Below, piece by piece: positions 1-64,000 of a stretch of 64,000 nucleotides of DNA. The position numbers and the translations under genes were made by a program. The stretch lies in NCBI GenBank assembly GCA_020057065.1, contig JAGVGM010000277.1, positions 1,794 to 65,793 of the forward strand. The letters are read 5' to 3'. This DNA comes from Thermodesulfovibrionia bacterium (lineage in GTDB: Bacteria > Nitrospirota > Thermodesulfovibrionia > UBA6902). The notes under the pieces are model-generated. The model saw nothing but the letters and a program-made list of their open reading frames with translations, did not search any database and was not told the origin of the DNA. Position 1 is the stretch's first letter. The number at the start of each line of letters is the position of its first letter.

Positions 1-2
1 TT

Positions 3-2159
3 AAGAAGTTGCAGGGCAGAACTGAAGATCTGATAAATATTTATCTGAAGATTATTGAGACGGATCCAAATGATATGAATGCGCACCTGGATCTGGGATT
101 TACTTACCTGCAAGGTAAAAAAATTGGGCTGGCAGAAAGTATATCGGATAAGATGCAGAAAGCGCGCAAGGACAATGCGGAGGCTTTATATTTAAAGGGT
201 GCAGTACGCTTAAACCAGGGGAAGATCGAAGAGGCCCTGGCTTTGCTTCAGAAATCTCTGAAGATCAAGGCATTGCCTGGAACATATTACTTTCTCGGGC
301 TCTGCCGTTTTGAAAATGGAGATTTGGAACAGGCGACAGGTGATTTCCAGAAAGTGATAGACCTGAGACCGGATATGATACAGCCACGTTTGCTGCTGAC
401 TGCAATACATTTAAAGAAAGGGCGTCCTGAAGAAGCGGAAAAAGAAGCTAAAAAGGCATTAAGCATTGATGACAAAAATGCAGTTGCACATAATCTGCTT
501 GGAAGTGTTTATCTGGCCCAGGGCAAAGGCGATATGGCAATGGAAGAATTTGACAGAGCCCTTGAGCTTAACCCTCAGCTTGTTGACGCCCACATCAAAA
601 AAGGAACGATCAGTTTAGAGTCAGGAAATGATCAAATGGCTGAGACAGAGTTCTTAAATGCTGTAAAAATCGCGCCTGAGGTGCTTAACATCAGGATTAT
701 GCTTGCCAAATACTACATCAAGCGTGAAAAATTTCATGAGGCTGTCAATATACTAAAGCAGGGCTTGAAAGGCAATGAAAGTGATGCGGTTATTTACAAT
801 ATTATTGGAGCAGCGTATCTTGGCGCCAAGGATATGGAAAACAGCAGGCAAAACTTTGAGAAAGCGATATCTGCTAATCCAAAAATATTTCTTCCGTATT
901 ATAATTTGGCCCTTCTGTATCTTAACAAGGGTGAGAAAGAAATGGCGGTAAAAGAATACAAGAAAATTCTTGATATTGATAAAAGAAATGTTGCTGCATT
1001 GCTTATGCTGGCAAAGGTTATGGATGCTGATAAGAAAGATAAAGAAGCTCTTTCTTTTTACATGAAAGCAAAAGAGACGGGAGAAGAGATCGCATATTTG
1101 TCGCTTGCCGGATATTATCAGGCAAAAAGTGATGATAAACAGGCGCTGAAAGTTCTTCATGAAGCATTAAGCTTCGACCCCAGATATAAACATGCCAAAG
1201 AGATGATCGGGCGTCTATTAATTAGCGAAAAGAACTATAAGGAAGCCATTTTGGTGTCTAAAGACTTAAAGGAATCATCCCCCGAAATGGGCGCTGAAAT
1301 GACAGCGGATGTATATATGGCGATGGGAGAATATGATAAAGCCGTAAATGAAATGAAAGGTTTATTGATCAAGGATAACAAGAGGATAGATATCTTAGTG
1401 AAGATAGTTAACCTATACATAAAAAAGAAAGATTTTATAAATGCCGAGAAAACAGCAAGAGATATTATTTCTTCGAAACCTCAAGGCGATGCGGGTTATC
1501 TGATCCTGTCTTCAGTATATATGGAAAACCATCAGTTCAGGGAAGCTCTTGACGCTGTAAAAAAGGCACTGGAGCTGAATCCGGGGAATATAGAGACTCG
1601 GGCGGCTATCGGCAGGATCTATATATCTATGAAAGAGCTTCAGAAAGCGAGTGAGATTTTCGAAGAACTCGAAAGATCAACCCCAAAATATGTGCCGGCT
1701 TTTTTTTATCAGGCGCAGATTCTGGAGCAGAAGGGCCAAAAGAAAGATGCAGCAGAAAAATATAATGAATTATTGAAGTTATCTCCAAATTATGCACCTG
1801 CGCTCAATAATCTGGCATATTTATTTATAGAAGGATATGGTCCAATTGATAAGGCAGTAGAAATGTCTCAGAAAGCAAAAAAGTTAATGCCCGGTGACGG
1901 GGGTACAACAGATACTTTGGGATGGGCACTGTATCATGCCGGCAAATATGACGAAGCTTTAACATATTTGATAGAGGCCACATATTATCTGCCTGGTGAA
2001 CCCGCGGTCAGGTATCATCTGGCGCTTGTGTATCTGAAAAAAGGCATACAGGACAAAGCTGAGGAACAATTGAAAAATTCAATTCGTTTGGGGCGGATTT
2101 CTCCTTTTTCTGAGTTGCAGGAGGCACAGGCAAATCTTTCAGGAATGAAAAAGAAATAA
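3..2159 (+). CDS. prsT: PEP-CTERM system TPR-repeat protein (PrsT-like); 5' end cut by the window edge
   Basis: The frame is open back to nt 3. It encodes more than 700 aa of consecutive TPR units. It lies directly upstream of the initiating sugar transferase, as in type-1 exosortase loci. Confidence 0.75.
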   Translation, partial: KKLQGRTEDLINIYLKIIETDPNDMNAHLDLGFTYLQGKKIGLAESISDKMQKARKDNAEALYLKGAVRLNQGKIEEALALLQKSLKIKALPGTYYFLGLCRFENGDLEQATGDFQKVIDLRPDMIQPRLLLTAIHLKKGRPEEAEKEAKKALSIDDKNAVAHNLLGSVYLAQGKGDMAMEEFDRALELNPQLVDAHIKKGTISLESGNDQMAETEFLNAVKIAPEVLNIRIMLAKYYIKREKFHEAVNILKQGLKGNESDAVIYNIIGAAYLGAKDMENSRQNFEKAISANPKIFLPYYNLALLYLNKGEKEMAVKEYKKILDIDKRNVAALLMLAKVMDADKKDKEALSFYMKAKETGEEIAYLSLAGYYQAKSDDKQALKVLHEALSFDPRYKHAKEMIGRLLISEKNYKEAILVSKDLKESSPEMGAEMTADVYMAMGEYDKAVNEMKGLLIKDNKRIDILVKIVNLYIKKKDFINAEKTARDIISSKPQGDAGYLILSSVYMENHQFREALDAVKKALELNPGNIETRAAIGRIYISMKELQKASEIFEELERSTPKYVPAFFYQAQILEQKGQKKDAAEKYNELLKLSPNYAPALNNLAYLFIEGYGPIDKAVEMSQKAKKLMPGDGGTTDTLGWALYHAGKYDEALTYLIEATYYLPGEPAVRYHLALVYLKKGIQDKAEEQLKNSIRLGRISPFSELQEAQANLSGMKKK

Positions 2160-2163
2160 GTTT

Positions 2164-3537
2164 ATGAAGAATCTATCTGCATCAAAAAGCATCTTGCTGA
2201 TCGCCGGAGACATACTAATCTCCATGCTATCGGTTTATGCGGGAACATATTTAAGATTATATGTTTATCCTGTGGAACTGAATAGATATTTCCCATTAAT
2301 GCCAAAGGCAGCATTATTCGCTTTTCTCGTAATAAGTATATATTTTTTCGTGGATCTTTATGATGTAGAGAAAAACGACGGGAAAAAAGAATTATTTTCA
2401 AAAATATTTCTTGCGAATCTTGTTGCTATTATGATAACCGGCGCATTTTATTATTTTATTCCTGATGTTCAGCTTGGGAGGGGTATCTTATTTTTATCCT
2501 TCAGCATTACCGTGATATTCAGCATATTCTGGCATATAGTTTATGGAAAAATCTTGAAACTTCCGGTTATTTCGAGCAGAGTTCTGGTACTCGGTACCGG
2601 CCAGATCGCACAAACGATGGGTAATCTAATGCTCAGGAATAATAACGGACTTACATTGGCTGGTTATGTCAACTGTTCCGGTGAAGCAGTTCATGTTCCC
2701 AGAGAGAATATAGTCGGTAATGGGAATGAATTGCTCGAATTAGCGACAAGGGAAAAAGCGCAGAAAATTGTTGTTTCTCTTTCTGAAAGAAGAGGTACAT
2801 TCCCTGTCAGGGAAGTGCTTAACTGCAAATTGCAGGGAATAGATATTATCGATGGATTGTCTTTTTATGAACAGATAACCGGGAAATTACTTATTGAGAA
2901 CATGAATCCAAGCCACCTGATCTTCTCTGATGGATTCAGAGTGACCGTTATCCGCCGTTATTTAAAACGTCTGTTTGACTTATTTTTTGCGATTACAGGC
3001 ATTATTTTCTCAATACCCTTGTTGCTCATTATTCCTGTTTTGATAAAACTTGAATCAAAAGGCCCGGTCCTTTTCAGGCAGAGACGTGTTGGAGAAGGTG
3101 AGAAGAGTTTTGCGCTATATAAATTCAGGACCATGCTTGATGGAGCTGAGGAAAAAACAGGTCCTGTGTGGTCCAGGGAAGGCGATAACCGGATAACGAA
3201 AATAGGGAAATTCCTTCGACGGACGCGTTTTGATGAAATTCCCCAGTTGTTTAATGTTATTCTTGGTGTAATGAGTTTTGTCGGCCCAAGACCGGAAAGG
3301 CCTTTCTTTGTTGACTCATTAAAGAAACAAATACCCTATTACTCGGAAAGACATTGCATTAAGCCCGGGATTACAGGATGGGCACAGGTAAAATATGAAT
3401 ATGGCGACTCAATTGAAGATACTATTGAAAAACTGAGATATGACCTCTATTATATAAAATATCAGGCGTTTTCTCTTGACCTCCTTATAGTGCTGGATAC
3501 AATTAAAGTTGTCTTTTTTGGCAAGGGAGGAAGATAG
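2164..3537 (+). CDS. Polyprenyl-phosphate glycosyl-1-phosphate transferase (initiating sugar transferase, EpsB/WbaP-like)
   Basis: N-terminal TM helices plus a C-terminal bacterial sugar transferase domain (RLFDLFFAITGIIFSIPLLLII, KGPVLFRQRRVG, YKFRTM, DEIPQLFNVILGVMSFVGPRPERP). Confidence 0.9.
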   Translation: MKNLSASKSILLIAGDILISMLSVYAGTYLRLYVYPVELNRYFPLMPKAALFAFLVISIYFFVDLYDVEKNDGKKELFSKIFLANLVAIMITGAFYYFIPDVQLGRGILFLSFSITVIFSIFWHIVYGKILKLPVISSRVLVLGTGQIAQTMGNLMLRNNNGLTLAGYVNCSGEAVHVPRENIVGNGNELLELATREKAQKIVVSLSERRGTFPVREVLNCKLQGIDIIDGLSFYEQITGKLLIENMNPSHLIFSDGFRVTVIRRYLKRLFDLFFAITGIIFSIPLLLIIPVLIKLESKGPVLFRQRRVGEGEKSFALYKFRTMLDGAEEKTGPVWSREGDNRITKIGKFLRRTRFDEIPQLFNVILGVMSFVGPRPERPFFVDSLKKQIPYYSERHCIKPGITGWAQVKYEYGDSIEDTIEKLRYDLYYIKYQAFSLDLLIVLDTIKVVFFGKGGR

Positions 3538-3576
3538 AAGTATATTATATTAAAGAATATTTCAATTTTATCCGAA

Positions 3577-4410
3577 ATGAGAACAATTGGAGGGAATGTG
3601 AAGAAGAAGTTTATTTTCTATATTATAGTGTTTTTGTTGTTTTCAGTTAATGTTTTTGCGAAAGATTACGTAATTGGAGATGGGGACAAGCTTCAGATAT
3701 CTGTTTGGGGCAATCCTGAGATCAGCGTTGAAGACGCTGTTGTCAGACCTGACGGAAAGATATCTATCCCGGCAATAGGTGATGTAAAAGCGTCCGGGTT
3801 GACGCCAATGGAGTTGACCGATGTGCTTTCAAGAGAAATAACCAAAGTGGTGAAAACTCCCATTGTTACCGTGATAGTAAAAGAAATGAAAAATTACAGG
3901 ATATTTGTTTTGGGGAGAGGAGTCGTTGCAGGAGTTCAAACACTTACGAAGGAGACGACACTTCTTGAGTTTCTGTCACAATTGGGTTCTTTGGCAAATG
4001 CCGATCTGGGGAATGCATATCTTGTAAGAGACAAGAAGATGATAAAAAAAGATTTTTACAAGTTATACGAGAAGGTTGACTTTAGCCAGGATATAGTCCT
4101 TGAACCTAACGACATGCTGTTTATCCCGGACAATTTTGAGAATAGGATAATTGTTGTCGGTGAAATTAAACAACCTGCTGTTATCATTACTTATAGAGAG
4201 GGAACGACATTTTTAGATGTGATTTTAACAGTCGGAGGCTTCACCGAGTTTGCAGCCGAAAATGATGTGGAGATCTTAAGAAAAAAAGAAAATGGCGAGA
4301 GAACAAGGATAGTTATCAGGGCGAAAGATTTAATGAAAAAAGGAGATATAACTAAAAATATCCCGATGATGCCAGGTGACTATGTTGTTGTAAAAGAAAG
4401 TTTGTTTTAG
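3577..4410 (+). CDS. Polysaccharide export protein (Wza/EpsA-like)
   Basis: Signal peptide, and a Poly_export-type motif (YVIGDGDKLQISVWGNPE...VRPDGKISIPAIGDVKASGLTPMEL). An alternative start at GTG 3598 is preceded by GGAGGG. Confidence 0.85.
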   Translation: MRTIGGNVKKKFIFYIIVFLLFSVNVFAKDYVIGDGDKLQISVWGNPEISVEDAVVRPDGKISIPAIGDVKASGLTPMELTDVLSREITKVVKTPIVTVIVKEMKNYRIFVLGRGVVAGVQTLTKETTLLEFLSQLGSLANADLGNAYLVRDKKMIKKDFYKLYEKVDFSQDIVLEPNDMLFIPDNFENRIIVVGEIKQPAVIITYREGTTFLDVILTVGGFTEFAAENDVEILRKKENGERTRIVIRAKDLMKKGDITKNIPMMPGDYVVVKESLF

Positions 4411-4443
4411 CATTAGACTTTACAGTTCAGGAGATATTAAGAC

Positions 4444-6009
4444 ATGGAAGAAAAAGTAGAGCTGGATATAAAAAAATACTGGCGAATAATAGTCGGCAGA
4501 AGGCATATATTCATTGCAGTTGCGCTGAGCTGCATATCCGTTATAGTTTGGGGAAGCTTTTTTCTCCCCAAGATATACGAGGCTAAATCAACCGTTATGA
4601 TTGAAAGAAACATTATCAACAGTCTGGTCAAGAATTTAGCTATACCGGTGACGCTGGATGAAAGACTGAATGTGCTTTCCAATATAATGACAAGCAGACA
4701 GATCATCTTAAAGGTGATAGATGATCTTGATCTTAATGTAAAGAGCGGGAAACAGACAGATATTGAAAACCTTGTACAGAATTTCCAAAATGAAACCAAG
4801 ATCAAGATGACTAAATCCGTCACTAAAAAAGATTCGACGGACTGGTTTTCCGTCACTTACAAAGACAAAAACCCGAAGCTCGCAAGAGATTTTATCAACA
4901 CGCTGGTCAGACGTTATGTTGAAGATAACCTGTCGGCAAAGAAAGAGGAATCTTTCGAGGCCAATAAATTTCTTATGGAGCAGAGGAACTTTTTTCAGGC
5001 GAAAATAGATGCCGCAGAGGTGAAGATACTTGAATTCAGAAGAAGCAGGGGCATTTTTATAGCCCTCGATGAAAAGGCAGTGGTTGGAGAGATAAAAGCA
5101 GCTGAGGAGAATATCGAGGCCATAGGACTTCAAAGGATGGAGCTGCAGGCCAGGAAGAACATGACGGAAAAACAGCTTAAAGAGGAGAAGCCATACACAG
5201 TGGCGATGCTTGGCAAGACAAAAGGGGAGTCTTTGAATGACAGACTGCTATCGCTTCAGAATAAGTTTAACGATCTGCTGGTAAGATACACAGAAAACTA
5301 TCCCGAGGTTATTAAGGTGAAGGCGGAAATCGAAATATTGAAAAAACAGATACAGGCCAGCTCCTCACCGGAAGCAAGCTCGCAGGGGATGCAGGGCTCT
5401 GAGACTGAAATGACAACCCTGAATCCGTTTCACCAGAAACTTAAGGAAGAGCTTGCAAAGATTGACCTTGAGCTTGCGGCGCTTGCAGCGAAAGAAAAAC
5501 ATTTAATAGCCGCCATTGTTACGAAGAAGAGGTATCTGAGCGATATCCCCCTTGATAAGAAAAACCTTGCTGATCTTGAGAGAGAGAGGGACACATACAA
5601 GAAGATAGAGGACGAGCTTGTTGTGAAGCTCGGGCAGAGTGAAGTTTCCAAACAGATGGAGATAGAGGACAAGACGGAGACTTTTCGGGTAATAGATCCT
5701 GCTATTTTACCGACTAAGCCTGTAAGTCCCAACAGGGTTTTAATTATTCTTGCGGGTTTTTTGGGAGGAATTGCCGCAGGATTCGGAACGGTGCTTCTGC
5801 TTGATAACTTTGATAGTTCGATGAAAACGGTCGACCAACTCAAAAAGGATTTCAGAATGCCTGTTCTCGCCGTGATCCCGCAGATCGTTACCGACGAGGA
5901 GGTAAACAAAATGAGAAAAATGGACCGGAAGGTTTACGCCATTTCTTTGGCATACCTTTCAATAATAGGTATTCTTTTTCTAAAAGAAGCTATTGCTATG
6001 TTCCTGTAA
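4444..6009 (+). CDS. Polysaccharide chain-length determinant (Wzz/GumC-like PCP)
   Basis: N- and C-terminal TM helices flank a long coiled-coil periplasmic region. AGGAG precedes the ATG. It is paired with the downstream BY-kinase-like ATPase. Confidence 0.85.
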   Translation: MEEKVELDIKKYWRIIVGRRHIFIAVALSCISVIVWGSFFLPKIYEAKSTVMIERNIINSLVKNLAIPVTLDERLNVLSNIMTSRQIILKVIDDLDLNVKSGKQTDIENLVQNFQNETKIKMTKSVTKKDSTDWFSVTYKDKNPKLARDFINTLVRRYVEDNLSAKKEESFEANKFLMEQRNFFQAKIDAAEVKILEFRRSRGIFIALDEKAVVGEIKAAEENIEAIGLQRMELQARKNMTEKQLKEEKPYTVAMLGKTKGESLNDRLLSLQNKFNDLLVRYTENYPEVIKVKAEIEILKKQIQASSSPEASSQGMQGSETEMTTLNPFHQKLKEELAKIDLELAALAAKEKHLIAAIVTKKRYLSDIPLDKKNLADLERERDTYKKIEDELVVKLGQSEVSKQMEIEDKTETFRVIDPAILPTKPVSPNRVLIILAGFLGGIAAGFGTVLLLDNFDSSMKTVDQLKKDFRMPVLAVIPQIVTDEEVNKMRKMDRKVYAISLAYLSIIGILFLKEAIAMFL

Positions 6010-6031
6010 GGAATATCGGGAGAGGAAATAA

Positions 6032-6838
6032 ATGAGCAGGATTGAAGAAGCATTGGAAAAAGCAAAAAAAATAAGAGAGGTGGAACTTCGTGAAACAGCA
6101 AGTTCAAAAGATGTTTTCAGGAAGGTTGAATCCAGAAAGGTTGATAATCAGTATGTTATCACAATGACTAACCCTGACTCGCCTGTTGCAGAGGAATATA
6201 GAAGGCTGAAATCAATGCTTATCCGGGAGACAAAACCGGACTTTCTTAATACGGTCATGGTTACAAGTTCTATTGAAAGAGAAGGTAAAAGCATTACATC
6301 TTTAAATCTTGCGATAACGCTCGCACAGGAGATTGACCATACTATCCTTCTTATTGATGCGGATCTCAGAAGGCCAATGTTGCATGAGTATCTCGGGATC
6401 GAAGTTAAGTACGGACTTTCCGATTATTTAACTCAGGATATTGATATAGAAAAAGTATTAGTAAAGACAGGCATCGGCAATCTTATATTATTGCCTGCCG
6501 GGCATTCCGTTGAAAATCCGGCGGAACTGCTTTCTTCCCAGAAGATGAAAGATCTTGTGAACGAAGTTAAGCATCGTTACATGGACAGATATGTTATTAT
6601 TGACACACCACCGATCTTGCAGTTTGCTGACGCTATTTCAATAGGGTCACTTGTCGATGGGGTTGTTTTTGTTGTAAAAGAAGCAACTGCACAAAAGAAG
6701 TCAATTGAGAATGCATTGAATTTAATAAAGGACTTGAAGATCTTAGGGATTGTATTTAACTGTGCAAGCGTAGACAATCTTGATGGTCATTACTCAAAAT
6801 ACTATTATTACAATAAAAAAAAGAAAAAAGGGGGGTAG
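6032..6838 (+). CDS. BY-kinase-like ATPase (EpsG-like tyrosine autokinase of the PEP-CTERM locus)
   Basis: Walker A-like SSIEREGKS, Walker A' LLIDADLRRP, Walker B VIIDTPP, and a C-terminal Tyr cluster YSKYYYYNKKKKKGG. Confidence 0.8.
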   Translation: MSRIEEALEKAKKIREVELRETASSKDVFRKVESRKVDNQYVITMTNPDSPVAEEYRRLKSMLIRETKPDFLNTVMVTSSIEREGKSITSLNLAITLAQEIDHTILLIDADLRRPMLHEYLGIEVKYGLSDYLTQDIDIEKVLVKTGIGNLILLPAGHSVENPAELLSSQKMKDLVNEVKHRYMDRYVIIDTPPILQFADAISIGSLVDGVVFVVKEATAQKKSIENALNLIKDLKILGIVFNCASVDNLDGHYSKYYYYNKKKKKGG

Positions 6839-6840
6839 GA

Positions 6841-8094
6841 ATGAAAAATATCATATGTCTTTGTTCATTGGCAGTAGCGTTGTTTGCAAATGTTAGCTCT
6901 TCAATTGCTAAAGTTGATATAACCCCGAGTGTTACTTTAAGGGAAGAATATAACGATAATTTATTTCTGACAGAATCAGCTGAAGAATTTGATTATATAA
7001 CAAAGATATCTCCTGGCATCTTAATTGAATATTCTCCAGGCAGTTCATTGGACCTCAGTCTTGATTATCGTCTCGACTTCAGATTTTACAGCCGGAACAG
7101 CAAGTATAATGATACGAGTCTAAAAGACACTCAAAACGTCAACTTTAAGGCACAGGCAAGACCGTTGAGCAGAGTTTTTATTGATGTATTTGATATCTAC
7201 AAAAGAGTTCCGATTGATATTAGAAGAAAATATGCTTCCGGGAATGATTTCCAAAATATGACAGAAAGTAATGTATTTACAATTTCTCCTTATATAACAA
7301 CCCCTTTGTCGTCTACTCTCTCAACAACCTTGGGATATACATATAACAATAATTGGTATGGCAGTAAGGAAAACACTGATTCGGAAAGCCATGCAGCTTT
7401 TTTAGAGCTTACCAATAGGTTTTCATCTAAATTGTCCGGAGAATTAAAGTATGACTTTTACAAATACCTTCCGGGTGAGCATAAAACTTCTAAGTTTATT
7501 GAAGATTATGGTAAACACAGCGGTTCCATAGGGTTAACCTATCAGATAGGACCAAGCTTAACAATAAATGGACAAGCAGGAAAATCATATTTTAATTTCG
7601 AGACCAGAGATAATAAGCAAGATAATTTCTGGAATATTAATGCTGATTACAATATTAAGAAGAGTACATCTTTAGGAGCAGGGTATAGCACCACTTTGAA
7701 AGATTCATCTACTTTGGGAGCATACAAAAGCCGTAGAATTGATATGTATTTTAAAACAGAAACACCAATAAAACTATCAATAAATCCGTATCATTCACGT
7801 GATGAATATTCAGGTAATGATAGAAAAGATACAATCACTGGAATTAATGCCAATATTGTATTCCCTTTGACCAAGAAAATAGACCTTTTATGCGACGGGC
7901 TATGGGAAAGACAGAAATTTCAGCCTAAAGATGAAAAGGTTAATAAATATTCAGCAGGGCTATCCCTGGATTACAAGTACAGGGAGAAATTAACAGCCAG
8001 TCTTGGTTATAAGTACGATGGCAGGGATTCAAATATAGATACAAATAGTTTTACCAATAACATCATCTTCTTACAGGCTAAAGTGGTTTTTTAG
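6841..8094 (+). CDS. Outer-membrane beta-barrel protein associated with PEP-CTERM loci
   Basis: Signal peptide MKNIICLCSLAVALFANVSSSIA, an amphipathic beta-strand pattern rich in Y/N/S/T, and a terminal aromatic residue (...QAKVVF). Confidence 0.7.
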   Translation: MKNIICLCSLAVALFANVSSSIAKVDITPSVTLREEYNDNLFLTESAEEFDYITKISPGILIEYSPGSSLDLSLDYRLDFRFYSRNSKYNDTSLKDTQNVNFKAQARPLSRVFIDVFDIYKRVPIDIRRKYASGNDFQNMTESNVFTISPYITTPLSSTLSTTLGYTYNNNWYGSKENTDSESHAAFLELTNRFSSKLSGELKYDFYKYLPGEHKTSKFIEDYGKHSGSIGLTYQIGPSLTINGQAGKSYFNFETRDNKQDNFWNINADYNIKKSTSLGAGYSTTLKDSSTLGAYKSRRIDMYFKTETPIKLSINPYHSRDEYSGNDRKDTITGINANIVFPLTKKIDLLCDGLWERQKFQPKDEKVNKYSAGLSLDYKYREKLTASLGYKYDGRDSNIDTNSFTNNIIFLQAKVVF

Positions 8095-8103
8095 GCAACC
8101 AAG

Positions 8104-9300
8104 ATGTATGAAAGACATTTTTCATTTAAACATAAACCGTTTGATTTAGTCCCTAATCCGGACTTTCTCTTTTTAAGCAGTACCCATCAGAAAGCTATTA
8201 CTTACCTTGATTACGGTATAAAGGAAAAGATCGGTTTTATCCTGCTGACAGGCGAGATCGGTTCTGGCAAGACAACAATAATCCGGAATCTTATTAAGAG
8301 TCTGAACGGTTCATTTAAACTTTCAAGAATCCATAATACAAAAATATCCTCTGAGCAGCTTATATCAATGGTCAATGAAGATTTTGGCCTGAATATCGAG
8401 GGCAAAAATAAAACAAGATTGTTGAGCGAATTAAATGTGTTTCTTGTTGAGCAGTATTCAAGGAAATTTCAGACTATATTGCTGATTGACGAGGCGCAGA
8501 ATCTTTCACCGGATTTATTGGAGGAAATAAGACTTCTTTCCAATCTTGAGACCGACAGGGCCAAACTTCTTCAGATAATACTCGTAGGACAGCCGGATTT
8601 AAAGAAGACCCTTATGCTTCCTGAATTAATGCAATTGCGGCAGCGCATTAACATCTCCTATCATATTGCGCCTCTGACAGTCGATGAGACAGCAAAATAT
8701 ATAAAGCATCGTCTTACTGTTGCCGGAAACCCTGAGGCTATAAAGTTTGATGAGGATATGCTGCCGCTTATCTATCAATTCAGTAGAGGTATTCCGAGAC
8801 TGATAAATATCCTATGCGATTTTGCACTGCTTACCGCTTTTGTTGAGGGGAAAAAAGAAGTAACCGTTGACATTATGCGGGAAGTTGAAAAAGATCTTGA
8901 AAAGAACAATTACTGGAACGGATCTGAGGTTCAGGAGGCGGGAAAATTTAAGGAACAAGACCTGTTGAGCGTAATTGGGGATATTCCGCTAAGGATATAC
9001 AAACTCGAAGATATTGTAAAAAATAATCTTCAGGAGATTTTTTCTGTAAAGGAAAAAATTATTCAATTAGATGGGTATATGTCCAGGTCAAGTAATGGTC
9101 GGAAGGATATTCAAATAAACGAACTTTATGAACGTATATCCAGGCTCGAGAGTATGTTTTCTGATATAACCTCAATGAAGGAAAGTGATGACTCCTTTAC
9201 AGGAAATGATAAGACTGAAAAGTTAAACAATGTATCAGAACAGATTGAGATTTTAACAGATACAATCAGTAACTTGAACAAAAAAATAAAGAATCAGTAA
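8104..9300 (+). CDS. AAA ATPase, ExeA/EpsE-like (PEP-CTERM locus subfamily)
   Basis: Walker A GEIGSGKTT, Walker B LLIDEAQNL, and a conserved position after the OM barrel gene. Confidence 0.8.
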   Translation: MYERHFSFKHKPFDLVPNPDFLFLSSTHQKAITYLDYGIKEKIGFILLTGEIGSGKTTIIRNLIKSLNGSFKLSRIHNTKISSEQLISMVNEDFGLNIEGKNKTRLLSELNVFLVEQYSRKFQTILLIDEAQNLSPDLLEEIRLLSNLETDRAKLLQIILVGQPDLKKTLMLPELMQLRQRINISYHIAPLTVDETAKYIKHRLTVAGNPEAIKFDEDMLPLIYQFSRGIPRLINILCDFALLTAFVEGKKEVTVDIMREVEKDLEKNNYWNGSEVQEAGKFKEQDLLSVIGDIPLRIYKLEDIVKNNLQEIFSVKEKIIQLDGYMSRSSNGRKDIQINELYERISRLESMFSDITSMKESDDSFTGNDKTEKLNNVSEQIEILTDTISNLNKKIKNQ

Positions 9301-9516
9301 CAAAATTCATCTCTTGTCCTGTTAAATTTTAAAAATTTGACGCATTAACCAAATGAGAGAAGGTCTATTAATTGTCAAAATGTTACTGAGAAGGCGGAGC
9401 ATTGCCAAATCACACAAAATAATATATCTGGTATAAGCTTATACACATTCTCATCTGCTGTTTAATGGTAGCTTTCGTTTAATTAATGCAACGTAAAAAG
9501 TTTTGTTACAGTTTCT

Positions 9517-9567
9517 AAAATCTCCCCTAACCCCTCTTTGTCAAAGAGGGGGATGAAGGGGGATTTT
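9517..9567. repeat. Nested palindrome, family 1 (solo unit)
   Basis: AAAATCTCCCCTAACCCCTCTTTG/TCAAAGAGGGGGATGAAGGGGGATTTT. The outer arms AAAATC-C4 / G5-ATTTT enclose the inner hairpin CCCCTCTTTG/CAAAGAGGGG. Confidence 0.85.
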
Positions 9568-9630
9568 GTAATTTTATTTGTTACGTTTGTATTAGTTATA
9601 TTTTTAGCTGCTGCAGAATTATCCCACAAT

Positions 9631-10500
9631 ATGGCAAATGATATATTAAATTATATGACGATAGATGTTGAAGATTATTATCATGTTTCTGCATTTGAAC
9701 ACGTCATAGGACCCGGGAAATGGGATAGTTACAACTCGAGGATCCTAGAGAATACAGCAGTTATCCTCGACTTGCTTGACAGGCAAAATGTCCATGCTAC
9801 TTTTTTTGTGCTTGGGTGGATAGCAGAGAAGTTCCCTCGTTTACTCAAAGAGATATATAACAGGGGTCACGAAATAGGATGTCACAGTTATTTCCACCGT
9901 TTAATATACAAGCTCTCACCTGAAGAATTTAAAGAAGATACAAGAAAAGCCAAAGACGTTCTTGAGCAAATTACCGGAAGTCCTGTCATGGGTTATCGCG
10001 CGCCGAGTTACTCAGTTACGAAAAATACTTTATGGGCGCTTGATATTTTAGAGGAACTTGGCTTCAGATATGATTCGAGCATATTCCCGATCATTCATGA
10101 CAGATACGGGATAGCGGGTTTCCCCCGTTTTATGTACAAATTCCCTGACAGGAGCATAATTGAATATCCGCTGACCACCTTCCTTCTGTTCGGGGTTAAT
10201 CTGCCTGTTTCCGGAGGGGGATATTTTCGATTATTCCCTTATTTCTTTACAAGAATGTTCTTGAAAAAAATCAACAGGAATGAAAAACAACCTTTTGTTT
10301 TTTACCTCCATCCATGGGAAATAGATCCTGATCAGCCGGTAATAAAAGGATCTGGCGTTATGTCGAGATTCAGACATTACAATAATCTTAAAAAAACAAC
10401 CGGCCGTTTTGAAAGATTGCTTAAGGATTTTAAATTCAGGCCGATCATCGACAACCGGGAAGAAAGAGTTAAGAGTCAGGAGTCAGGAGTCAGGAGTTAA
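9631..10500 (+). CDS. Polysaccharide deacetylase (CE4), PEP-CTERM locus subfamily
   Basis: MTIDVEDYYHV..., FFVLGWIAEKFP, HEIGCHSYFH and YRAPSYS. The ORF-track start at 9538 (TTG) lies inside the palindrome, so ATG 9631 is preferred. The C-terminus runs into a heptamer tandem repeat. Confidence 0.85.
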   Translation: MANDILNYMTIDVEDYYHVSAFEHVIGPGKWDSYNSRILENTAVILDLLDRQNVHATFFVLGWIAEKFPRLLKEIYNRGHEIGCHSYFHRLIYKLSPEEFKEDTRKAKDVLEQITGSPVMGYRAPSYSVTKNTLWALDILEELGFRYDSSIFPIIHDRYGIAGFPRFMYKFPDRSIIEYPLTTFLLFGVNLPVSGGGYFRLFPYFFTRMFLKKINRNEKQPFVFYLHPWEIDPDQPVIKGSGVMSRFRHYNNLKKTTGRFERLLKDFKFRPIIDNREERVKSQESGVRS

Positions 10501-10501
10501 G
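10466..10501. repeat. Short tandem repeat (AGTCAGG x3 flanked by GAGTTAAG)
   Basis: gagttaagagtcaggagtcaggagtcaggagttaag. It encodes the SQESGVRSQESGVRS tail of the deacetylase. Confidence 0.85.
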
Positions 10502-10522
10502 AAAAATAACATTCAACTTTTC

Positions 10523-11572
10523 ATGAACATCAGAATTGCTGACAATAATGACAGAGACAAGTGGGACAGTTATGTGCATGGTCAGCCGGACGCTTCTGCT
10601 TATCATCTTTTTGCGTGGAAGCTGGCGATTGAAAAAGCTTATTGCCATAAAACATATTATCTTTTAGCTGAAGAGAATGGCAAAGTAACAGGCATTCTTC
10701 CCTTAGTCTGTATGAAGCTGCCGTTTATTCAGGGCGCGCTCGTTTCTCTGCCTTTTTGTGATGTCGGTGATGTACTGGCAGAAGAAGAGGGAATAAGGGA
10801 AGAACTTATACGGGAGGCTATAACTTTAGCCGGGAGATTGAAGATCAGATATATAGAATTGAGAGGGCATTACCGCCGATCATCCTTTCAATATATAGAT
10901 TTGCCGGTGAATACACAGTCTCATAAAGTAAGGATGATGATGGACCTGCCAGGTTCCTCAGAGATGTTATGGGAAGGTTTCAGGGCGAAACTTCGGAGTC
11001 AGATACGCAAGGCTGAGAAGAACGGGTTGAGATTTGAATGGGGAGGAAGTGAGGATATTAATGGTTATTATGCTGTTTTCAGCCGTAATATGAGAGATCT
11101 TGGCTCGCCGGTTCATTCTAAAGAATGGTTTGATGTGATCTTGCGTCATTATGATAAAAATGTCCGTATGGGATTAGTCTATCAGCATAAGCAGTTGATC
11201 GGAGCGGGATTTATGTTAAGTGCGAATAAGACTGTCTCAATACCATGGGCCTCGACATTGCTGGAGTATAATAAACTTTCTCCGAATATGATGCTTTATT
11301 GGAAGTTTTTAAAATACGCCGCTGATTCCGGGTTTACAAAATTTGATTTTGGCAGATCTACGCCGGATGAAGGGACTTACAGGTTCAAGGAACAGTGGGG
11401 CGCTGAACCTGTACCGTTATACTGGAGTTTTATCAGTATTGACTGTACTGAAACCAGACCGAAGGCCTCTGCCGGTTCTGCAAGAAATACGGCAGCCCGA
11501 CTGTGGCAGAAACTGCCGCTTGGAGTCGCAAATTTTATAGGGCCTGTAATTAGAAAACATATCAGCTTATGA
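10523..11572 (+). CDS. FemAB-family protein, exosortase-locus associated
   Basis: ATG at 10523 (MNIRIADNNDRDKWDSYV...). The ORF-track upstream extension only translates the tandem repeat. The size and position (after the CE4 deacetylase) match the PEP-CTERM-associated FemAB family. Confidence 0.75.
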   Translation: MNIRIADNNDRDKWDSYVHGQPDASAYHLFAWKLAIEKAYCHKTYYLLAEENGKVTGILPLVCMKLPFIQGALVSLPFCDVGDVLAEEEGIREELIREAITLAGRLKIRYIELRGHYRRSSFQYIDLPVNTQSHKVRMMMDLPGSSEMLWEGFRAKLRSQIRKAEKNGLRFEWGGSEDINGYYAVFSRNMRDLGSPVHSKEWFDVILRHYDKNVRMGLVYQHKQLIGAGFMLSANKTVSIPWASTLLEYNKLSPNMMLYWKFLKYAADSGFTKFDFGRSTPDEGTYRFKEQWGAEPVPLYWSFISIDCTETRPKASAGSARNTAARLWQKLPLGVANFIGPVIRKHISL

Positions 11573-13992
11573 TCAAGTTCTTTGAAGTAACAGCCATTGT
11601 AATGTCCCTTGTGATCTGCTATATTTATTTCGGATATCCACTTCTCTTATTATTTTTAAGATACATCCTGCCTGAAAAGAAGTTAAACAAGAAAGAAATT
11701 TTTCCGGAAGTCAGCCTGCTTATTTCCTGTTTTAATGAAGAGGATGTGATCCGTGAAAAGCTGGAAAATGCGTTGTCGATCGATTATCCAAAAGATAAAC
11801 TGGAGATCGTCGTTATATCTGATGCCTCAACCGACCGGACGGATGATATCGTTCAGATGCACGCAGGAAAAGGCGTCCGGCTTATACGGCAGGCAGGAAG
11901 ACTGGGAAAGACCTCCGGACTTAATCTTGCCATTCCTCAAACAAAAGGCGAAATAATAGTATTTTCCGATGCCAATGCCATGTATCAGCCGGATGCTATC
12001 ATTAAACTGGTGCGTAACTTTAATGACAAAAAGATCGGTTATGTGGTAGGAGAAGCAAGATACAAAGATGTGGAACAGAGCCCGGCAGCGAAGAGTGAGT
12101 CGACTTACTGGAAGCTTGAGATAATGTTAAAGAAGATGGAAAGTCGTATACACTCTGTTGTCGGCGGCGACGGCGCGATCTATGCAATTCGCAGAGAGTT
12201 GTATGAGGAGCTGCTTGAGTCCGATATTAACGATTTTGTAAATCCACTGCAAATTATTCTGAAGGGATACCGCGGTGTGTATGAACCGGAAGCCATTTGC
12301 TGGGAGGAGACCGCAGGTAAATTTGAAAAAGAATACCAGAGAAAAATACGTATCATTAATCGAAGTTTCAGCGGGCTTTTGCGTGTAAGTTCCGTAATGA
12401 ATCCATTTAAAACCGGATTTTTCAGTATCGAGATCGTTTCACATAAATTCCTCCGCTGGTTCGCTTCGTTCTTTATCATTCTTCTGTCAATATCATGTTT
12501 TATCCTTGCCTTGTCCGGAATAGTATTTTATCAATGGATCACTGCATTTATTGTTCTGTTCTTGTGGCTTTCCTATTTGGGGCATTTACTGGACGAGAAC
12601 TATCATCTTAAGTTGTTTTATTATCCGTACTATTTTGTGCTCATGGGTATTGCTTCGATTGTGGGCTTGAGCAGGAGTTTAAGGGGTAAGATCCAAACGA
12701 CATGGCTGCCGGTCAGAACGGTTTTAGAAGAAAGCAGGACAGACGGTGGGTTAGCAAAGGTACTTGTTCATGCATGTTTTTTAATATCATTATGGTTTTT
12801 TCTGTTTTTTACCGGAAGAACTTTTAATGTTCCCTTATTAGCTGATAAAGTGACTTATATTGGAGCTGTCTTTATAATATTCTATGTTTATTTAGGGTAT
12901 CCCATAGTATTGAAATTTCTGTCAAGGAATTTCAATGAACCGATCCAAGGCGAAGAGATCCTGCCGCATGTAAAATTGCTTATATGCGCATATAACGAAG
13001 AAGAAGTGATCGAAAAAAAGATCATCAACAGTCTTGAAATAGATTATCCGTATGAGAGACTTAAAATAGCGATCGCATCAGATGGTTCAACAGACAGGAC
13101 CAATGAGATCGTAAGGCGATACTGCAGTGACCGTCTGGCGCTGTTCGAATATCCCGAACGCAGGGGAAAAGTGTCGGCCATTAATGAGACTGTCTCAAAA
13201 CTTCAGACTGAAATAATTGTCTTCTCGGATGCGAATACCATGTACAACAAAGATGCGATCAGGAAATTAGTGCGCCATTTCAATGACCCGTCTGTCGGGT
13301 CTGTAAGCGCTGATGTTATTCTCAGAAATGAAGAGACGATCTTCGGAAGCTCGGAGTCTTTATATTACCGGTATGAACGCTGGATACAGAAAAAAGAATC
13401 TGAGGTCGGCTCAATAATCGGCGCAGACGGAGGTATGTATGCTATAAGAAGGAGCCTGTTTGTGCCGCCTTCTCCTAATATAATCATCGATGATTTTGTT
13501 ATTTCGATGAATGTGGCGGTCAATGGCTACCGCATCGTATATGATCAGGAAGCCATAGGATATGAGCGGAACACCAATTCATATAAAGAAGAGTTCTTGC
13601 GTAAATCAAGAGTCATAGCAGGGGCCATTCAGTCTATCATACAAAAAGAGGGCGTCCCTTCAATAAAACAGAAAAAACTTTTTTTCTGTTATCTGTCCCA
13701 TAAATTTCTGCGCTGGATGATCCCTATAGTCCTGATTGTTTTATTAGTCGCAAATTTACGGCTGGTCATATTTTCGGAAGGACTGGTATATGATGTCAGT
13801 CTGTATTTGCAGAGCTTGTTTTATATCTTAGCGCTGATGCATCTTTTTCTTATTAATATAATCAAGAAAAGCAATATTAAACTATTTTCAATTCCATTTT
13901 ATTTCTGTCTGGTCAATAGCGCTGCATTGTACGGTATATACAAAGGCTTGTTCAATAAACAGTCCGTGAAATGGCAGAAGTTTCAAAGGTAA
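11569..13992 (+). CDS. Tandem-duplicated membrane GT2 glycosyltransferase (two complete TM-GT2-TM modules in one ORF)
   Basis: Module 1 has EVSLLISCFNEEDVI, VISDASTDRT, IVFSDANAMY and GGDGAIYAIRR. Module 2 has HVKLLICAYNEEEVI, IASDGSTDRT, IVFSDANTMY and GADGGMYAIRR. The ATGA start overlaps the femAB-like stop. Confidence 0.85.
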   Translation: MIKFFEVTAIVMSLVICYIYFGYPLLLLFLRYILPEKKLNKKEIFPEVSLLISCFNEEDVIREKLENALSIDYPKDKLEIVVISDASTDRTDDIVQMHAGKGVRLIRQAGRLGKTSGLNLAIPQTKGEIIVFSDANAMYQPDAIIKLVRNFNDKKIGYVVGEARYKDVEQSPAAKSESTYWKLEIMLKKMESRIHSVVGGDGAIYAIRRELYEELLESDINDFVNPLQIILKGYRGVYEPEAICWEETAGKFEKEYQRKIRIINRSFSGLLRVSSVMNPFKTGFFSIEIVSHKFLRWFASFFIILLSISCFILALSGIVFYQWITAFIVLFLWLSYLGHLLDENYHLKLFYYPYYFVLMGIASIVGLSRSLRGKIQTTWLPVRTVLEESRTDGGLAKVLVHACFLISLWFFLFFTGRTFNVPLLADKVTYIGAVFIIFYVYLGYPIVLKFLSRNFNEPIQGEEILPHVKLLICAYNEEEVIEKKIINSLEIDYPYERLKIAIASDGSTDRTNEIVRRYCSDRLALFEYPERRGKVSAINETVSKLQTEIIVFSDANTMYNKDAIRKLVRHFNDPSVGSVSADVILRNEETIFGSSESLYYRYERWIQKKESEVGSIIGADGGMYAIRRSLFVPPSPNIIIDDFVISMNVAVNGYRIVYDQEAIGYERNTNSYKEEFLRKSRVIAGAIQSIIQKEGVPSIKQKKLFFCYLSHKFLRWMIPIVLIVLLVANLRLVIFSEGLVYDVSLYLQSLFYILALMHLFLINIIKKSNIKLFSIPFYFCLVNSAALYGIYKGLFNKQSVKWQKFQR

Positions 13993-14042
13993 ATTGAAAA
14001 AGTTAAGAAGTATGTAAGCGATGAAACCAGGAAGTCAAAAAA

Positions 14043-15047
14043 GTGAAAAATAATTTTGCTATGCCGGCATTAAGCATAATAATCCCTATGAAAAATGAAG
14101 AGAATAATATCCGGTTGTGCCTGGAATCGATCCTGGCTAATTCTTTTCCGGGAGAAAAATATGAGATCATATGCGTTGATAATGGATCTTCCGACAGGAC
14201 AATTGAAGTTGCAAGGGAATATACAAAGAATGTTTATCAACTGCCCGATAAGACGATCAGCGCATTGAGAAATTACGGGGCGCAGAAGGCTCAGGGAGAG
14301 TATCTGGCATTTGTAGATTCCGACTGTGTGGCGGATAGATCCTGGATTAATGCAGCTTCCATTTATTTTGGGAATGAGCATATTGTCTGTTTTGGATCCA
14401 CTCCGGATATACCTGCAGATGCCACATGGGTGCAAAAGACATGGTATTTAAATAAGCAGATACGTGAGGATGTTCAACAGGTTGAATGGCTTGAGTCCAT
14501 GAACCTTTTTGTGAAAAGAGATGTATTTCTTGAGCTTGGCGGCTTCAATGAGAAACTTGTAACGTGCGAAGACGTGGACCTATGCTACCGGATAGGACAG
14601 AAATATAAGATCATCTCTGATAAAAGGATAAGGGTGGTGCATCTTGGTGAGGCAAGGACGTTGAGAGAGTTTTTCAAAAAAGAGATGTGGCGGGGCCAGG
14701 GCAATTTAGCCGGGGTAAGGGAGCATGGTTTAAAGCTGAAAGAGATCCCAAGCATTGCATTGCCGGTATATTATGCTTTACTGCCACTTGTCTTTTTTGG
14801 AACTATTGCTGCGTATGATTTTCTGACAGCGATGATCTTACTGATCATTATAGCAGTAATTCCTTCTGCTCTAATTTCAATATATATTGCTGTTAAGGCA
14901 TCAAAATACGATTATCTTTTTAAGGGAGCCGCCGTCTACCTGACATTCTTTATTGCAAGGGCGGTCTCCCTGGTCAGGTCAGCTATTTTCAATCAGAGCA
15001 TTAATTCGCAGGAGAGAAGCAAGAAAGAAGAGATCCTTCTGAAGTAA
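14043..15047 (+). CDS. GT2 glycosyltransferase with C-terminal TM segments
   Basis: SIIIPMKNEENNI, VDNGSSDRT and FVDSDC. Start is GTG 14043 or ATG 14061. Confidence 0.85.
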   Translation: MKNNFAMPALSIIIPMKNEENNIRLCLESILANSFPGEKYEIICVDNGSSDRTIEVAREYTKNVYQLPDKTISALRNYGAQKAQGEYLAFVDSDCVADRSWINAASIYFGNEHIVCFGSTPDIPADATWVQKTWYLNKQIREDVQQVEWLESMNLFVKRDVFLELGGFNEKLVTCEDVDLCYRIGQKYKIISDKRIRVVHLGEARTLREFFKKEMWRGQGNLAGVREHGLKLKEIPSIALPVYYALLPLVFFGTIAAYDFLTAMILLIIIAVIPSALISIYIAVKASKYDYLFKGAAVYLTFFIARAVSLVRSAIFNQSINSQERSKKEEILLK

Positions 15048-15081
15048 TTGACGTCTGCTGCCGATAAAATAATAAGGATCA

Positions 15082-16050
15082 ATGAAATCAGCAAAGGATT
15101 TATACCTGATCATCAGCATAGACGTTGAAGAGGATATGCCTAACTGGAAGGTGGAAAAGACTTTGACGCTCAGAAATATCCGGGGCCTTCCGCGTCTTCA
15201 GGAGACTTTTGACAGATACGGAGTCCGTCCGACCTATCTGCTTGATTATCCATATGCCGTAAATGCGGAGGCGGTGGAATATTTCTGCGGCATTATGGAT
15301 AAGTGTGAGATCGGAGCGCACCTGCATCCGTGGAATACCCCGCCGTTAACAGAAGATGAAGCAGGAGTAAATGAGTTCCCAAGCAATCTTACTTACGAGA
15401 GACAGTCTGCAAAACTGAAGACCGTTACGGACGAACTAACAAAGTCATTTGGGAAAGCCCCTACATCTTACCGCGCAGGCAGATTCGGTTTTAACAGGGA
15501 TACAAACGATATCCTTGAGAAACTGGGTTATCTTGTTGATTCAAGCGTTACCCCGATGGTTTCATGGAAGAATATCAACGGCCCGGACTTCACCGGATAT
15601 CCTTCAGCCCCTTTCTGGCTTGGCAGCGGAGAGAGCCGCCTGCTCGAAATTCCTGTGACGATCGGTTTAAACAGGAAAATACCCGCTGTTCTGGAAAAGG
15701 CATATCAGAGTATCCCGAAGTTTACGAGATTAAAAGGGTTGATGAGCAGGGACTATCTGAATCTCCTCGACATAATCTGGCTTTATCCCGTACTTTTTCA
15801 GGAGAATGACATGCTCTTTCTTGTAAATGCGATGCTGAGAAGATCCGAGAATGTCTTTAATGTTTTCTTTCATTCCAATGAGATAAGCGTCGGGGAGTCC
15901 ATTTACACTAAAACAGAGAAGGACCTTGAAGAATTTTACAGGCGTCTTGAGTTTTTTCTTGATCATATGGTCAACGAAAAGAATGCGAAAAGCGTGACCC
16001 TTACAGAGTACCGTTTTTTACATAAAGAATCGACAATACATACCGTATAG
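15082..16050 (+). CDS. Putative polysaccharide deacetylase-like protein (CE4-like, divergent)
   Basis: LIISIDVEEDMPNW, RPTYLLDYP, GAHLHPW and YRAGRFGF resemble a divergent CE4/WalW-type fold. The assignment is from motif recollection only. Confidence 0.5.
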   Translation: MKSAKDLYLIISIDVEEDMPNWKVEKTLTLRNIRGLPRLQETFDRYGVRPTYLLDYPYAVNAEAVEYFCGIMDKCEIGAHLHPWNTPPLTEDEAGVNEFPSNLTYERQSAKLKTVTDELTKSFGKAPTSYRAGRFGFNRDTNDILEKLGYLVDSSVTPMVSWKNINGPDFTGYPSAPFWLGSGESRLLEIPVTIGLNRKIPAVLEKAYQSIPKFTRLKGLMSRDYLNLLDIIWLYPVLFQENDMLFLVNAMLRRSENVFNVFFHSNEISVGESIYTKTEKDLEEFYRRLEFFLDHMVNEKNAKSVTLTEYRFLHKESTIHTV

Positions 16051-16061
16051 GAGGAAACAGA

Positions 16062-17741
16062 GTGAATATTTTAGGCATTTCAGCGCTGGACACTGATGCT
16101 ACAGCGGCATTGATCCAGGGAGACAGGATCACTTACAGCGCAGGAGAGGAACGATTTTCCCGTATAAAACAGCACACAGGTTTTCCAGCCGAGAGCGTCA
16201 GGTATGTCCTTGAGAGGGCGGGGCTCCGGCCCGGTGACATTGATATTGTGGCATATCCGTTTTATCCCTGGTACAAAGAGGCGCTGCTGATCTCAAAGGG
16301 ATTCCTGATAAATAACGTGTACAATCTTTTCCAGAATGATAATCTGAGATCGAAATTTTATCACTTTGCATACTATGTCAGATTTTGCAAAAACGCCTTC
16401 AGTGATCACAATAAATATCACAACGAACTCCTTGATAATCTTGGCAAACTGGGGCTGACTAAAAAATTAAAAAGGGTCGAGCATCATCTCTCTCATGCCG
16501 CATCGGCCTTCTATACATCCGGTTTTGAAGAAGCATTGATTGTAACTCTCGACGCTTATGGAAGCGAGCTCGCCGGCAGTATCAGCCTTGGCTCCACTCA
16601 GGGGATAAGGAAAGTACTTGACATCAGGTATCCGCATTCACTGGGTCTTTTCTATTCACAGGTTACTGAGGCACTGGGATTTAAACCCACAAGGCATGAG
16701 GGTAAAATAGTCGGTCTTGCCGCTTTTGGGAACCCCTCTATTTTGTTTGACGAGATATATAAAAGGTTCAACAGTTCCTCTTCCGGCTTTGCTTATATTT
16801 CCGGCTTGAACATGAAATACGCCAGAGAGCTGGCGAAGAAGTATCCGAGGGAAGAAATTGCCGCAGCATATCAGGCGGTGCTTGAAAAGGTAGTGACCGA
16901 CGTTGTTGCGGCATACGTCAGAAAATATAAACAGCAAAATGTTGTGCTGGCCGGCGGAGTGACCGCGAATGTTAAATTGAACCAGAGAGTTTTTGAGATA
17001 GACGGGGTAAAGAATATTTTTGTCTTTCCCAATATGGGTGATGGAGGAACAGGGGCCGGGGCCGCGTTATTCTGTGCTTCACAGGTCAATGGGAAGATGA
17101 GACCTTATAAATTGAAAGATGTTTATTTCGGTTCTTCATATACAGATGAAGAGATCAAATCGCAATTAGAAAAAGAAGGGCTCCGGTATGAATACTTTGA
17201 TGAGATCGAAAAGGAAATAGCAGCGCGAATAGCCCAGGGAAAAGTTGTGGCGAGGTTTAACGGCGCGATGGAATATGGGCCGAGGGCGCTCGGCAACAGG
17301 TCTGTTTTATATCATGCCAAAGATCCGAGCGTAAATGAATGGCTGAACAAACGGCTTGAGCGCACCGAGTTTATGCCTTTTGCGCCTGCAACGCTATATG
17401 AATTTGCGGAGAAGTGTTATATAAACATAAAAGGTGCGGAGCATGCCGCAACATTTATGACCATCACTTTTGACTGTACGGAGTATATGAAAAAGACCTC
17501 CCCCGCAGCGGTTCACATAGACGGCACAGCAAGACCCCAACTGGTGCATAAAGACATCAATCCGAGTTTTTACAAAATTATAAGTGAATACCACAAGCTC
17601 ACCGGAATTCCCAGCGTGATAAATACAAGTTTCAACATGCACGAAGAGCCGATCGTTTGTACCCCATATGACGCTATCAGAGCGTTCAAACTGGGCAGGC
17701 TTGAATATCTGGCGATCGGCAATTTCCTGGTGGAAGGCTAA
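16062..17741 (+). CDS. Carbamoyltransferase (NodU/CmcH family)
   Basis: MNILGISALDTDATAALIQGDRI..AGEERFSRIKQHTGFP, and C-terminal HIDGTARPQ and VINTSFNMHEEPIV. GTG start after GGAGGA. Confidence 0.9.
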   Translation: MNILGISALDTDATAALIQGDRITYSAGEERFSRIKQHTGFPAESVRYVLERAGLRPGDIDIVAYPFYPWYKEALLISKGFLINNVYNLFQNDNLRSKFYHFAYYVRFCKNAFSDHNKYHNELLDNLGKLGLTKKLKRVEHHLSHAASAFYTSGFEEALIVTLDAYGSELAGSISLGSTQGIRKVLDIRYPHSLGLFYSQVTEALGFKPTRHEGKIVGLAAFGNPSILFDEIYKRFNSSSSGFAYISGLNMKYARELAKKYPREEIAAAYQAVLEKVVTDVVAAYVRKYKQQNVVLAGGVTANVKLNQRVFEIDGVKNIFVFPNMGDGGTGAGAALFCASQVNGKMRPYKLKDVYFGSSYTDEEIKSQLEKEGLRYEYFDEIEKEIAARIAQGKVVARFNGAMEYGPRALGNRSVLYHAKDPSVNEWLNKRLERTEFMPFAPATLYEFAEKCYINIKGAEHAATFMTITFDCTEYMKKTSPAAVHIDGTARPQLVHKDINPSFYKIISEYHKLTGIPSVINTSFNMHEEPIVCTPYDAIRAFKLGRLEYLAIGNFLVEG

Positions 17742-17755
17742 AGGGACCCGGCGAA

Positions 17756-19255
17756 TTGCAAGAAGATTTAGGCAGTAAGACAAAATCCAGTCTGATCTGG
17801 AGTTCTTCTTTAAAGCTGGTGTTTCAGGTATATAAGTTTGCCGTAGCCATAGTTATTGCAAGGATCCTTGAACCCAAAGACTTCGGCATAATGGGGATCG
17901 CTTCCATGATAGTATTCTATGCAAACAGTTTAACAAATTTTGGTTTTAGCCGAGCGTTGATCTACAAGAAAGAAATAAATAAAGCACATATTAATTCAGT
18001 TTTCACTATTAATATGGTTGTCTCATTGGTTTTAACAATAATAACTTTTCTATTGTCCGGTAAGGTTGCCGGTTTTTTCAAGGTGCCTGAATTGACAAGT
18101 GTATTGTTGTTGTTGTCCAGTGTCTATATTATAACGAGTTTTTCTACTATACCGATGACGCTCTTAAAAAGAGGGCTGGATTTTAAGATACTGGCTTTGA
18201 ATGAATTATACAGGGGGATATTACAAACTATTGTAACGTTAGTCCTTGCACTTTTAGGTTTTCGTTATTGGGCTTTAATAACAGGACTTCTCTGTTCACA
18301 AGTATATGGGGTGATATATCTGCTTTACAAAGTGAGTTGGAAGCCGAAAATTGAGTTTGATCGTAATGCAATAAAAGAAATCTTTAATTTCGGTTTTTGG
18401 GACTTTGTACGAGCGCAGACATTTCAAGTTAATGAGTATGCAGACAAGTTTATTATAGGTAAATTTCTGGGTCCTGTACTTCTGGGATTTTATGATAAGG
18501 CATACTCAACTGTTGCTTTTCAAAAAAACAATTTTACTGCACAGGTCAATGCGGTCATGTTTTCTTCTTTTAGCAGGCTGGATCCGGAGACCAGCGGAAG
18601 GGTTAAAAAATATTTCAAAAAGGCCATATCGGCAACGGCCCTCGTTGTTTTCCCGGTTAATACGTATCTGGCTGTTCTATCCGCGCATTTTGTTGTTGTG
18701 CTGTTTGGCGATAAGTGGTCCCCCATGATAGTGCCGCTTGAGATCTTATCTGTTGCCTTTATGTTTAATTTTCTGAGCGGGCTGATTGCCAGTCTCAATA
18801 TTGGAACAGGCAGTTATTTAAAGCAGATCAAGGTTGATATTTCCTGTAACATTTTACTTATCATTATCTGTTTGTTGGCAGTTCAGAGGGGGATTGAATT
18901 TGTTGCTTCAGGTATTTTACTGATCTACACCCTGATATTTTTCCTGACATTTCAAATAACAAAAAGGACGACTGATGTAGGCTGGCATGATCTGATCGAA
19001 AGCGTTGCACCTGCCGTAATAGGTTCATTAGTTATGGCTTTCTTCGTATTGATTTTCAGAACAATAGTTTTTCACGAAGTAAACATGATAAATTTTTTAG
19101 CTATGAGTGCCATAGGCGGATTATCATATGTTTTAGCGGTATTTGTCCCTGATTATGCCGCTATCAGAGAACCGCGTGAACAAATTATGACCAGTTTGAG
19201 AAATTATCTAACAGTTCTTAAACGATTCCTGATGAATAAGCGGGGTAAATTATAA
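17756..19255 (+). CDS. wzx: Polysaccharide flippase (Wzx/MOP superfamily)
   Basis: 499 aa, roughly 12-14 predicted TM helices, typical N-terminal region. TTG start. Confidence 0.75.
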   Translation: MQEDLGSKTKSSLIWSSSLKLVFQVYKFAVAIVIARILEPKDFGIMGIASMIVFYANSLTNFGFSRALIYKKEINKAHINSVFTINMVVSLVLTIITFLLSGKVAGFFKVPELTSVLLLLSSVYIITSFSTIPMTLLKRGLDFKILALNELYRGILQTIVTLVLALLGFRYWALITGLLCSQVYGVIYLLYKVSWKPKIEFDRNAIKEIFNFGFWDFVRAQTFQVNEYADKFIIGKFLGPVLLGFYDKAYSTVAFQKNNFTAQVNAVMFSSFSRLDPETSGRVKKYFKKAISATALVVFPVNTYLAVLSAHFVVVLFGDKWSPMIVPLEILSVAFMFNFLSGLIASLNIGTGSYLKQIKVDISCNILLIIICLLAVQRGIEFVASGILLIYTLIFFLTFQITKRTTDVGWHDLIESVAPAVIGSLVMAFFVLIFRTIVFHEVNMINFLAMSAIGGLSYVLAVFVPDYAAIREPREQIMTSLRNYLTVLKRFLMNKRGKL

Positions 19256-20571
19256 TGGCGCTTAAGGCTATGGCATTTATGCTTATTTACGGTTTGGGTG
19301 TTCTGTCAGCTTTTTTTCTGGATCCAGCGTATGGTGTCTATACTTACATGTTTGTATATTTTTTATATTCCAAGAATCGGTACTGGAGCAGTGATGTTCC
19401 GGCCCTACAGTATTCTCTTATTATATCGTTAGTTCTCGCAGCCTCGTACATGGTACGATACAAAACTTATTCAAAAAACAAAATATTTGATGCGCCTCAA
19501 ACCAAATGGCTGCTACTGTTTGGAATAATAATGTTATTGACATGGCCAATTGCGGTTGATCATGCCGAACGTACAAAATGGATGGTGTTATATTGGAAAT
19601 ATATTTTGCTCTATATAATAATCGTTAAGACAATTGATTCTCCCTGGAAGTTTGAAGGGCTGATCGGCTCCTTTCTCATGGGCGCGTTTTATTGGGGATA
19701 TTTATGCAAGTTTATCGGCAGAGATTCGGAGGGCCGTGTGGAAAATGTCGGAGGGTCTGACGGGAATGACGCAAATACGACCGCTGCTGTTATAGTAGCG
19801 GCTGTCCCGTTTTTGATGTACTATCTTCTCAGGGGCAAGATGTGGCAAAAACTATTGGCCCTGTTTGCACTGGCATTTGTTTTAAACGCATTAATTCTGA
19901 TAAACAGCCGGGGGGCCTTTCTTGCTTTGGTTATATCGACATCCTATTATCTTTTCTTATTCATGAGAACAAAGACGGTGACAAAATTTATGAAGGCGGC
20001 CATCATGTTAATAGCCGCTTTTGTCTTTGGTTTGTTTATATTGTTATCCGATGATGTTTTTTGGGATCGTATGGGAACACTTGAAACATCTATTGATGCA
20101 TCAGTAAGTCAAGAAGGTCATGTTGAGAGAACTTACTACTGGTTTAAGACTTTTGATGTGTTGCAGGACTATCCTTTGGGCGTCGGCCCAAGGGGATATG
20201 AATGGCTGAGCTCGCAGTATATACCAAAGGCGTTTTTGAGCCGGACAACAAATACAAGGGCTGTTCACTCAACATATTTCGAGGTGCTTAGTGAATATGG
20301 GGTGCATGGTTTATTTTTGTTTATCGGAATTATTGTTGCAACTTTCAGATATTCAGGAAGATTAAAGAAGGCGCTTCTTAAAGAAGGCCGGTACGAGCCT
20401 TATTTCATGGCCATATCCCTGGAATCCGCCCTGTTGGCGTTTCTTGTTGCCGCCGGATTTATTGACAGGTTATATGCCGAAGTGTTTTACTGGCTGATAG
20501 GTTTTATAGCGGTCTTCGGGAACTGCTATAACGCGGGATCCGGTGACGCGACGGAAATTAAGGCAGTATGA
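19255..20571 (+). CDS. O-antigen ligase/Wzy-like polymerase, exosortase-associated type
   Basis: Polytopic membrane protein with a Wzy_C-like segment (LILINSRGAFLALVIS). TAATG overlap with wzx. Confidence 0.75.
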   Translation: MALKAMAFMLIYGLGVLSAFFLDPAYGVYTYMFVYFLYSKNRYWSSDVPALQYSLIISLVLAASYMVRYKTYSKNKIFDAPQTKWLLLFGIIMLLTWPIAVDHAERTKWMVLYWKYILLYIIIVKTIDSPWKFEGLIGSFLMGAFYWGYLCKFIGRDSEGRVENVGGSDGNDANTTAAVIVAAVPFLMYYLLRGKMWQKLLALFALAFVLNALILINSRGAFLALVISTSYYLFLFMRTKTVTKFMKAAIMLIAAFVFGLFILLSDDVFWDRMGTLETSIDASVSQEGHVERTYYWFKTFDVLQDYPLGVGPRGYEWLSSQYIPKAFLSRTTNTRAVHSTYFEVLSEYGVHGLFLFIGIIVATFRYSGRLKKALLKEGRYEPYFMAISLESALLAFLVAAGFIDRLYAEVFYWLIGFIAVFGNCYNAGSGDATEIKAV

Positions 20572-20574
20572 AAA

Positions 20575-21684
20575 ATGTCTAAAAAGAATATCCTTCACGT
20601 TATCCATTCGCTGGATGTCGGTGGGGCTGAAAGGCTTGTTTGCGATATTGCAAAGGGAACGGTAAAGGATATTTTTAATGTCATGATCTGCTGTCTGGAC
20701 CGGGTGGGCGCTTTAGGAGAGGAGCTTCAATTGGAAGGCTTCAGAGTGATGTCTCTCGAAAGAAAACCGGGCATTGACTGGAAGATGGTTTCCGAACTGA
20801 GAAAAATAATAGGAGAGTATGCAGTTGATATTGTTCATGCCCATCAATACACTTCGTTCTTTTACTCCTCTCTTGCAAGAAATATTAATGAAAGACCCCA
20901 CATAATATTCACGGAGCACGGCAGATTTTTCCCGGACAGGAAGAGCACTAAGCGGTATATTTTCAATCCCATCCTGCAGAGGTTCGCATCGGAAATTATC
21001 GCCATCTCGGAAGCGACAAAAGAGGCGATGGTGAAAAATGATAATTTCCCGAAGAAGAGAATTAAAGTTCTCTATAACGGTGTCAAGTTCAATTCAAAGA
21101 TCACGGACAGAAATCTAAAACGCCGCGAGCTAAATATATCGGAAGAGGACTTTGTAATAGCGACGGCAGCGAGGCTGGACTCCATAAAAAATTACAGCAT
21201 GCTGATAAGGATGATGAAGAGACTCTCTGTATCTGCCTCTGATATAAAACTGCTCATTGCGGGCAGCGGTTCAGAGTATGAAAAACTTGCCGGGGAAATA
21301 GACGCATTTAATCTTTCAGGACATGTGCGCTTATTAGGGCATCGCCGTGACGTGCCTGATATATTTCAGGCTTCGGACCTGTTTGTGCTCAGTTCTCTTA
21401 GCGAGGGCACATCGGTTACTTTACTGGAAGCTATGTACTCCGGCCTGCCAGCGGTTGTCACCAATGTCGGCGGCAATCCGGAGGTTGTTGAAAACGGGGT
21501 CACGGGTTTGCTTGTAAATAGCGATGATGATGAGGATATGGCTGAAAAGGCGCTCATTTTCTACAATGACAGGTCGAAGTTAAAAGGCTTCGGAGAGGCT
21601 GCAAGAATGAGGGCTCAAAGATTATTTTCTTTTGAGACAATGATGAAAAATTATGAAGACCTGTATTTGAAATATGCCAACTGA
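20575..21684 (+). CDS. GT4 glycosyltransferase (PEP-CTERM/EpsH1-associated sugar transferase type)
   Basis: HVIHSLDVGGAERLV and EGTSVTLLEAMYSGLPAVVTNVGGNPEVVENGVTG. Confidence 0.85.
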   Translation: MSKKNILHVIHSLDVGGAERLVCDIAKGTVKDIFNVMICCLDRVGALGEELQLEGFRVMSLERKPGIDWKMVSELRKIIGEYAVDIVHAHQYTSFFYSSLARNINERPHIIFTEHGRFFPDRKSTKRYIFNPILQRFASEIIAISEATKEAMVKNDNFPKKRIKVLYNGVKFNSKITDRNLKRRELNISEEDFVIATAARLDSIKNYSMLIRMMKRLSVSASDIKLLIAGSGSEYEKLAGEIDAFNLSGHVRLLGHRRDVPDIFQASDLFVLSSLSEGTSVTLLEAMYSGLPAVVTNVGGNPEVVENGVTGLLVNSDDDEDMAEKALIFYNDRSKLKGFGEAARMRAQRLFSFETMMKNYEDLYLKYAN

Positions 21685-22267
21685 TATAAAAAAAATCGCC
21701 AAGTCCATATTCAATTTAATCGTCAGGATTTTAATGCTGCCTCTCTATCTGATATATCTTATTTTGAGGATATTCATAGAAAAGGACAGCGTGTTTCATG
21801 GCTTTTCCCAGTTGTTCAGCCTCTTCCCGGGCATACCGGGCAACTATATGAGAAAAGAGTTTTACAGGATGACTCTGAAACATTGTGACAGCGAATGCGC
21901 CATATGTTTCGGGACCGTAATTTCGCACACAGATTCTGAAATAGGCAAGGGTGTTTATATAGGCCCCAATTGCAATCTCGGCACGGTAAAGCTGGAAGAT
22001 AACGTTACTCTTGGAAGCAATGTCCATATCCTTAGCGGTAAGCGACAGCATAACTTTTCTGATATAACAATTCCTGTACAGGATCAGCGCGGTATTTATG
22101 AGAAAGTCAGTATAGGGTCCGATACCTGGATCGGGAACTCTTCGGTGATCATGGCTAATATTGGCAAAAAATGTATTATCGGCGCTGGAAGCGTAGTCAC
22201 AAAGGAAATAGAAGATTATTCGATAGCAGCAGGCAATCCTGCAAGGGTTATCAGGAAGAGAGTTTGA
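21674..22267 (+). CDS. Hexapeptide-repeat (LbH) O-acetyltransferase, WcaF-like
   Basis: N-terminal TM helix, then left-handed beta-helix repeats (IGPNCNLG..LGSNVHIL..IGSDTWIGNSSVIM..IGAGSVV) and IAAGNPARVI. Confidence 0.8.
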   Translation: MPTDIKKIAKSIFNLIVRILMLPLYLIYLILRIFIEKDSVFHGFSQLFSLFPGIPGNYMRKEFYRMTLKHCDSECAICFGTVISHTDSEIGKGVYIGPNCNLGTVKLEDNVTLGSNVHILSGKRQHNFSDITIPVQDQRGIYEKVSIGSDTWIGNSSVIMANIGKKCIIGAGSVVTKEIEDYSIAAGNPARVIRKRV

Positions 22268-22347
22268 CCTGTATAATGCAGACATTGTTCGGTTGGTCTG
22301 GAAAGAATGTAGATAAGATATTATGAGTCAGGACAGCCTTAATGTTG

Positions 22348-22789
22348 CCCCCCCCTTTAGAAAAGGGGGGTAGGGGGGATTTGAAGACTTGTCAGGCAAC
22401 TATGCTTACTTACAATAAAAGATTAAAACCATTATCGAGAAGCCTAAGAAGCAATATGACTGATGCAGAGAGATTGCTGTGGTCAAAAATAAGAAGAAAG
22501 CAATTAAAAGGATTTCAATTTTACCGGCAGAAGGTTATTGGCAATTATATTGCTGATTTCTACTGCCCCGAATTAAAGCTGGTCATTGAAGTTGACGGCG
22601 GCCAACATTACAGTGCTGAAGGTAGGGAGAATGATCGTATGAGAGATGCTTACATGTCAGGAGCAGGGATAACTGTTGTAAGGTTTTCAGATAGAGATGT
22701 ATTGAAGGATCTCAAAGCTGTCCTGGAAGAAATATGGAAAAAATTATAATTATAAAATCCCCCTTCATCCCCCTTTTTCAAAGTGGGAG
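22348..22789 (+). mobile_element. Compact TIR-bounded unit carrying a DUF559 ORF (putative selfish/mobile element)
   Basis: Left arm 22348-22382 is CCCCCCCCTTTAGAAAAGGGGGGTAGGGGGGATTT. Right arm 22754-22789 is AAAATCCCCCTTCATCCCCCTTTTTCAAAGTGGGAG, whose reverse complement aligns with the left arm. The ORF starts 19 nt after the left arm and stops 4 nt before the right arm. Confidence 0.45.
22402..22749 (+). CDS. DUF559 endonuclease-domain protein (Vsr-like fold)
   Basis: ARSLRSNMTDAERLLWSKIRRKQLKGFQFYRQ..IADFYCPELKLVIEVDGGQHY. The ORF-track N-terminus (MLPPPLEKGGRGDL) is a translation of the palindrome, so ATG 22402 is preferred. Confidence 0.85.
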   Translation: MLTYNKRLKPLSRSLRSNMTDAERLLWSKIRRKQLKGFQFYRQKVIGNYIADFYCPELKLVIEVDGGQHYSAEGRENDRMRDAYMSGAGITVVRFSDRDVLKDLKAVLEEIWKKL

Positions 22790-22834
22790 ACAGAAATTAA
22801 CCCTCACTTTTATGCGAAGCCCCAATAACTAATT

Positions 22835-24718
22835 ATGTGCGGAATAACCGGAATATACAACTGTGGCAGTAAAGCGCCGGTAAGCGAAACTCTCTTAAGA
22901 GAAATGACAGGTGTTCTATCACATCGTGGTCCGGACGGTGAGGGTTTTTATTTTAATGGCAATATTGGTATGGGGCATAGAAGGTTGAGCATTATCGATC
23001 TGGAAGGCGGCTCGCAGCCGATTTATAATGAGAAAAAAGATATCGTTATAGTCTTCAATGGGGAAATTTACAATTTTCCTGAACTTAGAAAAGAACTCGT
23101 AAACAAGGGGCATGTTTTCTATACAAATACCGATACAGAGGCCATAGTCCACCTCTATGAAGATATGGGAGAGCGGTGTGTTGAAAAATTGCGCGGCATG
23201 TTTGCATTTGCATTGTGGGACAGCAGGAAGAAGAAGATGTTTCTTGCAAGGGACCGGGTCGGGAAGAAGCCTCTGTATTATTACTACGACAGAGAGAGGT
23301 TGGTCTTTGCATCAGAGCTGAAATCAATATTAATAGACAAAACTATCAAGAGAGAAATCTCGAACGAGGCTTTAACGGACTATCTCGTTTTTCTGTGTGT
23401 CATCGCTCCGAAAACCATTTTCAAGAACGTATATAAACTGAATGCAGGAAATATTCTGACCTGCGATCCAAATGGAATAAACATAAAAGAATACTGGGAC
23501 CTTCATCCGCAGATCAATGCATCGCTTGATGAAAATGCATATGCCGGGAGGCTTTTTGATATTTTAAAAGATGCTGTACAATGCCGTTTGATAAGTGACG
23601 TCTCTCTCGGTGCATTCCTGAGCGGGGGCATGGATTCAAGCACAGTCACCTGCCTGATGAGCGAGATCAAAAAGGATAAAGTGATAACCACATCCATTGG
23701 ATTCAGGGAGAAGGATTTTGACGAGTCCCATTATGCCCGGCTTGCGGCAAGGCATTTCTCTACCGAGCATCATGAAGAGATCGTTGAATCCAATGCAGTG
23801 GACCAGATAGATGAGATCATCTGGTTCTTGGACGAGCCTTTTGCCGATGCCTCGGCGATCCCTACATATGATCTTTCAAGGGCGGCAAGGAAACATGTAA
23901 AAGTTGCCTTAAGCGGAGACGGAGGGGATGAGATATTCGCCGGGTACAGGAGGTATTATTATGACAACCTTGAGAATAGGGTCAGGCATTTTATCCCTGC
24001 GATCATCCGCGCCACCCTGCTCAGGGGCGCAGCGGACATTTACCCGAAGGCTGAGTGGGTTCCGAGAATATTAAGGGCCAAGACCTTTCTTCAGAATTTA
24101 AGCTCAACGCAGGAGAGGAGCCATTTTAATTCGGTCTCAGCTTATAACGATCTTGAGAGAAATAGTATACTGAATCAAGATATGTTGCTGGCATTGAACG
24201 GTTACCATCCTTTTTCCGTCATGGAGGGATATTACAATAAGACAGGCGATGTGGATGATCTGACAAAAATATTGTATGTTGATTTCAAAACATATCTGCC
24301 TGACCGCATGCTCGTAAAGGTTGACAGGATGAGCATGGCAAATTCACTTGAGGTCAGGTGTCCTTTTCTGGATCACAAACTGCTTGAATTCGCCGCACAG
24401 ATGCCGTCCGCTCTGAAACTGAAGGGCAGGCAGGGAAAATATATCCTGAAAAAAACTATGGAGTCGAGGCTGCCCGGAGAGATAATTAACAGGTCCAAGA
24501 AAGGCTTTGACATACCTTTGGACCTCTGGTTCCGTACTGACTTAAAAAATAAGGCATATGACTGTATCTTCAGCCGTAATGCCTTTCTGAAAAATTATTT
24601 TAATTATGATTTTATCACCGGCATGTGGGACCAGCACCAGAAAGGGCAGAGAAACTGGGGACAGCATCTCTGGAGTTTGTACGTGCTTGAATTGTGGTCT
24701 AAGAGATTTCTGGATTGA
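22835..24718 (+). CDS. Asparagine synthase (glutamine-hydrolysing)-like amidotransferase, exosortase-associated
   Basis: N-terminal MCGITGIY nucleophile, PP-loop LSGGMDSS, 627 aa. Confidence 0.9.
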   Translation: MCGITGIYNCGSKAPVSETLLREMTGVLSHRGPDGEGFYFNGNIGMGHRRLSIIDLEGGSQPIYNEKKDIVIVFNGEIYNFPELRKELVNKGHVFYTNTDTEAIVHLYEDMGERCVEKLRGMFAFALWDSRKKKMFLARDRVGKKPLYYYYDRERLVFASELKSILIDKTIKREISNEALTDYLVFLCVIAPKTIFKNVYKLNAGNILTCDPNGINIKEYWDLHPQINASLDENAYAGRLFDILKDAVQCRLISDVSLGAFLSGGMDSSTVTCLMSEIKKDKVITTSIGFREKDFDESHYARLAARHFSTEHHEEIVESNAVDQIDEIIWFLDEPFADASAIPTYDLSRAARKHVKVALSGDGGDEIFAGYRRYYYDNLENRVRHFIPAIIRATLLRGAADIYPKAEWVPRILRAKTFLQNLSSTQERSHFNSVSAYNDLERNSILNQDMLLALNGYHPFSVMEGYYNKTGDVDDLTKILYVDFKTYLPDRMLVKVDRMSMANSLEVRCPFLDHKLLEFAAQMPSALKLKGRQGKYILKKTMESRLPGEIINRSKKGFDIPLDLWFRTDLKNKAYDCIFSRNAFLKNYFNYDFITGMWDQHQKGQRNWGQHLWSLYVLELWSKRFLD

Positions 24719-24763
24719 TTAATACGGTTTGTTCATAATCTATCTAAAGCAAAAAGAGACCAT

Positions 24764-25546
24764 ATGAAAAATAAATTCATTTTTATCGGGGGGCTGCACA
24801 GAAGCGGCACATCCGTATTTTTTCAATGCCTGCGGGATCATCCCATGATCAGCGGATTCCGGGACACGGGAGCATGGGAAGATGAAGGACAGCACCTGCA
24901 ATCCGTTTATCAGCCTGCGAAGTTTTATGGAGGGCCGGGGAGGTTCGGATTAAGAAAAGAGGCTCATCTGACGGAAGAGTCTAAATTGGTTTCCGATGAG
25001 AACAGGATAAGACTGTTCTCTGACTGGCAAAAGCACTGGGATATCAATAAGCCCTTCCTGCTTGAGAAATCCCCGCCGAACTTAATAATGACAAGATTTT
25101 TACAGGAAATGTTCCCTGACTCATATTTTCTTATAATAACAAGACACCCTGTTGCGGTCTCGTTTGCGACACAGAAGTTTGTAGGGGGCAGGGCCTCAAT
25201 TCATTCCATGCTCAGACACTGGCTGGTCTGTCATGAGATCTTCTGGAGAGACAGTCGGCATTTGAAGAATTTATATATACTTAGATACGAGGATTTTGTT
25301 AAGGACCCGTCCTTGTACCTGCAGAACATTTACTCATTTTTAGGAATAGACGGCTATAACACCGATCTGGAAGTCCGCGCCAATATCAATGACAGGTATT
25401 TTAAGAAATGGGAACAGTACAATAATAGCGTGATCAAAAAACCCTATACCAATTTCCTGAAATTGAAATTTGAGAGATCGGTTAACCGCTTTGGTTACAG
25501 CTTACATGACCTGAAAACCACAAAAGCGGAAAATGCATATTTCTAA
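24764..25546 (+). CDS. Sulfotransferase-family protein
   Basis: 5'-PSB-like FIGGLHRSGTS and 3'-PB-like IITRHPVAVSFA. Confidence 0.7.
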   Translation: MKNKFIFIGGLHRSGTSVFFQCLRDHPMISGFRDTGAWEDEGQHLQSVYQPAKFYGGPGRFGLRKEAHLTEESKLVSDENRIRLFSDWQKHWDINKPFLLEKSPPNLIMTRFLQEMFPDSYFLIITRHPVAVSFATQKFVGGRASIHSMLRHWLVCHEIFWRDSRHLKNLYILRYEDFVKDPSLYLQNIYSFLGIDGYNTDLEVRANINDRYFKKWEQYNNSVIKKPYTNFLKLKFERSVNRFGYSLHDLKTTKAENAYF

Positions 25547-25601
25547 TTTTGACTGTATCAGATTTTAATCCGTAACTACTTCAAGTGAAAACATAAAAGA
25601 T

Positions 25602-26435
25602 ATGCAAAAAGAAGATCGCACAATTGAACAACTTGAAAGGCATTATGTAATTGAAAAAGCTCTTGCCGATAAACTAAAAAAAGCGAGCCTTGAAGAAAGG
25701 AGATATCTCTATTCCGTCTTATATAGTGAACTTTTCAATAAAGTCCCTGATCATCCACAACTCACGCGAAAAGTTAATGAAAGCATGCGGTCAAAGCATG
25801 TTTCTTCTCAAATAAAAAAACTAATTCCATTATTAAGCGAAAAAATGACTTTTTTAGAATTGGGGGCAGGAGACTGTAGTTTGTCTTATGAGGTATCTAA
25901 ATATGTTAAGAAGGTGATCGCGGTAGATGTATCAGCTGATATAGCTAAATCAGATTTATTGCCATCAAATTTCGAGTTGATCATTTCTGATGGGTCGTCC
26001 GTCAATGTTCAACCAAATACTGTCGACATCGCTTATAGTAACCAACTTATGGAGCATCTGCATCCTGATGATGCTTTGATGCAATTGAAAAACATATACA
26101 AGACGCTTGTATCGGGTGGTATCTATATATGCATTACACCTCATCGATTTTTAGGGCCGCATGATATATCTGAGCATTTTGATAAAGTTGCCACCGGATT
26201 TCATCTCAAAGAGTATACATATTCAGAATTATACAAAATGTTTAAAAGTGCTGGTTTCTATAGAATCTATCCTGTCTTTAGTTTCAAAGGGAGGCACTTT
26301 AAATTACCTTTATGGCCTCATGTGATTTTGGAGAAAATGCTATATGTTTTGTTAATGTTTGTTTCTAGAAACATGAAAAGATCTCTTTCTCAAATGCGAC
26401 TTTTTGGGATTGAAATAATTGCAATAAAGCGATGA
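25602..26435 (+). CDS. Class I SAM-dependent methyltransferase
   Basis: Motif I FLELGAGDCS, then VIAVDVS and LMEHL. Confidence 0.75.
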   Translation: MQKEDRTIEQLERHYVIEKALADKLKKASLEERRYLYSVLYSELFNKVPDHPQLTRKVNESMRSKHVSSQIKKLIPLLSEKMTFLELGAGDCSLSYEVSKYVKKVIAVDVSADIAKSDLLPSNFELIISDGSSVNVQPNTVDIAYSNQLMEHLHPDDALMQLKNIYKTLVSGGIYICITPHRFLGPHDISEHFDKVATGFHLKEYTYSELYKMFKSAGFYRIYPVFSFKGRHFKLPLWPHVILEKMLYVLLMFVSRNMKRSLSQMRLFGIEIIAIKR

Positions 26436-26439
26436 ATTG

Positions 26440-28878
26440 ATGGATAACTTCAGTAAAATAGTGATCACCACTGAAGAAAGTGCCGGAATGGAACGTATCA
26501 TGGAGCCTGTAACTTTTGGGATTCCCTTTCCAAAGGGATATTTGAAGGAAAAAACACATTTAGGTATTTATGACTCAAAAGGCAATACGATCCCATTTCA
26601 AATAAAAATATTGTCTAACTGGCAAGAACAGAGTGTGAAATGGGCCTTGTTGGATATTCTTGTGAATTGTGAACCTAAATCAGCGGTTAATTATTACCTT
26701 ATTTTAAAAGATCAGCCATTTTTGGAAGAAGGACAACATTATGACTCGATAAAAATTGAAGAAAGTAATTCATCTATTACCATCGACACTGAAAAAGCAA
26801 TATTTATTATTGACAAGAAGACCTTTATGCCCTTTAGACAGGTAAATATTTCAGGAGTTAACGTTATTGACCAATCAAATTCCTGTATGATGCTCAAAGA
26901 CGAATTTAATAGAGAATATACCCCGAAAATTAAAAATATTAGCATTGAAACAAGAGGATTAATCAGAAGCACGGTCAAAGCGCAAGGTCAATTCGTATAT
27001 AAGGATGGATCCGTATTTTCTGATTTTCTTGCGAGAGCATCTTTTTATGCCGGGAAGAGATTCGCAAAAATAGACTTTACAATTAGAAATTCTAAAGCGT
27101 CTAAACACCCCGGTGGCTTATGGGACTTGGGAGATGAAGGGTCTATCTACTTTAAAGACCTGTCATTTAACTTTGCCCTGACTGAGAAAAAAGATATTTC
27201 CATATTCTGGAAAACTGAAATTAATGAAAAAGAAAGGCGTCTGAACAACGATAAAATAGAAATTTATCAGGATTCAAGTGGTGGAGTAAAATGGGACAGT
27301 CTGAACCATGTTAATAAGAACGGGAAAGTTATGAACTCTTTCAGAGGGTACAAGGTTTACTCAGTTGACTTACTGGAACAAGGATTCAGGGCTACTCCAA
27401 CAATAGTCGTTCAGTCGCAAAACAGAAAGATGGCGGCTACCCTGCAAAAATTCTGGCAAAACTCTCCTAAAGCAATAGAGGCTGAAAACAATTTATTAAC
27501 TTTAAGATTATTTCCACACCAGTACAACGACGTCTATGAACTTCAGGGCGGAGAACAAAAAACGCATACAATATTCCTGGTCTTTGGACATGATAACAAT
27601 GAAGATATAAATATAGACTGGGTACATGCCCCTCTTGTTGCAAAGGCGTCTCCTAATTGGTATGCAAAAACCGGTGCACATGGATATTTAGCTTCTGCTG
27701 CAGATAATAAAAATCCTGATTACCAGGCGTTGATTGAGCATGCTATTTTAGGGGACAAAAATTTCTTTGATCTGCGTGAGGAAGTAGATGAGTACGGATG
27801 GCGTAATTTTGGAGAAGTATATGCAGATCATGAGATCGTTAACTATAAAGGAGGCCGTTTTCCTTTTATATCACACTATAATAATCAGTATGATGTTATC
27901 AATGGCTGTATCTTGCAATATTTACGCTCGGGAGATATTAGATGGTATGATTTAATGACCGATCTTACAAAACATGTTATAGATATTGACATTTATCACA
28001 CAACTAAGGACAGGAATGCATTTAATAATGGCACGTTCTGGCATACAAATCATTTTATGCATGCTGAAACTTCTACTCATAGATCATTTTCTTGCAAGCA
28101 TCAAAACAACGAAAAAACTTATTCTTATGGAGGAGGGCCTTCACCGGAAAACTGTTATTCTACAGGCCTTCTTAATTATTATTATCTTACCGGTGAGGAG
28201 TTGGCCAAAGAAACAATTTTGGAGTTGTCTAAGTGGATATTAAGCCAGGACAAAATGGACAATAATCTTATTGGAATTATACGAGGAATTAAAAAAAGAA
28301 TATCATCATCATTAAATGAATTCTCAGGTTCTCCAACAAGAAGTCAGGCTAATATGCTTAATACATTGTTAGATGCTTTTGAACTAACTAATGATAGGGA
28401 ATATCTTTCAAAAGCAGAAAAGCTTATTAAAAAATTTATAAGTCCGGTTGATGATATTAACAGGTTTAATGAAAATGAAGTAATAAAATTCGGACACATT
28501 CTCTTTCTGCAATCATTAGGAAAATATCTTGACGTCAAAGAAGGTATGGATGAAAAAGACGACATGTATAATTATACTAAGAAAAGCTTCTTGTATCATG
28601 CAATGTGGATGTTAGATAATGAAGTGCCCTATAAGAAAATATTCCATAAACTTGATATCCCCAGTTCCACTTGGCCGGCACATGATGTGCGAAAAAGTGC
28701 TATCTTTAATTTTGCATATAAATATGCTGACGGACCTCTTAAGCATAAATTCAAGGCTAAGGCTGAATTTTTCTTTAATACAGCTATCAAAGATGTTTTA
28801 TCTTTTAGTGATGAGTCGATGTACTTTGTCCGCCCCTTGGCTGTTCTTATGCATTACGGTGTTATGCATATATATTAA
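26440..28878 (+). CDS. Large (812 aa) cytoplasmic-looking protein of unknown function; possibly a polysaccharide lyase/hydrolase-like beta-sandwich plus alpha/alpha-toroid
   Basis: Long uninterrupted ORF, 5 nt after the methyltransferase stop. No signal peptide or TM is visible. The fold suggestion rests only on a weak recollection of PcRGLX/YetA-like N-termini. Confidence 0.6.
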   Translation: MDNFSKIVITTEESAGMERIMEPVTFGIPFPKGYLKEKTHLGIYDSKGNTIPFQIKILSNWQEQSVKWALLDILVNCEPKSAVNYYLILKDQPFLEEGQHYDSIKIEESNSSITIDTEKAIFIIDKKTFMPFRQVNISGVNVIDQSNSCMMLKDEFNREYTPKIKNISIETRGLIRSTVKAQGQFVYKDGSVFSDFLARASFYAGKRFAKIDFTIRNSKASKHPGGLWDLGDEGSIYFKDLSFNFALTEKKDISIFWKTEINEKERRLNNDKIEIYQDSSGGVKWDSLNHVNKNGKVMNSFRGYKVYSVDLLEQGFRATPTIVVQSQNRKMAATLQKFWQNSPKAIEAENNLLTLRLFPHQYNDVYELQGGEQKTHTIFLVFGHDNNEDINIDWVHAPLVAKASPNWYAKTGAHGYLASAADNKNPDYQALIEHAILGDKNFFDLREEVDEYGWRNFGEVYADHEIVNYKGGRFPFISHYNNQYDVINGCILQYLRSGDIRWYDLMTDLTKHVIDIDIYHTTKDRNAFNNGTFWHTNHFMHAETSTHRSFSCKHQNNEKTYSYGGGPSPENCYSTGLLNYYYLTGEELAKETILELSKWILSQDKMDNNLIGIIRGIKKRISSSLNEFSGSPTRSQANMLNTLLDAFELTNDREYLSKAEKLIKKFISPVDDINRFNENEVIKFGHILFLQSLGKYLDVKEGMDEKDDMYNYTKKSFLYHAMWMLDNEVPYKKIFHKLDIPSSTWPAHDVRKSAIFNFAYKYADGPLKHKFKAKAEFFFNTAIKDVLSFSDESMYFVRPLAVLMHYGVMHIY

Positions 28879-29001
28879 GTGAAGTGTGCTTTATTATCTA
28901 ACATTATTAAATTAATAATAAGAGAAAATTCAAAGAAGGGAAGGTCATATTTGAACGAAAAACTGATTTATTGTTGATTTTTCCTACATCCAATTTCAAT
29001 T

Positions 29002-30069
29002 ATGATGAAGAAATATATTATTTCATTATCCTTAATGGGACTAAGTATATTAATAATTTTTTGCTCTGGCGAAGTTATGCTTAGATTGTTTGGATATTAT
29101 GGTGAAGCATCCTTGAGAATTTCCAATGCATATCCAGTTGATGATCCTATTATAAATTATCGATATAAACCTGGAAGTGTATATTCTATTGGAAACATTA
29201 AATATAAAATCAATAGTAATGGACTGCGAGACAATAATCATCATTTTCAGAAAGCAAATAATGTTTATCGTATTATGATGTTGGGAGATTCTGTTGCCGA
29301 AGGATATGGTGTAAATTTTGAGGAAACTGTTGGTAACCAGTTAGAAAAAATGATGAATTATAGAATCATGAGCCGTAAAGTTGAAGTTGTTAATATCGCT
29401 ATGTCCGGCTTAAATACCTATCAGGAAGCGCATCTTCTCCAGACAATAGGTATTAAGTATGCGCCTGATTTGATAATCCTTTGTTATGTTATGAATGATG
29501 CTGGAGAAAGTATTCGTTTTAAGAAAAATGAAAAAAGAAAGAAGTATTCTAAAATTAATTTGGTCAACTTAAGAATTCCAATATCGATTAAACATACATT
29601 GAAAAAATCAGCACTTATTTATTTTATCAAGAATAAAATTGATGCATTATTGTGGCAATTTAATATCAACGATTCTGATGATCCTTTCAATAGTATAAAG
29701 ACAGATTATTTCCAAAGTATTTACAGTGATGATAAAAAGTGGCATCAGGTACTGGAAGGATTTTCGACTATTTCTCAGATTGCAAAAGAACTGCATAGCG
29801 ATATAATAATGGTTATATTCCCAATAATGTATAACTTTGATAATTATGATTGGGCTAATATACACTCAAGAGTAAGACAAAGTGGAGAAGAACAAGGTTT
29901 TTATGTTCTAGATCTTCTATCTGAATATTCAAAATATTCAGTTAAAAGCCTGCGCTTAGAGAGAGGTGATTTTATCCATCCCAATAAAGAAGGACATCAA
30001 ATTGCTGCAACAGAACTACTTAAGTATATCAAAGAATATAATTTAATGAAAAATATTCATAGTGATTGA
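29002..30069 (+). CDS. SGNH/GDSL hydrolase-family protein with N-terminal membrane anchor
   Basis: Block I MLGDSVAEG, block II AMSGLNT, block III VMNDAG, block V DFIHPNKEGH. Confidence 0.8.
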   Translation: MMKKYIISLSLMGLSILIIFCSGEVMLRLFGYYGEASLRISNAYPVDDPIINYRYKPGSVYSIGNIKYKINSNGLRDNNHHFQKANNVYRIMMLGDSVAEGYGVNFEETVGNQLEKMMNYRIMSRKVEVVNIAMSGLNTYQEAHLLQTIGIKYAPDLIILCYVMNDAGESIRFKKNEKRKKYSKINLVNLRIPISIKHTLKKSALIYFIKNKIDALLWQFNINDSDDPFNSIKTDYFQSIYSDDKKWHQVLEGFSTISQIAKELHSDIIMVIFPIMYNFDNYDWANIHSRVRQSGEEQGFYVLDLLSEYSKYSVKSLRLERGDFIHPNKEGHQIAATELLKYIKEYNLMKNIHSD

Positions 30070-30225
30070 TTCTGCTATGTATATTAAGGACGTTTATACA
30101 AAAAAGGATGCTGCTCTTTAATAATAATATAAATCATGGTCTTTAAACTATTGTTGATGGTTGCTATTATAATTTATCTGAATGATATGAGAAAAAACAG
30201 ATAGCATGATGCCTTGTATTCTACT

Positions 30226-31347
30226 ATGAGCAAAATCAGGGTATTGCAGTTTGGCAGCAGTAATGAACTATTCGGGGCGGAACGATGGATATTAGCACTT
30301 GTCAGATATTGCAATCACAGCGAGGTTGAGAATACTATTTTCACGGTCAAAGATTCACCAACTGCGCGTATTGATCTGATAGACAGGGCCAAACAGATGG
30401 GCTTTAGTACGGATTTGGTGCATGCCAGAGGCCCTTTTGATCCGCGAGTTATCTTTCGTACTGCCGGGCTAATTAGAAAGCATAAGGCTGATATTATGCA
30501 CACCCACGGTTATAAATCGGATATTATCGGATATCTTGCCGCAAAGCTAACAGGCATCCCGGTTATCAGCACACCTCATGGTTCTGAATTGTCAAATAAT
30601 AGTAAAGCAAATTTATATCATAAACTTGACGATAAATTTCTAAAATGGGTAAATATGGTTGTACCTGTTTCCGAAGGATTGAAGGACGAATATCTCGTCA
30701 AAAAGCTAAAGCCGGAGAAAATTCAAGTAATAAAAAACAGCGTCGATATTTTAGAAGTGGAAGAGACTAAGCCTGACCGGAGTTTATTATCAATGAAGAA
30801 TGAAGGGAACATAAAGATCGTAGGTTATGTCGGGCAGTTGATCGAGAGAAAGGGCTTGCCGAATTTAATAAAGGCAATGGTAACCGTTGTTAAAACTCAC
30901 AGCGTCAAGTTGATCTTTGTCGGGGAAGGCCCTATGAGAGATAAACTGGTAAATATGGCTGCGGAGTACGGTCTTTCCGGCAGCGTTGAATTTCTTGGGT
31001 TCCGTCCGGATCGAATTGCGCTTATGAAGTGTTTTGATGTTTTTGTTCTTCCATCATATATTGAGGGTATTCCAAGAGTTATAATGGAAGCTATGGCCGC
31101 AAGAGTTCCCGTGATCGCTTCAGACATCCCCGGGATTCGTGAGATCGTGCATCACGACAAGACAGGCTGTTTGGTTTCCGTAGATTCACCTAACCTGCTG
31201 GCTAACTGCATTCTGCAAGTTATGAACGATACTCAAAAAGCCGAGCGTTTGAGCAATAGTGCCTTTGAGCATGTAAGACGTAATCATTCTGCTGAGAGAA
31301 TGGCACAGGAATATACAGAATTATATAGAAATATATTATGTTCTTAA
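30226..31347 (+). CDS. GT4 glycosyltransferase
   Basis: EGIPRVIMEAMAARVPVIASDIPGIREIVHHDKTGCLV. ATG 30226 is preferred over TTG 30214. Confidence 0.85.
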   Translation: MSKIRVLQFGSSNELFGAERWILALVRYCNHSEVENTIFTVKDSPTARIDLIDRAKQMGFSTDLVHARGPFDPRVIFRTAGLIRKHKADIMHTHGYKSDIIGYLAAKLTGIPVISTPHGSELSNNSKANLYHKLDDKFLKWVNMVVPVSEGLKDEYLVKKLKPEKIQVIKNSVDILEVEETKPDRSLLSMKNEGNIKIVGYVGQLIERKGLPNLIKAMVTVVKTHSVKLIFVGEGPMRDKLVNMAAEYGLSGSVEFLGFRPDRIALMKCFDVFVLPSYIEGIPRVIMEAMAARVPVIASDIPGIREIVHHDKTGCLVSVDSPNLLANCILQVMNDTQKAERLSNSAFEHVRRNHSAERMAQEYTELYRNILCS

Positions 31348-31377
31348 ATAAAAAGGTATAATTAAACAGGAGTAATT

Positions 31378-32673
31378 ATGTTGAATGTATTACTAATTAC
31401 AATTGATTCTTTAAGGCCGGATTTTCTTGGGTGTTACGGCAATGCGGAGAAATTGTCTCCCACTATAGACCTGCTGGCTGAAGAAGGGGTATTGTTTAAG
31501 TCGGTTATTTCCCAAGGACCGCGGACTCCTGAATCCTTCCCGGCACTGTTGTCAGGCCAATATACAAACAGGCACCTCGATCAATTTGAAAAACTTTCAG
31601 GAAAGAGAACAATGATATCAGAAATCTTGAAGGACAACGGTTATACCACGGCTGCGTTCCATTCGAGTCCATATGTTTCCAGGATAAAAGGTTTTGACAG
31701 GGGGTTTGATTATTTTAAAGATAATATTTTCATATTCAAGAAGACCATGAAAATGTATTGGATCAAAAAGGTGCTTACCCGTATTAAAACGATCTTTACA
31801 ATTCCCTATGTGCTTGGCAGTGTCATCAATAAACAGGTAGAGCGCTGGATTGCCGAAAACTCGAAGCCGCATTTTTTGTGGGTTCATTATATGGATGTGC
31901 ACGGACCTTATATTTCAAGAAAAGGATGGTATTTAAAAAACAGGCTCAAGGCTGGGATGCTCTGGCGAATATCCACTACTTATCCGAATCGTTTAAAGGA
32001 AGACCAAAAGCAATATCTAGTTCGATGCTATAAGGAAGAAATAACTCATGCTGATTCTTGCATTAAAGAACTGTTAGACCATGTAAACCTCGATAACACG
32101 ATTGTAATCTTAATGGCGGATCACGGCGAATTTATGGGAGAGCACGGTTTTTTTGGCCACCCCCCCTATTACTTGTATGATACGCTTTTAAAGATTCCGC
32201 TTATTATCAAATTTCCTGAAAGCATGAAGATAGGAAAGAAAAATATCGACAGGACGGTGCGGTCACTCGATGTTGTGCCTACGATTCTGGACATTTTAAA
32301 TATCAAACCCGAAGTGGGGATGGATGGCGAAAGCTTGCTGCCGCTTATGAAGGGAGATATGGATTCGTACGAATGTGACGTATTTGTCAGCGAAATATGG
32401 ACCAATCATCTCGCAATAAGAAAAGACAACTGGAAACTTATTTATTGGATGAAGGACGGCGTTAAGATTCTTAGGTTGTTTGATCTTTCCAAAGATCCCA
32501 AGGAATTGGTAAATTTGGCCGAAGAGAGACCGGATATTGTGAGAAAAATGGAGCAGCTTATTGCTAAGCATTTAAATAATATCAATGCGCCTTCAAAGGA
32601 TTTGGCGTCATTAAACTTTGAAACAGACAATGAAGAAGTTAAAGCAAAACTTAAAGCCTTAGGATATTTATAA
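31378..32673 (+). CDS. Sulfatase-like hydrolase/transferase (alkaline-phosphatase superfamily) lacking the formylglycine motif
   Basis: LLITIDSLRPD and MADHGEFMGEHGFFGH. The nucleophile region reads GPRTPESFPALLSG instead of C/S-x-P-x-R. Confidence 0.75.
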   Translation: MLNVLLITIDSLRPDFLGCYGNAEKLSPTIDLLAEEGVLFKSVISQGPRTPESFPALLSGQYTNRHLDQFEKLSGKRTMISEILKDNGYTTAAFHSSPYVSRIKGFDRGFDYFKDNIFIFKKTMKMYWIKKVLTRIKTIFTIPYVLGSVINKQVERWIAENSKPHFLWVHYMDVHGPYISRKGWYLKNRLKAGMLWRISTTYPNRLKEDQKQYLVRCYKEEITHADSCIKELLDHVNLDNTIVILMADHGEFMGEHGFFGHPPYYLYDTLLKIPLIIKFPESMKIGKKNIDRTVRSLDVVPTILDILNIKPEVGMDGESLLPLMKGDMDSYECDVFVSEIWTNHLAIRKDNWKLIYWMKDGVKILRLFDLSKDPKELVNLAEERPDIVRKMEQLIAKHLNNINAPSKDLASLNFETDNEEVKAKLKALGYL

Positions 32674-32691
32674 GTTCATATAAAAAACAAG

Positions 32692-33633
32692 ATGACAGAA
32701 AAAGATTTTCTTAAACCACTATCAGAAGTTAAACCCATTTTTGTAGTAGGATGCGGTCGCTCCGGCACTTCAATGCTTCTTAAAATTCTTAATCAGCACT
32801 CTTCAATAGCTATCCCCTCGGAATCTCATTTCCTGATTGATTATATGAAAAAACACGATAAGTATGAGACACTTGAGGATGATAGGGTTATCGAAAAGCT
32901 GTTCAGAGACATCTTAAATGAACCATTTGTAAAAGAGTTTAAAGCTAAATATAACATTCAGCAACTTGTTAAATCTGTAAAATCACGCACTTATGCCGGG
33001 GTGGTTAACGCCATTTATGACACCTACAGGCTCCAGCATAACAAAGCTAGATGGGGGGATAAAACACCACCTTATGTTCATTACATAAATGAAATTCTGA
33101 GGATATTCCCTGAATCCCAATTCATACATATTATAAGAGACGGCCGTGATTGTGCACTGTCTGTCATTGAACAACCCTGGGGGCCGAAAAATATTTTTAG
33201 ATCTGCTCTTATGTGGAAACGTGCTGTAACAGACGGTATGGAGCAGGGGAGAAAACTGCCTCCGTCGCAATACATCGAAATTAGGTATGAGAAAATACTC
33301 ACATCTCCAGCAGATGAGCTGGGGAGACTTTTTTTATTTCTTGATGAACCGTTAGGCAGTGACAAACTTAAGGCTATGGATTTTAAGAAGGGTAATTATT
33401 ATAAATGGAAACATAGAATGTCCGACAGAGATAAAAAAATATTTGAGAAAATAGCCGGGGATTTACTGGAAGAATTGGGCTATGAGAGAATTTATAATCC
33501 TGTAAATCCCTTGAATGCGTTCGAAAAGGCTTATTACAGTATTGATAATCGTGTTAGAACCGCTAAGAACATTATTTTTGACATACAAAGGGCTTGGAAA
33601 CTCAAATTTCATACGCCGAGAAACGTAGAATAA
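32692..33633 (+). CDS. Sulfotransferase-family protein
   Basis: 5'-PSB VVGCGRSGTSM and 3'-PB IIRDGRDCALS. Confidence 0.8.
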   Translation: MTEKDFLKPLSEVKPIFVVGCGRSGTSMLLKILNQHSSIAIPSESHFLIDYMKKHDKYETLEDDRVIEKLFRDILNEPFVKEFKAKYNIQQLVKSVKSRTYAGVVNAIYDTYRLQHNKARWGDKTPPYVHYINEILRIFPESQFIHIIRDGRDCALSVIEQPWGPKNIFRSALMWKRAVTDGMEQGRKLPPSQYIEIRYEKILTSPADELGRLFLFLDEPLGSDKLKAMDFKKGNYYKWKHRMSDRDKKIFEKIAGDLLEELGYERIYNPVNPLNAFEKAYYSIDNRVRTAKNIIFDIQRAWKLKFHTPRNVE

Positions 33634-33657
33634 TCTGACGACTGATGAGGTATTGAA

Positions 33658-35340
33658 ATGAAAAACAAAAAAGTTTTTATCATTGGTCTTGACGGACTGT
33701 CGTTCGAAATTCTTGATCAGGTAAGGCATAAATTTAACCTGATCAATATAAACCATATACTGGAGAGTGGGGCGTCAGGACATATGAAGTCGGTATTGCC
33801 GTATTCATCCGCGCCTAATTGGGCTTCTTTAAGCACCGGGGTCAATCCGGGGAAGCATGGATTTTACAGTTTTTACTTCCCCAGGGAAAATGCTTATGAG
33901 CATCAATTCCCTAATTCTACTCACATAAAATACAAGCGTGTCTGGGACCTGGTTGGAGAGTCGGGAAGAAAAGCGCTGGTAATTAATGTTCCCGGCACAT
34001 ATCCGCCCGATAAAATTAACGGTCATATGATTACGTGCATGCTGACGCCCGGGATAAACAGTGATTTCGGCTATCCTAATAACTTAGCCGATGAGATCAG
34101 AGAAAAGTTCCCTGACTATTCATTTGACATAAACTGGAAAGAATTTAAGGATGACAGAAAAGATCAGTTGGTGGATGCGCTCATCGGTTCGGCAAAAACA
34201 AGGAGGGATCTAATCAGGTATATGCTGGAAAAATACCCGGCGGATTTTAACATGATTGTCTTCACCGAGACAGACAGGCTTTTCCATTCAGCATTAAATT
34301 TGATCGATAAGAGACATCCGCTTTTTGATAAGGATGCTTCAGAAAAGAATATGGAAGGTATAGAAGAAATATTCAGGACTATAGATTCATTCATAGGGGA
34401 AGTTCTTACAAAGTACGCTGATAACTGTACTATTATCCTTATCTCAGATCACGGTTTTTCGCCGGCTTATAAAAAGGTCTACTTAAACAACTGGCTCTCG
34501 GAGCGCGGCCTTTTATCGATAAGGACAGAGGAAGCAGATAAGACGAAATTTTTTTTAAAGGCGGCTGTAAAAACTGTTTTTGGATTGTTTGGCATTACAG
34601 GTGAGAGAAGGATAAAGCTGCAGGACAAGTTGCTGCTCTTTCTGAGAGAGAGGAAAGGAATACCGATACTGGATAGTATCTCCAGGCCTCTTGCTAATAT
34701 AGCAGATTCTATGTCAAGGACCAACTGGGTGAAAACGAAAGCCTATTATTTGCAAGAGTGGGGGATCAGGATAAACTTGAAAGGCAGGGAGCCGCAGGGT
34801 ATTGTTGAGGAGAATGAGTATGAGCACCTTAGAGAAGAGATCATTCAGTCGATCATGAAGCTTGAAGACCCCGACAGTGGGAAGAGAATCATCAAGGAGG
34901 CTTTAAGGAGAGAAGATGTTTGTTCCGGCGAAGAATTTGCAAATGCGCCTGATATATTTTTGATCACTGAAGACTCACCCGGGTATGAGTTGACCTCCGC
35001 ACTGTCCTCAAAAAATATTTTTGACAAAATAGAAGGGAAGACAGGCGAGCACTCCTTGTACGGAATGTTTGCAATGAAAGGTGATAATGTTCAAAAAGGG
35101 TCGGTGGATAATATCTCAACGATCGACATCGTCCCCACTGTTTTATACGCATTTGGATTGCCGATACCTGATTATATCGACGGCAAGGTCATAACACAGA
35201 CCTTTACTGAAGAATTCCGGAAAAAGAATCAGGTGACCTATGGCGCTGATACTTCAAAAAAGGATGTTACTGAAGAAGAATTCAGCTCAGAGGATGAAGA
35301 AGCAATAAAAGACCGGCTAAAAGGGTTGGGATATTATTAG
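33658..35340 (+). CDS. Alkaline-phosphatase-superfamily protein (type I phosphodiesterase/nucleotide pyrophosphatase-like)
   Basis: VFIIGLDGLSFEILD, SSAPNWASLSTGVNPGKHG and ISDHGF. It is a paralog of 53237-54568. Confidence 0.75.
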   Translation: MKNKKVFIIGLDGLSFEILDQVRHKFNLININHILESGASGHMKSVLPYSSAPNWASLSTGVNPGKHGFYSFYFPRENAYEHQFPNSTHIKYKRVWDLVGESGRKALVINVPGTYPPDKINGHMITCMLTPGINSDFGYPNNLADEIREKFPDYSFDINWKEFKDDRKDQLVDALIGSAKTRRDLIRYMLEKYPADFNMIVFTETDRLFHSALNLIDKRHPLFDKDASEKNMEGIEEIFRTIDSFIGEVLTKYADNCTIILISDHGFSPAYKKVYLNNWLSERGLLSIRTEEADKTKFFLKAAVKTVFGLFGITGERRIKLQDKLLLFLRERKGIPILDSISRPLANIADSMSRTNWVKTKAYYLQEWGIRINLKGREPQGIVEENEYEHLREEIIQSIMKLEDPDSGKRIIKEALRREDVCSGEEFANAPDIFLITEDSPGYELTSALSSKNIFDKIEGKTGEHSLYGMFAMKGDNVQKGSVDNISTIDIVPTVLYAFGLPIPDYIDGKVITQTFTEEFRKKNQVTYGADTSKKDVTEEEFSSEDEEAIKDRLKGLGYY

Positions 35341-35369
35341 GAAAAAATTATTCAGATAACCGAGAGGGT

Positions 35370-35452
35370 AAATCCCTCCCTTTAAAAAAGGGGAGGTGAG
35401 GGGGGGATTTGAATCTATGATTAGACAAAATCTCCCCTTGCCACTCAAAAGC
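35370..35452. repeat. Family-1 palindrome pair without cargo (MITE-like)
   Basis: AAATCCCTCCCTTTAAAAAAGGGGAGGTGAGGGGGGGATTTGAA, then a 13-bp spacer, then a degenerate AAAATCTCCCCTTGCCACTCAAAAGC. Confidence 0.7.
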
Positions 35453-35685
35453 AAAAAAACTTTCGGAAATGACGGCAAATCTAGAAGGTTTAGTTGATTG
35501 AACGGATCTGTTATATTTTAGGAAAAGCTCAACAAAAATATAGGGTCTTCTTCAGTAGTTTCTTATAGCGGCAGGGATAAAACATAGTAAAGCCGAGTTG
35601 CAGACAACCTGGCTGTGCTACGAACGATGGGAATATGACAAATTGAAAAGGCAGAAGACTTTCAATTTGTTTACTGTTATGATAA

Positions 35686-36070
35686 CTTTTTGTAAATACT
35701 GCTTTTGCATTAGAATGCCAGATTATAGATCTTGCTCCACTCGGGAGTAACAATAGTTGGGTTAATGGAATTAAAAACCGTGGTCAGGTTGTTAGAGTGT
35801 ATGAAACCAGTACCAGCAATTGGAAATCTCAACATGCCTTTTTATTGAGTAATGGAGTGATGACGGACCTTATTAAACTTGAAGGTAATAATGATTGGAA
35901 TGATAATTGTAATGGATAGATCGTAGGGAGATCTATGAACGCAAACGGTGATGTACATGTAGTCATATGTTAGCCAACTGTTGTGCCAGAACCGATAAAC
36001 TCTATATTTTTTGCTATTGGCGGAACACTCTTGGCAGACAGAAGGTTACTGAAGTGCAGAAGTAAAAAAA
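35686..36070 (+). pseudogene. Decayed HAF-repeat / PEP-CTERM protein gene remnant
   Basis: Frame 1 reads ...IIDLAPLGSNNSWVNGIKNRGQVVRVYETSTSNWKSQHAFLLSNGVMTDLIKLEGNNDWNDNCNG*IVGRSMNANGDVHVVIC*PTVVPEPINSIFFAIGGTLLADRRLLK. There are two in-frame TAG stops and no N-terminal part. Confidence 0.6.
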
Positions 36071-36155
36071 GCATAATCGGTTACGTGAAAATATTAATAA
36101 TGCCTCTCTATTTTCTTATCAGATAAAAATTGTTTAGAGACAACGTACAAATTAT

Positions 36156-37106
36156 ATGAAAGAAACTCTGGGGGGTAAAGTAGTCGTTTCTTTCGTAATA
36201 CCTGCTTTTAACGAGGAAGGTTTTATCAGAGAGGCCATCCAGTCAATTAAGTTGTATTCCCCGAATTATAAGTACCAGATTGTTGTTGTAGACAATGGTT
36301 CAACTGACAAAACATCTGATAAGGCTGAGGCAGAGAACGTTATCCTTATTAAACAAGCAAGAACTACCATCGCATCAGCAAGAAACAGGGGAGCCCGGAT
36401 GTTTGAAGGAGAAGTACTCGTTTTTTTAGATGCTGATGTAGCTGTGACGTCCACGTGGCAAAAGGAAATAGATAAAACCGTAGAACAGATTTTAAAAGAA
36501 CCGCTTATTGTTACCGGTTCCAGATGTGGTGTTAAAAATGAAAAGAACTGGATTGCGCGTTTCTGGTTTCTCAGGATGGTGAATAATAAATTTAACTACA
36601 TAAATTCCGGTCATTTGATCACCTCTCGAAAGCTGTTTGATCATGTCGGAGGATTTAGTGAGGAGCTTCATACTGCGGAGGATTATGACTTTTGCGTAAA
36701 AGCGAAACAGGCTGGAGCTGAAATTATCAATAACCAAAAACTTTATGTTATACACTACGGGTATCCTGAAACAATAAAAGATTTCATTGTTCGGGAAAGA
36801 TGGCATGGTTCGGAGGATTTTAAAAATTTACATAATATAATGAAATCTAAAACAGCTTTGATCGCAATTATAAATATTATCTTGATGATCAGTTTTATTG
36901 TTATAGCGGTTTCAAAGGGCAGTATCTTTTATTTTTTGCCTTATTTGGGGGCAATATATATTTTGTCCGGGTCGTCAACTCTTATTAAATTTGGGTTTGG
37001 GAACCTTATTATATTTTCGATTACTTCTCTAATCTATACTTTCTACTACCTTGGTAGATCATTAGCTTTTATTGATAGGATTACGAAACCATTAGCACTG
37101 AAATAG
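36156..37106 (+). CDS. GT2 glycosyltransferase with C-terminal TM segments
   Basis: VSFVIPAFNEEGFI, VVDNGSTDKT and FLDADV. Confidence 0.85.
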   Translation: MKETLGGKVVVSFVIPAFNEEGFIREAIQSIKLYSPNYKYQIVVVDNGSTDKTSDKAEAENVILIKQARTTIASARNRGARMFEGEVLVFLDADVAVTSTWQKEIDKTVEQILKEPLIVTGSRCGVKNEKNWIARFWFLRMVNNKFNYINSGHLITSRKLFDHVGGFSEELHTAEDYDFCVKAKQAGAEIINNQKLYVIHYGYPETIKDFIVRERWHGSEDFKNLHNIMKSKTALIAIINIILMISFIVIAVSKGSIFYFLPYLGAIYILSGSSTLIKFGFGNLIIFSITSLIYTFYYLGRSLAFIDRITKPLALK

Positions 37107-37288
37107 TCGATAAAAAATACTACGTAGGAGAGATAATACCCCTTTGTAATATAAATCACATTCTTTCAGAGAAAATTGTTATATTCTATAAATGAAGGAG
37201 TAAAACAATAGGAAGTAGAAGGATAGCATTATTGAGATATTGAAGCTAATCTGATAAAACCGCGCTGTTATTTGAAGGAGGCACGAAA

Positions 37289-38335
37289 ATGATAGTAAGA
37301 CTTATAAACAATCTGAACAGACTAAATAAAAACTGGATGACAAATTCTTTCATCATGGGCATTATCAGTCTCTTTGTTTTATCTGCCAATCCACTCACTG
37401 CTGGGGTAATTTTTGAGGATGATTTCAATGCTTGGAGTGATTATACTTTCACACAAACAGTCACCTCTGAAAGTTGTTCAAGTCCATGTAGTAGTATCCC
37501 CGCAAAATGGTGGGGTGTCCGTAGTCAAGGCACGGTTTTAGATCCAAATACAAAAAATACAATATATATTGAGTCAACTAATGCAAGAAGTGGTAAGTGT
37601 TTTACACATTGGCAGGAAGCTAATATAAATTCAGGAGGTTGGCAATCAGGCGGGACATTAAGTACAGTATTTAATTATCAATCGGAAGTTTATGCAAGGG
37701 CATATTACAAGTTTCAGCCTGACTGGCGTTGGTGGCAGAATGGGGGCAATTCTCCTATGTTAAAGATGTTGAGAATTGTAAACTATGAATCTGATGATGC
37801 AGCTCCTTGGTCTGATGCTACAGGAAGCTTTGAAACTCTGACAAGGCCAAGAATAATTTTGCAATTAGTTAGGTGGAATAAGGGACTAAGTCCGGTTGGC
37901 TTCAATTTTTCTATCAAGTATTCAGATGACACTAACGGTTCTGGCGATTGGACAGAGAACATACAGAACCCAAAGGGAGGAGGCGACTGTATATGGTCTG
38001 AACCCGGTTGCCCGGGCGATGGTAATTGGCACAGTTGGGAGCTTTATGTCAAACTGAATAATCCGGCAGGTGTGGCGAATGGTGAGTTGAAATTTTGGTA
38101 TGATGGTATTCTTGTTTCAACAAAGAAGAATCTTAACTGGATAACCTCTGGTAGTATTACGGATACCACAAGTATGTGGAATTCTGTATCAATAGGTGGC
38201 AATGATTTTAATCCATATTCTGACAATGCGGAGCAGTGGTATGCAATAGATGATCTCGTTATCAGTACTACCTACATCGGCCCTGACGGTTTTTCGGATA
38301 AAATACCACCGGATAAACCATTCTTAAAGCCATAA
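37289..38335 (+). CDS. Secreted beta-jelly-roll (concanavalin A-like) protein, possible polysaccharide lyase/glycanase
   Basis: AAGGAGG sits 6 nt upstream of the ATG. There is a hydrophobic signal segment. GNWHSWELYVKLN..ANGELKFWYDGILV and WYAIDDLVIS are typical of lectin/lyase jelly rolls. The function is inferred. Confidence 0.55.
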   Translation: MIVRLINNLNRLNKNWMTNSFIMGIISLFVLSANPLTAGVIFEDDFNAWSDYTFTQTVTSESCSSPCSSIPAKWWGVRSQGTVLDPNTKNTIYIESTNARSGKCFTHWQEANINSGGWQSGGTLSTVFNYQSEVYARAYYKFQPDWRWWQNGGNSPMLKMLRIVNYESDDAAPWSDATGSFETLTRPRIILQLVRWNKGLSPVGFNFSIKYSDDTNGSGDWTENIQNPKGGGDCIWSEPGCPGDGNWHSWELYVKLNNPAGVANGELKFWYDGILVSTKKNLNWITSGSITDTTSMWNSVSIGGNDFNPYSDNAEQWYAIDDLVISTTYIGPDGFSDKIPPDKPFLKP

Positions 38336-38365
38336 CTATAACAAAATTTGGAAGGACTGGCTTAA

Positions 38366-38404
38366 TTAGCAGGTTGCCAAGAAGATTTTCTGGCAACCTG
38401 CTAA
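38366..38404 (+). terminator. Perfect 14-bp stem hairpin after the jelly-roll gene
   Basis: TTAGCAGGTTGCCA-gaagattttc-TGGCAACCTGCTAA. The downstream T-tract is imperfect. Confidence 0.5.
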
Positions 38405-38468
38405 GTTGTTGTTAAATATATCCCACTTTTAAATAGTCCAGTATATTTGGATATTTTCTATAAACAAG

Positions 38469-38849
38469 TTGCCTCTGATAATACAACTCATTTTTCTCTT
38501 CATCTTCTTCCCAATAGTTGTTCCTGGTACATACGCTGAAACCGCAAAATTCCCTGTAACCCGCGACGTATGGCTCTCAGCATATCCCGGTGAAGAGAAC
38601 TTCAATATGGGCGCTTCGCCGAAGCTGAAGCTCAAGGGGATTCAGGAGATGGCGATACTGGATTTTGATCTGTCCCAACTAAAAGGTAAAAAGATCGAGA
38701 GCGCGAGATTATATATGTGTAACGCAAGCAAAAACAATAAACTGAGAAGGATCGGGATATCCACTGTTAGAGTAGCTAACTTTATAGAAGATCATATCTT
38801 ACCAATCAAAAATAATTACGCAAATAAAATAATCCCTGTTATACTATAA
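38469..38849 (+). pseudogene. 5' fragment (about 100 codons) of a paralog of the 927-aa secreted protein gene
   Basis: nt 38529-38768 align with 39623-39862 (80 codons, 6 aa differences). Homology ends abruptly after ...RRIGISTV, and the frame stops 27 codons later. Confidence 0.65.
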
Positions 38850-39342
<493 letters not shown>

Positions 39343-39402
39343 GTGAAACTCCCTTTGCCTTGAGGTGAGTTGTTTCACTGTCTTAAAAACATAAATGAAG
39401 CG

Positions 39403-39488
39403 TAACCCCTCAGTTATGGGGGGATTGGACTGTCCCCCTCTTTGAAAAAGAGGGGGGTAATAACCACCCGTAACTGAAGGGTTATAAT
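39403..39488. repeat. Composite nested palindrome (family-1 core flanked by GTAACCC..GGGTTA(T/C) arms)
   Basis: GCGTAACCCCTCAGTTATGGGGGGATTGGACTGTCCCCCTCTTTGAAAAAGAGGGGGGTAATAACCACCCGTAACTGAAGGGTTATAATGC. Confidence 0.8.
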
Positions 39489-39565
39489 GCAGTTTCATTT
39501 TTTAGAGTTTTTTACACCTTCCTAAATAAAGCAATTCAAGTTTATTCTCCCTGTAATTATTTTAT

Positions 39566-42349
39566 ATGACATCCAAAATAGCTAAATTCTTTCTTTTTAT
39601 TATTCTTGCATCTGCGACTTATACATACGCGGAAACCGTAAAGCTCAATGTGACCAGAGACGTATGGCTCTCAGCATATCCAGGTGAAGAGAACTTCAAT
39701 ATGGGCGTTTCGCCGAAGCTGAAGCTCAAGGGTATTCAGGAGATGGCGATACTGGATTTTGATCTTTCACAACTGAAAGGGAAGAAGATAGAAAGTGCCA
39801 GACTGTATATTTGTAATGCAGCCAAAAACAATAAGCTGAGAAGGATCGGGATATCTACGGTTGCTTCCGACTGGGTTGAAGGCAGTTCAAGAGATTATTC
39901 AATTGACAAAATCGGCAAAGGCGCTGCATTCCTTTACTCAAGCTATAAAGAAAAAAGATGGGCTGGAGAGGGTTCTGATCTGACCGATGTGACGATGGGC
40001 AGCGGAAACACCCGGCAGCATCATACAGAGTTGCGAAGGGAAAACGGCATGTGGTGGTCTGTTGACATTGACCCGGAATTGCTTTACGCCCTGATATTAA
40101 ACAAGTCCCATGGGCTTCTTGTGATGGATGAATCAGGTCAGACAATGGTCAATAATTTTATATATTCAAAAGAATCAAAAGACTCATTGCCATATCTTGA
40201 GGTCGCCTATTCAAAGGCCGGGACAAAGAAGCCGCAGAAGCTTGACGCCAAATTATTACCGTCGCCTGAAAATGCTCATATGGAGTCCGGCGCTTTGGTA
40301 TTGAGGGTTCCGATTAAAGAGGATATCTTTGCCTTTGATGTATTCATTAATGATAAGGAAGCTCCTCTATGGAGGATCCCAAAACCGGGTCCGGTCAATT
40401 CCGTTCAGGAAATAATAATAGACTGGCTCCCGCCTGAGAAAAAAACAGATATCAAAATAATGGCCGTAAATGAACTTGGTCAAAGATCAGAACCGGTGTC
40501 TGTGAGTGGTTATGCGTCAAAGGCATTGTCGAGGATTGCTATTCACAACACCCCCACCCCCCTTGATAGGGGGGAAGATTTAAGAAAGGCCACGCTTCTA
40601 AGGGTGTGGGCATTGCCTGATATTGTCAAGATAGACCCTGTCAGCGGTAATGTGTTGTCAGAGACAGTATCTTCAGGATTTGATCATGCAAATACGATAT
40701 GGACCGAGAGTAAAAAAGAGATAAATCTCGTTGCGTTAAGGGGAGAGGTCATAGGATTTCAGTTATGTATTGAATCGGGCAATAAACTATTTGATGAACT
40801 GGAAATTAAAATGCCGGAATTGGCAAGTAATAATAAAAAGCTGATATCTGCGAAGCAGTTTTCCATGTATCAGGTGCATTACCTGAAGGTAAAAGAAAAA
40901 TGGTATCCGGAGATAGCCATTCCCATGAAGGACGGCAAAATAATCATGAAGGCAGAACAAAGACCTGTAAAAGATCAAAAGAATCAATTGATATACATTG
41001 ATCTTTCCATTCCTTCCCAGACAGATGCAGGGCTTTACAAAGGGGATATTCTTGTTCTAGGAAATGGGATCGTTGAGGAGACGCTTCATATTGATCTGAA
41101 GGTGGCTGATGTATTAATGCCCAAAAAACTTTCATTTGTTCCCGAATTAAATATGTATAACGGACCGGATAAAGCCGGAACAGAGAGGTTTTATCAGGCA
41201 CACCAAATAGCGCGCGAACATCGGACCGTTATTAACAGGGTCCCGTATAATCAGAACGGGACGGTTCACAATGATATGATCCCGAAGATCTCATATTCAA
41301 ATGACGGAAAGGTTGAGATCGACTGGACAGATTATGATCGAAGATTAGGTCCTTTATTTGACGGCTCGGTATTTTCTGCCGGGGAAAGAAGAGGGATGCC
41401 TGTTGAAAAGTTCTATCTCCCTTTTTTTGAGAACTGGCCGGCTCAGTTAGCGCCGAATTATAATTATGGATATGAAGGAGCAAAAACTAAGGAAGCAATT
41501 TCAAAACATGCAATGGATGCCCCGCCGGTGAATGATGCATTCACGTCAAAGTACAGGGAAAATTTCATTGAAGTAGTTAAGAAATTTAAGAAACATTTTG
41601 AAGATAAAGGCTGGGATCAGCCCGAATTTCAATTCTATCTTAATAATAAGCCGCGCTGGAAAGGCTCCTCTTCATGGTGGGATCTGGATGAGCCTGTGTC
41701 GTATGATGACTGGATGGCCTTAAAGTTCTACGGATCTCTCTTTAAACAGGCAACAGTGGATACACCTTTAAAGTTTATTTTCAGAGCGGATATCTCAAGG
41801 CCCCGGTGGCAGCATGACTGGCTGAACGGGCTGTTGGACAGGATGTATGTGCAGGACGAGGCGTTTTATAATTACACGGACAAAGTGCGTCAAATGAAAA
41901 AGACGGGGAAGATCAATTATTCCGTCTACGGCTCACTTAATAACATTGAATCATCAAATCAAAATACCGTATTCTGGTGCGTCAGGTCTTTTGCAGAAGG
42001 CGCTGATGGAGTGTTGCCCTGGCAGAGCCTGGGCGGGGCAAAGGCCTTTACAATACCCGACAGGAACGCCCTGATCATTGATGCAAGGGAACAGCTGGAT
42101 ATTGACTGGGTTGTCAGCCTCCGTGTGAAGGCTTTGCGAAGAGGTCAGCAGGATGCAGAGCTGCTGGGCCTGATAGAGAAGAAGTACGGTTATAACCGGG
42201 AGCAGATCCGTGATCTTGTTAACAGGTATTTTGAGACAGTTAAGCTTTCAGGGAATAATGACGACATGAATACAACAATAGATACTGCCAGAATGGATAA
42301 TTTCAGAAAGATCCTGATTGAAATGCTGGAACATGAAAGAAACAGATAA
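39566..42349 (+). CDS. Secreted 927-aa protein: N-terminal DNRLRE-like domain and C-terminal DUF4091-like putative glycoside-hydrolase region
   Basis: Signal peptide MTSKIAKFFLFIILASATYTYA. AILDFDLSQLKGKKIESARLYICNA resembles the DNRLRE pattern. The C-terminal ...GADGVLPWQSLGG...VSLRVKALRRGQQDAELL resembles DUF4091. Domain names are from recollection. Confidence 0.6.
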   Translation: MTSKIAKFFLFIILASATYTYAETVKLNVTRDVWLSAYPGEENFNMGVSPKLKLKGIQEMAILDFDLSQLKGKKIESARLYICNAAKNNKLRRIGISTVASDWVEGSSRDYSIDKIGKGAAFLYSSYKEKRWAGEGSDLTDVTMGSGNTRQHHTELRRENGMWWSVDIDPELLYALILNKSHGLLVMDESGQTMVNNFIYSKESKDSLPYLEVAYSKAGTKKPQKLDAKLLPSPENAHMESGALVLRVPIKEDIFAFDVFINDKEAPLWRIPKPGPVNSVQEIIIDWLPPEKKTDIKIMAVNELGQRSEPVSVSGYASKALSRIAIHNTPTPLDRGEDLRKATLLRVWALPDIVKIDPVSGNVLSETVSSGFDHANTIWTESKKEINLVALRGEVIGFQLCIESGNKLFDELEIKMPELASNNKKLISAKQFSMYQVHYLKVKEKWYPEIAIPMKDGKIIMKAEQRPVKDQKNQLIYIDLSIPSQTDAGLYKGDILVLGNGIVEETLHIDLKVADVLMPKKLSFVPELNMYNGPDKAGTERFYQAHQIAREHRTVINRVPYNQNGTVHNDMIPKISYSNDGKVEIDWTDYDRRLGPLFDGSVFSAGERRGMPVEKFYLPFFENWPAQLAPNYNYGYEGAKTKEAISKHAMDAPPVNDAFTSKYRENFIEVVKKFKKHFEDKGWDQPEFQFYLNNKPRWKGSSSWWDLDEPVSYDDWMALKFYGSLFKQATVDTPLKFIFRADISRPRWQHDWLNGLLDRMYVQDEAFYNYTDKVRQMKKTGKINYSVYGSLNNIESSNQNTVFWCVRSFAEGADGVLPWQSLGGAKAFTIPDRNALIIDAREQLDIDWVVSLRVKALRRGQQDAELLGLIEKKYGYNREQIRDLVNRYFETVKLSGNNDDMNTTIDTARMDNFRKILIEMLEHERNR

Positions 42350-43166
42350 AATAAACATTACTTCAACAATATTATTCCTGTGTGCCATGGGATTCCTGTA
42401 CTGGAAAACTGTCCTTGGAATGGTCCACGACTGGTATATAGATGAGAACTACTCTCACGGATTCCTTATACCGGTAATATCGGGCTATTTTTACTGGCAG
42501 ATGAGGGATAGAGTAAGATCTATTGAAAAAACCCGGTCCGTTTCCGGTCTCTTTATATTGCTTTTCGGGATGAGCATATTTCTTGTCGGTTATCTTGCAG
42601 GTGAACAGTTTACAATGAGGTTTTCGATGCTTATTGTAGCGGCCGGCGCCATAGTATTTGCTTACGGAATGGAAATTTTTAAAGCAATATCGTTCCCTTT
42701 ACTCTACCTCATATTTATGATCCCTCTGCCATATATACTTTATGATTCGGTAGCATTTCCTTTAAAACTTCTTGTATCAAAAGTCTCGGTAGAGTTTTTA
42801 TCATTTATAGGGATCCTTGTTATGCGGGAAGGCAATATTATACATCTTGCCAGTACAACGCTTGAGGTGGCGGATGCATGCAGCGGCATCAGATCTATTA
42901 TATCCCTGCTTGCGTTATCAACAGCCATTGCTTATTTAACCCAAAAAGGATGGATCAAAAGAGTAATACTTATTGTTCTTGCGGTTCCAATCGCTGTATT
43001 CGTGAATTCTATCAGGGTCATTGTCACCGGTATTCTTGCAGAAAAATATGGCGCAGCGGCGGCAGAGGGTTTCTTTCATGAGTTTGCGGGCCTTGTGATA
43101 TTTGGCATTGCGATAGTAATGCTGATTTCATCGGCGGTCATTATGGGAAAGATGAATAGAAAATAA
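42333..43166 (+). CDS. xrtA: Exosortase (EpsH/XrtA-like)
   Basis: Polytopic membrane protein with catalytic-type motifs ADACSGIRS, VNSIRV and FFHEFAG. ATG 42333 overlaps the upstream stop (42347-42349) by 17 nt. Confidence 0.9.
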   Translation: MKETDKINITSTILFLCAMGFLYWKTVLGMVHDWYIDENYSHGFLIPVISGYFYWQMRDRVRSIEKTRSVSGLFILLFGMSIFLVGYLAGEQFTMRFSMLIVAAGAIVFAYGMEIFKAISFPLLYLIFMIPLPYILYDSVAFPLKLLVSKVSVEFLSFIGILVMREGNIIHLASTTLEVADACSGIRSIISLLALSTAIAYLTQKGWIKRVILIVLAVPIAVFVNSIRVIVTGILAEKYGAAAAEGFFHEFAGLVIFGIAIVMLISSAVIMGKMNRK

Positions 43167-43168
43167 AT

Positions 43169-43280
43169 AGTTAAGGAGTTGCGAGTTAAGGAGTTAAGGA
43201 GTTCTGAAGTTATAGGAGTTATAATAAAAGAGAGGTGTTTAATTGACTCCATAACTCTACAACTCCTAAACTCCTGAACT
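43169..43280. repeat. Inverted arrays of GGAGTT-periodic 8-mers (long imperfect hairpin) between xrt and epsI
   Basis: The left arm is agttaaggagttgcgagttaaggagttaaggagttctgaagttataggagttat. The right arm is actccataactctacaactcctaaactcctgaact. Confidence 0.8.
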
Positions 43281-43288
43281 AATTAATC

Positions 43289-43915
43289 ATGAATAAAAGA
43301 ATACTGATAGCAGCGGGCATCATATTGTTGTTTGCAATATATATAAGGACAGGCTCTTTCCATGAAGTGGTTCCTTTAAAGAAAGCACTGGATGACTTTC
43401 CGCTTGTATGGAAAGGATGGGAGGGCAATAAAAACTTTTTTGATGCGATTATACTTGACAGATTAAGGGCTGACGAATATATGTCGAGAGAATACGTTAA
43501 GGGAGCTGACAGGATTCAGCTGTATGTCGGTTATTACAGCTCACAAAAAGAAGGGGCCCAGATCCATTCCCCCAAGCATTGTTTGCCGGGAAGCGGGTGG
43601 TTTAAGGTTTATGAGAAAAATAAAATATTGGACATTGAAAATACAGATAAAATAAATTATATTGAAGCGTTATATCAAAAAGGCTCTGAAAAAAAGCTTT
43701 TCATATATTGGTATAAAATGAAGGACGTTTATATTACTAATGATTATATTTTAAAGTTGTATATGATCATCAACTCTTTAAAATACAGGAGGAACGATGC
43801 CGCTTTTTTAAGGTTTTCAACGCCGGTCACTAAAAATGTTGAAGATGCTGAGAATGTGATTGAAAGCGCCATGAGAGATCTTCTTCCGTTACTTAAGGAC
43901 CATTTGCCGGAATGA
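43289..43915 (+). CDS. epsI: EpsI-family exosortase-associated protein
   Basis: N-terminal TM, then LYVGYYSSQKEGAQIHSPKHCLPGSGW. Confidence 0.85.
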   Translation: MNKRILIAAGIILLFAIYIRTGSFHEVVPLKKALDDFPLVWKGWEGNKNFFDAIILDRLRADEYMSREYVKGADRIQLYVGYYSSQKEGAQIHSPKHCLPGSGWFKVYEKNKILDIENTDKINYIEALYQKGSEKKLFIYWYKMKDVYITNDYILKLYMIINSLKYRRNDAAFLRFSTPVTKNVEDAENVIESAMRDLLPLLKDHLPE

Positions 43916-43939
43916 ATTAATTATTTATAAGGAAAAAAC

Positions 43940-44551
43940 ATGAAAGAAAATAATGTTATATGGGATGACAGGTATGTAAAGAGGGAGGAACGAAACCGTC
44001 TGAACAATCATAAAAGCGGTTTTGTCTTGCTCACCGGACTTTCAGCATCCGGAAAATCTACGATTGCCCATCACGTAGAGAGAGAACTTTTTGATGATGG
44101 TATTCATGCATATGTCCTTGACGGTGACAATATAAGACATGGCCTGAACAGTAATTTGACCTTTAGCAGGGAAGACAGAAAAGAAAACCTTAGAAGGATA
44201 GTTGAAGTGTCCAAACTTTTTGTAGATGCCGGGATTATCGTCTTCGGCGCTTTTATCTTCCCGTACTCAGAGGATAGAGAATATATAAAAAAGCGTTTTG
44301 AAGGTGATAACTTTCTTGAAATATATGTAAAGTGTTCTATTGAATTATGTGAAAAGCGTGATCCTAAGGGTCAATATCAAAAAGCAAGAGCAGGAATTAT
44401 AAAGAACTATACAGGTATTTCTTCTCCCTACGAAGAACCCCAAAACCCTGATCTTGTTATAGATACGGAAGTAGCCGATATTGAGAATTCAGTCCGGATG
44501 ATTACATATCTTCTTACAAAGAAAAAAATATTAGCTGTTGATAAAATTTAA
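43940..44551 (+). CDS. cysC: Adenylyl-sulfate (APS) kinase
   Basis: FVLLTGLSASGKSTIA, LDGDNIRHGLNSNLTFSREDRKENLRR and ISSPYEEP. Confidence 0.92.
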   Translation: MKENNVIWDDRYVKREERNRLNNHKSGFVLLTGLSASGKSTIAHHVERELFDDGIHAYVLDGDNIRHGLNSNLTFSREDRKENLRRIVEVSKLFVDAGIIVFGAFIFPYSEDREYIKKRFEGDNFLEIYVKCSIELCEKRDPKGQYQKARAGIIKNYTGISSPYEEPQNPDLVIDTEVADIENSVRMITYLLTKKKILAVDKI

Positions 44552-44557
44552 GACTGT

Positions 44558-44610
44558 AAAAAAACCCCCCTATCAAAATGAGCTTAATGCCCCATTAGAT
44601 AGGGGTTTTT
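44558..44610. terminator. Bidirectional hairpin between convergent cysC and the FN3 protein gene
   Basis: AAAAAAACCCCCCTATC...GATAGGGGTTTTT. An 8-bp GC-rich stem is flanked by an A-run and a T-run. The loop is about 23 nt, which is long. Confidence 0.5.
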
Positions 44611-44615
44611 ACTAT

Positions 44616-46487
44616 TTATTTCTTGATCTTGACAGACATTACATCATAGTAATATGTTTCAGGGTCTATCGAGCCGTTCTTATTTGTATCAACCCCAAAG
44701 TAAAGGTTATATAAACCCTTTGGTAATCCTTTCATTTTCAGCGTCTCAACACTGACCGTATTAACAAGTGGTTTCTGATCATACTGTAAAATGCCAAGCC
44801 GCCATCTTTCAGACAGAGTGTCATAGTAGTACCAGTTATTTTTTCTTTCTAACAGCACCCACCATTCGGCATCAATCCCCTCATAACTTTCAGGATTAAG
44901 CTGTAATTCTATTTCAGCCGTTTTACCTTTTCTCAATTTAATAAAATCATCTGAACCGTTAACCTTAATTTCAGGTGCGGGATTTATAATATCAGTGCCG
45001 GGCCCTGTTAGGGGAATAGTAAATGCTGGGGTATTTGGATCATTGGAGTTAATTAAAAGATCTGCGCTCTTTGACCCCTCTGCAGCAGGCTGGAAAACTA
45101 TATCAAGCATACACGACTCCGCAGGTTGTAGTGTTTGATTGGTGCAACTATTGGTGTTTAATGTGAAACTGCCAGCATCTGCCCCAATAACACTAATGGC
45201 ATTTATGGATAGCTCTTGCACGCCTGTATTTGAGATCAAAATTGTTTGTTTTGAGGATGGCTCCATTATTGTACTTGAAAACTCAAGTTGAGTTGGTTGA
45301 CAGGTTACCCAGACATTATCAAGTGCCCAGAACTCATTGGTTGAATTGCCCGTATAACTGAATCTTATCTTTGCGTTATCAGTATCTGCAGCATCGCTTA
45401 TATCAATGGTTTTCCAGTTCGGGTCCGGATACCCATCTCTTAACGGCATGTTGACAGTATTTGTCCAGTTAGATCCTCCGTCATCACTGATATTGATTTC
45501 GACATTGCCGTTTATCAGATGACGCTGGTTGCTGAATGCAAGTTCAACGCTATTACAGGATGTGGTATCCAATACCGGGGTTATCAGTTCATCGGTCCCT
45601 GTCATTGTGCAGGATGAATCTGCTATTGCGAACGGTGCAACAAATGGAGAACTTATGGTCTTTTCACAAGGATTATCTGTATTCCAGTTACCAGCTTTTT
45701 CCCAGGTGTTTGGTATTCCACCTGAGAAATCCTCACTTAACAGCACTTTGCTTACACTAATGGCAGATGTGCATCCTTCGTCAACCTGACCATTACAGTT
45801 GTTGTCTGATCCGTCACATACTTCAGCGGTTGGCGTATAGGGATTGCAAGTATTAATTAGTTGACCACTTGTACATTGCTGAGTCCCTGTGGAGGAGCAA
45901 GCCCCTACACCGCAGATAGTAGTTGATGGTACAAACCCCTCATCAACCTGGCCGTTGCAGTTATCATCTGTTCCATTACAAATGGTATCCGGAGCGCCGG
46001 GGTTAATAATAGCGTTGTTATCATTACAGTCATTGCCTGCTGTTGTCTGGCATCCTGCCGGTTGACAGCCTGTTCCGGTACAGGTGCCGTCAGTTGATGA
46101 ACTTATGTAACCATCATTGTCTTTATCGCAGTAGTAACTTATTGCAGTAATAGTTGTACTTATTTCATTGGAAGCAATGCTTTGATTGCCGCTCGTATCA
46201 TATGCAGTTATAGCAAAATAGTATGAAGATCCGGCTGAAAGATCTGTGATTGTGTAGCTTGTTACATTGCCGGCATCATTACTTTGAGTATAATTTCCTG
46301 AGATTAGGCCATAGTAGACTCTATAGCCTGCCAGGTCTCTCAAAGGCGTACCGTCAGCATTTGTGGTTGGGGGGGTCCAGGAAAGGGTTATATTTGTTGC
46401 GAATAGAACGGAAGCGCTAAAAAGGCTTATCAGAAAAAATATGAACCCGAAATATACTCTTTTATGTTTTGTGTATGTTTTTGACAT
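44616..46487 (-). CDS. Secreted multidomain protein (FN3, Cys-rich putative metal-binding repeats, lectin-like domain, choice-of-anchor-D/ASH-like domain)
   Basis: Signal anchor, then an FN3-like domain (ITLSWTPPTTNADGTPL..GYRVYYG). There are two C..DCNDNN..INPGA..CNG.DDNCNGQVDEG-type repeats. ILISNTGVQELSINAISVIGADAGSF is typical of choice-of-anchor D. Confidence 0.7.
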   Translation of the reverse strand: MSKTYTKHKRVYFGFIFFLISLFSASVLFATNITLSWTPPTTNADGTPLRDLAGYRVYYGLISGNYTQSNDAGNVTSYTITDLSAGSSYYFAITAYDTSGNQSIASNEISTTITAISYYCDKDNDGYISSSTDGTCTGTGCQPAGCQTTAGNDCNDNNAIINPGAPDTICNGTDDNCNGQVDEGFVPSTTICGVGACSSTGTQQCTSGQLINTCNPYTPTAEVCDGSDNNCNGQVDEGCTSAISVSKVLLSEDFSGGIPNTWEKAGNWNTDNPCEKTISSPFVAPFAIADSSCTMTGTDELITPVLDTTSCNSVELAFSNQRHLINGNVEINISDDGGSNWTNTVNMPLRDGYPDPNWKTIDISDAADTDNAKIRFSYTGNSTNEFWALDNVWVTCQPTQLEFSSTIMEPSSKQTILISNTGVQELSINAISVIGADAGSFTLNTNSCTNQTLQPAESCMLDIVFQPAAEGSKSADLLINSNDPNTPAFTIPLTGPGTDIINPAPEIKVNGSDDFIKLRKGKTAEIELQLNPESYEGIDAEWWVLLERKNNWYYYDTLSERWRLGILQYDQKPLVNTVSVETLKMKGLPKGLYNLYFGVDTNKNGSIDPETYYYDVMSVKIKK

Positions 46488-46549
46488 GGCCCTTGCCCTC
46501 CGTCACTTTTTCCGAGCCAGGAAACAGGCCGATAACCATGTCAAGCGCT

Positions 46550-46635
46550 GTTTCTTCGGCAGCCTGGCCATCCCAATACTGCGGGATCCGCGGCTTTGTG
46601 CCCCCCGGTTACCCGGGGTTTACCGTTTCGGAAAC
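46550..46635 (-). ncRNA. Candidate c-di-GMP-I (GEMM-I-like) riboswitch aptamer in the 5' leader
   Basis: A GC-rich island in AT-rich intergenic DNA. The RNA reads GUUUCCGAAACGGUAAACCCCGGGUAACCGGGGGGCACAAAGCCGCGGAUCCCGCAGUAUUGGGAUGGCCAGGCUGCCGAAGAAAC. The layout is GGUAAA, a 6-bp stem with a GUAA (GNRA) loop, GGCACAAAGCC, then a second hairpin. This mirrors the remembered Vc2 GGGCAAA-stem(GAAA)-GGACGCAAAGCC-stem. Confidence 0.4.
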
Positions 46636-46932
46636 ATATTTTTATGTACTCTTATTAATAGAATAATTGAAAAAGCCTTTTACAGCAGTGATCCATATCA
46701 CGAAATATGTCGATTTTTTTTACTACCGCAGGAAAGGTTTACAATTTAGTCCTTAAGTGAAAAATCTTATAAAATTAAGAGGTTAAGGTATTTACAGTGT
46801 GTGTTATTATTTTTTTATAGAAGAATTATGTCGAATTAATTTACATAATAATAAAAAATACAATAAGGACAAAAAAACGGGCAAAGCTAAATAAACTAAT
46901 ATTATCAGCATGTTATGGTAATATTTGAGAAT

Positions 46933-46948
46933 TGGCATATATATTGCT
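46933..46948 (+). promoter_or_regulatory. Sigma-54 (-24/-12) promoter of the first PEP-CTERM gene
   Basis: TGGCAT-ATATA-TTGCT has exact GG-N10-GC spacing and ends 70 nt before ATG 47019. Confidence 0.75.
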
Positions 46949-47018
46949 TTAAACAAATATAGAAAACAAAAAAAATAATTCAATATAAAATTGAAAATTA
47001 AAAAAGGAGGATGTAACA

Positions 47019-47654
47019 ATGAATAAAATAGTAAAAATCTTATTAGTCTTAGTAGCTGTAATAGGTATAATGGGAGTTCAGCCAGCTAATGCTGTTCCTA
47101 CCCTTACATTAACAAGTGGTGCATTTTCATTCACAATTACTGATGAAGGAATTGGGGATTTGACCACTGGTGCGGGTGCTATGACTTTTAGTGGCGCAGT
47201 TGGCGACTTTATTGTTAACGTATCAACAGGCATCACAAAGCCGGTTCTGGGTTCTGCGAGCATGCCTTGGATGGATCTTAATTCAGTTAATGTATCATCA
47301 AAAGCTGCCACATTAGAAATTTGGTTCGATGATTCAGGATTTACCTATAACGGTGGTTTGATAATGAACGTAGGCGGTACATTCCAGAACACAGCAACAT
47401 TCGAAACCCGTGTTAATGGAACAACGATCAGTTCCCTTATTTTAGGTCCTGGACCAGCTGCTGGTACAACTGGCGGTGCTGCGTCACTGACGTCCTCTGA
47501 CACGCTGACTTTATACACTAATATCAATCATTTAAAAGCTGGCGCTACAAGCTTTGACCAGGAAGTTGTAACACCTGAACCAAGTACATTATTGCTCCTG
47601 GGTTCGGGTCTGGTAGGCGCTGCATTCTACGCAAGACGCAGAAAAGTAAAATAG
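47019..47654 (+). CDS. PEP-CTERM sorting-domain secreted protein
   Basis: Signal peptide, and a C-terminal VTPEPSTLLLLGSGLVGAAFYARRRKVK. AAGGAGG precedes the start. Confidence 0.92.
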   Translation: MNKIVKILLVLVAVIGIMGVQPANAVPTLTLTSGAFSFTITDEGIGDLTTGAGAMTFSGAVGDFIVNVSTGITKPVLGSASMPWMDLNSVNVSSKAATLEIWFDDSGFTYNGGLIMNVGGTFQNTATFETRVNGTTISSLILGPGPAAGTTGGAASLTSSDTLTLYTNINHLKAGATSFDQEVVTPEPSTLLLLGSGLVGAAFYARRRKVK

Positions 47655-47678
47655 CTCATAAGTTAACAATATAAAAAA

Positions 47679-47712
47679 GGCGGTTGCAAATTTTTGCAAC
47701 CGCCTTTTTTTT
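47679..47712 (+). terminator. Rho-independent terminator
   Basis: GGCGGTTGCAAATTTTTGCAACCGCC followed by T8. Confidence 0.85.
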
Positions 47713-48011
47713 GGTGCACCCGGCACTGGCGGCAACTTGGCGATGGAATATTATAGTATAGACTTGGTAGAGAGAACCATCAGCTGAAGGCAAGCGTGTG
47801 TTCATTGTTTTTTTCAAAAGATTGAAGGCCTGAACCTGTCAGTGGGCAGGAACCGATATTATTTCAGAATTTAGCAGCTACATCGAGAGACGCCCTTTTA
47901 GTAGGAAAAAGTTTACAGTTAGTGTCGTAATAATTTACATAAATTAAGAAACAAAAAACTGTAAAAATAAAATAATGTTCTTTATCAATATGTTATTGTG
48001 TCTTATTGGGG

Positions 48012-48027
48012 TGGCATGTAAATTGCA
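48012..48027 (+). promoter_or_regulatory. Sigma-54 (-24/-12) promoter of the second PEP-CTERM gene
   Basis: TGGCAT-GTAAA-TTGCA ends 70 nt before ATG 48098. Confidence 0.75.
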
Positions 48028-48097
48028 TTTACATATAAACAGTAAAGCAAATAAAAATTCAATTATGAAATTGATAAATAAACAGGAGGATTAAAAA

Positions 48098-48757
48098 ATG
48101 AAAAATATAAGCAAGATTCTAATTATTGCGTTCGCACTATCTATACTGATTGGTATTCAATCTGTGTACGCAATCCCGACTCTTCAATTGAAGAGTGGTG
48201 CAACTACAAAGACGATTGCTGATGGGAGCATTTTAGACGCTAATTCTGAAGCAGGTGTAGTTACTTACATTGGTGCGGTTGGCATTTTCAATCTTAATGT
48301 AACAACAGGAGTTACCAAGCCAGCGCTTGGTTCTGCTACATTACCAGATTTGGATCTGAATTCAGTAGACCTAAACTCAAGTGGAGCCGGAACTCTTAAG
48401 ATATTATTTACTGACGACAATTTCGGTCCGTATACCGGTGGATTTCTATTCAATGTAGGCGGCACTACCAATAATAATACTGTTGGGTTCAAGGCTTATG
48501 TTGATTCTGTACAAATTGTAGATTTAGGGACATTTGGTGGCAGTGGCTCACAGGCATTTAGTGGCAGTGGTTCTGGCGGTAATGGAGTCTATTTAAATCC
48601 ATTTACATTAACCACTGAAGCTACGATCACAACTACTGGTAGATCCAATGTCAGTTTTGATGCAGAACTTGTTACACCGGAACCGAGCACAATAATGCTC
48701 TTAGGCTCAGGTTTAATTGGCGCTGCTATTTACGCAAGACGCAGAAAAATAAAATAG
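48098..48757 (+). CDS. PEP-CTERM sorting-domain secreted protein (paralog of 47019-47654)
   Basis: Signal peptide, and a C-terminal VTPEPSTIMLLGSGLIGAAIYARRRKIK. The core GAVG.F..NV.TG.TKP.LGSA is shared with the paralog. Confidence 0.92.
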   Translation: MKNISKILIIAFALSILIGIQSVYAIPTLQLKSGATTKTIADGSILDANSEAGVVTYIGAVGIFNLNVTTGVTKPALGSATLPDLDLNSVDLNSSGAGTLKILFTDDNFGPYTGGFLFNVGGTTNNNTVGFKAYVDSVQIVDLGTFGGSGSQAFSGSGSGGNGVYLNPFTLTTEATITTTGRSNVSFDAELVTPEPSTIMLLGSGLIGAAIYARRRKIK

Positions 48758-48783
48758 CTTATTAGACATATAATAATAAAAAA

Positions 48784-48816
48784 GGCTTTTGCAGAATTTT
48801 GCAAAAGCCTTTTTTT
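48784..48816 (+). terminator. Rho-independent terminator
   Basis: GGCTTTTGCAGAATTTTGCAAAAGCC followed by T7. Confidence 0.85.
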
Positions 48817-48861
48817 CTTCATCTAACAGGATGTTTCAGCATACTGTTAACGCTTTACTTA

Positions 48862-49566
48862 CTACAATTTAATATTTAGATCTTTTTGCAGAAAAGCCGG
48901 ATTCAGGCGGATAAATTTGTTCTTTTGAATGGTTATTTCTCCGGAATTTTTCCATTTATCCAAAATCCTTGTAACGGACTCCCGGGTCATTCCTGTCATT
49001 TCGGCAATATCCTGATGAGTAAGTTTGATGTTTAATGTTATCCCCTCTGAGGATTTTTTCCCATATTCATCTGAAAGCATAAGAAGCAGCATTTTTGTCC
49101 GTTGTGAAGCGTTATTGAAATTTAATAACTGTATTGTGTCCCAGGACTTACGCAGACGGGTACAAAATATTTTCAGCAAGCTTATCATTACTTTGTTTTG
49201 AGCTGATAAAATTGAATAGAAATCTTTTTTAGAAATGATGGCGACAAGGGAATCCTCTGTAGCTATTACAGAGGCCGGGGTTGTTTTGCCGTCGATCAAT
49301 GACATCTCCCCAAAGAACTCACCCGCTTGATGTACTGCAAGAATTATCTCTTTGCCGTCTTCTGTCATACGCACGGCTTTTACTTTGCCGAACAAAATAA
49401 TATACATGAATTCATTGGTATCTTCCTCGTAGAGGATTGTTTCGTGCTTTTTAAATTTTTTGACAATTAATTTTGTTATGAGATGTTCTATTTCCTTATC
49501 AGACAATGATGAGAAAAGCTGAATTTTCTTAAGAAATTCATTTTTATTATTAAAATTGTTTTGCAC
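48862..49566 (-). CDS. Crp/Fnr-family transcriptional regulator
   Basis: cNMP-binding domain (GEFFGEMSLIDG..TPASVIA) and a C-terminal HTH (LTHQDIAEMTGMTRESVTRIL). Confidence 0.88.
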   Translation of the reverse strand: MQNNFNNKNEFLKKIQLFSSLSDKEIEHLITKLIVKKFKKHETILYEEDTNEFMYIILFGKVKAVRMTEDGKEIILAVHQAGEFFGEMSLIDGKTTPASVIATEDSLVAIISKKDFYSILSAQNKVMISLLKIFCTRLRKSWDTIQLLNFNNASQRTKMLLLMLSDEYGKKSSEGITLNIKLTHQDIAEMTGMTRESVTRILDKWKNSGEITIQKNKFIRLNPAFLQKDLNIKL

Positions 49567-49798
49567 TAGCTTTTCCCCTTAAGTTTTTCTGGTATTAAAT
49601 AGAACCTTTTTATAAAGTCAGATCAAGTGTTCTTCCTGCTTCTGTTTTCCGAAATAAACTGCCGGACATATATAACATGCACAAAATAGGTCATGTAAAA
49701 AGATGATAACATAGCTTTTGAAAAATCAAAAGGGATTTTATTTGCAATCTTCGTTTCATTTTCGTGAAGGATGGTAGCTGCCTTCTCTTTATTAGATA

Positions 49799-49989
49799 GG
49801 GTAACGCTAATTCCCCCTTTGAAAAAGGGGCTGGGCTCCCGTTGCTGCGAAGCATTGCAACGGGAAGCAGGGGGATTTTGTAATAAAAATATTCATCAAA
49901 AAATCTCCCCTAACCCCTGCTTAAGGCACCTACTGTTGGTCTTTTTCAAAGAGGGGAATTAAATACGCCACCCTTCACTGAAGGGTTAC
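49799..49989. repeat. Composite cargo-less family-1 element with nested secondary palindromes
   Basis: TTCCCCCTTTGAAAAAGGGG, an insert (CCCGTTGC..GCAACGGG), GGGGGATTTTG, a 19-bp spacer, AAAATCTCCCCTAACCCC, another insert, then TTTTTCAAAGAGGGGAA. It is flanked by GGGTAACG ... CCACCCTTCACTGAAGGGTTAC. Confidence 0.8.
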
Positions 49990-50057
49990 ACGACAACTAT
50001 AAGACTGGAGGAGAAATACTAAAAAGCTATAAAAAGGTTATAATTTTATATTAAGCG

Positions 50058-52127
50058 ATGATAACATTTATATTTTCAATAATTACAGCTATTGTTGCAA
50101 TTGTCATAGCTTTTGTAGTTTTTCTTAAGAGATACAACCGTCTTTCTCATATAGCGTTTTTTGTAAGCATGCTTTCGACAGCATTTGTGATCTTTGGGGA
50201 TTCAATGTGCATGCTTAATCCTGAATCTATAATTCTCTGGAAGAGATTTGTATTTATAGTTGAGGCGTTGATGGCCACTTCATGGCTTTTATTTGCCATG
50301 AGTTTTGCTCGTGCTGATTATTGGCATGTTGTTAGCAAGTTCTCCAAGCTTCTATTAATGTTATCCCCTCTTTTTGCATATTTTTTTATTGCTATACCGA
50401 TTGAAAATTTCTTTCTTTCTCCCGATTCCGAGTTCAGGAATGAAAAGATTCTTTTCTTGGGGAACACTGGATATGTATTCAACCTTCTGCTTCTTCTCTA
50501 TTCTGTTGTATCAATTATTAATTTAGAGACAACGTTGAGAAGTTCTTCTGGAGTTAACAAGTGGCAAATTAAATATACTGTTATGGGGGCAGGCGGCATT
50601 ATTGCATTTAATATTTTTTATTATAGCTACGCTCTCCTTTATCGTTCAATTAACATGGACTTATTACCGGTAAGGGATGGAATTGTTCTTGTTTCAAATA
50701 TGGTTATAGGATTTTCAATTCTCAGGCACAAGGCGATGGATGTTGAAGTTGCTATATCACGAAATATATTGTTCAGATCGCTAAGTATTTTTATTGTAGG
50801 ATTTTACCTGCTTGGACTTGGGTTAATAGGCGAAGGGATGAGGTATTTGGGTCCGAGAGCTGGTACGAATATTACGATCTTTCTGGGTTTCATTGGCGCT
50901 ATCGTGGTCCTGACAATTATTCTTTCAGAACAATTGCGAAGGAAAGCAATAGTTTTTATTCACAAGAATTTTTATAGTTACAAGTATGATTACAGGGAAC
51001 AGTGGCTGAGTTTTACACAGCGTATTTCTTTAAAAAACGATTTTGATGAATTATTGGGATCGATAGCTGAAGGTTTTAAGGAAGCAATAGGTTCAACAGG
51101 AGCGGCAATATGGTTGAAGGGCAGGGATAATAAGGAATATGTATGTGTTAAGGTTTTGGAAACAAATATTGTTAAGGCTGCTCCGGGCAGCAGGCTTATA
51201 GAATTTCTTCAGAATAAAAAATGGATCTTAAATGTCCATGATAATGAATGTAAAACAGTTGTGTCTGACAATAAGGAATTTATCGAAAAGACCGGAGCAT
51301 CTCTTATAGTTCCTCTTATTCATATTGACAGGCTTATTGGTTTTATTATTCTCAGGGAGAGCCTTGCCGAGAATGAATATAATTATGAGGACTTTGATTT
51401 GCTTAAGACGCTGGCCAAACAGGCGTCCCTGGCAATTGTGAATACACAGCTTGCTGATGAGCTGATAGAGGCAAAAGAAATGGAGGCGATGGGAAGATTA
51501 TCATCGTTCATAATACATGATCTCAAGAATTCAGCCTCTATGCTTTCAATGATAGCACAAAATTCAGAAGAGCATATTGATAATCCGGATTTCCAGAGAG
51601 ATGCGATGCGGGCGGTATCTAATACCTCAGAAAAAATCAGGGGTATTATAGATAAATTGAAAAACCTGCCGATTAAAGCAGAACTGCACCTCAAATATTA
51701 TGATCTGTGTGAGTGCGTTAAGTCAGCTATTGCTCAGGTTGGTTTAAATGGAAAAGCGAATTTGTCTTATAAAGAAATTGAAAACGTAAGTACAAAATTC
51801 GATAATGAAGAACTTTCAAAGGTTATTATTAATCTCATAATGAATGCATTTGATGCAACCGGGATGAAGGGCGAAATAAAAATATCCACCGGCACTGAAA
51901 ATGGCGCTGCTTTCATCAGAGTTTCTGATAATGGATGCGGGATGTCAACTGATTTTATAGATAGAAATTTATTCAGGCCGTTCCAAACTACAAAGAAAAA
52001 AGGGCTTGGAATAGGTCTTTATCAATGTAAGACAATTATAGAGGCCCATTCTGGTAGAATGTTAGTAGAGAGTCAAGAGGGTAGGGGAACTGAATTTATA
52101 ATTTACTTGCCCATAATTTCGCATTGA
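50058..52127 (+). CDS. prsK: PEP-CTERM system sensor histidine kinase (PrsK-like)
   Basis: Multi-TM N-terminus, a GAF-like middle region, H-box SSFIIHDLKNS, and HATPase motifs NLIMNAFDA, DNGCGM and GLGIGLYQCK. Confidence 0.88.
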   Translation: MITFIFSIITAIVAIVIAFVVFLKRYNRLSHIAFFVSMLSTAFVIFGDSMCMLNPESIILWKRFVFIVEALMATSWLLFAMSFARADYWHVVSKFSKLLLMLSPLFAYFFIAIPIENFFLSPDSEFRNEKILFLGNTGYVFNLLLLLYSVVSIINLETTLRSSSGVNKWQIKYTVMGAGGIIAFNIFYYSYALLYRSINMDLLPVRDGIVLVSNMVIGFSILRHKAMDVEVAISRNILFRSLSIFIVGFYLLGLGLIGEGMRYLGPRAGTNITIFLGFIGAIVVLTIILSEQLRRKAIVFIHKNFYSYKYDYREQWLSFTQRISLKNDFDELLGSIAEGFKEAIGSTGAAIWLKGRDNKEYVCVKVLETNIVKAAPGSRLIEFLQNKKWILNVHDNECKTVVSDNKEFIEKTGASLIVPLIHIDRLIGFIILRESLAENEYNYEDFDLLKTLAKQASLAIVNTQLADELIEAKEMEAMGRLSSFIIHDLKNSASMLSMIAQNSEEHIDNPDFQRDAMRAVSNTSEKIRGIIDKLKNLPIKAELHLKYYDLCECVKSAIAQVGLNGKANLSYKEIENVSTKFDNEELSKVIINLIMNAFDATGMKGEIKISTGTENGAAFIRVSDNGCGMSTDFIDRNLFRPFQTTKKKGLGIGLYQCKTIIEAHSGRMLVESQEGRGTEFIIYLPIISH

Positions 52128-52223
52128 TCAAAATGCAGAAAGTGTAAAATATCATATAAAGTATTTTAAGGCTTCTACCGAATAATGACTAATGGTAAAA
52201 GCAAAAACAACTATTGATCAAGA

Positions 52224-52356
52224 GAGGCTTTTGCAAAAGTCTTAGTTTGTCATTCCCGAGGTCTTTATCGGGAATCCAGTATTCTTTAAAAACAGTGCCT
52301 TCTGGATTCCCGTTTTCACGGGAATGACAGATAAGCTATACTTTTGCAAGAGCCTC
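52224..52356. repeat. Nested palindrome, family 2 (GTCATTCCCG...CGGGAATGAC type)
   Basis: The outer arms are GAGGCTTTTGCAAAAG / CTTTTGCAAGAGCCTC. The inner parts are TGTCATTCCCGAGGTCTTTATCGGGAATCCAG and CTGGATTCCCGTTTTCACGGGAATGACA. Confidence 0.85.
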
Positions 52357-52412
52357 AAGTTTGAATAAAATTTATTATTTACCAATAACCAACCAACAAA
52401 AAAGGAGAAACA

Positions 52413-53237
52413 ATGGATATAAAAGATAGAGAAATGCTAATGGCGATGAACATTGAAGACAAGATCACTCAGTCCAAGAAGGTCATAAAAGAGGCTATAG
52501 AGAAATTCGGGACGGAGAAATTAGCGGTAGCATGGACCGGAGGCAAGGACAGCACAACAATGACATGGTTGTTTAGAGAGGCATGTAAGGATCTGGGAGC
52601 GCCGATGCCTAAAATTATGTTCATTGATGAGGGATATGTATTTGAAGAGATCTGGGATATTGTAAATAAACTGAAAAAAGAATGGGATCTTAATGTGGTA
52701 ATTTCAAAGAATACGGATGTAAGTGATAAGGCAAAGAATATCGGGGACATGATCAAGGTAAACAGTCTTGATGAGCGCAACAGAAGTGAAATTGTTAAGC
52801 TTGGTTTTGAAGGAGAGGAATTTCCGTTTGAGCCTGAATCTTTTGTCGGCAATCATTTAATGAAGACTGTTGCAATGAATGTCTTTCTGGAGGATAATGA
52901 TATACAGGCCCTTGCAACCGCTATCAGATGGGATGAACAGACAGCACGCATTGCCGAAACATATTTCAGCCCGAGAAGCAACCCGCCGCATACAAGGATA
53001 CAGCCCATTTTACATTTTAAGGAGAGGGATATCTGGAACTTTATTTTTGAATATAAGGTTCCTTTCTGTGTTTTATACAACGAGGGGTACCGGTCGCTCG
53101 GTGCAAAAGGTTCTACAGTTAAATTGTCTGACATCCCGGCATGGGAGCAGGATCTCGAAAATACGACTGAAAGGGCCGGACGCGGACAAAATAAGGAAGA
53201 AGTCATGGGTAAGCTGAGAGATTTGGGTTATATGTAA
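52413..53237 (+). CDS. CysD-like PP-loop protein (PAPS reductase/ATP sulfurylase small-subunit family)
   Basis: PP-loop AVAWTGGKDSTT, YRSLGA, and a C-terminal TERAGRGQNKEEVMGKLRDLGYM resembling the CysD tail (ER.GR..D....ME..K..GYF). There is no CysH-type ECGLH. Confidence 0.7.
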   Translation: MDIKDREMLMAMNIEDKITQSKKVIKEAIEKFGTEKLAVAWTGGKDSTTMTWLFREACKDLGAPMPKIMFIDEGYVFEEIWDIVNKLKKEWDLNVVISKNTDVSDKAKNIGDMIKVNSLDERNRSEIVKLGFEGEEFPFEPESFVGNHLMKTVAMNVFLEDNDIQALATAIRWDEQTARIAETYFSPRSNPPHTRIQPILHFKERDIWNFIFEYKVPFCVLYNEGYRSLGAKGSTVKLSDIPAWEQDLENTTERAGRGQNKEEVMGKLRDLGYM

Positions 53238-54568
53238 TGTTTAATTTTCTCAAAAAAAAATTAAAAGAGAGCAAAGTTATTGTGCTCGGCATTGACGGGG
53301 TGCCCTGCAGTTTGTTGAAACGGTTTATCAGGCAAGGGCTGATGCCGAATCTTGAGAGCCTTGTTCAAAAGGGTACGCTTACTGACATGACTGCATCGAT
53401 TCCTGATGTTTCATCCACTTCATGGACAACGTTTATGACAGGTGTAAATCCGGGAAGGCACGGTATATATGGCTTTATGGAACTGGAAAAGGGAACATAT
53501 CAGTGGCGGTTTCCAAATTCTAATGATGTTAAAAGCGAGACCTTATGGGAGATAGCCGGCAAATACAATAAAAAAAGTATAGTGATTAACGTGCCGTCTA
53601 CTTACCCTGCAAAGGCATTAAACGGAATACTCACAGCAGGTTTTGTTGCGCTGGATCTGAAAAAAGCAACTTATCCTGAATCGGCTTATGAATATCTGAA
53701 AAGCATTGGATACAGGATGGATGTCGATACAAAAAAGGCTCAGCAATCATTAGAAGCCCTGGCTGCGGACATTGAAGAGACGTTTGTTATAAGGAAGAAC
53801 GCTATACTGCATTTTCTGGACAAGCAGGAGTGGGATCTTTTTATCGGGGTTATAACTGAGACCGATCGTTTACACCACTATCTTTGGATCGCCCTTGAAG
53901 ACGAGAGACATCCATTGCATAATTTCTTTCTTGATTTTTACAGAAAATTGGATATATTTATTGGTGAGATTTATAAGAGAGCTAGTGATGATATTTCACT
54001 CGTTATGTTGTCTGACCATGGCGCCACAGCAATAAAACAGGAAATATATTTAAATGCCTGGCTAAAGGAGAAAGGATATCTGAAATTCAAAAAAGAAAAT
54101 CCGGATACATTTGATGATATGCATGATGAAAGTAAAGTCTTTGTTCTTGATCCTGCAAGATTCTATATTCATTCCAGGAGAAAGTATCCTCGGGGCAATG
54201 TTGATGAAAATGAGTATGATGTCATAAGGCAAAAGCTCAAAGAAGATCTTTTGTCTTTGACCGTTCAGGGGGAAAAAGTCATAAAGACCGTATTGTTTAA
54301 AGAGGAGTTGTATCATGGTAATTTATACGATGAGGCCCCTGACCTTGTTGCAGTATCCTTTGAAGGTTATGATTTAAAGGGTTCGATCAATAAGTCTCAA
54401 ATATCAGGTAAGGGTTTTCTTACAGGTGGACATACAAGAGAAGATGCTTTCTTATATATTAACAGGAAGATAAATTCAACAAATATTAATATAGTAGATA
54501 TTGGCCCTACTATAATGTCGTTTCTTAAAATTGAAGAAAGCACTTTTGACGGAAAAATATTAATTTAA
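53237..54568 (+). CDS. Alkaline-phosphatase-superfamily protein (nucleotide pyrophosphatase/phosphodiesterase-like)
   Basis: VIVLGIDGVPCSLL, SSTSWTTFMTGVNPGRHG and LSDHG. TAATG overlap with the CysD-like gene. Confidence 0.75.
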   Translation: MFNFLKKKLKESKVIVLGIDGVPCSLLKRFIRQGLMPNLESLVQKGTLTDMTASIPDVSSTSWTTFMTGVNPGRHGIYGFMELEKGTYQWRFPNSNDVKSETLWEIAGKYNKKSIVINVPSTYPAKALNGILTAGFVALDLKKATYPESAYEYLKSIGYRMDVDTKKAQQSLEALAADIEETFVIRKNAILHFLDKQEWDLFIGVITETDRLHHYLWIALEDERHPLHNFFLDFYRKLDIFIGEIYKRASDDISLVMLSDHGATAIKQEIYLNAWLKEKGYLKFKKENPDTFDDMHDESKVFVLDPARFYIHSRRKYPRGNVDENEYDVIRQKLKEDLLSLTVQGEKVIKTVLFKEELYHGNLYDEAPDLVAVSFEGYDLKGSINKSQISGKGFLTGGHTREDAFLYINRKINSTNINIVDIGPTIMSFLKIEESTFDGKILI

Positions 54569-54604
54569 TATTCTGATTTAAGAAATATTATCAAAATATA
54601 TAAA

Positions 54605-55996
54605 ATGAAACCATTATTGATGATCGAAGACAACCCTGACATACAGACACAGATGAAGTGGGGCTTTAACAAAGAGTATGATATTGTCCTGGCTTCAGAC
54701 AGAATTACAGCCCTTAAGTTATTTAAAAAGAAACATATTCCTGTTGTCACACTCGATTTAGGACTTCCCCCTGATGAGAATGATGCCAGCGAGGGGCTGT
54801 TATGTCTTCGTGAAATATTACTTGAGGCTCCACAGACCAAGGTAATTATAGTAACAGGTAATGATGACAGGGAGAACGCCCTTAAGGCTATTCATTTAGG
54901 CGCCTATGATTACTATCTAAAACCTGTAAAAATCGCTGAACTTAATGCAATTATTCAACGGGCTTACTATCTTTATGAGATAGAAAATGAAAATAGTAAA
55001 TTGCATATAATGTTAGAGCATGAGGTCGGATACGCAGGTATGATAGGTCAGAGTCAGGAAATGCAGAAAATATTTGATACTATTCATAAGGTCGCTTCGA
55101 CCGATGCAACAATATTAATTACCGGAGAAAGCGGTACGGGCAAAGAACTGGTTGCACAGGCTATTCATGAGAAGAGCTTAAGAAAAAAGGGTCCGTTTAT
55201 AGCGATTAATTGCGGTGCGATACCTGAGACCCTTCTCGAATCTGAGCTTTTTGGTCATGAAAAGGGCGCCTTTACAGGCGCCTATGCCCAGCAGAATGGC
55301 AAATTTGAATATGCGGACAAAGGAACCCTTTTTCTTGATGAGATTGCTGAAATGTCTCCGAGTCTTCAGGCCAAACTTTTAAGATTCCTGCAGGAAAGAA
55401 AGATTCAGCGGGTCGGCGGCAGAAATGATATAGAAATTAATACACGGGTTATTGCTGCGACAAATATTGACTTGACCGCTGCAATGAAAGAAGGTGGATT
55501 TCGTGAAGATCTTTTTTACAGGATAAGTGTTATTTCAATTAATGTACCGCCTTTAAAAGAAAGAGGGAATGATATACGCCTGCTTGCTAATGCATTTCTT
55601 GAAAGATATAAGGTAATGTTCAAAAAGAAGATCAAGGGATTCAGCAATAAAGCGCTTGAAGCAATTGAGAACTATGCCTGGCCCGGCAATGTACGGGAAC
55701 TTGAAAACAAACTGCAGAAAGCAGTCATTACAGCAGACTCTAACATAATAGAACCCTACCATTTGGGTTTGGAAGAACAATCGGAGATAGACAGAGAGAA
55801 TCTGAAGAAAAGATATGAGGGTGTCACTTTAAAAGAGGCCCGTAAAAAACTTGAAAAGGATCTGATCGCAAGTGTGGTTAAAAGGCACAATGGGAATATA
55901 AAAAGGGCATCCGAAGAATTGGGTGTCAGCAGGCCAACATTGTATGATCTGATCGACAAATATAAACTTCCTATTAAGGACGAATTGAAGGATTAG
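54605..55996 (+). CDS. prsR: Sigma-54-dependent response regulator (PrsR-like, NtrC family)
   Basis: Receiver domain (LDLGLPPD), AAA+ domain (GESGTGKE, ESELFGHEKGAFTGA), and a C-terminal Fis-type HTH (ASEELGVSRPTLYDLI). Confidence 0.92.
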   Translation: MKPLLMIEDNPDIQTQMKWGFNKEYDIVLASDRITALKLFKKKHIPVVTLDLGLPPDENDASEGLLCLREILLEAPQTKVIIVTGNDDRENALKAIHLGAYDYYLKPVKIAELNAIIQRAYYLYEIENENSKLHIMLEHEVGYAGMIGQSQEMQKIFDTIHKVASTDATILITGESGTGKELVAQAIHEKSLRKKGPFIAINCGAIPETLLESELFGHEKGAFTGAYAQQNGKFEYADKGTLFLDEIAEMSPSLQAKLLRFLQERKIQRVGGRNDIEINTRVIAATNIDLTAAMKEGGFREDLFYRISVISINVPPLKERGNDIRLLANAFLERYKVMFKKKIKGFSNKALEAIENYAWPGNVRELENKLQKAVITADSNIIEPYHLGLEEQSEIDRENLKKRYEGVTLKEARKKLEKDLIASVVKRHNGNIKRASEELGVSRPTLYDLIDKYKLPIKDELKD

Positions 55997-56130
55997 AACT
56001 GGCTTGAGGATCAATTTAAAAAAGAATCTATATTTTCCGCTTATTTATACTAAATACTAACAAATCTGTTGCGATTATGTATAATACTAAAGTTCAAAAG
56101 TATAGAAATCCTTTTGCATTATAAATCCAT

Positions 56131-56217
56131 GCCGGAGTGGCGGAATTGGTAGACGCAAGGGACTTAAAATCCCTCGTCAGCAATGGCGTACCGGTTCGAG
56201 TCCGGTCTTCGGTACCA
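56131..56217 (+). tRNA. tRNA-Leu (anticodon UAA), class II with a long variable arm; CCA encoded
   Basis: Acceptor GCCGGAG/CTTCGGT, anticodon stem AGGGA/TCCCT with loop CTTAAAA, and T-arm ACCGG-TTCGAGT-CCGGT. Confidence 0.9.
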
Positions 56218-56310
56218 TAAATAATTAGAAATTAAAAATTATGAACGAGTAATTAAGGAAATTATCTCCTCAATGGGTCTTTATAATTACTCATTGTTCA
56301 TTATTAATCG

Positions 56311-56832
56311 TCAGGTGCTTTCCTTGAAGACGGAAATATAAGGCAGATTCCTGAACTTGTTATCATAATCAAGCCCGTATCCTACAATATAAAAATCGGG
56401 GATCTCGAAACCTATATAATCCAGTTTAAGCTCAGTTTTTCTCCGTGATTTCTTGTCAAGGAAAGTGCAGGTTCTTAAAGAAGCGGGATTTCTTGCAAGA
56501 AGCATCTCCTGGATGTACTTTAAAGTAAGACCCGAATCTACTATATCTTCTATGAGCAGCACATGTTTTGCTTTAATATCTTCTCTCAGGTCTGCATGGA
56601 TTTTAATATCCCCGGAAGTTTGTATTTTTATATAACTTGACGCTATGATGAAATCAATATTCATCGGCACCTGGATGTGCCTGACGAGATCTGAGAAAAA
56701 TATAAAAGCACCCCTTAGTATACCTACGGCTAAAATTTCTTTGCCTTCGTAATCCTCTGATATTATTGCTGCGAGTTCTTTTACTTTCTTCTGGATCTGT
56801 TCAACGGTCAGGAGCGGTTTGCCAATTACCAT
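56311..56832 (-). CDS. hpt: Hypoxanthine phosphoribosyltransferase
   Basis: 173 aa, with PRPP motif VLLIEDIVDSGLT and GILRGAFIFFSDL. Confidence 0.9.
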   Translation of the reverse strand: MVIGKPLLTVEQIQKKVKELAAIISEDYEGKEILAVGILRGAFIFFSDLVRHIQVPMNIDFIIASSYIKIQTSGDIKIHADLREDIKAKHVLLIEDIVDSGLTLKYIQEMLLARNPASLRTCTFLDKKSRRKTELKLDYIGFEIPDFYIVGYGLDYDNKFRNLPYISVFKEST

Positions 56833-57025
56833 GTATTATTCCTTTCTATTAGTCAGGAGCAGTTTTGAAATATTATATATCTTAATGCATAAGATTTCAT
56901 TAATTTTATCATTTAAGACGAGGTGGCAGCAAGGCAATTTATTTACGGAATGCACAGAATAACCGTTGGATTTTAAAAACGATTTAGTGCTATACTACCA
57001 CTTAATTTTTTTTTGCAAGGAGACG

Positions 57026-59326
57026 TTGTTGAATAAAGCCTTCTCGTTTGTGGATCAACCGCTAAAAACTCTAAATAAATGTTGCGAATTGATCATATTG
57101 TCTTTATTAATAGTGACCTTTCCGCTGTATGCTTTCGCTGAGTCCGGTCCGTCAATTAAGTCCATCGAGATACAGGGGAACAGGAAAGTCAGCAGTGAGG
57201 CAATATATTCAAAATTGAAAAGCAAAGTAGGAGATAACTTTTCAGAAAATCTTGTTCAGGACGATATACAGAAATTATACAGCATTGGATATTTTGATGA
57301 CATCAGTGTTGACATTGATTCGTTTGAAGGAGGGGTCAAGCTTGTCTATTTTTTCAAAGAAAAACCAACTATTACCAGTATAGATTTTCAGGGTAATAAA
57401 GAATTTGAAGCCAAGGACCTGAAGGAAAAGATAACGTTGACGTCAGGGGCCGTTGCCAATTTGCCTCTCATTCAGGATAACGCACAAAAAGTCATTTCTT
57501 TCTATCAGTCGGAAGGATACTGGCTTGTCAGCGTGCTGCCGGTAATCAGGGAAACCTCAAAAGATGCCGTAGCCCTGACTTTTCAGATTGATGAGGGGCC
57601 CAAGGTTGTGATCAAGGATATAGTGATCGAAGGCAATAAGATCGTTCCTGAAAAGGACATCAAAAAAGCTATGGAGACAAAGGAGAGATGGCTGTTCTCA
57701 TTTATCACCGGATCGGGACTGTATAAAAAAGATCAGATCAGAGGAGATATTGAAAGGATCAAGGAACTTTATCTTAATAAGGGCTTCCTTCATATTGCGG
57801 TCTCAGAACCTGAGATTTCCCTTAGTCAGGACAAGGAAGAGCTTTCTATTAAAATATCAGTATCTGAAGGGGATCAATATAAGGTCGGCAGTCTGAACGT
57901 TAAAGGCAATTCCGTATTTACTGATTCAGAACTTCTTCAGAAATTAAAAATTGCTTCCGGGCAGATTTTCAGCCGGAGCGTATTAAGAACAGACATAGAC
58001 AATATTCTGGACCTCTATATGGAAAAGGGTTACGCGCTTTGTGACGTCAATCCGCTGGTTGATGTCAATGAACTTGAAAAAATCGCAAATATTACCTTTT
58101 CTGTTACTGAAGGGGATATATTCAGGATAGGAATGATCGAGATCTCCGGAAATGCAAAAACCCGCGATAAAGTCATCAGGAGGGAAATAAGACTGGACGA
58201 AGGCGACATATTTAACAAGAAACTTCTAACGAGGAGTTTTCAGAGAATAAATAACCTCAATTTTTTCGAGAACGTTGATATTGCGCCGTCTCCGCGTCCG
58301 GCAGAGAAACTTGTCGATCTTAAAGTCAACGTAAAGGAAAAAATGACCGGTATGTTAAGTATCGGCGGCGGATACAGTTCAGTTGATAAATTTATGGTAA
58401 TGGGAGAAGTTACCCAGGCGAACCTTTTCGGTAAGGGCCTGTATCTTAAATTTAAAGCTGACTTTAGTGCGATAAGGACCAATTATAATATTTCACTCAG
58501 GGATCCATGGTTTATGGATAAACCTGTCTCTGCATCGATCGGTCTTTATAATGATACTTTTCAATATCCGGATTATGATAAGAAAGCGACGGGAGGGTCC
58601 GTAGGATTTGGGAAAGAGCTGTCTGAATATGTTCAGGGTAATATTACATATGACCTTGAAAGGGTTAGTATTACGAACATATCAAGAAATGCCTCAGATA
58701 TTATTCAAGAGCAGGAAGGCATAAGGGTCACAAGCAGCATAAGTCCCTCAATCTCGAAAGATACACGTGATAATTATCTGGATCCCTCAAGCGGGTACAG
58801 AAACTCCCTTTACTTAACTATCGCAGGTCTTGGAGGTGACAACTATTTTGTAAAGGAGGTCCTTGATTCTGTAGGATATTTTCCTTTCAAATGGGATACC
58901 ACCTTCAGTTTACGCGGACGCCTTGGTCTGGCAGCCGGCTATGCCGGCAAAAAACTTCCTCTTTATGAAAGATTCTATGTCGGCGGTATTAATACTGTCA
59001 GGGGGCTTAGCTTTGGTGAAGCCGGCCCAAAGGATGAAAATGGCGACGAGATAGGTGGAAATGTGGAAGCGATATTTAACGCTGAATTTATATTCCCGTT
59101 AGTATCAGATGTTAAGCTGAAAGGGCTTACATTCTTTGATTATGGCGCTTCCTTTGATAAGGATGTTACGAAGTATTCCCTGAAAGATATGAGGCCGACA
59201 GCCGGTTTCGGCTTCAGATGGTTGTCGCCATTTGGGCCGATAAGACTTGAGTGGGGATTTAATCTGGATCCGAGGGAGAATGAAAGCAAAAGTAAACTCG
59301 AATTCTCAATAGGAGGATTATTTTAA
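57026..59326 (+). CDS. bamA: Outer membrane protein assembly factor BamA
   Basis: Five POTRA-like repeats (IKSIEIQGNRKVS..., ITSIDFQGNKEF..., IKDIVIEGNKIV..., VGSLNVKGNSVF..., IGMIEISGNAKTRD) plus an Omp85 barrel ending ...EFSIGGLF. The TTG start at 57026/57029 follows AAGGAG. The ORF-track start is 56966. Confidence 0.9.
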   Translation: MLNKAFSFVDQPLKTLNKCCELIILSLLIVTFPLYAFAESGPSIKSIEIQGNRKVSSEAIYSKLKSKVGDNFSENLVQDDIQKLYSIGYFDDISVDIDSFEGGVKLVYFFKEKPTITSIDFQGNKEFEAKDLKEKITLTSGAVANLPLIQDNAQKVISFYQSEGYWLVSVLPVIRETSKDAVALTFQIDEGPKVVIKDIVIEGNKIVPEKDIKKAMETKERWLFSFITGSGLYKKDQIRGDIERIKELYLNKGFLHIAVSEPEISLSQDKEELSIKISVSEGDQYKVGSLNVKGNSVFTDSELLQKLKIASGQIFSRSVLRTDIDNILDLYMEKGYALCDVNPLVDVNELEKIANITFSVTEGDIFRIGMIEISGNAKTRDKVIRREIRLDEGDIFNKKLLTRSFQRINNLNFFENVDIAPSPRPAEKLVDLKVNVKEKMTGMLSIGGGYSSVDKFMVMGEVTQANLFGKGLYLKFKADFSAIRTNYNISLRDPWFMDKPVSASIGLYNDTFQYPDYDKKATGGSVGFGKELSEYVQGNITYDLERVSITNISRNASDIIQEQEGIRVTSSISPSISKDTRDNYLDPSSGYRNSLYLTIAGLGGDNYFVKEVLDSVGYFPFKWDTTFSLRGRLGLAAGYAGKKLPLYERFYVGGINTVRGLSFGEAGPKDENGDEIGGNVEAIFNAEFIFPLVSDVKLKGLTFFDYGASFDKDVTKYSLKDMRPTAGFGFRWLSPFGPIRLEWGFNLDPRENESKSKLEFSIGGLF

Positions 59327-59332
59327 TATTTA

Positions 59333-59348
59333 GCTGACAGCTGTCAGC
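59333..59348. repeat. 16-bp perfect palindrome GCTGACAGCTGTCAGC between bamA and skp
   Basis: Read directly from the sequence. Related GCTGA(C/T)(A/C)G arrays occur at 63592-63677. Confidence 0.85.
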
Positions 59349-59375
59349 CATTAGCTAATTTTATAGGGAGGTTTT

Positions 59376-59912
59376 ATGAAAAGAGCAGTTTTAATGGCGG
59401 TTGTATTATTGTTTATGTTTGCATTAGGAGCACAGGCGGCGGATCTGAAGATTGGTTATGTGGATTTAAACAAGGCGCTGAATGAATCGGATGCAGGTAA
59501 AAAGGCGGTGAAAACGTTAGAAGAAATATTCAAGACCAAGCAGGCTGTAATAGATGAAAAACAGAAGGAAATCAGGAAGCTTGATGAAGAACTGGCGAAA
59601 CAGACCTCTATACTTAACCCTGATGCCTTGAAAGGAAAACGTGAAGATTTCGAAAGGCTCAAAAGAGATTTTCAGAGAATGATAAAAGATTCTGAAGAAG
59701 AGGTCGAAAAAAAGCGGGCTGATTTTATGGATCGCATAATTAAAGAACTCAGTGAAACCATCAGGAAAACCGGTGAAGAGGAAGGTTATGCAGTGATCCT
59801 TGAAAAAAATGAAGCCGGCTTGATTTATTCTTCTGAAAAATTGGATCTAACGGACAAGATTGTTAAGAAGTACAATGAAGCATCGAAGGCTGAAAAGAAG
59901 AGTGATAAGTAG
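59376..59912 (+). CDS. skp: OmpH/Skp-family periplasmic chaperone
   Basis: Signal peptide, a K/E-rich coiled-coil, and the conserved position between bamA and lpxD. Confidence 0.88.
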   Translation: MKRAVLMAVVLLFMFALGAQAADLKIGYVDLNKALNESDAGKKAVKTLEEIFKTKQAVIDEKQKEIRKLDEELAKQTSILNPDALKGKREDFERLKRDFQRMIKDSEEEVEKKRADFMDRIIKELSETIRKTGEEEGYAVILEKNEAGLIYSSEKLDLTDKIVKKYNEASKAEKKSDK

Positions 59913-59936
59913 TAAAAAGATTTTTATGGCTCTCAT

Positions 59937-60941
59937 ATGAAACTCAAAGAATTAGCATACCTCATTGGCGGCAAGGTTTCAGGCAGTCAGGAAATTGAGA
60001 TCACGGGCGCAGCCGGGATAACTGATGCAAAACATGGAGACATTACCTTCCTTGCCGGCAAAAAACATTTAGGGGATATTTTAAATACAAAGGCCTCGGC
60101 CGTAATTGCAAAAGAGGAGATAGAAGGATTGTCAGCGAGTATCCTTGTCTCTGACAACCCCTATTTTACATTTGCCCGTGCATTGGAAGTTTTTCACGTA
60201 AAACCTTTTAAACCCATAGGGATCAGCGATAAGGCAACTGTTTGTACCGGTGCAAGTATTGGCAAAGACGTTTCAATTTATCCGAATGTTTATATAAGCA
60301 GCAATGCTGTTATAGGCTTAAGGGTCATATTATATCCAGGGGTATTTATTGGTGAGGGGACATCGATCAGCGATGACTCAATTATCTATCCTAACGCAAC
60401 TATAAGAGAGAATGTGAAGATAGGCAGGAAAGTAATAGTACATGCAGGCGCTGTTATAGGCGCTGATGGTTTTGGATACATATTTGAAAAGGGAACGCAC
60501 TATAAAATACCGCAAGTCGGCGGAGTGATAATTGGAGACAATGTGGAGATAGGTGCAAATGTTACCATAGATAGAGCAACAACCGGGAATACAGTTATAG
60601 GTTCAGGGACAAAGATAGACAACCTGGTTCAGATCGGTCATAACGTTAACATAGGCAAAAATTGTCTAATGCTCGGGCAGGCGGGTATATCCGGCAGTGT
60701 GGAGATGGGTAATGGGGTTATTCTCGCGGGGCAGGTCGGAGTGAGAGACCATGTAAAAATAGGCAATGGCGTTATGGTAGGCTCTCAATCAGGCATAGCC
60801 GGTGATATAGCAGATAACCAGATATATTCCGGAAGTCCCGCTATTCCGCATAAAACATGGCTTAGGGCGCAAAGTATTTATTCAAAACTGCCTGAGTATA
60901 TTAAACGCTTGCATGAAATTGAGAGGAAGATTGATAAATAA
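59937..60941 (+). CDS. lpxD: UDP-3-O-acylglucosamine N-acyltransferase
   Basis: MKLKELAYLIGG..., LbH hexapeptide repeats and GFGY. It lies within lpxD-fabZ-lpxA synteny. Confidence 0.92.
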   Translation: MKLKELAYLIGGKVSGSQEIEITGAAGITDAKHGDITFLAGKKHLGDILNTKASAVIAKEEIEGLSASILVSDNPYFTFARALEVFHVKPFKPIGISDKATVCTGASIGKDVSIYPNVYISSNAVIGLRVILYPGVFIGEGTSISDDSIIYPNATIRENVKIGRKVIVHAGAVIGADGFGYIFEKGTHYKIPQVGGVIIGDNVEIGANVTIDRATTGNTVIGSGTKIDNLVQIGHNVNIGKNCLMLGQAGISGSVEMGNGVILAGQVGVRDHVKIGNGVMVGSQSGIAGDIADNQIYSGSPAIPHKTWLRAQSIYSKLPEYIKRLHEIERKIDK

Positions 60942-60946
60942 TATAT

Positions 60947-60975
60947 GTAGGGGCGGGTTTTAAACCCGCCCCTAC
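60947..60975. repeat. REP-like perfect hairpin GTAGGGGCGGGT-TTTA-AACCCGCCCCTAC
   Basis: A 12-bp GC-rich stem sits inside the lpxD-fabZ intercistronic gap with no T-tract after it. Confidence 0.85.
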
Positions 60976-61001
60976 AAGTTGAAACAAGGAGGGATATTAA
61001 C

Positions 61002-61442
61002 ATGTTGGACTGTCTTGAAATTCAAAAGATACTGCCGCACAGATTTCCCTTTCTTCTGGTCGACAGGATTATTGACTTGCAGCCAGGGGAAAAAGCTGTC
61101 GGCATTAAAAACGTGACGATCAATGAACCTTTTTTTCAGGGCCACTTCCCTAATTATCCGATCATGCCCGGCGTTCTGATCGTGGAGGGCATGGCCCAGG
61201 TAGCCGGGATTCTCGCTTTTCATTCAGGCACAAAAGGCAATATGGTGTACTTCATGAGTATTGAAAAGGCTAAATTCAGAAAACCTGTGGTTCCGGGGGA
61301 TCAATTACGTTTTGAGGTCCGGATGCTTCAGCATAGAAACAATGTTTGGAAATTCTCTGCTGAGGCCTTTGTTGAAGAAAAACTTGTTGCGGAGGCGGAA
61401 TTTACTGCAATGGTATCAGGAGAGGGGTTGACAAATGGCTAA
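61002..61442 (+). CDS. fabZ: 3-hydroxyacyl-ACP dehydratase FabZ
   Basis: [14 protein letters not shown] and [26 protein letters not shown]. Confidence 0.95.
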
Positions 61443-62214
61443 AACCAGGATTCACCCAACAGCAATTGTAGCTCCAGATGCAAAACTTTCAGACGGTGTG
61501 GAGATTGGTCCTTATTGTATTATTGGCGATAATGTGAAGATCGGCAAGAACACCACGCTTGCCGCACACGTTGTCATTGAAGAGGCGGAAATCGGTCAAA
61601 ACTGCAATGTGTATCCATTCACCTCAATAGGTCTTCCACCGCAGGACAGCAGATATAAGGGGGAGAAAACAAAAGTCAAGATCGGCGATGACAATATCAT
61701 AAGAGAATACATAACAATACATCGCGCCTCTGTCAGTGGAGACGGAGTCACAAGAATAGGAAATAATAATTTTTTAATGGCTTATGTGCATATAGCCCAT
61801 GATTGCCACGTTGGAAACAATATTATTATGGCAAATGCAACTACGCTTGCGGGACATGTAGTGGTGGAGGACTTTGCATTTATCGGCGGACACGTAGCAG
61901 TTCACCAGTTTGCACGGATAGGGGCGCATTCAATGATAGGCGGTTTCAGCGCTATACCGCAGGACATCCCTCCATATACAACAGCCGCCGGTGAGAGGGC
62001 CAAGCTTTACGGGTTGAATACTGTTGGGCTTAAAAGGCGTAATTTTTCTGATGCAACGATCAGCGACCTGAAAAAGGCATATAAAATATTGTTCCGCAGC
62101 AAGCATACCCTGAAAGAAGCGATAGACAAGGTCAAACATGATTTGGGTCAGTCGGAGGAAGTTAAAAACTTCATCAAGTTCATAGAAAAAAATAAAAGAG
62201 GTATATGCCGGTAA
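61435..62214 (+). CDS. lpxA: Acyl-ACP--UDP-N-acetylglucosamine O-acyltransferase
   Basis: IHPTAIV..., LbH repeats, [10 protein letters not shown] and [10 protein letters not shown]. Confidence 0.95.
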
Positions 62215-63059
62215 AGACAGGGGACAGGGGACAGGAGTCAGGGTTTACTTTAGGGCTCATTGCCGGAATGGGCGGGCTGCCAAGAGCGATAGCTTCGGAG
62301 GCGAGAAGGATGGGCTGCAGAGTCGTTGGAATTGCGCTTCAACCTCTTGCCGATGAATCTCTGAAGCCCTTTGTAGATGATTTTTATAAAATAAATATCG
62401 GGCGTTTAGGGGGATTGATCTCCCTGCTGAAAAAGCTCTCGATCACAAATGCAGTTATGGCAGGAAAAGTACCAAAGGAAATTTTATATAAACACAAAAC
62501 CAGCATCATCCCGGACATAAAAGCCGTTAAACTTTTTTTTTCATTAAAGAACCGCTCAGACGACACTATTATGAGTGCGGTTGTGCATGAGCTCGAAAAG
62601 AACGGTATCAAACTCCGTAACACTACGGAATTCACAAAAGATCTTTTGGCCTCTGCAGGAGTGTTGACTAAGAAAAAACCAACAAAAGATGAATTAAGGG
62701 ATATCGAATTCGGCTTTGAAATAGCCAAAGAAATAGGTCGGCAGGACATCGGGCAGACAGTGGTTGTGAAGGACCTGGCCGTAATGGCGGTCGAAGCGAT
62801 AGAAGGTACGGATGAAGCTATAAAACGGGGCGGAAGCCTCGCAAAAAAAGATGCTGTTGTTGTAAAGGTCAGCAAGCCGAAGCAGGACCTGCGTTTTGAC
62901 GTCCCTGTTGTCGGCACGGATACACTTCGCTCCATGAAAGCAGCTTCAGCAAAGATTTTAGCGCTTGAAGCAGAGAAATGCATCATTATTGACAAAGAGA
63001 TGTTTATTAAAGAGGCTGATAAAGAGGGGATGGTCGTTGTTGGCATTAAGTTTGAATAA
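62205..63059 (+). CDS. lpxI: UDP-2,3-diacylglucosamine diphosphatase LpxI (DUF1009)
   Basis: LGLIAGMGGLP and GQTVVVKDLAVMAVEAIEGTDEAIKRGG. The first roughly 13 codons translate a GACAGGG tandem repeat. Confidence 0.85.
   Translation: MPVKTGDRGQESGFTLGLIAGMGGLPRAIASEARRMGCRVVGIALQPLADESLKPFVDDFYKINIGRLGGLISLLKKLSITNAVMAGKVPKEILYKHKTSIIPDIKAVKLFFSLKNRSDDTIMSAVVHELEKNGIKLRNTTEFTKDLLASAGVLTKKKPTKDELRDIEFGFEIAKEIGRQDIGQTVVVKDLAVMAVEAIEGTDEAIKRGGSLAKKDAVVVKVSKPKQDLRFDVPVVGTDTLRSMKAASAKILALEAEKCIIIDKEMFIKEADKEGMVVVGIKFE
62216..62243. repeat. Short tandem repeat (GACAGGG x3 then AGTCAGG)
   Basis: gacaggggacaggggacaggagtcaggg. It lies inside the lpxI 5' end. Confidence 0.8.
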
Positions 63060-63091
63060 TTACATTAGAAGTTTTAAGGAGGAGAAATATA

Positions 63092-63589
63092 ATGGCGGAT
63101 GAACATTCGTTCGATGTTGTAAGTAAAGTCGATCTGCAGGAGGTCTCCAATGCCGTTCAGCAGGCATTAAAGGAAATGGGACAGCGGTTTGATTTCAGGG
63201 GGAGCAAAAGCAATATTGAACTCGACAAAACAAAAAATGAAATTCTTCTCACATCCGATGATGAATACAGGCTGAAAAGCGTTATTGATATGCTGCAGAG
63301 CAAACTTATAAAAAGGCAGGTGCCTTTGAAGGCATTGAGCTATGGAAAAGTTGAGCCCGCGGCGTCAAACACCGTGAAGCAGATCATAACCCTTCAACAG
63401 GGCATTCCAACCGAAAAAGCCAAAGAGATCGTGAAGATCATCAAGGATACAAAGCTCAAGGTCCAGTCTGAAATACAGAAGGACCAGTTACGCATCAGGG
63501 CCAAGAAGATAGATGACCTCCAGGCAGTAATGAAGATTTTGAAGGAGAAAGATATGGAAGTTCATATTGATTTTGTGAATTACAGGTAA
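63092..63589 (+). CDS. yajQ: YajQ-family nucleotide-binding protein (UPF0234)
   Basis: SFDVVSKVDLQEVSNAVQQALKEMGQRFDFRGS, 165 aa. Confidence 0.9.
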   Translation: MADEHSFDVVSKVDLQEVSNAVQQALKEMGQRFDFRGSKSNIELDKTKNEILLTSDDEYRLKSVIDMLQSKLIKRQVPLKALSYGKVEPAASNTVKQIITLQQGIPTEKAKEIVKIIKDTKLKVQSEIQKDQLRIRAKKIDDLQAVMKILKEKDMEVHIDFVNYR

Positions 63590-63591
63590 AA

Positions 63592-63677
63592 TAGCTGTCA
63601 GCTATCAGCAGCTTAGATTAATTGATTATGTTGTTTTTGAAAATTAACTGAAAGCTGATCGCTGATTGCTGATAGCT
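63592..63677. repeat. Inverted GCTGATMGC-type oligomer arrays forming a long imperfect hairpin between convergent genes
   Basis: The left arm is TAGCTGTCAGCTATCAGCAGCT. The right arm is AGCTGATCGCTGATTGCTGATAGCT. Confidence 0.75.
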
Positions 63678-63687
63678 CTTTCTCATT

Positions 63688-64000
63688 TCATGAGATGGCG
63701 TCCCATACGGGCTTCTCGATAAATCGGGAAAGTGTTTGGGCGTCTTCACGCAGTTTACTCTCATTGCCGTGATCAACTACATTGATGCGCTTGCCGTCCT
63801 TCAGAATGAGATTTAACTCATAGCTGCGATAAGTATCATTGTCACTGCGGCAATTCTCAGCAACAAGCTGAAGCGCATGAATTTCCTCAAGCCTGGCAAA
63901 ATACTTCATCGTATTATTGTTAAAGTCCTTGTCCGGGTCTGTTCTGCCTTTCCAGAAGGATGCCTTTCTCTTGTCAAAAACAATGGGTGCAGTGAAATAG
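63688..64000 (-). CDS. Hypothetical protein; N-terminus probably beyond the window
   Basis: The minus-strand frame stays open from the ORF-track Met (63909) to the window end (...YFTAPIVFDKRKASFWKGRTDPDKDFNNNTMKYF...). No family was recognised. Confidence 0.5.
   Translation of the reverse strand, partial: YFTAPIVFDKRKASFWKGRTDPDKDFNNNTMKYFARLEEIHALQLVAENCRSDNDTYRSYELNLILKDGKRINVVDHGNESKLREDAQTLSRFIEKPVWDAIS

Follow-up and report, generated by a model that had tools for sequence, protein, structure and literature searches.

Two routes of sulfate activation have been described, one that relies on Sat and one that relies on GTP-driven CysDN, a GTP-coupled ATP sulfurylase in which CysD is the catalytic subunit. 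PAP is the toxic by-product of sulfotransferases. In XrtA/PEP-CTERM systems, the genes prsK and prsR are usually adjacent, as the initial annotation of this locus had also stated, with a tandem arrangement in 12 of 13 cases (Haft et al. 2006, PMC1569441).

Two genes between prsK and prsR

In the window analyzed here, a 64,000-nucleotide stretch of DNA from a Thermodesulfovibrionia bacterium, two genes lie between prsK and prsR. The open reading frames and the sequence match exactly the initial description of this insertion and of the TAATG that joins the two genes. The features of the locus are as follows.

48862-49566, minus strand: crp, Crp/Fnr-type regulator (PF00027 and PF13545), divergent from prsK
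50058-52127, plus strand: prsK, XrtA/PEP-CTERM histidine kinase (TIGR02916, 537 bits against a cut-off of 300)
52128-52412: 285-bp spacer from prsK to the PP-loop gene, with a sigma-70-like site at 52343-52371
52413-53237, plus strand: PP-loop gene, 274 aa (PF01507, 95.7 bits)
53235-53239, plus strand: TAATG stop/start overlap (ggt tat atg TAATG ttt), one A common to both codons
53237-54568, plus strand: alkaline-phosphatase (AlkP)-superfamily gene, 443 aa (PF01663, 169.6 bits against a gathering threshold of 23)
54605-55996, plus strand: prsR, sigma-54-dependent PEP-CTERM-box response regulator (TIGR02915, 628 bits against a cut-off of 503)

PrsK combines 7TM, GAF and HATPase domains (Pfam HisKA_7TM, GAF, HATPase_c). 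The assignment of a PrsK/PrsR system is supported by the equivalog scores, by the XrtA/PEP-CTERM locus in the same window and by the sigma-54 promoters that precede the PEP-CTERM genes. A GGAG Shine-Dalgarno sequence lies ahead of the ATG of the PP-loop gene; both this sequence and the sigma-70-like site in the spacer are consensus matches only. In a pattern search, no sigma-54 box was found upstream of the PP-loop/AlkP pair, and such boxes are present only at two PEP-CTERM genes. The AlkP gene ends 36 bp before prsR. The order crp, prsK, PP-loop gene, (AlkP gene), prsR forms a conserved block in Nitrospirota: 11 genome loci of this phylum have the PP-loop gene inserted between prsK and prsR, some of them together with the AlkP gene and some not, and in 11 related loci a Crp homologue is encoded no more than three genes away from the PP-loop gene, usually at position -2. 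An overlap of 1 or 4 nt between the PP-loop and AlkP genes recurs in seven relatives.

A PP-loop protein related to CysD

The first inserted gene encodes, as initially annotated, a 274-residue PP-loop protein, and it is the sole PF01507 gene of the genome. The invariant motifs of the family are TGGKDS (42-47), K151, RWDE...R (172-179) and GYRSLG (225-230), followed at the C-terminus by ER.GR (253-257) and the tail KE..M..LR.LGYM (261-274). No Cys residue is invariant in either of two family alignments. The AF2 model has a pLDDT of 91, and a fold search with this model returned FMNAT structures at TM scores of 0.6-0.65, which confirms the superfamily; the fold comparison did not tell CysD, CysH and FMNAT apart. 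The best PDB match of the family profile is CysD (1zun_A, 92.9 bits), with human FAD synthase a close second (90.4 bits, over residues 15-98 and 167-243 only). TGGKDS aligns with SIGKDS of 1zun_A, and in the profile alignment the GKDS loop is common to the family, CysD and FMNAT, whereas that of CysH is degenerate. The Lys residue of ..LMKT.. and the ER.GR motif align with both CysD and APS/PAPS reductases. The CysD-like C-terminus reported in the initial annotation is real, given that the tail aligns with ...SERQGR...KKRQGYF of CysD.

In a single-sequence PDB search, the best matches of the protein are eukaryote-type FAD synthases (E 5e-13), which, together with the near tie with CysD by profile, would suit a sulfur-independent, FMNAT-like adenylyltransferase. 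Such an enzyme would form ADP-X from ATP and a phosphate monoester, and the AlkP enzyme would then transfer phospho-X to a polysaccharide like LtaS/EptA-type enzymes. The Thr/Ser enzymes of the AlkP superfamily are classical phospho-group transferases, and epimerase and glycosyltransferase genes neighbor the PP-loop gene in archaeal and CPR loci. However, the ER.GR motif and the tail, both common to CysD and APS reductases, lie past the end of the FMNAT match, and such an enzyme would not account for the Sat, cysC, ASST-like and sulfotransferase genes that recur in the neighborhoods. In addition, RibF is present in the genome and already covers FAD synthesis, which weakens the idea that the PP-loop protein is the FAD synthase of the cell. 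This alternative is considered improbable.

In a maximum-likelihood tree, the 48 members of the family group together as sister to the CysD clade (CysD clade support of 97/89), and the branch between the two is long, at about 3 substitutions per site; CysH lies far outside both. The protein falls below every curated CysD cut-off (51.2 bits against 396.6 for TIGR02039, 80.4 against 195 for NF003587 and 51.2 against 413 for NF009214) and was rejected as CysD proper on these scores; it also lies outside the CysD clade. Based on this phylogeny, it is a member of a large, uncharacterised sister clade of CysD. The family occurs in Nitrospirota, Desulfobacterota, Planctomycetota, Chloroflexota, Spirochaetota, CPR, and DPANN and Asgard archaea. 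Literature searches on the family and on its pairing with AlkP enzymes returned no description of either.

The PF01507 family name, the database names ("phosphoadenosine phosphosulfate reductase family protein") and the position as the only PF01507 gene in the genome would each agree with a PAPS/APS reductase that yields sulfite. This candidate was rejected, as the conserved Cys is absent and the protein ends in LGYM where E. coli CysH ends in KRECGLHEG. With no invariant Cys residue and no C-terminal ECGLH, a catalytic thiol is absent; cysteines for an Fe-S cluster are missing as well, the PP-loop has the canonical form instead of that of CysH, and CysH is far removed in the tree. A reductase function is thus extremely improbable.

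The AlkP-superfamily partner and its linkage to the PP-loop gene

The 443-residue partner, initially annotated as PF01663-like in agreement with its domain score, retains a complete bimetallo core (D20, the S59/S60 nucleophile, D210, H214, D260, H261 and H399). In an alignment of partner homologues, D20, S60, D210, H214, D260, H261 and H399 are invariant, and the Ser residue aligns with the nucleophile Thr of PhnA. A signal peptide is absent, and the protein is predicted to be cytoplasmic. Its AF2 model has a pLDDT of 93, and Foldseek returned PhnA and NPP1/4/5 at TM scores of 0.58-0.71. The motifs and the modeled fold assign the partner to the NPP/PhnA branch of the alkaline-phosphatase superfamily (PF01663).

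Co-occurrence across genomes had been proposed in the initial annotation as a check on the pair. Of 81 loci with the PP-loop gene, 45 have an AlkP gene (PF01663- or PF00884-type) at a distance of no more than 7 kb, and natural fusions of 700-850 aa carry an N-terminal AlkP and a C-terminal PP-loop portion. This adjacency and these fusions support a functional tie between the PP-loop protein and an AlkP-superfamily partner. The partner is not obligatory, since Nitrospira-type relatives keep the prsK-PPloop-prsR order while a partner orthologue is absent genome-wide. Distant family members are found in cassettes of Sat, a Thr-"sulfatase", the PP-loop protein and an ASST-like (arylsulfotransferase-like) protein, all cytoplasmic. 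Sat is encoded no more than 7 kb from the PP-loop gene in 14 loci (no more than three genes away in 12 of these), which speaks against the PP-loop protein being simply "the" ATP sulfurylase. A second ATP sulfurylase beside Sat looks redundant, so the family may bind APS rather than make it. The PP-loop gene is adjoined by cysC in two loci, and homologues of the AlkP partner are next to cysC in three genomes, in one of which Sat, CysC and AlkP are consecutive. In another genome, two CysD-clade genes adjoin homologues of the AlkP partner, and the stretches examined there show no CysN gene next to them. DPANN and CPR genomes contain the PP-loop and AlkP genes and lack Sat, CysD and CysC, and five further PP-loop genomes have a strong cysC with Sat and CysD undetected; the absence of a gene from a MAG is weak evidence. 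Sat and CysD are both absent from 14 of 50 PP-loop genomes, which are incomplete MAGs.

A comparable combination of domains is found in BREX type 4, which joins a PAPS-reductase-domain protein with the AlkP-superfamily protein PglZ. By this analogy, the pair would be a nucleic-acid modification or anti-phage module with a DndC/BrxP-like PAPS-reductase domain and a PglZ-like AlkP domain. PADLOC returned no match for either protein, and the defence assignment (BrxP/PglZ, Dnd) was rejected for this reason. The neighborhoods contain EPS and sulfur metabolism genes rather than defence islands, and the conservation of the family is high, with 70-96% identity in many metagenomes, unlike that of defence genes. 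The likelihood of a defence role is accordingly minute.

Sulfation genes in the window and the genome

The window carries the following genes and sites for exopolysaccharide (EPS) production and sulfation.

9-13992, plus strand: core XrtA/PEP-CTERM EPS genes, all above cut-off as NCBIfam equivalogs (TIGR02917, 03013, 03027, 03007, 03018, 03016, 03015, 03006, 03019): prsT, priming glycosyltransferase, export protein, chain-length determinant, tyrosine kinase, outer-membrane protein, ATPase, deacetylase, FemAB-like, GT2
24764-25546, plus strand: PAPS-type sulfotransferase 1 (PF13469, 81 bits)
31378-32673, plus strand: cytoplasmic Thr-type "sulfatase"-family protein (PF00884 and SGSH_C)
32692-33633, plus strand: PAPS-type sulfotransferase 2 (PF13469, 126 bits)
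33658-35340, plus strand: second PF01663 enzyme, 560 aa, paralogue of the AlkP partner (PF01663, 138.7 bits)
42318-43166: xrtA (PF09721, 258.8 bits), grouped with the next two genes
43289-43915: epsI-type DUF3485 gene (PF11984, 166 bits)
43940-44551, plus strand: cysC, APS kinase (PF01583, 211.5 bits), directly after xrtA and the epsI-type gene
46933-48757, plus strand: region with two PEP-CTERM substrate genes (47019-47654 and 48098-48757; PF07589)
46933-46948 and 48012-48027: sigma-54 promoters TGGCAT-N5-TTGC, one before each PEP-CTERM gene

The two sulfotransferases and cysC identify, at the level of gene content, the XrtA locus of the window as a sulfation locus. The pattern search for TGGCAT-N5-TTGC gave 2 matches against 0.27 expected, and the two PEP-CTERM genes behind these promoters are presumed targets of PrsR. 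In the protein encoded at 31378-32673, Thr replaces the formylglycine Cys (RTPESFPALLSG); this protein is homologous to the -1 neighbor of distant PP-loop genes (BLAST, 30-33% identity).

Neither Sat nor a CysN GTPase is encoded within the 64 kb, as had been noted initially. Genome-wide, CysN is likewise absent at the cut-off (best score of 106 bits against 336), and no CysD match was found at E<=1e-30. Sat, in contrast, is present, although only on one contig (C89), in a dissimilatory sat-aprBA-qmoABC operon. The initial annotation had set against its own proposal a canonical cysDN or sat elsewhere that fully accounts for sulfate activation, combined with a lack of ATP sulfurylase activity in the PP-loop protein; with a Sat in the genome, half of that objection stands.

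These genes also bear on a sulfonucleotide clean-up function, in which the NPP-like enzyme would hydrolyse PAP or excess APS/PAPS and the PP-loop protein would only bind, as a specificity or regulatory subunit, without activating sulfate. The genome has no CysQ equivalog (best score of 93 bits against 229), yet at least two copies of cysC and three or more sulfotransferases are present. APS is already supplied by Sat, homologues of the AlkP partner occur beside cysC, and NPP-type enzymes, to which the partner fold matches, act on nucleotide phosphodiesters and anhydrides. However, an intact GKDS is typical of enzymes that convert ATP to AMP and PPi and not of mere (P)APS binders, CysH having lost it, and paralogues of the IMPase family, present in the genome with scores below the CysQ cut-off, could serve as PAP phosphatase. 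DPANN and CPR genomes moreover retain both genes while lacking cysC and Sat, so that no PAP would be made there. A clean-up function is regarded as unlikely.

A proposed module for activated sulfate

Taken together, the two genes are proposed to encode a unit that works on activated sulfate (APS-type sulfonucleotides) for EPS sulfation and does so independently of CysN, a reading to which we assign a probability of roughly 0.5. Among the evidence for this reading are the absence of CysN and CysD from the genome, the PP-loop genomes in which Sat and CysD were undetected, and the complete catalytic core of the partner. The PP-loop protein, with its intact PP-loop, conserved Lys and ER.GR arginines, would form adenylyl-sulfate from ATP and sulfate or keep it bound, and the NPP/PhnA-like partner, with its Ser nucleophile and two metal sites, would act on the product of this reaction. 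The likeliest action is removal of the sulfuryl or adenylyl group from APS; alternatively, the partner may cleave PPi or PAP. In either case, product removal or channelling would stand in for GTP hydrolysis as the driving force. The unit would serve the adjacent XrtA/PEP-CTERM locus of a sulfate reducer that makes a sulfated exopolysaccharide, as the cysC and two sulfotransferase genes suggest. The pair is probably co-transcribed with prsR, and the capacity to handle activated sulfate is therefore proposed to increase in step with PrsR, which controls the PEP-CTERM regulon. Of the initial idea of sulfate activation by a CysN-less, CysD-like protein and an AlkP partner, the sister relation to CysD, the partner linkage and the sulfation-rich context are in favor, whereas the presence of Sat in the genome, the dispensability of the partner in Nitrospira-type relatives and the failure to reach CysD cut-offs count against it.

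A CysD-type C-terminal tail on several proteins

CysD ends in a C-terminal SER.GR ... GY(F/M)-COOH, a form also found in the PP-loop protein, whose tail TERAGRGQNKEEVMGKLRDLGYM matches that of E. coli CysD and the CysNC-linked AERSGRAQDKE...LRKNGYM. In a tail scan, the Thr-"sulfatase" at 31378-32673 was found to end in a CysD-type tail, ...EEVKAKLKALGYL, and the second PF01663 enzyme at 33658-35340 ends in ...EEAIKDRLKGLGYY. Among full-length relatives of the latter in other genomes (530-605 aa), 18 of 18 carry the tail. The LGY tail is absent from the AlkP partner and was found in 0 of 120 partner homologues. The tail also occurs on a sulfotransferase subfamily and on small archaeal regulators; in three archaeal loci, a small tail-bearing RHH-like DNA-binding protein (a weak RelB-like match) precedes AlkP-PPloop.

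The tail of CysH carries the Cys residue that forms an S-sulfo intermediate, and aryl phosphodiesters and aryl sulfates are the classical substrates of NPP-like, arylsulfatase-like and ASST-like enzymes. By analogy, the invariant Tyr residue of ...L(K/R)xLGY(M/F/L)-COOH might be a covalent swinging-arm carrier, as Tyr-O-sulfate or Tyr-O-AMP. The CysD-like enzyme would load the tail, and tail-bearing proteins would deliver, receive or report the activated group, which would amount to a protein-borne, PAPS-independent sulfuryl relay. The candidate relay proteins are the second PF01663 enzyme, the Thr-"sulfatase", the sulfotransferase subfamily and the small archaeal RHH regulators. Such a relay is speculative and, in our estimate, unlikely.

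The tail could also have a regulatory use, in that the PP-loop protein may be a trigger enzyme that senses the status of sulfate, APS or ATP and adjusts signalling by PrsK/PrsR, for example via the tail; this role may coexist with catalysis. It would agree with the location of the gene between prsK and prsR in the 11 Nitrospirota loci, irrespective of AlkP, and with the archaeal RHH-like proteins. On the other hand, about 70 of 81 loci have no PrsK/PrsR near the PP-loop gene, and the catalytic motifs are all invariant, which points to an enzyme. The chance of a trigger function is judged to be slim.

Implications

The CysD-related family is large and phylogenetically broad, is never found with a GTPase, and is wired or fused to phosphodiesterase/sulfatase-like enzymes. 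If it activates or relays sulfate, it would be a third solution to the unfavorable energetics of APS formation and possibly a PAPS-independent route to sulfated glycans. The consequences would extend to the ways in which uncultured microbes of sediment and groundwater make or break sulfated polymers, and to the way in which a sulfate reducer, controlled by PrsK/PrsR, redirects sulfate from respiration to a sulfated biofilm matrix. The common C-terminal tail provides a concrete, testable handle on how the enzymes cooperate, and a relay, if true, would give the tail of canonical CysD a role.

Comparison with known systems

The PP-loop protein shares with CysD (E. coli b2752; P. syringae 1ZUN) the PF01507 fold, the (S/T)xGKDS PP-loop, the LMKT-type Lys, the RxDE...R Arg-loop, ER.GR and the (K/R)xxGY(F/M)-COOH tail, in line with its sister position. 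In contrast, CysD has an internal insertion of about 40 residues that the PP-loop protein lacks, and CysD is encoded with the CysN GTPase, whereas the PP-loop protein is paired or fused with AlkP enzymes in a genome without CysN. FMNAT (8RON, 3G6K, 2WSI) is similar in fold, in its NGGKD loop, in the (L/I)Y..GY.SLG motif and, as proposed, in adenylyl transfer from ATP to an oxyanion; its matches end before ER.GR and the tail, and the context of the PP-loop protein is sulfur rather than flavin. CysH/APR enzymes (2O8V, 2GOY, 4BWV) share the fold and, in 4BWV, the aligned Lys and ER.GR-type arginines, and each group would have a flexible, functionally important C-terminal tail. They differ in their catalytic Cys (ECGLH), Fe-S Cys residues and degenerate PP-loop, the PP-loop protein being without these Cys residues and having an intact loop. 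The partner resembles NPP/PhnA enzymes (Xac NPP 2GSN, ENPP1/4/5, PhnA 1EI6/3SZY) in fold (TM 0.58-0.71) and bimetallo ligands; it differs from them in its 14-18% identity, predicted cytoplasmic location, Ser instead of Thr nucleophile and genomic dedication to a CysD-like partner.

Two genes separate prsK from prsR

The initial annotation described two genes, joined by a TAATG overlap, between prsK and prsR, and both the ORF map and the sequence confirm this arrangement.

Genes from prsK to prsR, all on the same strand
50058-52127, prsK (TIGR02916, 537 bits; cut-off 300)
52413-53237, co-directional with prsK, PP-loop gene, 274 aa (PF01507, 95.7 bits)
53237-54568, co-directional with prsK, AlkP partner gene, 443 aa (PF01663, 169.6 bits)
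54605-55996, co-directional with prsK, prsR (TIGR02915, 628 bits; cut-off 503)

Within the TAATG sequence (53235-53239), one A is common to the stop codon of the PP-loop gene and the start codon of the AlkP gene, which ends 36 bp before prsR. That prsK and prsR are normally neighbours is borne out by their tandem arrangement in 12 of 13 genomes (Haft et al. 2006, PMC1569441), and the insertion of a gene pair between them is therefore unusual for this system. The 285-bp spacer between prsK and the PP-loop gene (52128-52412) is long for an operon, and a candidate sigma-70-like site at 52343-52371 could provide a separate promoter for the pair and prsR.

In Nitrospirota, prsK lies directly upstream of the PP-loop gene in 11 genome loci, eight of which also have prsR downstream. 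The AlkP gene is present in only five of the 11 (L008, L009, L012, L014 and L020), and the Nitrospira-type genomes that lack it there contain distant paralogues of ~630 aa but no orthologue at any other site. Thus, in this phylum the PP-loop gene is the constant occupant of the prsK-prsR gap and the AlkP gene is optional. Outside the Nitrospirota, the pair is found without PrsK/PrsR.

Predicted chemistry of the two proteins

By annotation standards, the PP-loop protein is not a CysD, as the curated CysD models score it at 51-80 bits against cut-offs of 195-413. When its sequence alone is used as the query, the best PDB match is human FAD synthase; a profile of 12 diverse members of its family gives 92.9 bits for CysD (1zun_A), 90.4 for FAD synthase and about 65 for PAPS reductases. 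In the alignments, the protein retains an intact GKDS PP-loop, like CysD and FMNAT, where CysH reads SSFGIQ. It also has in common with CysD and moss APR-B the Lys of ..LMKT.., an RWDE...R loop and an ER.GR motif. In the P. aeruginosa APS reductase structure, the Lys and the two Arg make the contacts to the sulfate. Reductase chemistry is excluded by the lack of an invariant cysteine in the family alignments. The C-terminal tail, KE..M..LR.LGYM, parallels that of CysD, in agreement with the CysD-like C-terminus noted initially. In a maximum-likelihood tree, 48 family members are sister to a CysD clade (support 97/89) that comprises E. coli CysD, two CysNC-linked CysDs and two AlkP-linked CysD-like proteins, with CysH far outside both groups. 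The AF2 model (pLDDT 91; only about 65 in the tail) retrieves FMNAT, APR, PAPS reductase and CysD at similar TM scores in Foldseek.

The AlkP partner has no signal peptide and contains the bimetallo AlkP/NPP core as invariant D20, S59/S60, D210, H214, D260, H261 and H399, of which Ser60 takes, in the alignment, the place of the nucleophilic Thr in phosphonoacetate hydrolase. Its AF2 model (pLDDT 93) resembles PhnA and NPP1/4/5 (TM 0.58-0.71, 14-18% identity). It is a predicted competent enzyme of the phosphoryl/sulfuryl-transfer type.

The window is an exopolysaccharide and sulfation locus

The window is a complete XrtA/PEP-CTERM exopolysaccharide locus. Genes above the NCBIfam cut-offs include prsT and those for the priming glycosyltransferase, export protein, chain-length determinant, tyrosine kinase, outer-membrane protein, ATPase, deacetylase and a FemAB-like protein. 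Two PEP-CTERM genes each lie downstream of a TGGCAT-N5-TTGC sigma-54 box. A DUF559 endonuclease-like ORF (22342-22749, 119 bits) amid the biosynthesis genes looks like an inserted selfish element. The window is also a sulfation locus.

Sulfation-related genes of the window, with xrtA and epsI
24764-25546, sulfotransferase 1 (PF13469)
31378-32673, cytoplasmic Thr-'sulfatase' (PF00884; Thr at the formylglycine Cys position)
32692-33633, sulfotransferase 2 (PF13469)
33658-35340, second PF01663 enzyme
42318-43166, xrtA
43289-43915, epsI-type DUF3485 gene
43940-44551, APS kinase (cysC), directly after xrtA-epsI

The presence of two sulfotransferases and of an APS kinase gene immediately after xrtA-epsI indicates that this Nitrospirota sulfate reducer probably makes a sulfated exopolysaccharide. 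With the sulfation genes present, it becomes much more plausible that the pair is connected with activated sulfate.

Sulfate activation in the genome and in related loci

The 4.16-Mb assembly (377 contigs) is, by its nearest relatives, a Nitrospirota/Thermodesulfovibrionia-type MAG. The PP-loop gene is its only PF01507 gene; no CysD match was obtained at E<=1e-30, and RibF FAD synthetase is present, as are two strong cysC matches and one weaker kinase-like match. The initial annotation had found neither CysN nor Sat in the window. For CysN this holds across the genome, with none above cut-off, but Sat (PF01747) is present on contig C89, so that a sat gene elsewhere, which had been named as counting against the proposal if it fully accounted for sulfate activation, does exist. 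Downstream of Sat there (C89:2877-11615) come ORFs that match aprB, aprA and qmoABC in size; these assignments use ORF size and the N-terminal sequences, and Sat alone is confirmed by its family model. The arrangement looks like a dissimilatory sulfate-reduction operon, and from this gene order the organism appears to be a dissimilatory sulfate reducer with plenty of APS.

The PP-loop family has 3405 matches in a word-indexed search, 1698 representatives of 50%-identity clusters in an exhaustive search and 389 loci confirmed by genome scan; all matches are from uncultured Bacteria and Archaea. Among the compared genomes, many of them incomplete MAGs, 45 of 81 loci have an AlkP-superfamily gene no more than 7 kb from the PP-loop gene, and the two genes often overlap. 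Fusions of 700-850 aa join an N-terminal PF01663 or Thr-type PF00884 domain to a C-terminal PP-loop domain. Two true CysD-clade genes of a Planctomycetota MAG, G049 (L112 on contig C203, L113 on C151), each adjoin a PF01663 homologue of the AlkP partner; the stretches examined contain no CysN gene next to them, and neither Sat nor cysC was detected in the genome. This pairing corresponds to the arrangement envisaged initially. By fusions, proximity and these CysD-clade neighbours, the family is tied to AlkP-superfamily enzymes.

Members ~50% identical to the window protein occur in a recurrent cytoplasmic cassette of Sat (PF01747 + PUA_2; 14 loci), Thr-'sulfatase' (17 loci), the PP-loop gene and an arylsulfotransferase-like beta-propeller (25 loci); in L050 and L052, cysC is adjacent. 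Sulfur-related or AlkP genes of this set are found, singly or together, in 64 of the 81 loci. In a Hydrothermarchaeota MAG (G038:C57:1-2777), Sat, CysC and an AlkP-partner homologue are consecutive, a gene order that connects the partner family with APS/PAPS metabolism without involving the PP-loop gene.

A C-terminal tail recurs unexpectedly on several kinds of protein

The ending ...LGY(M/F/L/W) is found in 120/120 close PP-loop homologues and essentially all full-length representatives, in 0/120 AlkP-partner homologues, and in the CysDs examined (E. coli, P. syringae, genome G045 and the CysNC-linked CysDs of G016 and G024). In the genome, 5197 ORFs reach 100 aa or more; a scan of them all for an acidic stretch followed by L(K/R)xLGY(M/L/Y)-COOH found only four that carry it: the PP-loop protein, the Thr-'sulfatase', the second PF01663 enzyme and a sulfotransferase encoded immediately upstream of the second cysC (C266:6505-7257). 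All 18 full-length relatives (530-605 aa) that other genomes supplied for the second PF01663 enzyme bear the tail; at one locus (L098, G042:C57:2000-11000), four such tail-bearing enzymes of 554-570 aa stand in tandem. Of the 81 homologues of the C266 sulfotransferase with 220 aa or more, 62 have GY(L/M/F/I) at the C-terminus, and the remainder include SY and NY variants. The pattern occurs in 1/39 shorter ones, and sampled homologues of 190-207 aa stop at the catalytic core, without the extension. RHH-like proteins of 71-77 aa with an LGYL tail and a weak RelB-like match are encoded directly upstream of AlkP-PP-loop genes in three archaeal loci of DPANN and Heimdallarchaeota MAGs (L035:22-255, L036:2242-2466, L040:5999-6214), which suggests that the tail also serves there to connect a transcription factor with the two enzymes. 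Its presence on all these proteins points to a portable C-terminal module linking CysD-type and AlkP-type enzymes, sulfotransferases and putative regulators. One possible role is that of a docking peptide for a sulfation complex; a bolder reading would make it a tyrosine carrier arm.

Proposed function and relation to known systems

From this computational analysis, the pair is proposed, at roughly even odds (about 0.5), to be a CysN-independent unit handling activated sulfate in support of polysaccharide sulfation at the XrtA locus. The CysD-like enzyme would form or hold APS, and the NPP/PhnA-like enzyme would act on one of the products: it would either take over the sulfuryl or adenylyl group or cleave PPi or PAP. 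Product removal or channelling, not GTP hydrolysis, would then provide the coupling, and the unit would be expressed with prsR. Confidence is set no higher because Sat lies near the PP-loop gene in 14 loci and the partner is optional. These same observations leave room for a role in binding or relaying APS or in clearing by-products, which we consider unlikely, and for a sulfur-independent adenylyltransferase, which appears still more doubtful. They also leave room for a regulatory role, compatible with any of the others and given equally little weight.

Literature searches returned no description of the PP-loop family, its AlkP pairing or the tail. There is a small chance that the tail is a covalent carrier, which would be something categorically new. 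All of the folds involved are known, and the novelty of the proposed CysN-independent unit lies in CysD-type sulfate activation with a different partner.
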